From contig JAKQIK010000011.1 in assembly GCA_029557395.1 (NCBI GenBank), forward strand, positions 1 to 42,057: a stretch of DNA of 42,057 bases. Direction: 5' to 3'. This stretch comes from a bacterium (lineage in GTDB: Bacteria; Patescibacteriota; Saccharimonadia; Saccharimonadales; JACDBH01). Shown in pieces: positions 1-42,057 of the stretch; within the stretch, counting starts at the first letter, position 1, and the number at the start of each line of letters is the position of its first letter. A model generated the notes under the pieces. It saw only the letters and a program-made list of their open reading frames with translations. It was not told the origin of the DNA and did no database searches. The position numbers and the translations under genes are program-made.

Positions 1-129
1 CTATATGGTGGTAGGATACTAACTCACCAACTGGAAGATCTATGCATCGAATGGATGGCCAGAGTTAACAGAAAAGAGCTATTTAAAAGCCCGATAGAAT
101 TTCTAACATATACGCTTGTTCCGTTTTAG
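1..129 (+). CDS. 3' end of a CDS entering from outside the window; tail weakly resembles the C-terminus of an rve-type DDE transposase/integrase (speculative)
   Basis: Frame 1 is open from base 1 to TAG 127-129 (LYGGRILTHQLEDLCIEWMARVNRKELFKSPIEFLTYTLVPF*). The '..NRKxL..KSPIEF' tail resembles the conserved YNxxRxH..L.(Y)xSPxEF end of IS3/IS30/IS481-type transposases. Only 42 codons are visible. Confidence 0.25.
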   Translation, partial: LYGGRILTHQLEDLCIEWMARVNRKELFKSPIEFLTYTLVPF

Positions 130-435
130 TTGACTGTGCCCGTTAATGAAGTCAGCTGTGCCAGTTAGGTTGAACTTGATGGTCTGTGTACCGGCAGTAG
201 CATTTGATTCTTCTATGGCAGCACGGAGTGTACAGTTGCCTGAACCATCATCACATATGTTATCCCCGACATTGCTGTCTGCGGTATCTAGCTTGCTATC
301 GACCGTGATGCCATCTGAGAAGTTATTATCAGAGGCCTGTACTGTCGGTAAAGTTATAAAGCTCAGGGCTATAATTAACAGCCCGCTAAAAGTCGCTAGA
401 CCAAATATATAGTATTTACGATGGGATTGCACCAT
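103..435 (-). CDS. Secreted/surface protein, N-terminal fragment only (signal peptide plus CTLRAAI motif); probably truncated
   Basis: ORF track. It has a hydrophobic signal/anchor (YYIFGLATFSGLLIIALSFITLPTVQA). This is followed by NICDDGSGNCTLRAAIEESNATAGTQTIKFNL, the C(S/T)LR.AI..AN....I.F opening typical of very large secreted beta-helix/adhesin-like proteins. GGAAGG lies about 8 nt upstream of the ATG. The ORF stops after 110 aa, and every minus-strand frame downstream carries stops. Confidence 0.6.
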   Translation of the reverse strand: MVQSHRKYYIFGLATFSGLLIIALSFITLPTVQASDNNFSDGITVDSKLDTADSNVGDNICDDGSGNCTLRAAIEESNATAGTQTIKFNLTGTADFINGHSQLKRNKRIC

Positions 436-489
436 TTGTTTTTCCTTCCAGTTGATTTATATTTTTTAAGTCACCAAATTTCAATATCA

Positions 490-520
490 ATTATAGCATA
501 AGTGGTATTGGGTTAGTCAA
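490..520 (-). promoter_or_regulatory. Candidate sigma70-type promoter for the 103-435 gene
   Basis: Minus strand reads TTGACT (520-515), 19 nt, TGcTATAAT (-10 at 495-490). An SD and the ATG at 435 follow. Confidence 0.4.
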
Positions 521-524
521 TGGG

Positions 525-632
525 CTGACCCACACGCACTTTTTGTCCTCCAGGGCGCTTTATAGGGAGCCGTTGGCTCGCCTATGGCGCTTGCTCACCC
601 TATCCGGACATAAAAAAGTGCGTGTGGGTCAG
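525..632. mobile_element. MITE-like 108-bp palindromic element, copy 1 (20-bp perfect terminal inverted repeats, 9-bp flanking direct repeat)
   Basis: CTGACCCACACGCACTTTTT...AAAAAGTGCGTGTGGGTCAG. It is 107/108 identical to 37711-37818. It is flanked by GTCAATGGG at 516-524 and 633-641. By hand count 61/108 bases are G+C, in AT-rich surroundings. Confidence 0.6.
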
Positions 633-698
633 GTCAATGGGCAATGGCATACAATAATTTTGGACATCAAATCATATAAATGGCTTGGGGGATTTATT

Positions 699-1481
699 TT
701 ATGCGATGGCTGATGAAGTGATTGACTCAAAGGGTTTGTTGGGATTTTGTAGCCAAAATACACTCGCTTTGGTAGCTACTTGTACTTGCCATAATTCTTT
801 ATCATCACTGAGCTTGGTGGTACTGATATTGCCCTGATGTGCTACTACGATATTATCTAACTCTTTGGTAACTATTATGCACCTATGTAGCTTACTAAAT
901 TCATGCAGTGCTTGAACCAGTAACATTAGCCCCATACCTAATAAAAATGGTGTTTCAAATTTGCTGGCCGTACCTAGCTTTTGTAGCTGAGATAAATTGA
1001 CGACTAGCATGGTATTTTCTCTATCAAGGATACTAGTAGGTAGATGATAAAAATAATCGACAGCGTCTTTGGTGACGGTCAGTATACCGCTGTATTGCTG
1101 AGTATATTTTTCGAGTAGAATTGATGTCTCGCTGTTGCGCCCAAAATCACCTGCTAGGAGCACACCATCTGCCCATGAGCTTTGGACCAAGAATTCTCCC
1201 AGTGCTTCGGAGCCAAAGCTACCACTAGGTGTGCTTGGTCCAAAGTCGGCGTTTTCTAGTAGTTTGCCAACAGTTTTTTTGATTGCATCTGGTAGCAGGA
1301 CGTGTGTTGTACCGATGCCCGATTCGTGTGCAGTCTGATAGGCCTGACCGATATTAGCAAAGCCGTGGATATTGCCACCGGCAATCAATAATTTGCCCGC
1401 TCCATGTCTTGTTTCTGGTCGGCTCCAAAGTATGTCTTTGTAGAGTGGTTTATCTGCCACCTGCTTTTGCCAATAATCCAT
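699..1481 (-). CDS. YjeF C-terminal-like / ribokinase-fold protein (NAD(P)HX dehydratase family, divergent)
   Basis: RPETRHGAGKLLIAGGNIHGFANIGQAYQTAHESGIGTTHVLLPD is colinear with the N-terminal region of ADP-dependent NAD(P)HX dehydratases. I do not see the C-terminal G(T/S)GD motif, so function is uncertain. Confidence 0.45.
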   Translation of the reverse strand: MDYWQKQVADKPLYKDILWSRPETRHGAGKLLIAGGNIHGFANIGQAYQTAHESGIGTTHVLLPDAIKKTVGKLLENADFGPSTPSGSFGSEALGEFLVQSSWADGVLLAGDFGRNSETSILLEKYTQQYSGILTVTKDAVDYFYHLPTSILDRENTMLVVNLSQLQKLGTASKFETPFLLGMGLMLLVQALHEFSKLHRCIIVTKELDNIVVAHQGNISTTKLSDDKELWQVQVATKASVFWLQNPNKPFESITSSAIA

Positions 1482-1568
1482 AATAACATTATAGTATATA
1501 AGTTCCTGATATTAGTTGATCTAGGTTCAGGATATTTTCAGCTTTGTAATATAGGATAAATAAATATC

Positions 1569-2240
1569 ATGAGAGTTTTAGTTGTCGAAGATGAGCCAAA
1601 AATTGCCAAGAGTATCAAAAGAGGCTTGGAGGCTGAGACATTTAGTGTTGATATTGTTGAAGATGGCGACAGCGGCCTAAGCTACGGACGTAGCCCGGAG
1701 TATGATGTGATTGTACTCGACTGGATGTTACCGGGTAGTATGGATGGGCAGGCCGTTTGCATGGCCTTACGTGCAGAAGGTGTAACTACACCTATCCTGA
1801 TGTTGACGGCCAAAGCCGAAGTTGATAGCAAAGTCAAAGGACTGAGCAGCGGAGCTGATGATTATCTGGCCAAACCATTTGCATTTGACGAGTTAGTTGC
1901 GCGGCTGTACGCCCTCCTACGTCGGCCGCGCGACTTTCTTGGCAATACTTTCTCTGCTGGCAAGTTAGTGCTAGACCCTGTTTCTAAGGATGTTTTTTAT
2001 GACAAAGATAAGATTGATATAACAGCCAAAGAGTTTGCCCTACTCGAATATCTACTGCGAAATAAAGATAAGGTAGTAAACAAAGATGAACTTATCAATC
2101 ATGTTTGGAGCGACGATGATGATGTCTTGCCAAACACAGTCGAAGTTTATATAGGCTATTTGCGGAACAAAATCGACAAAAAGTATAACGCCGATATTAT
2201 CCAGACCAAACGTGGTTTTGGATATATAATTCAATCATGA
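1569..2240 (+). CDS. OmpR/PhoB-family response regulator
   Basis: Receiver domain (MRVLVVEDE, VIVLDWMLPG, LMLTAK) plus a C-terminal winged-helix (TAKEFALLEYLLRN...VEVYIGYLRNKI...RGFGY). Confidence 0.95.
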   Translation: MRVLVVEDEPKIAKSIKRGLEAETFSVDIVEDGDSGLSYGRSPEYDVIVLDWMLPGSMDGQAVCMALRAEGVTTPILMLTAKAEVDSKVKGLSSGADDYLAKPFAFDELVARLYALLRRPRDFLGNTFSAGKLVLDPVSKDVFYDKDKIDITAKEFALLEYLLRNKDKVVNKDELINHVWSDDDDVLPNTVEVYIGYLRNKIDKKYNADIIQTKRGFGYIIQS

Positions 2241-3262
2241 AATCTTTTACCGCTCGACTCATTGCGTCCTCTAGGGTTCGTTTGGCGGTTACTTATCTTG
2301 CGATTATCATGGTACTTAGTTTTGGTTTTAGTGGGTTTTTGTATGTCCAATCTGTGCAAGAGGCCAAGGGCAATCTATCGAGACAGTCAACTAGGCTAAG
2401 AGATTATCTATACTTCACTAGTCCCGAGCAAATTCAATCAATACAGGACAATCAACTTCAGGCATTTAAAAAAAGTTTAATCAAGAGATTGCTTGTATTA
2501 AATCTTGGTATGTTTGTGTTGGGTGGTTGCCTTAGTATTATTTTGGCCAAACGGTCTCTGCGACCTATGGAGCGAGCGCTAGAAGCACAAAGTCGGTTTA
2601 CCTCTGATGCTGCTCATGAGCTACGAACACCGTTGACGGCGATGAAAACAGAAATTGAGGTAGCCCTTCGTAGCAAGAAACTAAGGCTTTCTGAAGCCAA
2701 GGAGACGCTTAGTAGTAGCCTTGAAGAAGTGGTAAAACTAGAACTTTTGACTTCTGCCCTTTTGCGCTTGGCTCGTGATAGCAGGAATATTGATAGAACA
2801 TATTGGCAACACTACAAACTAGCAGATATTTTACAGACTGCTTATGATAGGTTGGCTGAAAAAGCTAAGCTCAGGGATATCGGTATTGAATTACCAAAGA
2901 CGAAGCTGATTATATTTGGTGATCCAGATCAGCTTGTTGAACTATTTGTAACTTTGCTTGGTAATGCCATCAAGTACAGTCCAAATAAATCAAAAATTCA
3001 AATAAAGGCTCACAAAGATCATAACTCAATGGTCGTAGTAAAAGTGATTGACAATGGCATTGGGATATCTCAGATTGATTTACCTCATATTTTTGAGCGA
3101 TTTTATCGAGCCGATCACTCACGCAACAAAAGCAAAGTTGATGGTTATGGCCTAGGGCTAAGCTTGGCCGAGTCGATAGTCAAGACACACAATGGCAAGA
3201 TAACCGTCAAAAGTACAGTTGGTGAAGGTTCTGTATTCACTGTTTTGCTACCAAATAAATAG
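2237..3262 (+). CDS. Sensor histidine kinase (HisKA + HATPase_c)
   Basis: Two TM segments, H-box SDAAHELRTPL, N-box LLGNAIKYS, G-boxes DNGIGI and GYGLGLS. There is a 4-nt overlap with the regulator gene. Confidence 0.95.
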   Translation: MKSFTARLIASSRVRLAVTYLAIIMVLSFGFSGFLYVQSVQEAKGNLSRQSTRLRDYLYFTSPEQIQSIQDNQLQAFKKSLIKRLLVLNLGMFVLGGCLSIILAKRSLRPMERALEAQSRFTSDAAHELRTPLTAMKTEIEVALRSKKLRLSEAKETLSSSLEEVVKLELLTSALLRLARDSRNIDRTYWQHYKLADILQTAYDRLAEKAKLRDIGIELPKTKLIIFGDPDQLVELFVTLLGNAIKYSPNKSKIQIKAHKDHNSMVVVKVIDNGIGISQIDLPHIFERFYRADHSRNKSKVDGYGLGLSLAESIVKTHNGKITVKSTVGEGSVFTVLLPNK

Positions 3263-3263
3263 A

Positions 3264-3887
3264 CTAGTAACTCTGAGCCTTTAGTAGGTATGATTCAAAT
3301 TGGTTTAGCTCCTCATAGTTGCAGGCAGTTTCTCGGTAGACATAGAGGGTTCTTCCATCTTGTAATTTAACAGTGCCACTTAATTTTACAGTTTCTGTTG
3401 ACTCTAGTGGTTCAAATTGGAGCATGAAACCACGGCTACAGGCTTGAGCCCCTGGCATAACGTTATTTAGTAACTCCCCTATGTTAGACGCATAAAGTGA
3501 CGAAATCGCTCTAGAATATATTGATTTTGTGTTCATCTGAAGTGATTCTGGGGTTGCGAATTCACCATCTTCTTTGGGATGATATAGATAGATCACTCGG
3601 TCGAGTTCAGGTGATTCGGCTGGTAAAACTAATTTTGCTTCTGGGATATAGCGCCTATTATCTGTACCCTTTTCTGGTCTAATCATAGTGTCTTCTAATT
3701 CTTTTAGGGCACTTTTTGATAAGTTTGCAAGATTGACAGTCTGGAGCTCTGTTATATATTTCCAAACGACAAAATTAAATACAATCTGTGCACAAATCAC
3801 AAAAATAATTACTAGCCCCAGCACAACTAGTAGAGCTTTTGTTAGGTTGTTGTTTTTTGGTGATTTGTTGATTGTTTTTTTTGCCAT
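3264..3887 (-). CDS. Hypothetical membrane-anchored protein
   Basis: ORF track. Basic N-terminus, then one TM helix (ALLVVLGLVIIFVICAQIVFNFVVW). No motif recognised. Confidence 0.65.
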   Translation of the reverse strand: MAKKTINKSPKNNNLTKALLVVLGLVIIFVICAQIVFNFVVWKYITELQTVNLANLSKSALKELEDTMIRPEKGTDNRRYIPEAKLVLPAESPELDRVIYLYHPKEDGEFATPESLQMNTKSIYSRAISSLYASNIGELLNNVMPGAQACSRGFMLQFEPLESTETVKLSGTVKLQDGRTLYVYRETACNYEELNQFESYLLKAQSY

Positions 3888-3950
3888 CTTTGTATTCTCG
3901 TTATTTAGTTAATATGCTAACGCTTCTTTAAAGTAATGACAAGTAAAATA

Positions 3951-4670
3951 TCAAACAAGCGCGTAGGTTGAATTGGTAGATGGTTGGAGTTCATAGATCA
4001 TGTCTTTGCGTTCGATGACGATTTTCCAGTTATTTGTACGTGCAGTTTCATACAGCATGCGGTTTGGGTTAAAGGCTATCGGGTTATCTACCGTCTTGAG
4101 TATCGGAATGTCCGTCTTGCTATCACCTATCCCATAGCTATCTGTCAGGCTGAGGTTATGTTGTTTTATCATCTCTTTTAGCGCAGATTCTTTGTTTGAG
4201 CTTGCAATATATTTATTGCCGTTAAAGCCAGTACTGTCTTCATTGCGTTGATAGACACTGCCTTTGTAATCATCAAATTGATAGTATTTGGCAATTTTTT
4301 CTATTAGTTCGTGGTGTGATCCAGAGATAGCCAACAAAAAGTAACCTTGATCCTTGAGGTTTTTTAATAAATCTCTGGTAAAAATATAGACCTGGTCCTT
4401 GTACTCATCGATAATTGAATCAATTATTTCATCGAATTCTTGAGTTGTTAGCCTGTCTAGAGCCGATTCAAATCCTTTGACTATCTCCATCTCGTAGGCG
4501 TGGTAGCTGTCGGCACTTTCGCGTTTTTTCCATCTCATCCTAGCTTCTTTGATGTGATCGTAGACACCTGGCCCAAGCTTGTTAGCCTTGGCTAATCTGT
4601 CAACAAGAATATGGTACAACTGCCAGCGTATCAAAGTACCATCAATATCAAACACCGCAAATTTCCTCAT
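3951..4670 (-). CDS. HAD-superfamily hydrolase (subfamily IB, SerB-like)
   Basis: Motif I FDIDGTLI, AISGS, motif IV GIGDSKTD. Confidence 0.85.
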   Translation of the reverse strand: MRKFAVFDIDGTLIRWQLYHILVDRLAKANKLGPGVYDHIKEARMRWKKRESADSYHAYEMEIVKGFESALDRLTTQEFDEIIDSIIDEYKDQVYIFTRDLLKNLKDQGYFLLAISGSHHELIEKIAKYYQFDDYKGSVYQRNEDSTGFNGNKYIASSNKESALKEMIKQHNLSLTDSYGIGDSKTDIPILKTVDNPIAFNPNRMLYETARTNNWKIVIERKDMIYELQPSTNSTYALV

Positions 4671-4700
4671 GATAGGAGTATAACACTGATTGTATTTGCG

Positions 4701-5492
4701 CTATATACTGATACTAATTGGGCAGTGATCGGATCCCATCTGTTCGGCGTGTATCTCGGCACTTTTTATCTGATTTTCGAGAGATTTTGAAACTAGGAAA
4801 TAATCTATCCGCCAGCCGACATTTCGTTCACGACTTTTTGCAAAATGGCTCCACCAAGTGTAATGCCCGTTGCCCTGGGTAAAGATTCGGAAAGTATCGA
4901 CAAATCCAGCTGTGAGCCAGTTGTCAAAACCCGTGCGCTCTTCTTCTGTAAAACCTTTTTTGCCCTTATTTGGTTTAGGATTAGCGAGGTCGTCTTCGGT
5001 ATGAGCTACATTCATATCACCGCAGTAGATGACTGGCTTTGATTTTTGAAGTTCGGCACAGTAAGCGGTCATGGCACTATCCCACTGTTGCCTGAGTGGT
5101 ATGCGAGTGAGGTCGTCTTTGGCATTTGGTGTATATGCAGTAACTACATAGTACTTGTCAAACTCGGCGGCTATTACCCTGCCCTCGTCGTTACTGTGTC
5201 CATACTTATCGGCAATTAGGCCATGTTCTTCAGCTAGGTGGCTGGGTATATCGTTTGTGATATTTATCGGCTCAATTTTTGAAAAAATAGCTGTGCCACT
5301 ATAACCTTTTTTTGTACTTGAAGAGTTCCAATATTCCTTATACTGAGGCAAGTCAAATTCAGCTTGGCCTTGTTCGGCCTTGGTTTCTTGCAAACAAAGT
5401 ATGTCGGGGTCATATTCGGCTATAAACTTTTGTAATTCACCTTTTCGGATAACTGCCCTAATGCCATTAATATTCCAACTAAATATCTTCAT
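4701..5492 (-). CDS. xth: Exodeoxyribonuclease III / AP endonuclease
   Basis: MKIFSWNINGIRA, LCLQETK, ...SDHCPISI. I prefer the ATG at 5492 over the ORF-track start at 5525. The longer version would cover the pyrH promoter, and TGtTATACT lies 7 nt upstream of 5492. Confidence 0.9.
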   Translation of the reverse strand: MKIFSWNINGIRAVIRKGELQKFIAEYDPDILCLQETKAEQGQAEFDLPQYKEYWNSSSTKKGYSGTAIFSKIEPINITNDIPSHLAEEHGLIADKYGHSNDEGRVIAAEFDKYYVVTAYTPNAKDDLTRIPLRQQWDSAMTAYCAELQKSKPVIYCGDMNVAHTEDDLANPKPNKGKKGFTEEERTGFDNWLTAGFVDTFRIFTQGNGHYTWWSHFAKSRERNVGWRIDYFLVSKSLENQIKSAEIHAEQMGSDHCPISISI

Positions 5493-5518
5493 AAATGGTA
5501 GTATAACATAGCCATATA

Positions 5519-5548
5519 TTGACAAATAGTCTATTTGTGTGATATAAT
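5519..5548 (+). promoter_or_regulatory. Candidate sigma70-type promoter upstream of pyrH
   Basis: TTGACA (5519-5524), 18 nt, TATAAT (5543-5548), preceded by TGTGA. The same architecture occurs at 13475 and 37704. Confidence 0.5.
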
Positions 5549-5619
5549 ATAATTATAGTAATGAGTATAATATTTTGTCTCTAGTTTTGGCTAATTTACT
5601 GTTACAATAATATTCAATA

Positions 5620-6324
5620 ATGGCGTACAAAAGAGTATTATTAAAAATTTCAGGAGAGCAATTAGCTGGTCGAGAGGGTGGTATTGACCCTGAGTTTGTA
5701 GCATGGCTTGCCACAGAAATAAAAAAAGCTACTGAATCAGGTGTACAAATGGCGATAGTTGTTGGTGGCGGTAATTTCCTGCGTGGAGCGAATTTTGCTG
5801 GTCAAGGAATCGAGAGACCAACAGCCGACTATATGGGTATGCTGGCTACCGTTATGAATGGATTAGCACTGATGGATATGCTTGAACATCACGGACAACC
5901 TACCCGTGTTCAGACTAATATTCACATAAATCAAGTTGCTGAGCCATTTATACGGCGACGAGCGCTGCGGCATTTAGAAAAAAATCGTGTAGTAATTGTT
6001 GCTGGTGGGCTAGGAAAGCCATATCTAACTACCGATACGGCTGCAGCGTCTGTCGCCCTTGAGCTTGATTGCGATGTTATTCTAAAGGCCACAAAAGTTG
6101 ATGGTATTTATGACAGGGACCCTGCTATTCATCCTGATGCAGTCAAGTACGATGTCTTGAGCTATCAAGAGGCTGTTAGTAACACAGATATTATGATTAT
6201 GGATAAGGCTGCGATTGGCCTAGCTATGGAACAAAAAATTCCACTCATTGTCTTTGACCTTCATAGAGATGACAATATTCTGAGGGCCGTATCCGGAGAA
6301 TCAATCGGCACCAGAGTCGGATAA
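5620..6324 (+). CDS. pyrH: UMP kinase
   Basis: KRVLLKISGE, IVVGGGNFLRG, typical 234-aa length. Confidence 0.95.
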   Translation: MAYKRVLLKISGEQLAGREGGIDPEFVAWLATEIKKATESGVQMAIVVGGGNFLRGANFAGQGIERPTADYMGMLATVMNGLALMDMLEHHGQPTRVQTNIHINQVAEPFIRRRALRHLEKNRVVIVAGGLGKPYLTTDTAAASVALELDCDVILKATKVDGIYDRDPAIHPDAVKYDVLSYQEAVSNTDIMIMDKAAIGLAMEQKIPLIVFDLHRDDNILRAVSGESIGTRVG

Positions 6325-6668
6325 TGAGGTTGTTCGAAAAACACAAGAACAATCTAAGGCTTGCAGATGGTTGTATAGTAACCGACAAAGGTGTAACCAA
6401 GGCAAGTGTATATATACCGGAAGTTACAGGAAAATTAGTTTTTCGGTTTTTGGAGGGCTTAGATCCCTCTAGGCTGACTTGGCAAGAGCAAAAGACTGAT
6501 TTACAGCCTGAGACATATCGAAAGATTGGTCTGGCGTGTATGAGCTTATCGGCGATAGCTTTGTCGGCTAAGTTTGGTGTAGATGTAGTAGATTATGCTA
6601 GCAATACACTAGAAGTAGTCAACAATCAATTAATGCAGTCTATGACTACGTTTTCTGAAACTAAGTAA
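6324..6668 (+). CDS. Hypothetical protein, start overlaps the pyrH stop
   Basis: ORF track. The ATG overlaps the pyrH TAA by 1 nt (TAATG). One hydrophobic segment (IGLACMSLSAIALSA). It is not frr. Confidence 0.5.
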   Translation: MRLFEKHKNNLRLADGCIVTDKGVTKASVYIPEVTGKLVFRFLEGLDPSRLTWQEQKTDLQPETYRKIGLACMSLSAIALSAKFGVDVVDYASNTLEVVNNQLMQSMTTFSETK

Positions 6669-7302
6669 CGCTTAGTATGATTGATTCGCTGGGTCTGAGT
6701 CGTTGGTATGTTTTGCTGGTTTGTTTGGCGGTATCAGCAAAATGGAAGTCATAGACATCGATACCGGTGTCCGATAGTAAAGCATCATGGGTTGGTACTA
6801 TGACGTCAGACTTAGTACTAGCAATAAATTCACAAGCTTCCCTAACTCTTAACCATGGCCCAGACGACGGAGTCAGGAGATATCTGACTGGCCTTGGAAA
6901 TTGGGCGTAAGAATCACCCGGATATGCTACTAGATTATTTATGCATACGCCCAAGTTTTTGATAATCGGGAGGCTTTCTCTGATGAGCTCGTGTTCATCG
7001 CCATAAAATTCGAGTGAGAAAGAGCCGATATTATATATTTTTAACTTTTCTGGCTCAGTGGCTTGATTTAGTTTTGTCACAACTTCGGTAGACCCAAATA
7101 TCTGGGCATTAGGATTTTGAGCTAATATTTTATCAAGTTTTTCTGAAAAAAAATGATCTGGGTGTTCATGGGTTATAACAATAGCGACTATCCGTGATAA
7201 ATCACCTGGTAGGTTTGTAAATATACCGGGGTCGATTACTACCTTATCGCCATCATCATTTTCTAAAAAAACACAAGCATGTTCATATTTGGTAAGCTTC
7301 AT
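6661..7302 (-). CDS. MBL-fold metallo-hydrolase
   Basis: HxHxDH motif (ITHEHPDHF). I prefer the ATG at 7302 (MKLTKYEHA), which is preceded by GGAG. The longer ORF-track start at 7401 would overlap smpB. Confidence 0.85.
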   Translation of the reverse strand: MKLTKYEHACVFLENDDGDKVVIDPGIFTNLPGDLSRIVAIVITHEHPDHFFSEKLDKILAQNPNAQIFGSTEVVTKLNQATEPEKLKIYNIGSFSLEFYGDEHELIRESLPIIKNLGVCINNLVAYPGDSYAQFPRPVRYLLTPSSGPWLRVREACEFIASTKSDVIVPTHDALLSDTGIDVYDFHFADTAKQTSKTYQRLRPSESIILSVT

Positions 7303-7312
7303 TATTGTCTCC

Positions 7313-7771
7313 TTATGATTTGATTGCTCTCTTGGCATCTCGATCTTGATCGCGTTGTTTGATTGTCTGTCTTTTGTCGTATTTGCGTTTTCCTCGACCA
7401 ATACCTATCTCTACTTTGATATAGCGACCATTAGTCAATAGTTTGATTGGGACGACTGTGTTGCCTTGGGTTTTTGCCTGTATAAGGCTATCGATTTCTC
7501 GCCGTTTTAGGAGTAATTTGCGATTGCGGTTCTGTACTTCTGATGGCAAGTTGGCTACGTTTGTCTTTAGGGGTGTGATTAGTGCATTGACCAGCCAGGC
7601 TTCATTATCTTTTATTTGCACAAAAGCACCCTGCAGACTTCCGTGATGTTCGCGGAGTGATCTAGTCTCTGCTCCTGTGAGTACTAAACCCGCTAGCAAA
7701 GTATCTTTGATATCATAGTCAAAGCTCGCTCTTTTATTACGAATAGTATTGGTACTTTGCTTTTTTGCCAT
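7313..7771 (-). CDS. smpB: SsrA-binding protein
   Basis: NKRASFDY..., GAETRSLRE, basic C-terminal tail, 152 aa. Confidence 0.95.
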   Translation of the reverse strand: MAKKQSTNTIRNKRASFDYDIKDTLLAGLVLTGAETRSLREHHGSLQGAFVQIKDNEAWLVNALITPLKTNVANLPSEVQNRNRKLLLKRREIDSLIQAKTQGNTVVPIKLLTNGRYIKVEIGIGRGKRKYDKRQTIKQRDQDRDAKRAIKS

Positions 7772-7845
7772 AATAACAGTATAGCAAAATACAGTGGTTA
7801 ATCAGTAAAGATGATTTGTGATTTGTGAACTAGTTGCAGTATTCG

Positions 7846-8994
7846 TTATTGTTGGTTGATTTTTTGGATTTCTTGTTTGGCGGTATTCCAAATTTCTGGG
7901 GTTTGACGGCTTTTCTTGAGCTGGAACCACCACTCTACTCCCCACAAATCAAATCTTTTCATCCCGGTGTCTTTGGCATATTGTATACGTTTTGATAGTT
8001 TTTCTGGGTTCATGGTTTTGTATAGTTCGTCGATAGATTCAGTACGCATAGACCGGTTCTCGGGAAGCCAGGCTTCGGTCTGCAGTTCGTGAATAAAAGT
8101 ATTCCGGCTAGTTGTAAGCTCGGTGGCGCCGGCTAGAAATCCGTAAAACCAAGCTGGAATCGGATATTCAAAATACCGTTTTGTGATAGTTTTGTCCCAG
8201 ACTCGTTTGTAGATTGATGCGGCTACTATATCTGCTCTAGGCTGGTTAATAGGCCAACTAACAGTGGCGTTATTGCTCCGGCTAACAATAATAGGATGGT
8301 TTGGATCTTTGGATTTTACAAAATCAAACTCCTCAACCAACCTATCACGACTATGGTCTGGGCATTGTCCAAAAACATCGAGGAAATATTCATTTTCAAG
8401 CTGGTATGATTCGAGGGCTGGGCTATCTTTGTAGCGATTGATGGTCATGTCCATATAATCAAGCAAGTCTTCTTTCCATTCTGGCTTTGACTTTATCATA
8501 GCCCACTCGGGTCCATGGCACTCGGGCCATCTTGGTTGTCGGAGTCCTATGGCTAAGCTGACCTTTCCACCAGCTTTTTCTATCATAGCCATCTGCCAAT
8601 CTAATTCACTAAAATCATATTGACCCTCTTTTGGCTCGATATTTTTCCAATAACTCACGAGCCTAAAATGCTTGATGCCTAGGTCGTTTATCATTGCGTC
8701 CAGTGTTTCTTGTGGGTCGACCTGAAGGTAGCGGGCGTAGTCTGGTATAAAGGTAGCTCCGACTATTAGTGGTTCGTTTTTGTGTTTGTTTATATACCAC
8801 TGTGCAATACCGTACATGCCACCAAAAAATAAAACGGCCAGCACAGTTAGACCAATCGCTAGCCGTTGCCAAAATTTATGTCTTACTGACCAAGCCGTGA
8901 AATTATACCAAAACACCTGCCAGAACCCAGCATTTGCCGGTGGCTTTTTAAAACTTGATGTATGTTTTACCTTAGGTTGTTTTGGTTTAGTCAT
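7846..8994 (-). CDS. Membrane-anchored TIM-barrel glycoside hydrolase (clan GH-A-like; family not assignable by eye)
   Basis: N-terminal TM helix. WKNIEPKEGQYDFSELDWQM...GGKVSLAIG and QLENEYF (NE acid/base motif) are typical of GH5/GH35/GH42-type enzymes. Confidence 0.65.
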   Translation of the reverse strand: MTKPKQPKVKHTSSFKKPPANAGFWQVFWYNFTAWSVRHKFWQRLAIGLTVLAVLFFGGMYGIAQWYINKHKNEPLIVGATFIPDYARYLQVDPQETLDAMINDLGIKHFRLVSYWKNIEPKEGQYDFSELDWQMAMIEKAGGKVSLAIGLRQPRWPECHGPEWAMIKSKPEWKEDLLDYMDMTINRYKDSPALESYQLENEYFLDVFGQCPDHSRDRLVEEFDFVKSKDPNHPIIVSRSNNATVSWPINQPRADIVAASIYKRVWDKTITKRYFEYPIPAWFYGFLAGATELTTSRNTFIHELQTEAWLPENRSMRTESIDELYKTMNPEKLSKRIQYAKDTGMKRFDLWGVEWWFQLKKSRQTPEIWNTAKQEIQKINQQ

Positions 8995-9015
8995 GCTATA
9001 TTAAATTCTAAAGAT

Positions 9016-9873
9016 ATGAAAAACAATAAATCGCTTACGCTAGGTATAGTTATACCAGTTTTTAATGAGCAAGACCAGATAAAAAGTTGCTTGGATTCAA
9101 TCGCAAACCAGTCGGTGTTACCTGATGAGGTGATTGTAGTAGATAATAATTCATCTGATAACACTGCTACTATTGCTTCTGAATATCCTTTTGTGAAAGT
9201 TGTTCAAGAGAGGCAACAAGGCGTACTTTATGCCCGAACTGCCGGATTCAACGCCGTAAAATCGGATATCATCGGCCGTATAGACGCAGAAACACATCTC
9301 AAATCAGACTGGGTTGAGCAAGTAAAACGAATCTTCGAAGATGAATCAATATCTGCTGTCAGCGGTCCTGTAGGTTTCCATGACGCCCCATTTAGAAAGC
9401 TTGGTTTATTTGCCGACAAAAATATTCGAAAAGCTACCTGGAATATAGGTATCAAAGACGACGCGGTATTTTTGTTTGGTAGTAATATGGCAATGCGAAA
9501 AAAAGCTTGGAACAAAGTCAAGAATAAGGTTTGTGCCCGAAAAGATGTTCATGAGGATATTGATTTGGCGATTCATCTTGATCAAATTGGTGAAATAATC
9601 GCTTTTGACGAGACATTAACTGCCATGACCTCATCTAGGCGCATGCAGGATTCAACCCAAGATTTTTATCGTTATTTACAGATTTACAAAGAAACTTATG
9701 CAGTTCATGGTATTCAAAGCCCGGCGGTTGATATGACGGTTATTGTTGTACTATCAGCTAAATTTGGTGTCAATTTATTACAGCGTGCCTATGACCCAAA
9801 AACCCAGCAATTTTCTATTAAGAAATTTATCAAGGGCGGTAGCGAGTCTAGGCAGAGTCCTGTCGAGCTTTAA
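9016..9873 (+). CDS. Family 2 glycosyltransferase
   Basis: LGIVIPVFNEQDQI...EVIVVDNNSSDNT. I prefer the ATG at 9016, because the ORF-track start at 8962 overlaps the divergent GH gene. Confidence 0.9.
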   Translation: MKNNKSLTLGIVIPVFNEQDQIKSCLDSIANQSVLPDEVIVVDNNSSDNTATIASEYPFVKVVQERQQGVLYARTAGFNAVKSDIIGRIDAETHLKSDWVEQVKRIFEDESISAVSGPVGFHDAPFRKLGLFADKNIRKATWNIGIKDDAVFLFGSNMAMRKKAWNKVKNKVCARKDVHEDIDLAIHLDQIGEIIAFDETLTAMTSSRRMQDSTQDFYRYLQIYKETYAVHGIQSPAVDMTVIVVLSAKFGVNLLQRAYDPKTQQFSIKKFIKGGSESRQSPVEL

Positions 9874-9890
9874 TACGTCATTATCATTGG

Positions 9891-10505
9891 TTACTGGGCT
9901 GAATTGGTAGTTTTCTTGTTGCCATTTTGATTGATTTGACATGAACCCCATAAACCCAAGTTTTGTTCGCGGGCTTGTTTTTCTAGGTTTTTGAATTCAT
10001 CCATCTTTTCAAATGGGAATAACACATAAGCAAACCCATAGCCTTGCCCTATTATCTCAGCATTAACTAGACGCCCATCGGGTAAATACACATATCTTAG
10101 TAATCTATTGTAACGATCGCGGTTGGTGTTGGTCGGGTCGGCCTCTAGTCTGACCGGTTGATTGCCGATAAGTGTTTTTGTAAATTCGCTCGCGGCCTTG
10201 CCGAAACATTGCACGGGTACACGTGGATCTTGTGTTTCGGGTGTATCTACGCCTATCATCCTTATTCTCTCGGTATTTCCACTCATATCTACTGTGATAG
10301 TATCGCCGTCTTCAAACGATTTGACAGAGTAAAGGCCCGGTTGGTTTTGCTGTATTGTACTTGGCGTATCTTTTTTTGTGGTATCAATTTTTTTGATGAG
10401 ACCGTATCTTTGGCCAAGCCAAATAGAACCAGCCAGCACCAAACTTGTGCCTGCATAAATTAATTGCCTTTTTTGTCGTTTTGACAATAATTTACGTTTT
10501 GTCAT
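9891..10505 (-). CDS. Membrane-anchored thermonuclease (staphylococcal nuclease family)
   Basis: N-terminal TM helix, then RIRMIGVDTPE, QCFGKAASEF, DRYNRLLRYVY, NAEIIGQGYGFAY. Confidence 0.9.
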   Translation of the reverse strand: MTKRKLLSKRQKRQLIYAGTSLVLAGSIWLGQRYGLIKKIDTTKKDTPSTIQQNQPGLYSVKSFEDGDTITVDMSGNTERIRMIGVDTPETQDPRVPVQCFGKAASEFTKTLIGNQPVRLEADPTNTNRDRYNRLLRYVYLPDGRLVNAEIIGQGYGFAYVLFPFEKMDEFKNLEKQAREQNLGLWGSCQINQNGNKKTTNSAQ

Positions 10506-10508
10506 AGC

Positions 10509-11521
10509 TTAACCTTTGTTGTTTAGAGATTGCGGAGGCTTGACCAAGAACGACCCCAATATACCACTGAGTAGCAAGAATCCGATAACTGCCAGGGATA
10601 TATTTGTCGAAATATGTGTTCCAAACCAGCTGTAACCAAATATTTCGTTTGGTGCAATAAACATTTTGAAACCGACAAACAATAGCAAGAATCCTAATGC
10701 ATAGTTGAGTAGCCAAAATTGTTCTTTGACAATATCAAACACAAAATACAATGCTCGCATACCCAATATAGCTGCAGCATTACTGGCGATTATAATGAAC
10801 GGTACTCTTGAGACGGCTAATATGGCTGGTACCGAATCAACAGCAAAGACTACATCTGTAAACTCTACTACTAGTAGTGCCATAAAAAGCATGGTAGCAA
10901 CATGTTTACCATTTTCGACAGTAAATAGTTTGTGTCCGTCAAGGTGCTTGCTAACAGGGATAAACATTTTTGCGATACGGAAGAATTTGCCGTTATGTGG
11001 GTCATACTCATGTTCTTCCTGCGTTCTTAGTAATTTTAGGCCACTCCATATCAAAAGCAGACCAAAGAATATTAGGATTGGTTCAAATCGTTCTATTAGT
11101 GCAACACCGGCAAACACGAAGATGATTCTCAGTACAATAGCACCAAGTACACCCAGAACAGTACACGATGTTGATATTTCTTGGGTATTCTGAAGTAAGT
11201 TAGGATCAGCGACCAGGCAAAAACATTATCTATGGACAACGATTTTTCAACTAGATAGCCACTAAAATACTGCGTTCCCGCTTCGCCGCCATAAACCTTC
11301 CAGATAACAACACCCAATAGTACGCCAAGGACAATCCAGCCAATACTTTGAGTGACGGCTTCTTTGAGGGTTGGGATTTTATCTTCTCGGTGCATGACCA
11401 AGATATCAAACAATATTAGCCCTACAAACCAAGCGCCAAGTAGTAGCCAGTGCCACCACTCTACATTAATATTGAGATGTAGAGACTGAGTTGCTTCTGC
11501 AAAGTAAGAAACAGGGCTCAT
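10509..11521 (-). pseudogene. terC: TerC-family integral membrane protein, interrupted by a 1-nt frameshift
   Basis: ORFs 11129-11521 and 10509-11117 are two halves of one TerC-like protein. The first ends ..QHRVLFWVYLVLLY*. The second frame reads upstream as GVLGAIVLRIIFVFAGVALIERF. The two join cleanly if the GGG run (minus strand, 11152-11154) were GGGG. Confidence 0.8.
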
Positions 11522-11522
11522 G

Positions 11523-12092
11523 CTAGTAGTCTATTCCTTCATTGGCTAAGAACTTATCGTCGTAGTGATGTTTCATCTTTGTCATGTGTGTAGCGATATC
11601 TATTTTGTCTAGCAAATCTTCTGGGAAGTTACGTCCTGTTAGGCATATGCTAGTATCTTTTGATCGTGAGTTAATCATCTTTTGTAACTGGGCTTTTGTC
11701 AACAACTTATCAGCTACAGCATTGTTAATTTCATCGCATATTACTAAATCAAATTTACCATTTGTGGCACAATCTAGAGCTATTTGATAAGTATCGTGGG
11801 CAGCTTTTTTATGGTCGGCTTGGCTAATTGCTTCAGCAGAGATATCGCCAGCATTATAAAATCCCTTGCCACCTTTATAAAAAAACAGTTTTTTACCATA
11901 AATAGGCTTGATGTCAGTGATAAATTGGTGCTCACTGACCTGCCAATGTTTAATAAATTGTATATAGGCAACCCTCCAGCCTGCGCCGAGGGCGCGTACC
12001 ATCAGACCTAGGCTAGCGGAAGTTTTGCCTTTGCCTTCGCCGGTGTAGACTATTGCTACTGACTGTTTTGTTTGGTAATCCTCGAAGGCCAC
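11523..12092 (-). CDS. cobO: Cob(I)yrinic acid a,c-diamide / cob(I)alamin adenosyltransferase (CobA/CobO/BtuR family)
   Basis: P-loop YTGEGKGKTSA, IQFIK, LVICDEINNAV, about 190 aa. Confidence 0.8.
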   Translation of the reverse strand: MAFEDYQTKQSVAIVYTGEGKGKTSASLGLMVRALGAGWRVAYIQFIKHWQVSEHQFITDIKPIYGKKLFFYKGGKGFYNAGDISAEAISQADHKKAAHDTYQIALDCATNGKFDLVICDEINNAVADKLLTKAQLQKMINSRSKDTSICLTGRNFPEDLLDKIDIATHMTKMKHHYDDKFLANEGIDY

Positions 12093-12095
12093 TGT

Positions 12096-12356
12096 TTAGC
12101 TGACTAATCCGTGAGATTTTAGAGCATTATCAATTTTTGGCCTGTCAAAGCCAATAATAATATCACCGGCTATATCAATGACGGGTATACCCATTTGCCC
12201 AGATTTTTCGACAGCTTCTTCAGCTAGCTTTCTGTCGGACTCGATATCTTTGACTTCAAATTTCACGCCAAGCTTATTTAGATATTCTATGGCCGCATGA
12301 CAAAACGCACACCAGCTCGCACTATATACTGTAACCATTTTTATCACCCCTTTCAT
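12096..12356 (-). CDS. Glutaredoxin-like (NrdH/YruB-type) small redox protein
   Basis: VTVYSASWCAFCH (CxxC) in an 80-aa thioredoxin-fold-sized ORF, with GIPVIDI following. The start may be the internal ATG (MVTVY). Confidence 0.85.
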   Translation of the reverse strand: MKGVIKMVTVYSASWCAFCHAAIEYLNKLGVKFEVKDIESDRKLAEEAVEKSGQMGIPVIDIAGDIIIGFDRPKIDNALKSHGLVS

Positions 12357-12542
12357 CTTTGATTATACACTCAAACAAAATTTTCATTTATGCACGTATT
12401 ATAACACCTTGCCTGATTTGTACGCTATCAATTAAGTGTAATGGACCTAAGAAGTCGATAGTCAAAGTTTTAAAAAGACTGTTTTAATAGTTAACAGATA
12501 GGTGTATTATTCTAAAAACTTAAACGATAAGCGAGAAAAAAC

Positions 12543-13346
12543 ATGGAAAATAGTTCTCAACCTATCCCACCCCAACAAACACCAAGTACACAGACTGAAC
12601 ATACTGAGGAGTCATCGCCGACGACACCGGTACCGGCACCTTCAGTTAACCAGCCAGCTGAAGCAATTACGATGCCAGATACCTGGCCAGGGGCTTTTGG
12701 TATTTATAATTTATCTAAAAGAATAGTTTTTTTTAATTTATCAACTATCCTAACCCTTGTTATTATCAGCTTTATCGCAAGTATCACTTCTTCTTATATG
12801 AAGTCATTTATGATTGTTAGGCTTGTGATGTCTATTGTTAGTTTGTTGGTGTACGTTGCTATGATCCGGGTTTTGCTTGATAGCGTTAATTCAAAAAAAG
12901 TAGATATTTCTGAGGCAATCAAGTATGCGTTGAACTTTAATCGGGCCGGTAATCTGTTCTTGCTATCAATCCTTTATTTCTTTATCGCTTTCTTTACACT
13001 ATTATTATTTGTCGTTCCTTTTTTTATTGTCATGCCTAGATTAGTTTTGGCACCGTATTTATTGTTCAGAGATAATCTAAACGCCCTAGATGCCATACAG
13101 GCTAGCTGGGATATGACCAAAGGACACGCAGGCAAGGTCTGGGGTATTATTGGTGTTATAATCTTGTTTGCACTTTTGACTGTTGTCCTCGTTGGTATTT
13201 ATCTATTGATAGTTTATACGGCGGCCTTTGTAATATTGATTGAGTTTTTGAGTAAGCAAAAAGCTACGTCTGATGCAACTACTCAGGCAAATTCCCCACA
13301 AGCCCCAGTACCAAGTACTCCTGACTCGGTTTCTACAGTGCAGTAA
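12543..13346 (+). CDS. Hypothetical polytopic membrane protein with P/T/S/Q-rich termini
   Basis: ORF track. Several hydrophobic helices, with low-complexity N- and C-terminal tails. Confidence 0.7.
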   Translation: MENSSQPIPPQQTPSTQTEHTEESSPTTPVPAPSVNQPAEAITMPDTWPGAFGIYNLSKRIVFFNLSTILTLVIISFIASITSSYMKSFMIVRLVMSIVSLLVYVAMIRVLLDSVNSKKVDISEAIKYALNFNRAGNLFLLSILYFFIAFFTLLLFVVPFFIVMPRLVLAPYLLFRDNLNALDAIQASWDMTKGHAGKVWGIIGVIILFALLTVVLVGIYLLIVYTAAFVILIEFLSKQKATSDATTQANSPQAPVPSTPDSVSTVQ

Positions 13347-13474
13347 CCATAACTAAATTTTATCTGAACAAAAGGTAGATTTCGACAAAAAAGTTTGTTT
13401 GGATGCTTACAGTTAATTACAGAGATAAAAAAGCTAGCAAATAATCCCTAAGCTATGTATATTTAAACTGCCTA

Positions 13475-13504
13475 TTGACAAATATTGATATTATGTGATA
13501 CAAT
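13475..13504 (+). promoter_or_regulatory. Candidate sigma70-type promoter of the atp operon
   Basis: TTGACA (13475-13480), 18 nt, TACAAT (13499-13504), preceded by TGTGA. It lies about 80 nt upstream of the first atp ORF. Confidence 0.5.
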
Positions 13505-13585
13505 GAGAATATAGAGTATTGCAGTAAACAATAGACTAATACCGTTAAAAACTTGTCTTAAGCATAAATAATCTGTTATAGTGCG

Positions 13586-13939
13586 ATGCGTATGGGTAGA
13601 AAACACCGCACTAAAAGTAAGCGACGGTCTAGGTATGTAGACCCTGCTGTTGAATCTATAGATCAAATGGCTGTGATTAATGCTCGCGATATGATGTTTG
13701 GAAATCTAGTTAGTATGGGCTGGCGTCTAGCGGTCATGGTTTTATTACCTATTTTTATTGGAGTTCAGATTGATAAATGGTTGGATTCTTCGCCGTCGGT
13801 TACATTGGCGGCTTTTTTTATTGCTATTTTTGGTGCAGGCGTATTAATCTATAGAACGTATAATGAAATGAATAGTCAGTCAGAAATAGACTCAAGGATA
13901 AAGCGTATCAAAAAATCGAGAGGAAAAAATAATGTTTAG
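13586..13939 (+). CDS. AtpZ/AtpI-like small membrane protein of the atp operon
   Basis: Basic N-terminus, then two TM helices (GWRLAVMVLLPIFIGVQIDKW; LAAFFIAIFGAGVLIY). First gene of the atp operon, with an 8-nt overlap with atpB. The exact start is uncertain. Confidence 0.7.
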   Translation: MRMGRKHRTKSKRRSRYVDPAVESIDQMAVINARDMMFGNLVSMGWRLAVMVLLPIFIGVQIDKWLDSSPSVTLAAFFIAIFGAGVLIYRTYNEMNSQSEIDSRIKRIKKSRGKNNV

Positions 13940-14774
13940 TAATCTGATAGCAGGCTTTTTTGCGACAGCCGAGTCTGAGGGGCCGGCAATTCATATAACT
14001 CCAGGTGAGATATTCCAGGTAAACGGTATTAGTATTACCAACTCTATGATCTACGGACTAATATCGTCTATTCTAATCATTGTTTTTTTGATAATTGTGG
14101 CCAGACGTATGACGGTTAAGCCAAAACGTGGGGTGATTCAATTTGTTGAGATTGGTGCTGAGTTTATTGTTAATACAATTCAGAACTCTATGGGATCACG
14201 TAAAAAAGCAATAAAGTATGCACCAATCTTTGCTACCGCTTTTTTCTTTGTTATGTTCAGCAACTGGCTTGGTCTCATACCAGGTTCGGGTGAATCACTT
14301 ATGTATAATAGTCAACCGGTTATTAGGCCTTTTACTGCCGATCTCAATGCTACTTTGGCTGCCTCAACTATCATGATGATACTCGTGCAATATTTTGCAA
14401 TCAAAGAGTCGGGCGTAGCAAAACATATCAGGCATTTTTTTGCTGGTAGCCTCTGGAATCCAGCAACCTATCTCTTGGGAATTTTTGAGGTATTCTCTGA
14501 GTTCACCAAGATATTTAGCTTGGCACTAAGATTATTTTTGAATGTTGCTATTGGTGAAGCTATTATCGCAATTTTTTCATACCTAGGTAGTTTTGCCGCG
14601 CCTATCACTACCCTGCCGATTTTGTTGCTCGAATTATTTATTGGAGCGCTACAGGCTTATATTTTTACAATGTTGACTATTATGTACTTATCAGCAGCGA
14701 TCAAACATGATCATGATGTGGATGAGCTTGAAAGACACGAGCTGGCAAAGGCAGCGACTGCAAAGACAGCATAA
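13932..14774 (+). CDS. atpB: F0F1 ATP synthase subunit a
   Basis: Polytopic protein with a conserved LALRLFLN arginine motif; operon position. Confidence 0.93.
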   Translation: MFSNLIAGFFATAESEGPAIHITPGEIFQVNGISITNSMIYGLISSILIIVFLIIVARRMTVKPKRGVIQFVEIGAEFIVNTIQNSMGSRKKAIKYAPIFATAFFFVMFSNWLGLIPGSGESLMYNSQPVIRPFTADLNATLAASTIMMILVQYFAIKESGVAKHIRHFFAGSLWNPATYLLGIFEVFSEFTKIFSLALRLFLNVAIGEAIIAIFSYLGSFAAPITTLPILLLELFIGALQAYIFTMLTIMYLSAAIKHDHDVDELERHELAKAATAKTA

Positions 14775-14825
14775 TAGTAAAGTTTTTAAGAGTAATATAA
14801 TTTATAAAAGGAGTTAATAACTAAA

Positions 14826-15032
14826 ATGGAACTTGATGTACTAGCAAAAGGTATAATGATGGGATTTGGCATGCTTGGGCCTGCTATCGGTATTGGTTTG
14901 ATTGGTTCTTCATTCATGAACGCTGTCGGACGTAATCCAGAGGCGGCAAAGTATTTTGGACAGATATTTGTGATTATCGCTATCGTTGAGCTAATGGCTC
15001 TCCTAGTGTTTGCATCGCTATTTATAATTTAG
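14826..15032 (+). CDS. atpE: F0F1 ATP synthase subunit c
   Basis: 68-aa helical hairpin with a Gly-rich helix 1 (GPAIGIGLIG), a GRNPE loop and a carboxylate in IVELMAL. There is no S/T after the Glu, so it looks H+-type. AGGAG lies upstream. Confidence 0.95.
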   Translation: MELDVLAKGIMMGFGMLGPAIGIGLIGSSFMNAVGRNPEAAKYFGQIFVIIAIVELMALLVFASLFII

Positions 15033-15058
15033 TAAAAAAGAAGGAATTTAGATAAATA

Positions 15059-15595
15059 ATGCTACCAATATATTTTGCATCTAGCGAGGCGGCTGAAAGT
15101 ACCGGTATCCTTGGCTTTAACATCAAAGCATTTATCATTCAGATAATTACTTTTGTGTTAGTTTTTATCATACTCAAAAAATTCGCATTTAATAAAATCA
15201 TTGCGATCTTAGACGAACGACATAAGGTTATTGATGAGGGTGTTCGTCACGGACAACAAATGCAAAAAGAACGTGAACGGTTTGAAAAAGATACAGCCAA
15301 GATTGCGCGTGAAGCTAGACACCAGGCTGACGAAATAATATCCGACGCTCAAAAAGAATCTAGAGATATTATTCGTGAGGCCGAAAAAGCTGCCCATGTT
15401 AAATCTGAGCGAATGTTGGCCGATGCAGAAGTTCGTATCAATGAAGAGGTCGAACAAGCTCGTCGTAAGCTCGAAAAAGACGTGGCTGAGTTAGTGTCTG
15501 ATGCCACAGAGGCAGTTGTTGAAGAAAAAGTCGACAGCAAAAAAGACACTGAGCTTATCAATAAGGCTATAAAGAAAGGTCGAAAGTCTAAGTAA
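15059..15595 (+). CDS. atpF: F0F1 ATP synthase subunit b
   Basis: A single N-terminal TM helix followed by a long charged coiled-coil; operon position. Confidence 0.9.
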   Translation: MLPIYFASSEAAESTGILGFNIKAFIIQIITFVLVFIILKKFAFNKIIAILDERHKVIDEGVRHGQQMQKERERFEKDTAKIAREARHQADEIISDAQKESRDIIREAEKAAHVKSERMLADAEVRINEEVEQARRKLEKDVAELVSDATEAVVEEKVDSKKDTELINKAIKKGRKSK

Positions 15596-15597
15596 TT

Positions 15598-16008
15598 ATG
15601 CCAGATATTTCACGCAAACAATTGGCAGAACTAATCGGTGAGAAGACACTACATGTACGTGACACTGATAAATTAGTCAAAGAGATTGCTAGTTTTTTTG
15701 TATCATCGGACCATAGTCAGATAGATATAGACTCACTTATGCGTGATGTTATGAAGTATAGGCAAAAACATGGCTTCATCGAAGCTACAGCTGTTAGCGC
15801 GCATGAGTTGGATAAAAAAACCATTGATGAGGTGCATGATCTTTTAAGCGAGTACTTCCCTGGAGCTAAGCATATTAAGGTTAATCATCGAGTAGATACT
15901 AATCTTATTGGTGGTGTCCGGATAGACTTGCCAGCCGAAAGTTTCGATTTATCAGTTAGGTCAAAATTGAATATTTTTAAGAAATTGGTCGCAAAGGAGA
16001 GATTTTAG
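15598..16008 (+). CDS. atpH: F0F1 ATP synthase subunit delta (OSCP), unusually short
   Basis: The C-terminal OSCP signature is present ([13 protein letters not shown]...). It is only 136 aa. The start cannot lie further upstream, because atpF ends 2 nt before it. Confidence 0.85.
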
Positions 16009-16010
16009 GT

Positions 16011-17564
16011 ATGGCAACTTTAGGCGATGTTTCTATAGTAGAGCTATCGGCAGATATTAAGGCTGCTATTGCTGAGCTCAAGAAGCGTCCAGAAATTGAG
16101 GATACAGGAATTGTTACACGAGTAGGAGATGGAGTAATTTGGATTTATGGTTTGACATCTGTTGGCTATAACGAGATGGTTGAGCTCGAGTCTGTGGATG
16201 GTGGCGCCGTGACAGCATTTGCCTTTAACCTGGGCCAAGAAGAGATTGGTGCAGTGCTACTTGGTAATGATACCAAGGTCAAAGCTGGTGCAAAAGCCAA
16301 GCGCACTGGTAGGGTTGTAGAAATTCCGGTTGGTCCTGAGTTAGTTGGTCGGGTTGTTGATCCACTGGGTAATCCTTTGGATGGAAAAGGTGCGATAAAA
16401 GCTAAATTACGCGCACCGGCTGAGCAGATTGCACCAGGTGTTCTATCGCGTAAGGGTGTGCATGAACCACTTATGACAGGTATTATTGCAATTGATTCCA
16501 TGGTGCCGATTGGTCGTGGTCAGCGTGAGCTTATTATTGGTGATAGACAGACTGGTAAAACTGCTATTGCCGTAGATACTATGATAAATCAGCACAGACA
16601 AGGGACTAGTGTAATTAACATTTACGTAGCCATTGGTCAAAAAATGAGCAAAATCGCTCGTTTGGTTGAGCGTCTAAAGCGCGAAGGCGTGATGGATCAG
16701 TCAATCGTAGTAGCAACTTCGGCGGCTGACCCAGCGCCAATGCAATACTTAGCTCCTTATGCTGGCTGTGCGATGGGTGAGTACTTCCGAGATAATGCTC
16801 AGCATGCCTTGATAATTTATGATGACTTATCCAAGCACGCTGCTGCTTATCGTCAAATGTCACTATTGCTTCGTCGTCCACCGGGACGTGAGGCCTATCC
16901 TGGTGATGTATTTTATTTGCATTCTAGGCTACTTGAGCGAGCAGCTAAACTTAGCGATAAGCTTGGTGCTGGTTCGCTGACTGCCCTACCGATTATCGAG
17001 ACTCAGGCTGGTGATATTTCGGCTTATATCCCGACTAACGTAATTTCTATTACTGACGGTCAAATATTTATGGAAACAAACCTGTTCTATCAAGGTATTC
17101 GTCCGGCTGTATCGGTTGGCTTGTCTGTGTCGCGTGTCGGTGGATCAGCTCAAACTAAGGCAATCCAATCGGTTGCAAAGTCGCTTCGAGTAGACTTGGC
17201 GCAGTTTCGTGAACTAGCTAGCTTTAGCCAGTTTTCTACAGATTTAGATGCTGAGACAAAACAACGTATCGAGAGAGGACAGAGATTGACGGAGCTACTT
17301 AAACAACCTCAGTTTAGTCCGTATTCTACCTGGCAGATGTATGTCATGCTTCTATCTGCAACAAAAGGTGCTTTTGATAAGGTTTCTGTTGATAAGATCA
17401 AAATAGCTGAAGCAGCCTTGTTCCGCGAATTCAAGAACAAGCACAAGAAGTTACTCGAGGACATTGATAAGGGTCTAGTCCCTGACGATGAAGGTCAACA
17501 AACCATTATTAAATTGGCCGAACAAGTAGCTGATAGCTATAAACCGATAGAGAAAACTGATTAG
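16011..17564 (+). CDS. atpA: F0F1 ATP synthase subunit alpha
   Basis: GDRQTGKT Walker [13 protein letters not shown], full-length similarity to the alpha subunit. Confidence 0.98.
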
Positions 17565-17587
17565 AGTGGGAGAATAGGATTAGTATT

Positions 17588-18010
17588 ATGTCCGAGACCA
17601 ATAAACAATCGGAAATAGTCGGTAGAGATTTCTTCCCGCAAGGTAAGGCTGCCTACGCAATGGCTCATATCGCCTTGTTTGATATACGAGCTACGCTTAT
17701 GGCCTGTGATATGAATGAATCTTCGACAGCTGGTCAAAAAAAGGTAGTCTCAGTGGTGAGAAATACCATAAACCAAATATCTGAATATGATGATCAGGGC
17801 CTATTTCATCCACCTTTAGGTTATTTTTCAGATAAAGTAAAATCTGAACTGGAGTATGCTGAACAAGATGGTGCGTATAAAGCTTCTGACGAATCAGGCT
17901 TGGTGAATTTGGATAGAGAAAAAATCGAAGAAACTTCTATGATGATTATGGCAATAGTGCGTCATGGTGGCTTATATAGTGATTCTTATTCGCGGGAGAT
18001 ACTTGCATAG
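17588..18010 (+). CDS. Orphan 140-aa soluble protein inserted between atpA and atpG
   Basis: ORF track. It starts at an ATG 23 nt after the atpA stop. Its TAG (18008-18010) abuts the atpG ATG (18011). Acidic, no TM helix, no recognised domain. Confidence 0.7.
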   Translation: MSETNKQSEIVGRDFFPQGKAAYAMAHIALFDIRATLMACDMNESSTAGQKKVVSVVRNTINQISEYDDQGLFHPPLGYFSDKVKSELEYAEQDGAYKASDESGLVNLDREKIEETSMMIMAIVRHGGLYSDSYSREILA

Positions 18011-18886
18011 ATGGCTAGCACTCAGCAACTAAAACGCCGGATTGGTAGTGTCAAGAATACCAAGCAGATTACCAAAGCTATGGAGCTGGTGGCTGCTAGC
18101 AAGATGCGCAAGGCTACCGAAGCTGCCCATAGGGGGCGGGCTTATCGCCAGTCTGCACACAGTATGCTGGCTAGACTAAACAAAGTTACTGAGATTAATG
18201 AACATCCATTATACAAAAAACGTCCTGTTGACCAGAGACTCTATATTGTTATTACTAGCAATCGTGGGCTTGCCGGAGCGTACAATAGTAATGTCATAAA
18301 GTCATTGGCAGGCTCAATAGCTAGTGATAAAAAACAAAAAATTAAATCTAGCGTCATTGTGATTGGTAAACGAGGCGCCCAATTTTTAAACCGAGTCGAA
18401 GGTATCGATATAGTAGCTGTTTATGATGATTTTAGCGATAAACCCACGGCTAATGATATTCGCCCTATCCTTAATACTATTATTGATAAATACACAGCTA
18501 AGCTAGTTGATGAAGTTTGTATTATTTTTACAGAACACAAATCAAATATATTGCAGACTGTAGACAATTTGACTGTCCTACCAGCTAGTTACGAGACAGA
18601 TCCTGATGAGTCCGAAGGTCCTTCCCTGTCTGATGTTACATTCGAGCCATCTGTCAATGATGTGCTAGAGAATGTTACCGAACGATTGTTGGAGGTTCAG
18701 ATTTGGCAAGCACTTTTAGAATCAATTGCTTCTGAACAGTCAATGCGTATGCTCAGTATGAAAAATGCTACAGATAATGCTACAGAAATAATCGATGATT
18801 TAACACTCGAGTTTAATACTGCTCGACAAGCTAAAATAACTCAGGAATTAGCAGAAATAACTGGTGGAGCGGAGGCAATAAAATGA
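18011..18886 (+). CDS. atpG: F0F1 ATP synthase subunit gamma
   Basis: LKRRIGSVKNTKQITKAMELVAASKMRKA ... ARQAKITQELAEITGGAEA. Confidence 0.97.
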   Translation: MASTQQLKRRIGSVKNTKQITKAMELVAASKMRKATEAAHRGRAYRQSAHSMLARLNKVTEINEHPLYKKRPVDQRLYIVITSNRGLAGAYNSNVIKSLAGSIASDKKQKIKSSVIVIGKRGAQFLNRVEGIDIVAVYDDFSDKPTANDIRPILNTIIDKYTAKLVDEVCIIFTEHKSNILQTVDNLTVLPASYETDPDESEGPSLSDVTFEPSVNDVLENVTERLLEVQIWQALLESIASEQSMRMLSMKNATDNATEIIDDLTLEFNTARQAKITQELAEITGGAEAIK

Positions 18887-19095
18887 GTGATAAAGATAAA
18901 CCTAGGACCTATAAGGACGCAGTGTTAGACGGAGGAGCTGGGCTAGTTGGCAGTGATATATTTCCAGAACAAGAGGAGCGGATAATTCACACTACATTAC
19001 TACGTAGATTAGCAAGTCTAGGCTCAAGTGGATACATAAAAGTAATAAAGCAAGATGTTATAATAAATAGCGACGAATTGTCGGAGGTAGAATAG
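18883..19095 (+). CDS. Orphan 70-aa protein inserted between atpG and atpD
   Basis: The ATG overlaps the atpG TGA (ATGA). GGAGG lies 7 nt upstream. Its TAG (19093-19095) abuts the atpD ATG (19096). Confidence 0.65.
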   Translation: MSDKDKPRTYKDAVLDGGAGLVGSDIFPEQEERIIHTTLLRRLASLGSSGYIKVIKQDVIINSDELSEVE

Positions 19096-20897
<1,802 letters not shown>

Positions 20898-20923
<26 letters not shown>

Positions 20924-21173
20924 GTATGACTTCTAGTAGATTTGGGTCAAGTAAAAATTCTACAAAATAGAATGAACGTAGCCCAAGGTCACCTGGTGCA
21001 AGCCTACCTGCTACCTTAGCTATTTTGTAATATCTTTCTGGGTTATTTTGACGAGTTTGTTGTTCTAAGTATTTAATATTTTCTTTTGGCCTCATTTGTT
21101 CTTCGAGCATATTAATATATGAAATATCAGATGCGCTGAATGTGCCAAATGGTAATGATTCTTGGTTTATCAT
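20898..21173 (-). CDS. Hypothetical 91-aa protein, convergent with and overlapping the atpC 3' end
   Basis: ORF track only; AAGG lies about 9 nt upstream of the ATG. No motif recognised. Confidence 0.4.
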
Positions 21174-21201
21174 TATTATTGCCTTACCATTTTTATAATA
21201 T

Positions 21202-21256
21202 TTGTAAATTAAAAAAAGTATGTGATAATCATCACTGATATTTATCTGTGATGATT
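21202..21256 (+). promoter_or_regulatory. Candidate promoter (TTGTAA-N16-GATAAT) overlapped by a 9-bp inverted repeat (operator-like)
   Basis: AATCATCAC (21227-21235), N12, GTGATGATT (21248-21256) is a perfect inverted repeat. A third GTGAT half-site lies at 21222-21226. The region lies between divergent genes. Confidence 0.3.
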
Positions 21257-21318
21257 GATTTTAGAGAATAAAATTAGTAGAGTGTTATAGGCTTAATTAA
21301 TAATGATAGAAGGTTTTT

Positions 21319-22200
21319 ATGAGTGACAGATTATTTGAACTAAAGGAGATGGATACTATGCCAACAGAGATAACAATTACAGAGCCTGTAGGTGTAGGAG
21401 TCGGTAGCATAACAGCGCCCGAGATGACCCTACAGCAGGCCGAGCTCGAAGCTCAGGAAATTGTAGAATTTAGAAAAGAAATTGATTGGCGTAATCCTGT
21501 TGTCTGTTTTGACGGCCGTACCTTAGAAGAGGGTCAGGAAAAGTTACCTCTTGGTGCCCATATGGCGGGTGGAGCCATGACGGCTCTTGTTGCAGCCAAA
21601 GCAGTTGGATACCATCTTGAAGGTGCATCACTACTAAATTCTTTGAAAGAAAAAGGCTTAAATCTAGGTGCTCATGTTGATACAGGCAATCGAGATGCTG
21701 AATTTAGGAATGGTACAGGCTGTGGTGCTTGTGATGGCTGTGACAAAAATTGCCAAGCACTAGAAGATAATAGAACCGAAGCCAAGGGAATCGTTGAGTT
21801 TGCTATGGGCGAAGATTTTGATGAAAAGTCTTTTGATGAGCTAACGCTTTCAAATTTTTCTGATGATAAAAATACACTTCGTAATTTGGTGGGCGAAGAT
21901 CTTACGGAAGTACTATTAGATGATGGCAAAGGAGTCCATGGCCACCGTGAACAAATTGCTGTATTCAATTACGACGAAAACACTACTATCGATAGGGATG
22001 AATATTTTGCGAAAACAGGAAAGCAAGCTTTTGTAATTGATATGTGGTATATAAAAAAGTTAGCCAACGAGATGGCTACCGGCGTAGATGCCGAGCAACA
22101 AGCGAAAGATTTGTACCATGCTATGACATCATTCCAGGTTGCAACATATATAGGTCTGTGTGATGGTAGCCATAGGGTTGCAGTCTTGAAATCAAATTGA
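21319..22200 (+). CDS. Hypothetical protein with Cys/His clusters (possible metalloprotein)
   Basis: ORF track; GAAGG lies upstream. It contains VVCFDGR, GAHVDTGNRD, GCGACDGCDKNC, VHGHRE and LCDGSHR. No family recognised. Confidence 0.75.
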   Translation: MSDRLFELKEMDTMPTEITITEPVGVGVGSITAPEMTLQQAELEAQEIVEFRKEIDWRNPVVCFDGRTLEEGQEKLPLGAHMAGGAMTALVAAKAVGYHLEGASLLNSLKEKGLNLGAHVDTGNRDAEFRNGTGCGACDGCDKNCQALEDNRTEAKGIVEFAMGEDFDEKSFDELTLSNFSDDKNTLRNLVGEDLTEVLLDDGKGVHGHREQIAVFNYDENTTIDRDEYFAKTGKQAFVIDMWYIKKLANEMATGVDAEQQAKDLYHAMTSFQVATYIGLCDGSHRVAVLKSN

Positions 22201-22282
22201 TGTAATTTATTATCGGCAGATTTGCATTTTAGTGACAGAACAGTTATTGTTAATGCATAAATAAATGGAGGTTTTATATCGT

Positions 22283-23095
22283 ATGACATTGCGATCAAAA
22301 GTCGCTGTGTTGTTGGCAGAATTCTTGGGTACGGCAATTCTTGCAACCGCAGCTATTAATATTTCTCGCTCACAGATAGGCATAGCCTACTTCGTAGCGA
22401 TAGGCGTGGGACTCGTTATGGGATTACTAGTCTTAGTCTTTGGCAAAGTGTCTGGTGCTCATGTGAACCCAGCTGTTACGGTTGGTTTATGGACAGTAAG
22501 AAAAATCGGCACACTAAAGGCATTGTCTTATGTTGCGGCTCAGATGCTTGGTGGTCTTGCTGCTTGGCAACTTGCTAACTTTTTCAATAGTGGTGAGATT
22601 ATGAGTATCGCTCCAAAGCAGTTTGAGTGGACAGCTTTGGTAGCTGAAGCTGTTGGTGCATTCGTATTCACCTTTGCGATTGCTGCTGCTATTTACCAAG
22701 ACTTAGAAATTGGCAAAAAGGCCGCTGTTATTGGTGGTGGTTTAACCGCTGGTGTGATTATTGCTTCACTTGGTTCTAGTGCGATTATTAATCCGGCCGT
22801 TGCCCTTGCAAACCAATCTTGGGCCAAGGCATATATTTTTGGTCCTATCATTGGTGGTGTAATTGGCTTTAATCTATACGTGCTATTTTTTGCACCAATC
22901 TCAGCACTAATTCCATCAAAGAAGCTAAAAGTTAGCAAGACTTCAAAAGAGGATAAGTCATCAAGCGAAGTTTCAAAAAAGACAGCTTCAACAGCTAAGG
23001 TTGTTTCAAAATCTAGCTCTGTAAAAAAAGCTCCAGCCAAGAAAACAGCAACAAAATCTACCACAAAAAAGAAGGCTACGACAAAAAAGAAGTAG
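22283..23095 (+). CDS. MIP-family channel (aquaporin/glycerol facilitator-like) with a Lys/Ser/Thr-rich C-terminal tail
   Basis: Two NPA boxes (HVNPAVTVG and IINPAVALA) and six hydrophobic helices. I prefer the ATG at 22283 (MTLRSK), with GGAGG upstream. The ORF track starts at 22265. Confidence 0.9.
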   Translation: MTLRSKVAVLLAEFLGTAILATAAINISRSQIGIAYFVAIGVGLVMGLLVLVFGKVSGAHVNPAVTVGLWTVRKIGTLKALSYVAAQMLGGLAAWQLANFFNSGEIMSIAPKQFEWTALVAEAVGAFVFTFAIAAAIYQDLEIGKKAAVIGGGLTAGVIIASLGSSAIINPAVALANQSWAKAYIFGPIIGGVIGFNLYVLFFAPISALIPSKKLKVSKTSKEDKSSSEVSKKTASTAKVVSKSSSVKKAPAKKTATKSTTKKKATTKKK

Positions 23096-23143
23096 TGTAC
23101 CCATAGATTTTATAAAAGGCTTTTTTGAAGGAATTCTAAAAAG

Positions 23144-23169
23144 GCTTCGGATAATACCGAAGCTTTTTT
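23144..23169 (+). terminator. Rho-independent terminator after the MIP gene
   Basis: GCTTCGG (23144-23150), loop ATAATA, CCGAAGC (23157-23163), then TTTTTT. Confidence 0.6.
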
Positions 23170-23249
23170 AGTTTACATTTTTTACAGTTGGTATTAATAT
23201 ATTCATAAGCTTATTTAATTATGATTGCCGATATCATAAGGAGTGTTAT

Positions 23250-24353
23250 ATGCACGATACACGAACAACCGTAGGTGAACAGCTATATGTTCAACAAAAT
23301 GAACCACAAGAAAACTCTCGATTTGATGTCGAGAGTTTTTATTTTGGAGAGACACCACCCAGACAAGAACTGATAGAACAGTCACAAATTGTCGATATCC
23401 ACGACGTAGGTGAAGTCACGGATAGCAGAGATGGTTACATTCGAAGACTTGGATTTCGTACAGCGGCTGGTTATGCGTATGCTGCGCTAGTAGGGGTACC
23501 ATACAAACAAGAGACCGAAATCCCAGTGATGTACACAACGGCTTGGTGGACAAGCACTGAGGGTCATAATGAACGTACAGCACGCAATCTTATGCGACTT
23601 GGTAACGTAGTCATGATGGTAGGTGCTGAAGGTAGCTGGCATGACGGGTGCTTATCAAAGCTCGAAGCAAAAATTACGCTTAGTGGCTCGGCCGCGGCAA
23701 CATTAAACTTTACACAAGAGGTAATAGATGATTATAAGTACTTTGTGGATCCAACTCGTCGAGTGCTGATAGGAGAGTCACGTGGAGCAATGGTCGGCAT
23801 GGGCATTCTCGCCCTAGATGAAGATTTTTCTCAAGATATAAAATTTGCTGATTTGACTGCCCCCTGCTTCCCTAGGAAGTTTAGACCGTCAGACGCATTA
23901 TTGTTAGCATCACAAATTTACCATGAACCTGTTTCTACCGCTAAGCTAATTGGAAAGCTGACAACAAATAGGTTGCTACATTATCCAGGTACTATCGATG
24001 CCAATCCTTATTCTGTGGCTCATCAAGTTATGATTGGCCCTGCTCTTTTTAGTGGCGAGGCTGGCGACTTAGCAAGGCAGATCGACACAGACAAAATCAT
24101 TCATATTACGTGTTTCCAAAATGATAAGGCGTCGATGCAGAAAGAGTGGTCAAGTATATTCGCTAATAACTCAAATGTACGAATTGTTCCGCTAGAAGGT
24201 AGTCATTTGAGTTTGGCAGACCCGCAGACGCTAGACTATATATTGGCTAGAAATAGTGCCTTTAAACAAGCGTATGAAAATAATGGAGATGAAATAAAAC
24301 CTGATGATATTTACCAAGTAGCACATACTTTGGCAAGAACTGGTAATCATTAA
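23250..24353 (+). CDS. Alpha/beta-hydrolase-fold protein (serine hydrolase-like)
   Basis: Nucleophile elbow GESRG (LIGESRGAMVG), a late His (LEGSHLSL), AAGGAG SD. A possible TTTACA-N17-TAATAT promoter lies at 23172-23200. Confidence 0.65.
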   Translation: MHDTRTTVGEQLYVQQNEPQENSRFDVESFYFGETPPRQELIEQSQIVDIHDVGEVTDSRDGYIRRLGFRTAAGYAYAALVGVPYKQETEIPVMYTTAWWTSTEGHNERTARNLMRLGNVVMMVGAEGSWHDGCLSKLEAKITLSGSAAATLNFTQEVIDDYKYFVDPTRRVLIGESRGAMVGMGILALDEDFSQDIKFADLTAPCFPRKFRPSDALLLASQIYHEPVSTAKLIGKLTTNRLLHYPGTIDANPYSVAHQVMIGPALFSGEAGDLARQIDTDKIIHITCFQNDKASMQKEWSSIFANNSNVRIVPLEGSHLSLADPQTLDYILARNSAFKQAYENNGDEIKPDDIYQVAHTLARTGNH

Positions 24354-24416
24354 TCGATATTATCTCTTGACAAAAAATATCATAGACTTCTTTATATTAT
24401 GATATAATATTGTTAT

Positions 24417-24917
24417 ATGAGTAAATTTGAGGATATAAATCAAAATTCATTATTGCACGACCCTACTGAAAACGTTGATGTAGGACAATGTGGTAGTTGC
24501 CCAAACGTAATAAAGTGTATATCAGCAATAAAAATGGAACATAGGGTATCGTATGAGACCTTAAATAATTCTGTTGACCCTAGAATAGAACAGAGTGTAG
24601 ATGATATTTTTGAATCAGCAAAAGCATCAGGATTTTTGTCTATATTAGAGCATGTTAGTGAACTGGAAATTGTTGATGGGGATTCTATGTTGAGTGCTAT
24701 GAGGAGTGTGGCAGTTAATCAAGCAGATGATTCTGATGAAATGATCAAAGAAGCATTACTCGATCTTGAAGTTATGACAATGGACTGCGATGGACCAATA
24801 AGGATGAGAGCCAAAAAGTCAGGTAGAGTTGTCACCGCTACAATATGTAACAGTCCGCAGGCGTATGATGGTTTATCGTCTGAAGAAGTATATGTTAGGC
24901 GTGATTATGATAGATAA
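24417..24917 (+). CDS. Hypothetical acidic 166-aa protein with a CxxC
   Basis: ORF track. Contains GQCGSCPNVIKC plus later Cys residues (MDCDG, ICNSP). TATAAT lies 8 nt upstream of the ATG. Confidence 0.6.
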   Translation: MSKFEDINQNSLLHDPTENVDVGQCGSCPNVIKCISAIKMEHRVSYETLNNSVDPRIEQSVDDIFESAKASGFLSILEHVSELEIVDGDSMLSAMRSVAVNQADDSDEMIKEALLDLEVMTMDCDGPIRMRAKKSGRVVTATICNSPQAYDGLSSEEVYVRRDYDR

Positions 24918-24931
24918 ACATTTTTTCATAG

Positions 24932-25798
24932 TTAAGCATGACGAGTTAAGCTAAGTTTAGTAATTGAATTGAGGGGTATATAATATCTCTCGCGTTGTTC
25001 ATTGATGGAAATAGTATCTATACTAATACAAAGTAGGCCTATATCCTCGACATACTCGAAGATAGACGGTAGTAGCTGGTCTGAAAAAAAAGAAGATCCT
25101 GGTTCTATGATGTCTATGTATGTGTCTTCGTCTGCATGAATAAAGCTCGTAGATGTTATTTTGGCCGAATATTCGTATAAGGGTAGTATGAAATTCAAAT
25201 AGTTCAAGTAATAATCAATTTCTAATTCTGTGCGGTTAGATAATCGGTCAAATATTGATATTAACTGATTAAAATCTTTTGGATCGTTGAGTACGGCCTC
25301 ATCAATATAGACAGCTATTCTATCGTCTGGATCGGGTAGAATATCTGCTTCTGGTACGATAAGTTCGGGTACGTGTAATTGGCTGTTTTCGACTGGGGCA
25401 AAGGCATAAAACTCACTCCGCCCTTGCTCGAGCGCGGTTGTTGTGTTTACAGCAAGTAGACCTACCCAGTAGCCAATAATCAATTGTTCGTTTTCGGTGC
25501 GGAGCAAGGGCTCTATGTCACCCCTAGATCCTACTCTGACACCAAAATTTTTTCCAGATAACATACCACGGGGTGGAAGTCTATTATAATCTTGGTATTG
25601 TCCCCTGCTGTTTATTTCTGGAAAATAAACCTCACCAGTGACTACTACATTATTATCACCGACAATCTCGTTTAAAATTGGATCGAGATTGTGATAGACA
25701 TTGGTGAAGTGACCATACTTATCTAGGTAAGATGTTATCTTCGTCTGCTCTTCAAGAGCTAAGTCACGAAAAGCGTTTAGGTCAGCCTCAATACCCAT
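24932..25798 (-). CDS. Hypothetical acidic 288-aa protein; apparent distant paralog of 25902-27023
   Basis: ORF track. It shares colinear motifs with the neighbour (EFYAF / EYHAL; ELEIDYYLNYLN / VELDYLLNKIN). Confidence 0.7.
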   Translation of the reverse strand: MGIEADLNAFRDLALEEQTKITSYLDKYGHFTNVYHNLDPILNEIVGDNNVVVTGEVYFPEINSRGQYQDYNRLPPRGMLSGKNFGVRVGSRGDIEPLLRTENEQLIIGYWVGLLAVNTTTALEQGRSEFYAFAPVENSQLHVPELIVPEADILPDPDDRIAVYIDEAVLNDPKDFNQLISIFDRLSNRTELEIDYYLNYLNFILPLYEYSAKITSTSFIHADEDTYIDIIEPGSSFFSDQLLPSIFEYVEDIGLLCISIDTISINEQRERYYIPLNSITKLSLTRHA

Positions 25799-25901
25799 AT
25801 ACGAATTATACTTTTGAAAGTAGTTTATGCAAGCGTAACCGGAGAAGAGTTTGGTCTTGCCTATGCTTGCAAACGTAAGTGAAAGTTATATTATATAAAT
25901 A

Positions 25902-27023
25902 ATGTCTAAAGATATTTTACCAGAAGAGTTTTTGCGTGATGTAGAGGTAGCAAATCAAATAATTCAAGAATCATATTTGCTCGCGGCTAAGATAGCTTTA
26001 CATCAGGAGCTACGGCCGGATCAAGCTATGCCGTATGAGGTTTACGAGGATGTCGAAGACCTTAACGATCAAATCGATAGAGTTTCGCATTTGGAAGTAA
26101 CATTCAGTGGTATTGGGTGTATACCAGCTGAGTTACCAGATGGCGACCCTGTCAGTATTTATAGTCGCGCAGAATCTTTGCAGGGTAATCTAGAGTATAT
26201 ATCACTCATGGATCCAGATTATATGACTTTCGAAAGTCCTGATGATGTAGATGAATATTTAGAAGATAGCGGTGATTTGATGTACGAATTGACTGCATTA
26301 GAATCTCTCAAAAAGAACATGATAGTTCCCAGGTCAGGCATGTCTCTTTATACTGAGTTTTTGCTCTACACACTTCCTGAAGACGAAATTTCTGGAACAG
26401 CAATTCGGGCGCCTAGTATTGAGTATCACGCACTGATAGATAGCTCAACGCTAACTATAGATACAATTGATCCAGAACAAAAAACTGAAGCTTGTGAACC
26501 AGATGAAGTACCAGTTAAACTACTAGAATTTGCTAGTTTAGTGCGAAACAAACTCATGGATACTGGCTTTAGAAGGTTGCCGGCTGGTAGGCAGGCCGTA
26601 GAGTTAGATTATCTTTTGAACAAAATCAATCGAGATATAAGGATTGATAGATTTATGACGATATTTAATCCTCAGGATTTATACGTACCAGATACTAGCC
26701 ATGATAATCATAGAATGTCGAGAGTTGATGTATCGGACTATCCTTATCTTTTGGGTATAAATTGTATGAGGATAGACTCGCTTGAATATCTATCTCTGAC
26801 AAACGGTCTAATGCGTATAGCCAGTAATTCAAAGATGAGAGATCATAGTGTATCTTTCTGTATCGTTGGACAGATAGACGAAGTCACTAGGAAAATATTA
26901 AATTTACCAACCGACATAGTGTGGGTGCCTGTTAGACCACTAGCTAGGAGTAGACGTAAGCGTACTATGCTAGAGAAACCAACGATTTATGATGCAAGTT
27001 TTGTGCTACTAGAAGATATTTAG
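25902..27023 (+). CDS. Hypothetical acidic 373-aa protein; apparent distant paralog of 24932-25798
   Basis: ORF track; see the neighbour. No recognised domain. Confidence 0.75.
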   Translation: MSKDILPEEFLRDVEVANQIIQESYLLAAKIALHQELRPDQAMPYEVYEDVEDLNDQIDRVSHLEVTFSGIGCIPAELPDGDPVSIYSRAESLQGNLEYISLMDPDYMTFESPDDVDEYLEDSGDLMYELTALESLKKNMIVPRSGMSLYTEFLLYTLPEDEISGTAIRAPSIEYHALIDSSTLTIDTIDPEQKTEACEPDEVPVKLLEFASLVRNKLMDTGFRRLPAGRQAVELDYLLNKINRDIRIDRFMTIFNPQDLYVPDTSHDNHRMSRVDVSDYPYLLGINCMRIDSLEYLSLTNGLMRIASNSKMRDHSVSFCIVGQIDEVTRKILNLPTDIVWVPVRPLARSRRKRTMLEKPTIYDASFVLLEDI

Positions 27024-27096
27024 ATTCAATTTTTTGCTATTTAGGTATCCAAATAATTTAAATAAGCAAATACATGCTAAGTTAATCATAAAATAG

Positions 27097-30000
27097 TTAG
27101 ATTTTATTATCTATCAAATCTTGCTCAAACCGAAGAATCCCTTCAATGTCTGAAGAGTAGCCCGAAGTATCAGGCAGATCGTAATTGATTATTTTTTTGT
27201 AGACTGCACGGCTGAGTCTGGCTAGCCTATCTATCTCATTGGTTGATGGCGTGTACTCGCGGATAATATCTTTTGAATTTTCGGCTTCAAGATATTGCAT
27301 TTGACAGGTGATATGCTTCTTTTCATAGAGGGGGTGGTTACTAGCAAGAAGTGCGTAGAAAATTAATTGAGTTTTATGTTTCCATAGTTTGATTTGAATA
27401 GATTTATCTTGGCTAGTGAAGCTACGGAGTGGCGCACCAGTTTTAAAATCTGTAATAAGTAGGCTATTACTGTCTTTATCTACGATAATATGATCGAGTT
27501 TGCCATCGATAATAGCTCCACCGATATCAATGCCTTGTAGTTTTTGTTCTGGCGTCCCACCCTCTGGCAGAATTACTAATTGCTCACCAAATAATCTGTC
27601 CAATAAATCTAATCCATGAGGTTTCCAGCGATCTAATTCTGCTGGTAATATGGGTTCTTTGTCTAATTCAGATATAAAATATGATTTGATATTTTCTAAT
27701 TCAAAATCACCACGATTTATTAGTCTTTGGGCTAACTCAAGCGCACTATGTATAGCTGTACCAAAAGCCAAAGAAGTAGTCCGTGCGCCTGGCAGACGTA
27801 GGAGATTTCTTTCGAGGAAATAATCTGGCCCTCCCTTGGAAATATCCAAAAAGTTCATAAGAGAAGTTACATTTAACGAAAACTCATCTAAGATCGGTAA
27901 AAGCAATTGTTTGGCATCGGTCGTCTGAAGAATGGGCCATTTTATATTTGTCTCTAATACGCTAGCAGTGTCTGGTAGGTTGGCTGTGAGTATTTCTTTG
28001 ATTTGCATAGCAGGATATATTAGTGGAGTTGCGACAACATCCTCGCTGGCTGAGTCTAGCCGATAGCTAGTGACGATAATATTCTGTTTTGCTCTCGTGG
28101 TTGCAACATACATTAGCCTTACGTAATCATCCATATCATCACCATAAGGTTGGAGTGGTAAATTTGCGGGGGTGTTTGAACCTTTGTTTTTTGGTCGCCA
28201 CTCTTTTTCGATTGCGTCAATAATATAAACTGTATCAAATTCTAACCCTTTAGCTTTGTGTACAGTTAATAGCTGTACTGCATTATTTGAAGTAACAAAT
28301 ACCGATTCATCAGCTATAGTCAGATTGTTTTGAAGGTGTAAATCAATAAATTGAATAAAATTTGCCAAGCTTACGTGCTGACCTGCTGTAAACTCACTGA
28401 CGGTATGACGTAGCTTTTGTACAGCAGATAGCGCCTCTATGTACTCAGTCTGCGCAGGCCTGGCATCAATAAAATATTGTCTAAACGGACTCGTGAACTT
28501 ATCGTTATTACGTAGTCCAATGATGTAGTCAAGTAATATTTCTAGGCGTAGCTCCCTGCTCTGTTGGCTTAACCACATCAACCACTCTCCAATCGACTTG
28601 AGATGACTCTCGGTATGATCCAATAGACTATCTAGCCAACGAGGCTTATAACGATTGTCGATAGCTAATTGCCATAGTATTCGTGTATCTATTTGCCACA
28701 TAGGATGTCCTATCACGATGGCAATGTTTTGGTTTACTATTGACTCCTCGCCGTCGTTGATAGCCTGAATAATACGACAGATTGCTATTATTTGCTGTAT
28801 AGCTACATGATCTAGAATATTATTTTGTTTTTCATAATTAATTGGGATCTCATGTTTATTTAACTCCCCTGCTAACGTTTGGAGTGACTCGTGTCTGCGG
28901 GCTAATACGGCAATGCTTGTATCTTTCTTGAAGTCTTGTTTTATTTGTTTAGCGATGTCATATAACTGGTATTCCCTTGACGGGTAAGATTTATGGATAA
29001 TTTGACCAGTAATTTTTGGTGGATTCTGTGCTGTGAGATTCTTTGAAATAGAAGGGTCACGTGTGACCAATCTATCTTCTGCCAGTTCTATGATTTGCTT
29101 GGAAACATCTAGTATTTGTTGGGATGACCGAAAGTTTTCTTCTAGTACTATTACCCTTGTATCTGGATATGAACGCTGAAAGCCAAGCATGTTGTTTAGC
29201 TCTGCGCCATTAAACTTATAGATAGATTGATCATCGTCACCAACGACCATCAGATTTGGTCTACCATCATCGAGGGGGTGACTAGCTATCATATGAGCTA
29301 ATCTCATCTGAGCAGCATTACTATCTTGGAACTCATCAATCATTATATATTGATAACGTTCTTGAATATCACTGAGCATCGCCGGTTGGCTCTGTAATTG
29401 GGATATTACTTCGATCAGCATGTCTGAGTAGTCGTAGTAGCCACGCTTGTGAAGCTCACTACGATATTGAGTGTAAACATCTGCCAGATTTAACCACCAA
29501 TTATTCGCCCTACGTTGTTTGTGCATACCCTTGACGCTTTGTTCAGACTGTATGAATCTATTACGCCATAAACCAGTGTGTTTAGTTTTGCCTGTACCTG
29601 AATCTTGTTGGATCGCACTGGCTAAATCTTCTTTTATCACTGTACTCAGAGATAGCAATGGCGCAACTAATTCATCGATATTTTGATTTGGTAATAAATC
29701 AACATCTTGACGAAGCTGATCGAGGTGTTTGTAGCTGAGTCGGGCCGGAAGTATGTCAATTAACTGATCTTCTATTAAATCGATGTATGCCAAGTTTACC
29801 TCTATGATTGCTTTTAGTTTTTCCGGAGTTAGTCCGGCTTCTTTTGTTAATTTTAGTGCTTTTTGGACACGAGAGATTGAGGTGTAGTTGCCCGCAAACT
29901 TGACAGCCAGTGGATTGTCTAATGGCAGTCTGCTTAAAATCCCCTCGATTATGTCGGTTTGTACAGCATCTGGTGCAGTTGCGAGCTTGGCACCATTCCA

Positions 30001-30318
30001 AAAATAATCTGGATACTCATTCATGATTTCCGCTGAAAGGCTATGAAAAGTTTTGACATTTACCTGTAGCGAGTCCGACCCAATCAAATTTTGTAGCCGG
30101 TTGCGCATATTCGTTGCAGCTTTGTTAGTAAAGGTCAAACAAAGTATGTTGCTAGAATTGGCATCTGTTTGTTTCAGGATTTGAGCAACTCTCATGCTAA
30201 GTAATTGCGTCTTGCCTGTGCCTGGACCCGCAATAACCAGTAGTGGTCCATCGATGTACTCAACAGCTTCACGCTGTTTGTCTGTGAGCTGGTCAAACAC
30301 TTGTTCGTATAAGTTCAT
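27097..30318 (-). CDS. UvrD/Rep-family SF1 helicase fused to a C-terminal RecB-type PD-(D/E)xK nuclease (AddA/AdnB-like)
   Basis: Helicase motifs AGPGTGKT, DEFQD, VGDDDQSIY, ENFRS, TVHKAKGLEFD and YVATTRAK. Nuclease motifs IDGKLDHII, ITDFKTG and QLIFYAL. AAGGA SD. Confidence 0.92.
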   Translation of the reverse strand: MNLYEQVFDQLTDKQREAVEYIDGPLLVIAGPGTGKTQLLSMRVAQILKQTDANSSNILCLTFTNKAATNMRNRLQNLIGSDSLQVNVKTFHSLSAEIMNEYPDYFWNGAKLATAPDAVQTDIIEGILSRLPLDNPLAVKFAGNYTSISRVQKALKLTKEAGLTPEKLKAIIEVNLAYIDLIEDQLIDILPARLSYKHLDQLRQDVDLLPNQNIDELVAPLLSLSTVIKEDLASAIQQDSGTGKTKHTGLWRNRFIQSEQSVKGMHKQRRANNWWLNLADVYTQYRSELHKRGYYDYSDMLIEVISQLQSQPAMLSDIQERYQYIMIDEFQDSNAAQMRLAHMIASHPLDDGRPNLMVVGDDDQSIYKFNGAELNNMLGFQRSYPDTRVIVLEENFRSSQQILDVSKQIIELAEDRLVTRDPSISKNLTAQNPPKITGQIIHKSYPSREYQLYDIAKQIKQDFKKDTSIAVLARRHESLQTLAGELNKHEIPINYEKQNNILDHVAIQQIIAICRIIQAINDGEESIVNQNIAIVIGHPMWQIDTRILWQLAIDNRYKPRWLDSLLDHTESHLKSIGEWLMWLSQQSRELRLEILLDYIIGLRNNDKFTSPFRQYFIDARPAQTEYIEALSAVQKLRHTVSEFTAGQHVSLANFIQFIDLHLQNNLTIADESVFVTSNNAVQLLTVHKAKGLEFDTVYIIDAIEKEWRPKNKGSNTPANLPLQPYGDDMDDYVRLMYVATTRAKQNIIVTSYRLDSASEDVVATPLIYPAMQIKEILTANLPDTASVLETNIKWPILQTTDAKQLLLPILDEFSLNVTSLMNFLDISKGGPDYFLERNLLRLPGARTTSLAFGTAIHSALELAQRLINRGDFELENIKSYFISELDKEPILPAELDRWKPHGLDLLDRLFGEQLVILPEGGTPEQKLQGIDIGGAIIDGKLDHIIVDKDSNSLLITDFKTGAPLRSFTSQDKSIQIKLWKHKTQLIFYALLASNHPLYEKKHITCQMQYLEAENSKDIIREYTPSTNEIDRLARLSRAVYKKIINYDLPDTSGYSSDIEGILRFEQDLIDNKI

Positions 30319-30391
30319 AAATATCCTTCTTGCTATATTCTATCCTGTCCGGGGCTGACAGAACAGTCTATATTACATTATGGATTCTATT

Positions 30392-30802
30392 CTATGCAAG
30401 TGTTTTTAGATAAATCATCTCGTTAAATAATTGCATTGGGTCACTGCTCAAGTTTATCTGTCTAAAGCAGTCCTGCGCTCGGTGATACTTTAGAATCTCT
30501 TTTTCATCAGCAGAGATACTACTGTCAAACCACAGAAATGGTGTTTTGAAATCAATAGCGTCAGTTTTGAACTCGTCCCACTGGGTTGGTTGGATACTTT
30601 CGATGATCTGTATACTATTTTTTCTTCTAAGCAGTGGTCTTATTATGTCTGGAGCTTTGTTTTGGCCATGCCAACAATAGCTACTTAGCCAATATGTTGA
30701 AAATCGCCAGCTTGCAAATACTTGGGCCAGAAAAGGTTCGGCAAATTCAGCTAGGGTATTTTCTTGCATTAGTACACCATTAATATCCAGATATATATTC
30801 AT
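30392..30802 (-). CDS. Small HAD-like protein with an atypical motif I (DINGV)
   Basis: MNIYLDINGVLM..., LSSYCW and LWFDSS resemble stand-alone HAD-like modules. The stop of the MFS gene lies 1 nt upstream of its start. Confidence 0.5.
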   Translation of the reverse strand: MNIYLDINGVLMQENTLAEFAEPFLAQVFASWRFSTYWLSSYCWHGQNKAPDIIRPLLRRKNSIQIIESIQPTQWDEFKTDAIDFKTPFLWFDSSISADEKEILKYHRAQDCFRQINLSSDPMQLFNEMIYLKTLA

Positions 30803-30803
30803 A

Positions 30804-31967
30804 TTACCTATGACGAATCCTTGTGCTTAGAGGTGACATAATTAATGATTGAAGTGGTGTCAACAAAGCAGATATTATTAAGATAATGGATATAGTAGTG
30901 CTCTGGTCAAAGAAAAGTGAAAATGTATAAGCTAAATACCAAAAAATAATAGAGCTAACGATAGCTAATATCTGCATGTTTCGTATGTATCTCGTGGCAC
31001 CAAATTTTTTGGCATGAATATAAAATTGCGACAAGAAGGCTGGGCTTTTGATGGCCTGGGCTAGGCTCATCAGCATATTTATTCCATAGGCCACAGAGAG
31101 GGTCCTCGTAAAAATCCTGCAAAATCCAATGGTACCTGCCAAAAAATTACCAACATTGATTAATGGCTCTCTAGAACCTTTGTCACTGAGTGCACCTGAT
31201 AGTTTTGTAACAAGGATAGTTACCGCCATACCTGCGGCCATAATGAAGCCCACACTCTCAACACTCCCAAATAATAGATATAAAAAGATTGGCCAAATCA
31301 GTAGGGTTCTAGCTTCAAACGTACTAGCGAAGTATGCAAGAGCGTGTTTGGTTGTAAATTTGTAATTTGTCTTTTTCGGCTTAGCGTAGCGAATATCTGG
31401 TGACTTAAATAAGGGGTATATAGCTAGAACTATAAATATAGCAGAAGTTATAAGTACATAATTTATACCAAATTTCTCACCTATATATCCGCCGAGCAGA
31501 GGAGATAACGCACCAGTAATATATACCAATATGATTGATAAACCTACATTTTTGCCTAAGTTTTTTGTATCAAATACACCACAAGATATTAGATGCCTAG
31601 CATTCCAGTAGATTTCGTTGGCAAGCCCCATCATTATCATGCCAAGAGCGATACCAATCGTGGTATTTGCTTGTATTACCAAAAACCCTATGCCAACAAT
31701 TCCAAGCACATAGCTCAGGGCTAGCAATAATTTTATGCCAAACCTTGTTAGGGAGTAGAAAAAAATATTTCCAAATATCCGTACAGAGTTTAGCAGGATA
31801 AAAAATAGGCATGTTTCAGTAAAACTATAGCCTAGTTTTAGAATATAAATCGGCAAAAAAATTTGCAAAAAATTAAACCCAAAAGACTGTAGACTTATGG
31901 ACGTAAAAAATTCACTCTTTTTGGTCCACTTATGGTTGAGTGGCCACGATGGATGTGTAATATGCAT
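30804..31967 (-). CDS. MFS-type transporter
   Basis: About 12 hydrophobic helices. I prefer the ATG at 31967 (MHITHPSW), because the ORF-track start at 32042 would overlap queA. Confidence 0.75.
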   Translation of the reverse strand: MHITHPSWPLNHKWTKKSEFFTSISLQSFGFNFLQIFLPIYILKLGYSFTETCLFFILLNSVRIFGNIFFYSLTRFGIKLLLALSYVLGIVGIGFLVIQANTTIGIALGMIMMGLANEIYWNARHLISCGVFDTKNLGKNVGLSIILVYITGALSPLLGGYIGEKFGINYVLITSAIFIVLAIYPLFKSPDIRYAKPKKTNYKFTTKHALAYFASTFEARTLLIWPIFLYLLFGSVESVGFIMAAGMAVTILVTKLSGALSDKGSREPLINVGNFLAGTIGFCRIFTRTLSVAYGINMLMSLAQAIKSPAFLSQFYIHAKKFGATRYIRNMQILAIVSSIIFWYLAYTFSLFFDQSTTISIILIISALLTPLQSLIMSPLSTRIRHR

Positions 31968-32040
31968 TAGCTCTATTGTAAACAGTTTATACCTTATATC
32001 AAAACTTCCTTTTTCTACGTAGATAGCAGTGCTATACTGC

Positions 32041-33048
32041 ATGACGTCAATGTATTACTTCAAACTACCGAAAGAACTAATTGCTCAAAAGCCAGCTAGT
32101 CCGCGCGACAGTGCGCGATTATTGGTATATAGGTTATTGGATGGTTCGATAACTGATGTAGTTTTCCGTGATCTGGATCAATATCTACCTAGTGATACTA
32201 CCCTGGCTTTAAATAACAGCAAGGTAGAAAATTGCCGTTGGTTATTTGAAGGTAATATAGAAGTCTTTGTACTCGAAAAAAATGACCCAACAACTATTAG
32301 GGCGATGGTACGGCCGGGTAATAAATTTCGTAAGGATAGCAAACTACGTATAAATAGTTGGCTGACATTTGAAACTGTTGATATAGATAGCGAAGGGATT
32401 AGAACTCTTTGCTTGTCAGTTGATCATGACGACCCTCGACTGGTAGAGTTCGAACATATCCCCTTGCCTCCATATATCGCTCAGGATGATAGTCTGGCAG
32501 ATGAATATCAAACGGTGTATGCAAGGCTCTTGGGCAGTCTTGCGGCGCCAACAGCTGGATTACACTTCACTGGTGAATTATTAAAAAAGATTGGTCAAAA
32601 AAATAATATAGCCGAACTTACCTTGCATGTAGGGCTGGGCACATTTGCAAAGCTAACAGATGAAAACATAAAAAGTGGTAAACTGCATGAAGAGTATTAT
32701 TCTATTGACGAGCCTAACAAATCAAAACTTAAAAACGCAGATCATATAACTGCTGTCGGTACGACTTCAATCCGGACATTGGAATCAGCAGATTATAACT
32801 TGAACTTGCCAGCAGGCTTTACAGATATTTTTATTAGACCCGGTTATCAATTTAAAAAGGTTGATGCAGTTATTACTAATTTTCACTTGCCTAGCACCAG
32901 TTTATTAATGTTAGTTACCGCATTCTTGGCTGATAAGCTTCAGCTTGACGAGATTTCGGCAGAAGCTGAACTTATGCGTATCTACCAGCACGCTATCAAC
33001 AACAAGTATCATTTTTATTCGTTTGGTGATGCTATGATGATTGTCTAA
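32041..33048 (+). CDS. queA: S-adenosylmethionine:tRNA ribosyltransferase-isomerase
   Basis: YYFKLPKELIAQKPASPRDSARLLV, TAGLHFT, AVGTTSIRTLES, NFHLPSTSLLMLV. The start is ambiguous between 32041 and 32050; the ORF track uses GTG 32029. Confidence 0.92.
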   Translation: MTSMYYFKLPKELIAQKPASPRDSARLLVYRLLDGSITDVVFRDLDQYLPSDTTLALNNSKVENCRWLFEGNIEVFVLEKNDPTTIRAMVRPGNKFRKDSKLRINSWLTFETVDIDSEGIRTLCLSVDHDDPRLVEFEHIPLPPYIAQDDSLADEYQTVYARLLGSLAAPTAGLHFTGELLKKIGQKNNIAELTLHVGLGTFAKLTDENIKSGKLHEEYYSIDEPNKSKLKNADHITAVGTTSIRTLESADYNLNLPAGFTDIFIRPGYQFKKVDAVITNFHLPSTSLLMLVTAFLADKLQLDEISAEAELMRIYQHAINNKYHFYSFGDAMMIV

Positions 33049-33113
33049 AATCTCATTGTACGAGCAAAGAGTTGGTAGTATTATCGTAATATTAACTAGT
33101 GGAGGCTTAACAG

Positions 33114-33722
33114 ATGGATATATTTATTAAATTAGAAGAATATTTAGAACCATATTTTGCTAGGTTACCACAGTTATCAAAAGATACCAGGCGATTATTG
33201 GCAGACGTTTGGCCCTGGCTAACTTTGTTTGTGGGTGTCATGCAAGTGTTGTCGGCTTGGTGGTTATTCCAGTGGGCTCAAAAGATCGATATGTATACAG
33301 ATGTCGTTAAGAATTTATCTACTTCCTATGGCATACCGGCTAGCAAGACGGGCGTGACATTCTTTGCTTGGGTGGCGGTAGGTATGCTATTGATAAACGG
33401 TGTAATATTACTAATTGCTTTTCCTAAATTACTCAAGAAACAATTAGGTGGTTGGAGATTACTCTTTTTGGTGGTAGTTATCAATCTGGCCTATGGTTTG
33501 GTAGCAACATTTATTGACGGTCGTGGGGGTATAGTAAACTTTTTGGGCGCTGTACTCGGTTCGGCTATTGCTACATACCTTCTATTTCAAATCAGAGAAC
33601 ATTATGGTGGGAAAGGGTTTAAATCTATTTCTTCAAAAAAAGTTAAGATTGACAAAGATTCGTCAAAAACCAAGCCAAGTTCTAGCGCTGATTCTGTAGC
33701 TAAGAAAGATAAAACAAAATAG
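33114..33722 (+). CDS. Hypothetical membrane protein with a Lys/Ser-rich C-terminal tail
   Basis: ORF track; GGAGG SD; four hydrophobic helices. Confidence 0.7.
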   Translation: MDIFIKLEEYLEPYFARLPQLSKDTRRLLADVWPWLTLFVGVMQVLSAWWLFQWAQKIDMYTDVVKNLSTSYGIPASKTGVTFFAWVAVGMLLINGVILLIAFPKLLKKQLGGWRLLFLVVVINLAYGLVATFIDGRGGIVNFLGAVLGSAIATYLLFQIREHYGGKGFKSISSKKVKIDKDSSKTKPSSSADSVAKKDKTK

Positions 33723-33734
33723 TTAGACGATGAT

Positions 33735-34934
33735 TTAGTCTATGGCATTCACTTTAGTGGCGCAGACCAAACAGTTGTCTTCCTTTATACGATCCGCCAT
33801 AGTTCTATTGGAAGCTTTCCACCATGGCTCAATATCTCGATAGCCTATCCAGTCAGCACCTTTTCTGAGTAACCAGCCTAATTTGCCATAAAAATGCATT
33901 CCACCCCATACAACGATAGCCCAATTCTTTCCAACGGGTGTAATATAAATTGGTTTTTTCGGCTTGTAAGCCTTGGGGTCTTTGCCCTCCATGTATCTGA
34001 CTAAATTTTTTGTTACATAGTTTGCGTCGTGTAGTGCTGTTTGAGCCATGCCGGTATATTTAGTATCAGCATTATCACCTATGACGAAAACACCAGGCCA
34101 TGCTTGCATCAACTGGTCCACTTTTACGCGACCATTGTCAGACAAAATAAAGTGATTATCTTTGAAAAAGCTATTATTTGCAATGCCTGCCGTCCAAATA
34201 ACTGTCTTTGTCTTTATGGGTTTGCCATCAAGTAGTAATGTGTCGGCTGATTCGGCTTGGACTGGCTTTTTGAAAACGAGTTGAACGCCAAGATGTCTAA
34301 GTCGTCGGGCTAATACCCTAGAAACACTATGAGGCATACGTGGCATTAGTCGCGGGGCTGCTTCTATAAGCATAACTTTTGGCTTTGAACGTCCACGAAT
34401 GCCGTGTTGTTTACGCAAGTATTTGATGTACTCGGGCAATGCTCCGGCAATCTCAATGCCTGTTGGACCCCCACCTATGACAACGTAGCGATCTTCGCGG
34501 TGAATAGGATCCATAAGATTCTTATGGAGGTGAGTTTTGAGTATCTCTGCATCTTTTAATGATTTTATGCCAAATGAGTATTTGTCCATGCCTTTGATAC
34601 CAAAGTAATTTGTTGTCGTGCCTAACGCAAAAATAATTGCGTCATAATCTATTATTTGACCACTGGCAAGCTTGAGGGTTTTTTTGCCACGATTAATTTT
34701 GATGGCTTTATCAATAATTATTTCGATTCTTTTGCCTGCAAATAGTTCGCCCAATGGAATAGTAGATACTACTTTGCTTCCACCGGAGGCCGTGTGATAC
34801 ATCATTGGATAATATTCAAAAAATGGCTTATCAGCCACGAGCGTAACCTTGAAATATGAATATTTTGATAACTCCAGCGCAGATTTGATACCGCCAAAAC
34901 CACCACCCACGACAACTATTTCTTGTTTTTTCAT
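33735..34934 (-). CDS. ndh: Type II NADH dehydrogenase (NDH-2), FAD-dependent
   Basis: VVVGGGFGGIKSA and a second dinucleotide fold VVIGGGPTGIE; about 400 aa. Confidence 0.88.
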   Translation of the reverse strand: MKKQEIVVVGGGFGGIKSALELSKYSYFKVTLVADKPFFEYYPMMYHTASGGSKVVSTIPLGELFAGKRIEIIIDKAIKINRGKKTLKLASGQIIDYDAIIFALGTTTNYFGIKGMDKYSFGIKSLKDAEILKTHLHKNLMDPIHREDRYVVIGGGPTGIEIAGALPEYIKYLRKQHGIRGRSKPKVMLIEAAPRLMPRMPHSVSRVLARRLRHLGVQLVFKKPVQAESADTLLLDGKPIKTKTVIWTAGIANNSFFKDNHFILSDNGRVKVDQLMQAWPGVFVIGDNADTKYTGMAQTALHDANYVTKNLVRYMEGKDPKAYKPKKPIYITPVGKNWAIVVWGGMHFYGKLGWLLRKGADWIGYRDIEPWWKASNRTMADRIKEDNCLVCATKVNAID

Positions 34935-35073
34935 ATATTTATTAGATTCAGCCTAGCTCTTTGATTATTTTATTGATGATAACTACCGTTTATTATAAAC
35001 ATAAACGAAACTTAAGTCCAAGTCATCTTGCTTGTGTTTAATAATAGATGCTATTATGTGGTTAAGGAAAAAT

Positions 35074-36729
35074 ATGAAAAAATTTATAGAAACATTAAAA
35101 GGTGCGGGTTTTGATGGCAAAGTAGATGATTCTGCATCTACAAGGGATTTTTATAGTCATGATGCATCTCTGTTTGAAATTAAGCCGGAGATTGTCGTTC
35201 ATCCAAAAGACTCTAATGATGTCAAGACTTTAGTTCGGGCTGTACTTAAAGCTAGGCCTGAAAACCCAAAACTTAGTATTACTGCTAGGAGCGCTGGTAC
35301 CGATATGTCTGGCGGAGCTATCAACGAGTCTATCATTGCTGATTTTACTACCCATTTTGATAAGATTATTAATTTGAATAAGACTTCTGCGCGTGTTCAG
35401 CCTGGTGTTTATTATCGGGACTTTGAAAAAGAGTCATTAGCTGTGGACGCTCTACTACCTTCTTATCCAGCATCCAAGGATCTGTGTACAATAGGCGGTA
35501 TGGTCAACAATAATTCTGGTGGTGAGAAATCGCTTGAATTTGGAAAAACTGATAATTTCGTTAAAGAATTGAAGGTAGTGCTATCAGACGGTAATGAATA
35601 CACTGTAAAACCACTAAGTCGAAAAGAACTTGAAACAAAAATGAAACAAGATAACTTCGAGGGGGAGCTATACAAGAAGACTTTTGAGCTACTCGAAGAT
35701 AATTATGATTTACTACAAGCTGCCAGACCGAGGGTAAGTAAAGATTCAACCGGCTACCATCTGTGGGATATTTGGAACCGTGAAACAGAAATATTTGATT
35801 TAACAAAATTATTTGTTGGTGCTCAAGGAACGCTTGGGTTAACTACCGAAACTAAGTTTGATCTTGTTAAAGCACCAAAAAACTCCGGAACTTTAGTTAT
35901 ATTTTTGCGTAAATTAGATAATCTTGGCAATATTATTAATGAAGTGATGAAGCATAAGCCTGCTACCTTTGAAGGTTTTGATAACTACACTCTGATGTTG
36001 AGTTTTAAGCTATTTTTCTCTTTTCACAAATTACTTGGTTGGCCTGAAACGATTAAATTGGCCTTTCAACTTATCCCTAATGCCCTAATGCTTTTTAAGG
36101 GAGTGCCAAAAATGGTACTACTTGTTGAATTTAATGGTGATACACCCGAGGAAGTGGCTCAAAAAGTTCACGATCTAAGGATGGACTTGTCTGGATATAA
36201 TCATGAGTCTGTTTTTGAAGAAGATGAGAACGAGATGAAAGCTCGCAAGTTTTGGATTATGCGTCGGGCTAGTTTCAAGCTTCTAAGAGAAAAGGTCAAG
36301 GACAAACACACCGCTCCCTATATAGATGATTTGATTGTGAATCCAGAATATTTGCCTGAGTTTTTGCCAAAACTGCGTAAAATTTTAAATAAGTATAAGC
36401 TACTTGCTACTATCGCTGGGCATATGGGTGACGGGAATTTTCATGTTATCCCTTTGATGAAACTAGAAGATAAAAAAGAGCGTGCCAAGCTAGAACCAAG
36501 CATGAGAGAGGTCAACGAATTAATCTTGAAGTACGGAGGTAGCTTGAGCGGCGAGCATAATGACGGTTTGGTGCGTGGTCCATGGCTTGAAGAGATGTAT
36601 GGCAAAAAAGTCGTTAAACTTTTTAAGGAAGTAAAAAATATCTATGACCCGGACAATATTTTTAACCCACATAAAAAGGCCGATGCGACTTGGGATTATT
36701 CATTTAGTCATGTTAGAGAAAGTTTCTGA
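35074..36729 (+). CDS. FAD-linked oxidase (GlcD/D-lactate dehydrogenase family)
   Basis: PCMH-type FAD domain (ITARSAGTDMSGGAI) and a C-terminal GGSLSGEHNDGL...IFNPHK. I prefer the ATG at 35074, with AAGGAAA upstream. The ORF track starts at TTG 35032. Confidence 0.88.
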   Translation: MKKFIETLKGAGFDGKVDDSASTRDFYSHDASLFEIKPEIVVHPKDSNDVKTLVRAVLKARPENPKLSITARSAGTDMSGGAINESIIADFTTHFDKIINLNKTSARVQPGVYYRDFEKESLAVDALLPSYPASKDLCTIGGMVNNNSGGEKSLEFGKTDNFVKELKVVLSDGNEYTVKPLSRKELETKMKQDNFEGELYKKTFELLEDNYDLLQAARPRVSKDSTGYHLWDIWNRETEIFDLTKLFVGAQGTLGLTTETKFDLVKAPKNSGTLVIFLRKLDNLGNIINEVMKHKPATFEGFDNYTLMLSFKLFFSFHKLLGWPETIKLAFQLIPNALMLFKGVPKMVLLVEFNGDTPEEVAQKVHDLRMDLSGYNHESVFEEDENEMKARKFWIMRRASFKLLREKVKDKHTAPYIDDLIVNPEYLPEFLPKLRKILNKYKLLATIAGHMGDGNFHVIPLMKLEDKKERAKLEPSMREVNELILKYGGSLSGEHNDGLVRGPWLEEMYGKKVVKLFKEVKNIYDPDNIFNPHKKADATWDYSFSHVRESF

Positions 36730-36760
36730 CCCTAAACTATACCAATCTCATCCATCGAGC

Positions 36761-37630
36761 TTAGTTCAGGTACGGATTGATGGATATCATTAAGCTAAAT
36801 ACTAGCAACAAAACAAGAGAGTACTTAAACATGAGCCTTGACCAAGCGATACTCTGGGTGTCTACTAACCCCTGAACTGCTACTATTAACCAACGTGCAC
36901 AAAATACCAACATGACTACTAGATAACTAAGTGTTCCTAGTGGTGTTGCTGAGAGAGCAATAATACAAATAATGGTTAATATAGTATAGATAAATATTTG
37001 TCGAACTGTAGATTTTACACCTCTTATCACTGAGCTGACAGGCACGCCCGCGTTAGCATATTCTTTTTGCCGAAAAATCGAAATCGAATAAAATTCCGGC
37101 ATTTGCCAAAAGAATATGATCAAGAAGAGTAAACTTGCCGTGATATCTAATTTTGGCACGACGGCCACATAGCCAGCCAAAATTGGAGCTGCACCACTTA
37201 GCGACCCAACAAGTGTACCGTGGACACTCAGACGTTTGCCCAGCGCACCATACAGCCAAACATAAGTAATAAACCCAAATACGCCAACACCAACAACAAA
37301 AAAATTCGTCCATAAGCTAAGTAATAAAATACCGAGTATGCCCAGAGCTACACCAAAAACAGTTGCCCCAGCAGTACTTACCTCACCGGTTATTAGTGGA
37401 CGTGATTTTGTACGTTCCATTTTGGCATCAATATCTTGATCTAAGACATTGTTAATTACGCAAGCAGAGCTAATTACAAAACTTGTTCCAAGTATAGTGG
37501 CCATAAACAAAGGCCAATTGACTAAACCATTTGCTGCAAACAAAAAGCCAGCTACGGTCGTTATCAGATTGCCGTACATCACCCGCGGTTTTATTAGCTG
37601 ATAATATGCTTTAATTTTTCTCTGGCTCAC
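36761..37630 (-). CDS. cyoE: Protoheme IX farnesyltransferase (heme O synthase)
   Basis: UbiA-family motif NNVLDQDIDAKMERTKSRPL; polytopic; follows cyoABCD. GTG start. Confidence 0.92.
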   Translation of the reverse strand: MSQRKIKAYYQLIKPRVMYGNLITTVAGFLFAANGLVNWPLFMATILGTSFVISSACVINNVLDQDIDAKMERTKSRPLITGEVSTAGATVFGVALGILGILLLSLWTNFFVVGVGVFGFITYVWLYGALGKRLSVHGTLVGSLSGAAPILAGYVAVVPKLDITASLLFLIIFFWQMPEFYSISIFRQKEYANAGVPVSSVIRGVKSTVRQIFIYTILTIICIIALSATPLGTLSYLVVMLVFCARWLIVAVQGLVDTQSIAWSRLMFKYSLVLLLVFSLMISINPYLN

Positions 37631-37674
37631 AACTATTAGTCTATCAGAAGATTTTATTATAACTATATCGTTTC

Positions 37675-37704
37675 ATTATATCATAATAATGTATATTTTG
37701 TCAA
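37675..37704 (-). promoter_or_regulatory. Candidate sigma70-type promoter directly upstream of cyoE
   Basis: Minus strand reads TTGACA (37704-37699), 18 nt, TATAAT (37680-37675), preceded by TATGA. Confidence 0.5.
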
Positions 37705-37710
37705 GTAATT

Positions 37711-37818
37711 CTGACCCACACGCACTTTTTGTCCTCCAGGGCGCTTTATAGGGAGCAGTTGGCTCGCCTATGGCGCTTGCTCACCCTATCCGGACATAAA
37801 AAAGTGCGTGTGGGTCAG
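37711..37818. mobile_element. MITE-like 108-bp palindromic element, copy 2, between cyoD and cyoE
   Basis: 107/108 identical to 525-632; the single difference is A37757 versus C571. It is in the same orientation. It is flanked by CAAGTAATT (37702-37710) and CAAGTTATT (37819-37827). Confidence 0.6.
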
Positions 37819-37852
37819 CAAGTTATTTACGGCGCATAATGCGTCCTTTTTA

Positions 37853-38218
37853 TTAAAAGCTACTCTTGTTGTTTTGTTCTAGCATGTATTTATCCTGTTC
37901 GTGAGGCATCATATTGTAATTGAGGTTTTTCATTATCCATAGAGTACAAACAACCAAAATAGTCACGACTATTAGAGTAAAAATAAATGTCATTAGATTG
38001 AGTCTAGGTTTCTTTTCTTCACCTAGATGTAAGAAAAAGAAGGCCTGCACAAACAGTTGTGAAACAGCTAAACCAAGAATTACATAAACAAGTGCCCAGC
38101 TCTGAAATAGCCCATCTCGAGCAACGATATAGGCGGTTATAGTGAGTAAGATAGAAAATACAAAACCGGCAGTGTAATTAATTAAACTCGAATCTATTTT
38201 ATTGGTATTTTTACTCAT
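37853..38218 (-). CDS. cyoD: Cytochrome o ubiquinol oxidase subunit IV
   Basis: 121 aa, three TM helices, 4-nt overlap with cyoC, operon position. Confidence 0.85.
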   Translation of the reverse strand: MSKNTNKIDSSLINYTAGFVFSILLTITAYIVARDGLFQSWALVYVILGLAVSQLFVQAFFFLHLGEEKKPRLNLMTFIFTLIVVTILVVCTLWIMKNLNYNMMPHEQDKYMLEQNNKSSF

Positions 38219-38808
38219 AGACTAGCTCCGATAAGATAAACAAAGCTAAAAATAAATATCCAAACTATATCCAAAAAATGCCAAAATATCCCAAGCATGG
38301 CAAGGCTACCAGATGTCTTGGTAGTAAGTCCGGATTTAGTGATTTTTTTAGTTAATACGGCTATCCAGGTTAAGCCAGTAATGATATGTAGTCCATGAGT
38401 CCCAACAAGTACAAAATATGCGGACAAAAACGCCGACTTGGTCCAGTTATGTCCCTCGTAAATTAGTTGGTTGAATTCGTAAATTTCCATACTTATGAAA
38501 GCTAAGCCAAGCAAGAAGGTAATCACTAGCCAATATAATAGTTGTTTCTTATTGCCGTTTTTAGCTGATAATACTGCTAATCCACAGGTAAAGCTGCTTG
38601 TTAACAGGATCATAGTTTCGGCGAGCACAAAAGGAAGGCTGAATAATTCTTTTGCGCCCGGGCCCCCGGCTGTTGCTCTATTTAGGACTGCATATGTTGC
38701 AAACAAGGTAGCAAACAATACACAGTCAGTCATAATATAAATCCAGAAACCAAAGTTATTTTTGCCTTGTGATTCCAGTTGATGTTTTGCAATTACAGTA
38801 TCTGTCAT
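38215..38808 (-). CDS. cyoC: Cytochrome o ubiquinol oxidase subunit III
   Basis: Five-helix subunit III pattern ([18 protein letters not shown]...GTHGLH...FWHFLDIVW). Confidence 0.93.
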
Positions 38809-40775
38809 AAATACAGCCCTTCTCTACCAGCCTTGGCTTCTTCACGTTTTAGTTCGAGCGGACTAATAACGTACTCATGGTCATCGTTTGTCAGGTGGGT
38901 AATCAGCGTTATTATGGCACCCACAAAGCCGATAATAGCTAGCCACCATATATGCCAAATGAGCGCAAAACTCATGACAAAACTGAAGCCTGCAATGATA
39001 ATCCCTGCACCGGTATTTTTTGGCATAACAATTGGCTCAAGTTTTAGTTTTTTGGCTTTCTTTTTTGATTGTTTTTGTGCCCAGAATGAATCTATACCAC
39101 TTGCTTCTGGAATAACAGCAAAGTTGTAGTGAGGTGGTGGCGACGCGGTTGCCCACTCTAGAGTACGTCCATCCCAAGGGTCACCACCAGTGGTGTCTAC
39201 CAGTTGTTTTCGTCTGTAGATACTGTATGCTAGCTGTAGAATTTGGGTGGCCACACCGGATAGAATCATTAGTAGGCCAAACGCAGCAACAATAAATAAC
39301 CATTGCCACCCGAGGGATGCGTCGTAGTGATCGAGCCGTCTAGTGGCACCCATTAATCCTAGTACATAGAGCGGTCCAAAGGCAGTTACAAATCCTGTTA
39401 TCCATAGCCATGCAGCTAATTTTCCTAGGCCCTCGTGTAGCTTGAAACCAGTAAACTTAGGGAACCAATATGTTAGACCTGCCATGTAGCCAAAGACTAC
39501 ACCCCCAATAATCATATTATGAAAATGGGCTACCAAAAACAGACTATTGTGCACCTGAAAATCAATTGCCGGGACTGCCAGTAGGACTCCGGTCATACCG
39601 CCTATAGTAAATGTGGTGATAAAGCCCAGGAACCAAATCATCGGACTAGTAAAGGAAATCCTACCTCTAAACATGGTAAAGAGCCAGTTAAATACTTTAA
39701 CGCCTGTTGGGATAGCGATAACCATTGTCATAATACCAAAGAAAGCATTGACGTTAGCGCCTCCACCCATGGTGAAGAAGTGGTGTAGCCAAACCAAGAA
39801 AGATAAGATGGTGATAGACATAATTGCCCAGACCATTGATTTGTAACCAAATAGTTTCTTTTTCGAGAATGTAGCTACAATTTCGGAATAAATACCAAAA
39901 GCTGGTAATACGAGTATATAAACCTCGGGGTGCCCCCAGGCCCAGATGAGGTTAATATACATCATCGGGTTACCTCCATGAGTTGATGTAAAAAAATGCA
40001 TACCCATCAGCCTATCGAGTGATAGTAGCGCTAATGTTACAGTTAGGATTGGGAAAACTGCCATCACTAATGCCATGGCGCCAAGTACTGACCAAGCAAA
40101 AATCGGCATATCCATCAATTTCATGCTTGGGGCACGCATTTTGATGATAGTAACAAAGAAGTTAATGCCAGAGATTAAGCTACCTAATCCAGATAACTGT
40201 AGAGCCCAAATCCAGTAGTCTACCCCAACGCCTGGACTGTACTCAAGACCGGATAATGGTGGATAAGCTAGCCAGCCGGCTGTTGAAAATTCGCCAATTA
40301 CTAGTGAGGTATTAATTAATATAAACCCAGCAACAAACAGCCAGAAACTTAATGAGTTCAAGAATGGAAAGGCTACGTCTCTGGTCCCTAGTTGCAAGGG
40401 TAGCACAAGATTTATGATGCCAAACATAAGACCCATAGCAACAAAGAAAATCATGATGGTTCCATGAGCACTAAACACTTGTTGAAATGTATCAGAGGAC
40501 AAAAAGCCAGAGTTGCCCGATGCGATGGCTTGTTGAGCTCTAATCATTAAGGCATCACCTGCCCCGCGTAGGAGCATAACGATAGATAGAATAATATACA
40601 TGGTACCAATTTTTTTGGGATCTTGTGAAGTTAGCCAATTTTTCCATAGCCAGCCCCATTTTTTGAAATAAGTCAATGCGATAATAATTGTACAAGCTCC
40701 ACCTATCATCGTTAGAGCACCACCTATGGTGACTAATTCAGTAGGTAATGCGTCAAGACTCAATCTGCCAAACAT
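38805..40775 (-). CDS. cyoB: Cytochrome o ubiquinol oxidase subunit I (heme-copper oxidase)
   Basis: Canonical HCO subunit I motifs ([23 protein letters not shown]); 656 aa. Confidence 0.98.
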
Positions 40776-41671
40776 TAGTAGCTCTCCATTTGATGATGTG
40801 ATCGATTTTGGTTTGGATACATAGGCATATACTTCTCTATTATCGTATTATATAAACCTGGCTGAAATCCAGAAAAATATTCTGGTTCTTCTATAGTGCT
40901 CGGCTGAGACAACAGCTTGTATCGATCGAGACTCAGGAAATTATCTTGATATCTTGTAACATTAGCCCAGGATTCAAACTGTTCTGGACTGGAGGAATTA
41001 ACAAGAAACTTCATGTCAGCGAAGCCTTCACCACTGATATTTGCAGAATAACCCTCGAAGTCTCCGTATTCATTAGCAATGATATGGAGCTTGGTGCTCA
41101 TGCCGTTCATGGTGTATATTTGACCAGCAAGTTTTGGTATCCAAAAAGAATTCATTGGTGCATCAGAGGTAATCTTGAGATTTATTGGGGTATCTTTGGG
41201 AATCTTTAGGTAATTGATTGTAGCAATATTTTGTTCGGGATAAATGAATAGCCACTTCCACTGTAATGATACTACCTGCACTTCTAGAGGCCTAGTTGCC
41301 TTGTCTAGCGGTTTATAAGGATCGAGCGTGTGTGATGTGCGCCAGGTAATAATACTGAGAATTAAGATGATAACAATTGGAATTCCCCACCAGACTGCTT
41401 CTAATTGGTTGTTATGGGCCCAATCTGGGGTATATTTAGCCTTTTTACTCGCCCTATATCTAAGAGAAATAAAAATCAACAGCCCGAATACTGGAATTAT
41501 TACTATCATACTGAGCCAAAAAGCGAATCTTAGAATTTCGTATTGCCGCCGGGCAATCTCGCCACTCGGTACTAGTATGGCTGGTTGCAACTTGGCTCCG
41601 TAAATTATTAATCCAGCAACAATAGATAAGGGTATTAATATAGCCAATACAGTTAGTATCTTTTTGCTCAT
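40775..41671 (-). CDS. cyoA: Cytochrome o ubiquinol oxidase subunit II (quinol type, no CuA ligands)
   Basis: [54 protein letters not shown] closely parallels the E. coli CyoA cupredoxin region, which lacks the CuA Cys/His ligands. Confidence 0.95.
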
Positions 41672-41769
41672 GCTTATTCTTATAGTAGCATGTTATGCGA
41701 TTAAGCTCTACTAAAAACCTGGATTTACTAGGAGACTTTACTAAATAGAGTTAGAATAAGAATAAGTAT

Positions 41770-42057
41770 ATGAAGTTAAGTAAAGCCAAAAAAATACTTA
41801 TATTATTAATATCAATTAGTTTATTGTTATTTTTGATTCATTTGATACTAAATTACATTAGTATCAATATTTATAATGAAAAACATGCATTTTTATTTGA
41901 ATTATCCAATCGTTTTGATTTAAATGATGAGAATAGTGTGCCACAGTGGTTCACTCAAACTATGTTTTTCTTGATTTGTTTATCTTCACTCTTGGCAGCA
42001 AGGCTGACAACAAAAAAACAAGGCTCTGGTTTCTGGTTACTGATAGCTGGACTTGGT
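41770..42057 (+). CDS. 5' part of a hypothetical membrane protein running off the window end
   Basis: My own translation from ATG 41770 is open for 96 codons to the window end (MKLSKAKKILILLISISLLLFLIHL...WFTQTMFFLICLSSLLAARL...). It has two hydrophobic helices. It is absent from the ORF track because it has no stop. Confidence 0.45.
   Translation, partial: MKLSKAKKILILLISISLLLFLIHLILNYISINIYNEKHAFLFELSNRFDLNDENSVPQWFTQTMFFLICLSSLLAARLTTKKQGSGFWLLIAGLG

Follow-up and report, generated by a model that had tools for sequence, protein, structure and literature searches.

The atp operon of a Saccharibacteria genome carries two additional small genes in between the genes of the F1 core, resulting in the order atpA-ORF140-atpG-ORF70-atpD within the window, i.e., the whole stretch of 42,057 nucleotides analysed here. 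Both appear to be native genes, which are presumably co-transcribed and translationally coupled with their neighbours and which seem to belong to fast-diverging families tied to their junctions. As to their role, we infer a link to F1 and tentatively prefer dispensable proteins that bind the F1 core and tune its assembly or ATP hydrolysis, a role that we regard as a good possibility, albeit short of probable.

Organization of the operon and coding character of the two ORFs

All features lie on the forward strand. The best sigma-70-like promoter candidate of the operon (13475–13504; TTGACA, 18-nt spacer, TG-TACAAT) is located 82 nt 5' of atpI and is defined by consensus match only, with 11 of 12 matches and an extended -10 TG. 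It is followed by the Fo and stator genes atpI, atpB, atpE, atpF and atpH (13586–16008) with tight junctions throughout (gaps of -8, 51, 26 and 2 nt). Pfam matches identify atpI (ATPase_gene1) and atpH (OSCP), the latter encoding a short delta subunit of 136 aa, and atpB, atpE and atpF were assigned from the gene order and from Pfam matches on the syntenic relative L081. The F1 part starts with atpA (16011–17564, stop TAG at 17562–17564), encoding an alpha subunit of 517 aa with 64–90% identity to Saccharibacteria alpha subunits. The 23 nt downstream of it (17565–17587) are the sole untranslated spacer around both ORFs and contain a weak Shine-Dalgarno-like AGGA (17576–17579) 8 nt before the ATG of ORF140.

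ORF140 (17588–18010; ATG at 17588, TAG at 18008–18010) encodes an acidic, soluble orphan protein of 140 aa, and its stop codon adjoins the ATG (18011) of atpG (18011–18886; F1 gamma, 291 aa; Pfam ATP-synt, E = 1.4e-90). As the only Shine-Dalgarno-like element ahead of atpG, a GGAG at 17995–17998, is 12 nt away from its ATG, initiation of atpG probably relies on termination-reinitiation at the TAG-ATG (18008–18013). ORF70 (18883–19095) encodes an acidic orphan of 70 aa; its ATG (18883–18885) overlaps the atpG TGA (18884–18886) as ATGA and is preceded at 7 nt by a GGAGG within the atpG 3' end (18871–18875). Its TAG (19093–19095) adjoins the ATG (19096) of atpD (19096–20502; F1 beta, 468 aa), which has a GGAGG (19083–19087) inside the last ORF70 codons, 8 nt before the start. 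The atpC gene (20477–20923; epsilon, approximately 148 aa, start uncertain; Pfam ATP-synt_DE_N and ATP-synt_DE) follows with no ORF inserted at the atpD/atpC junction, although many relatives have one there.

These coordinates, including the abutting and overlapping codons and the GGAGG 7 nt upstream of ORF70, agree exactly with those of the preliminary description. Both ORFs fill essentially the whole gap in which they lie, and within 17.5–19.1 kb no promoter- or terminator-like site was found above chance. Genes packed this tightly imply a common transcript and a translation coupled to that of alpha, gamma and beta, as had been proposed: ORF140 and ORF70 would be part of the atp operon transcript, with ribosomes moving straight from one of these genes to the next. 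A structured RNA element in place of a protein found no support, as neither Rfam nor tRNA matches were obtained at the junctions in the window and in six related loci. Likewise, read-through of the TAG codons to yield ORF140-gamma and ORF70-beta fusions was rejected: a shared frame is trivial where codons abut, and in most relatives the ORF ends at -8 with atpG out of frame.

The sequences further suggest that both ORFs are genuine protein-coding genes under purifying selection. Compared with close strains, ORF140 shows 7 synonymous and 4 non-synonymous changes (binomial p = 0.003) and ORF70 8 and 3 (p = 0.0005), corresponding to dN/dS values of approximately 0.15 and of 0.09–0.16, estimates based on 11 substitutions per gene only. 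Overall, dN/dS of the two ORFs is 0.09–0.27 compared to 0.01–0.08 in the atp genes. Moreover, the GC content is native and decreases over the codon positions (GC1>GC2>GC3) as in the atp genes, and the same arrangement is present in independent assemblies from several samples (L088–L095). For ORF140, the confident AlphaFold2 model described below points in the same direction. The coding signature demanded by the preliminary description, with dN/dS well below 1, is present in both ORFs. That they are chance ORFs or misassembled intergenic sequence is extremely improbable and already essentially refuted. This reading draws on ORF70, which has no database homologues beyond near-identical sequences and a poor AlphaFold model; against it stand the recurrence in independent assemblies, the synonymous excess and the coding pattern of GC as well as, from the survey below, ORF lengths per gap far above those of shuffled sequences and a junction pattern that is alike in genome and metagenome collections.

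Properties and relatives of ORF140 and ORF70

Both products are acidic and hydrophilic (ORF140: pI 4.8, GRAVY -0.39; ORF70: pI 4.9, GRAVY -0.33) and match no entry in Pfam, NCBIfam or the PDB sequences, in line with their earlier characterization as soluble, acidic proteins with no recognised motif. In the libraries for anti-phage defence (PADLOC) and phage families (PHROGs), no family matched either ORF at E up to 1, and a clear match to a selfish or unrelated family, which would have spoken against the earlier interpretation, was therefore not found in any of these five collections. The Pfam scan also yielded no canonical F1Fo subunit family (a, b, c, delta, alpha, gamma, beta, epsilon, AtpI) for the two ORFs, and neither a zeta (DUF1476) nor an IF1 profile matched in Pfam-A at E up to 1, nor did any PDB sequence.

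The AlphaFold2 model of ORF140, built from just 8 sequences, has a pLDDT of 80.4 and a pTM of 0.74 and shows a four-helix bundle (helices 21–42, 47–69, 79–91 and 110–126) with a small hairpin at 98–108. Residues 1–14, which contain 'VGRDFFP', have a pLDDT below 50 and are read as disordered. In Foldseek searches of PDB and BFVD the model matched no known fold but only generic four-helix bundles (best E = 0.19), none of the 237 PDB matches having an E below 0.1. Exhaustive comparison with 1.84 billion representatives by phmmer as well as sequence and profile searches of an index of 5.8 billion proteins retrieved same-junction relatives only. These relatives are very divergent, and every one with readable context is at the atpA/atpG junction: P0003 and P0004 sit between atpA and atpG, P0006 adjoins an atpG start, P0007 comes after an alpha-like C-terminus, and the ORF140 profile recruits the atpA/atpG-junction ORFs of L048, L009, L052 and L055. 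We define the ORF140 family by significant sequence similarity, position between atpA and atpG and conserved residues; it comprises the window ORF140, which shows all three, P0001, P0003–P0008 and the junction ORFs of L009, L048, L052 and L055. Y23, A26 and P76-L77 are conserved across distant members, a C-terminal DHGS is found in most (RHGG in the window), and the N-terminus is the least conserved part. The family remains at one junction across lineages with gamma identities from 50% to 86%.

Several identities for ORF140 were tried and rejected. Descent from a duplicated domain of a neighbouring subunit was not borne out by hhalign, in which the ORF140 family reached a probability of at best 0.4% against the alignments of all eight subunits (alpha C-terminal domain, E = 0.16). 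A replacement of a missing delta N-terminal domain was dismissed, as delta is short throughout the phylum, with or without junction ORFs: it has 121–145 aa, mostly 126–136, in all Saccharibacteria, apart from one fragmentary 69-aa call in L052. The length of epsilon is likewise constant across Saccharibacteria (approximately 147 aa). As a distant member of the 23S rRNA intervening-sequence protein (IVP)/Avd-like family (PF05635), ORF140 had no Pfam match, and hhalign of its family against IVP genes found at junctions of relatives gave 0.1%.

ORF70 is modelled with low confidence throughout (pLDDT 50), with one helix at residues 28–45, and the search of the 5.8-billion-protein index yielded near-identical relatives only. 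Its N-terminal part carries a conserved motif (residues 8–32, RTYKDAVLDGGAGLVGSDIFPEQEE, encoded at 18904–18978, forward strand) common to five other atpG/atpD-junction ORFs. The resulting group of six, all at this junction, is characterized by a short acidic ORF with Y-x(2)-x-V-x(2)-G-x(2)-G-x-V-G-x-D-[IF]-F-P, which the window ORF70 contains, and L116 is an independent match to the motif (E = 2.6e-4). The likeness is confined to about 20 residues, a stretch too short to establish common ancestry of the whole proteins. The tetrapeptide D[FI]FP was counted 4 times in the gap ORFs (15 kaa) and 0 times in the background (266 kaa), which may be taken as a hint at a connection of ORF140 and ORF70. 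A shared 'G.D[FI]FP' motif tying the two together was nevertheless rejected: the pattern was chosen post hoc, and the ORF140 N-terminus scores E = 1.5–2.2 against the ORF70 motif profile.

Occupation of the F1-core junctions across Saccharibacteria

Two independent sets of 80 loci were surveyed, drawing on genome and metagenome collections, the metagenome scan being run with gamma as query. In both sets the atpA/atpG (A/G), atpG/atpD (G/D) and atpD/atpC (D/C) junctions are expanded in approximately 35–60% of the loci and tiled by coupled, same-strand, acidic orphan ORFs. Gaps of at least 150 nt were found in the first set at 32/78 A/G, 47/77 G/D and 33/69 D/C junctions compared to 3/57, 5/57, 1/42 and 1/43 of the Fo/stator junctions B/E, E/F, F/H and H/A, respectively; in the second set the F1-core counts were 23/67, 30/63 and 13/33, compared to 0/22 and 0/22 at the comparison junctions. 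Many Saccharibacteria have tight canonical junctions with no extra ORFs, and Firmicutes outgroups have ORF-free spacers of 15–99 nt at A/G and G/D.

Across 78 junctions, the first ORF begins in most cases at -4 or -1 relative to the stop before it (between -10 and +30 in 90%), the end of the last ORF is mostly at -8, -1 or 0 relative to the atp start that follows (83%), and the median coverage of the gap by ORF tiling is 100%. In gaps of 200–600 nt the longest same-strand ORF covers a median of 0.89 of the gap compared to 0.30 in shuffled sequences (95th percentile 0.58). The junction ORFs have a median pI of 4.6, and 81–82% of them lie below 5.5 compared to approximately 29% of background ORFs.

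The content of the junctions turns over rapidly and is patchy in its presence. Most occupants share no detectable similarity, 101 of the 139 junction ORFs staying singletons after iterative profile clustering. Each family keeps to one junction, the exceptions being the IVP genes and a single cluster of two ORFs (L033 at A/G, L064 at G/D), and no copies of junction families were found in the 6-kb flanks. Five of the 147 junction ORFs of the first-set relatives are 23S_rRNA_IVP genes, located at D/C in L057, L037 and L066 and at A/G in L003 and L144, and the second set contributes a sixth, IVP-like ORF. Presence of IVP genes at more than one junction shows that these junctions accept unrelated DNA. 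In addition, the window and L088 form a mosaic: their identity of approximately 99.7% drops to approximately 96% near the ORF140/atpG boundary, and all homology is gone near the atpD end, the atpC products being just 25% identical. Such recombination breakpoints at gene junctions offer a non-functional route to variability.

The syntenic conservation anticipated by the preliminary description was therefore borne out in part. Relatives do fill the same junctions, but in L081, whose alpha, beta, gamma and delta subunits are 90, 89, 86 and 59% identical to those of the window, ORF140 is only about 30% identical and ORF70 is absent, a 72-nt non-coding spacer taking its place. A literature search for an earlier description of these junction genes returned nothing relevant.

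Possible roles of the junction proteins

Judged from the sequences, a role of ORF140 and ORF70 in F1 is plausible. In the reading that we tentatively prefer, each ORF would belong to a family that diverges very quickly and keeps to a single junction: ORF140 to a putative four-helix-bundle family at atpA/atpG, and ORF70 to a group of short, poorly modelled and possibly disordered proteins at atpG/atpD sharing one N-terminal motif. The alpha/gamma, gamma/beta and beta/epsilon junctions would thus carry small, acidic, soluble, coupled orphans and the Fo/stator junctions only rarely. Made alongside the F1 core, these dispensable proteins may bind F1 or its assembly intermediates and may tune assembly or ATP hydrolysis lineage by lineage. 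An obligatory or essential structural subunit is unlikely, since ORF70 is lost and ORF140 strongly diverged in L081, other genomes have tight junctions, and the occupants are dissimilar and include IVP genes; a dispensable modulator and a co-expressed passenger are both possible. These findings weaken the strong form of the earlier inference, in which the ORFs are accessory subunits, assembly factors or regulators of F1 as opposed to passengers. The patchy distribution, the extreme divergence compared to the conserved putative partners, the many singletons, the IVP occupants and the recombination at the junctions argue against the preferred role, as do the poorly conserved ORF140 N-terminus and the contrast with known inhibitors.

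Alternatively, the ORFs might be co-expressed passengers that settled in a hot spot of recombination and insertion, with functions unrelated to ATP synthase such as host interaction or conflict, an explanation that is somewhat doubtful but has to be taken seriously. New or foreign small genes would settle between very conserved genes, gain strong constitutive expression with no promoter of their own and be retained or exchanged through homologous recombination, for which the conserved flanks serve as anchors. This agrees with the fast turnover and patchy presence, the 101 of 139 singletons, IVP genes at both A/G and D/C, the window/L088 mosaic near the ORF140/atpG boundary and the atpD end, and a very rapid protein divergence typical of conflict or accessory genes. 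It is harder to reconcile with the Fo/stator junctions: H/A and F/H share the overlapping architecture yet are almost never occupied (1/43, 1/42, 0/22 and 0/22), and B/E and E/F are rarely occupied despite real spacers. Position-specific families (bar IVP and the one two-ORF cluster) with no flank copies, an ORF140 family at one junction over gamma identities from 50% to 86%, a native composition and the absence of defence or phage library matches also speak against passengers.

The near-universal start/stop coupling and the full tiling of the gaps would also be explained by translated spacers, where selection keeps an open, coupled frame for ribosome cover and delivery to the next atp gene, and the peptide, in some cases perhaps from a de novo gene, need only be harmless, i.e., soluble, acidic and non-aggregating. 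The almost absent cross-species sequence conservation, a common acidic and hydrophilic composition with no homology, as expected of benign filler, and the window atpG, which adjoins the ORF140 stop and has no well-spaced Shine-Dalgarno, are consistent with this. We nevertheless judge it quite improbable: both window ORFs are under protein-level purifying selection, ORF140 has a confident predicted fold with Y23, A26, P76-L77 and mostly DHGS kept in very distant members, ORF70 retains a specific 20-residue motif, and tight junctions in some genomes indicate that a spacer is not needed. It may apply to some of the shortest ORFs in relatives.

A role as F1 modulators has precedents, as lineage-restricted, mutually non-homologous modulators of F1 exist, i.e., the epsilon C-terminal domain, zeta, IF1 and AtpTheta (PMC9317440; bioRxiv 10.1101/2021.07.30.454416), and the mycobacterial alpha C-terminal extension is another independent one (PMC8617483). 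ORF70 is near IF1 and AtpTheta in size and like both may be largely unstructured alone; neither ORF has homology to IF1, AtpTheta, the epsilon C-terminal helices or the alpha extension. The genes of IF1 and AtpTheta are not known to lie in between F1 genes. The F1 inhibitors described so far either are basic or possess inhibitory segments that are strictly conserved, and the acidic DELSEED region of beta is the target of the basic ones. IF1 and AtpTheta as well as the C-terminal domain of epsilon are basic, in contrast to the acidic junction ORFs, for which basic surfaces, i.e., gamma or the epsilon C-terminal helices, would therefore be likelier targets than DELSEED.

Zeta of the alpha-proteobacterial F1Fo (DUF1476) is small, soluble, lineage-restricted and supernumerary, with a helical body behind a disordered N-terminus (PMC9317440). 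The model of ORF140 has a similar layout, a low-confidence N-terminus preceding a four-helix bundle. However, zeta is encoded outside atp operons and is strictly conserved at the N-terminus but variable at the C-terminus (PMC9317440), whereas ORF140 is acidic, its N-terminus is the least conserved part of the family and it has no sequence match to zeta; no zeta structure is among the best 50 of the 237 Foldseek PDB matches of ORF140.

Additional genes in such operons are not without parallel. In the atp operon of Rhodopseudomonas blastica, an unidentified reading frame 'X' located between gamma and beta was reportedly described by Tybulewicz, Falk and Walker in 1984; it is an extra ORF with no assigned function at the same junction as ORF70, but a single-species case compared to the phylum-wide hypervariable pattern at three junctions. 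The IVP/Avd-like proteins resemble ORF140 as small four-helix bundles and turn up in odd intergenic places, including the same atp junctions in relatives; they differ in that ORF140 and ORF70 have no Pfam match and that the ORF140 family reaches just the 0.1% hhalign probability given above. In the N-ATPase and mycoplasma clusters, the extra genes encode conserved components that are specific to their family of paralogous ATPases and are for the most part membrane proteins. Unlike these, the operon described here is an ordinary F1Fo operon with soluble, acidic and hypervariable extras. Non-canonical genes inside rotary-ATPase clusters comprise the N-ATPase atpQ and atpR and those of the mycoplasma F1-like types 2 and 3 (PMC5376962, PMC3369863).

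A more far-reaching version of the preferred reading, which we consider unlikely though worth stating, is that a hitherto undescribed class of hypervariable microproteins, encoded between F1-core genes and synthesized in parallel with alpha, gamma, beta and epsilon, acts as lineage-specific modulators, e.g., acidic 'anti-inhibitors' engaging gamma or the basic epsilon C-terminal helices, which would set direction or rate of the enzyme in episymbionts and make the junctions a cradle of repeated regulator birth and replacement. The direction at issue is making ATP as opposed to burning it to energise the membrane. A bo-type oxidase is also encoded in the window, making both directions plausible.

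ATP synthase is among the most conserved machines, the layout of its operon is textbook material, and Saccharibacteria and other bacteria of the candidate phyla radiation have reduced genomes. It is therefore unexpected that a third to two thirds of the sampled Saccharibacteria species encode fast-evolving, coupled small proteins in between the genes of the soluble F1 core. Should these proteins have no contact with F1, their junctions would still represent a clean natural system for gene birth, operon hitch-hiking expression and turnover. If they do contact it, they would constitute a diverse repertoire of new, natural modulators of ATP synthase in organisms with poorly understood energy metabolism, a possible new layer of ATP-synthase biology that is now open to testing in the few cultivated Saccharibacteria.

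Operon context and coding character of ORF140 and ORF70

On its plus strand the window encodes a full F-type operon, consisting of atpI (start 13586), atpB (start 13932), atpE (start 14826), atpF (start 15059), atpH (15598-16008), atpA (16011-17564), atpG (18011-18886), atpD (19096-20502) and atpC (about 20477-20923), and two extra ORFs are placed between its F1 genes, i.e., the 140-aa ORF140 (17588-18010) at the atpA/atpG (A/G) junction and the 70-aa ORF70 (18883-19095) at the atpG/atpD (G/D) junction. Their positions and their stop/start packing, as reported in the preliminary description, are exact: 23 nt separate the atpA stop from the ORF140 start, the ORF140 TAG directly adjoins the atpG ATG, the ORF70 ATG overlaps the atpG TGA as ATGA with a GGAGG 7 nt before the start, and the atpD ATG adjoins the ORF70 TAG with the atpD GGAGG located within the final ORF70 codons. 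For atpG, the sole SD-like element upstream is 12 nt away, suggesting that its initiation probably depends on reinitiation after ORF140. At the atpD/atpC (D/C) junction of the window the two genes overlap without an insert. The co-expression proposed earlier is borne out by this packing and by the best promoter-like site being located upstream of atpI (13475-13504), with no promoter- or terminator-like site above chance within 17.5-19.1 kb.

Both products are acidic and hydrophilic (pI 4.8 for ORF140, 4.9 for ORF70), in agreement with the soluble, acidic proteins described initially. The same arrangement is present in independent assemblies of close strains (L088-L095), and comparison with these strains revealed the expected purifying selection, though from few substitutions, these small counts being the main weakness of the gene call: 7 synonymous and 4 non-synonymous changes in ORF140 (dN/dS 0.15; binomial p = 0.003) and 8 and 3 in ORF70 (dN/dS 0.09-0.16; p = 0.0005), with about 22% of changes expected to be synonymous under neutrality. 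The flanking atp genes show dN/dS values of 0.01-0.08. Moreover, GC1>GC2>GC3 and overall GC of both ORFs resemble the atp genes, and the in-frame codon bias of ORF140 falls inside the atp gene range. The AlphaFold2 model of ORF140 is confident although built from just eight sequences (pLDDT 80.4, pTM 0.74), with residues 1-14 of low confidence followed by helices 21-42, 47-69, 79-91 and 110-126 and a small hairpin; the ORF70 model is poor (pLDDT 50, single helix 28-45). From sequence and modeling it was concluded that both are real, translated genes, and an artefact is essentially excluded.

Elsewhere in the window, positions 33735-41671 have the look of a respiratory cluster by size and order, with an NDH-2-like ORF of 399 aa on the minus strand (33735-34934), a heme O synthase-like ORF at 36761-37630 and, at 37853-41671, four that resemble cyoDCBA, which agrees with bo3 oxidases reported in soil Saccharibacteria (PMC8407418). 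Located 3' of atpC, a run of acidic proteins (21319-27023; pI 4.3-5.2; 293, 367, 166, 288 and 373 aa) is broken by a basic membrane-like ORF (22265-23095); its first member, the sole one scanned, gave a weak sub-threshold match to the cadmium carbonic anhydrase repeat (PF18484, E = 0.0011).

Relatives of ORF140 and ORF70

As anticipated from the lack of a recognizable motif, neither ORF matches Pfam, NCBIfam, PDB sequences, PADLOC or PHROGs, and a fold search with ORF140 returned generic four-helix bundles only, without a specific match (best E 0.48 in PDB, 0.19 in BFVD). An index of 5.8 billion proteins contains one cluster of near-identical relatives for each ORF. Exhaustive HMMER searches of 1.84 billion representatives identified two remote ORF140 relatives, P0003 (32%, E = 1.3e-5) and P0004 (27%, E = 1e-3), each located at the A/G junction of its own contig. 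A profile built from these relatives pulls in the A/G ORFs from four species-level genomes (L048, L009, L052, L055), and the only new sequences from a profile search of the large index are P0006, which directly adjoins an atpG start, and P0007, which has an alpha-like C-terminus upstream and another small ORF, not gamma, downstream. Conserved positions are Y23, A26 and P76-L77, with a C-terminal DHGS in most members. Identity between the window and the related locus L081 is 90% for alpha, 86% for gamma, 89% for beta and 59% for delta, yet about 30% for the ORF140 homologue, which indicates that ORF140 is a very fast-evolving gene fixed in position.

Other origins of ORF140 were rejected, as a duplicated atp subunit (best hhalign probability 0.4%) and as a relative of the 23S rRNA intervening-sequence protein (IVP; hhalign probability 0.1%). 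The window delta (15598-16008) matches the OSCP profile in its C-terminal part only, so its alpha-binding N-terminal domain appears reduced. Delta is short in all Saccharibacteria (121-145 aa; atpH of L001-L072 and L076) and in a Berkelbacteria locus, compared with about 180 aa in Firmicutes, and its length does not track junction ORFs, so a split delta does not explain ORF140.

For ORF70 no significant full-length relative was found. It shares an N-terminal motif of ~20 residues (RTYKDAVLDGGAGLVGSDIFPEQEE) with the G/D ORFs of L040, L003 and L001, and the motif profile retrieved a 64-aa ORF at the same position of L116 from the independent metagenome set (E = 2.6e-4), together with a weak match in L096. 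L081 lacks ORF70 and has only a 72-nt spacer at G/D.

Occupied junctions across Saccharibacteria

With gamma as probe, 80 species-representative genome loci and 80 metagenome loci were fetched, in which ORF140 and ORF70 were not detectable by BLAST. In the first set, gaps reach 150 nt or more at A/G (32/78), G/D (47/77) and D/C (33/69), compared with 3/57 at B/E, 5/57 at E/F, 1/42 at F/H and 1/43 at H/A, and the metagenome set shows the same pattern (23/67, 30/63 and 13/33 vs. 0/22 and 0/22). Tight junctions are found in the outgroups (Firmicutes and Berkelbacteria), in the most remote Saccharibacteria and in several that are closer. As for the syntenic conservation raised in the preliminary description, the junctions are often occupied in relatives, and their content turns over fast.

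One to four same-strand ORFs fill each expanded gap (median coverage 100%), the longest spanning 0.89 of the gap vs. 0.30 in shuffles. These ORFs mostly start at -4 or -1 relative to the stop before them and end at -8, -1 or 0 relative to the atp start that follows; in the common -8 ending a TAG/TAA is embedded in the gamma N-terminal codons (ATG GCT AG.), and where no insert is present atpA uses the identical overlap. Their median pI is 4.6, and 81-82% fall below 5.5, a share that is about 29% among the remaining ORFs of these loci. No Rfam families or tRNAs were found at the junctions of the window and of six related loci, and 142/147 junction ORFs lack a Pfam match, the remaining five being 23S_rRNA_IVP four-helix-bundle genes. 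After iterative profile clustering, 101/139 were singletons; since intermediates link apparent singletons in the ORF140 case, much of this diversity may reflect hyper-divergence and not unrelated origin. Multi-member families each occupy one junction, except IVP and a two-ORF cluster (L033 A/G, L064 G/D).

At D/C many relatives among L001-L175 also hold coupled small acidic ORFs (e.g., L001:8864-9064, L010:8379-8600, L029:8691-8888), including one family of six that shares a 'YTP...LND' motif. IVP (PF05635, Avd-like four-helix bundle), the only clear family at more than one junction, is located at D/C (L057:3617-4006, L037:3963-4334, L066:8432-8797) and A/G (L003:1315-1521); a sixth, IVP-like case in the second set, also at A/G, was recognized by eye (L144:491-886). 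G/D orphans of 203-312 aa (L176:2281-2892, L039:6864-7802, L048:6864-7625, L030:7292-8026) show that inserts are not limited to microproteins. Some spacers of 100-150 nt contain non-coding-looking 'ORFs' (L066:5903-6004 and 6869-6982, L068:6869-6976, L057:2095-2202, L064:5281-5433, L033:723-923); the sequence just 5' of atpD looks alike among them (translated tails ...HTTNKGDII, ...HNVKQGDIS) and, without an Rfam match, could be a conserved leader.

Possible roles of the junction ORFs

ORF140 and ORF70 are native, coupled and selected genes; the junction ORFs as a group fall into position-specific families with a preference for F1-core junctions, share acidity, turn over rapidly and are dispensable. 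The preliminary interpretation is supported in part, for co-expression and coding, and an obligatory-subunit role for ORF140 and ORF70 is unlikely. We tentatively favor that they and their kin would act as dispensable modulators or assembly helpers associated with the F1 core, because stator junctions of equivalent architecture rarely carry inserts in either of the two independent data sets and because families keep to one junction over long distances. The acidity might, speculatively, suggest basic partners such as gamma or the epsilon C-terminal helices. Lineage-specific, mutually non-homologous F1 regulators are known, i.e., zeta, IF1, AtpTheta and the epsilon C-terminal domain (PMC9317440, bioRxiv 10.1101/2021.07.30.454416).

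The main rival, a serious possibility if a somewhat weaker one, is that the ORFs are co-expressed passengers at a recombination and insertion hot spot, as suggested by the IVP genes, the extreme turnover of junction content and the mosaic structure of the operon. When window 15510-20923 was compared with L088 1-5706, positions 15510-20430 aligned gap-free, with identity of about 99.7% across atpH, atpA and ORF140, stepping to about 96% near 17.9 kb and through atpG, ORF70 and atpD, dropping further near the atpD end and gone abruptly at about 20430, past which L088 continues with another atpD tail, a spacer and an epsilon of only 25% identity. These steps indicate that gene junctions of this operon are recombination breakpoints, providing a non-functional route to variability. 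That the ORFs are simply translated spacers would fit the universal coupling and the benign composition of the junction ORFs, and is rather improbable given the protein-level constraint on ORF140 and ORF70.

A literature search found no prior description of this junction-ORF pattern; an unidentified ORF 'X' between gamma and beta was reportedly noted in 1984 for the atp operon of Rhodopseudomonas blastica. Small supernumerary proteins linked to ATP-synthase operons are an already known theme, and the pattern described here extends well past the window to many Saccharibacteria.
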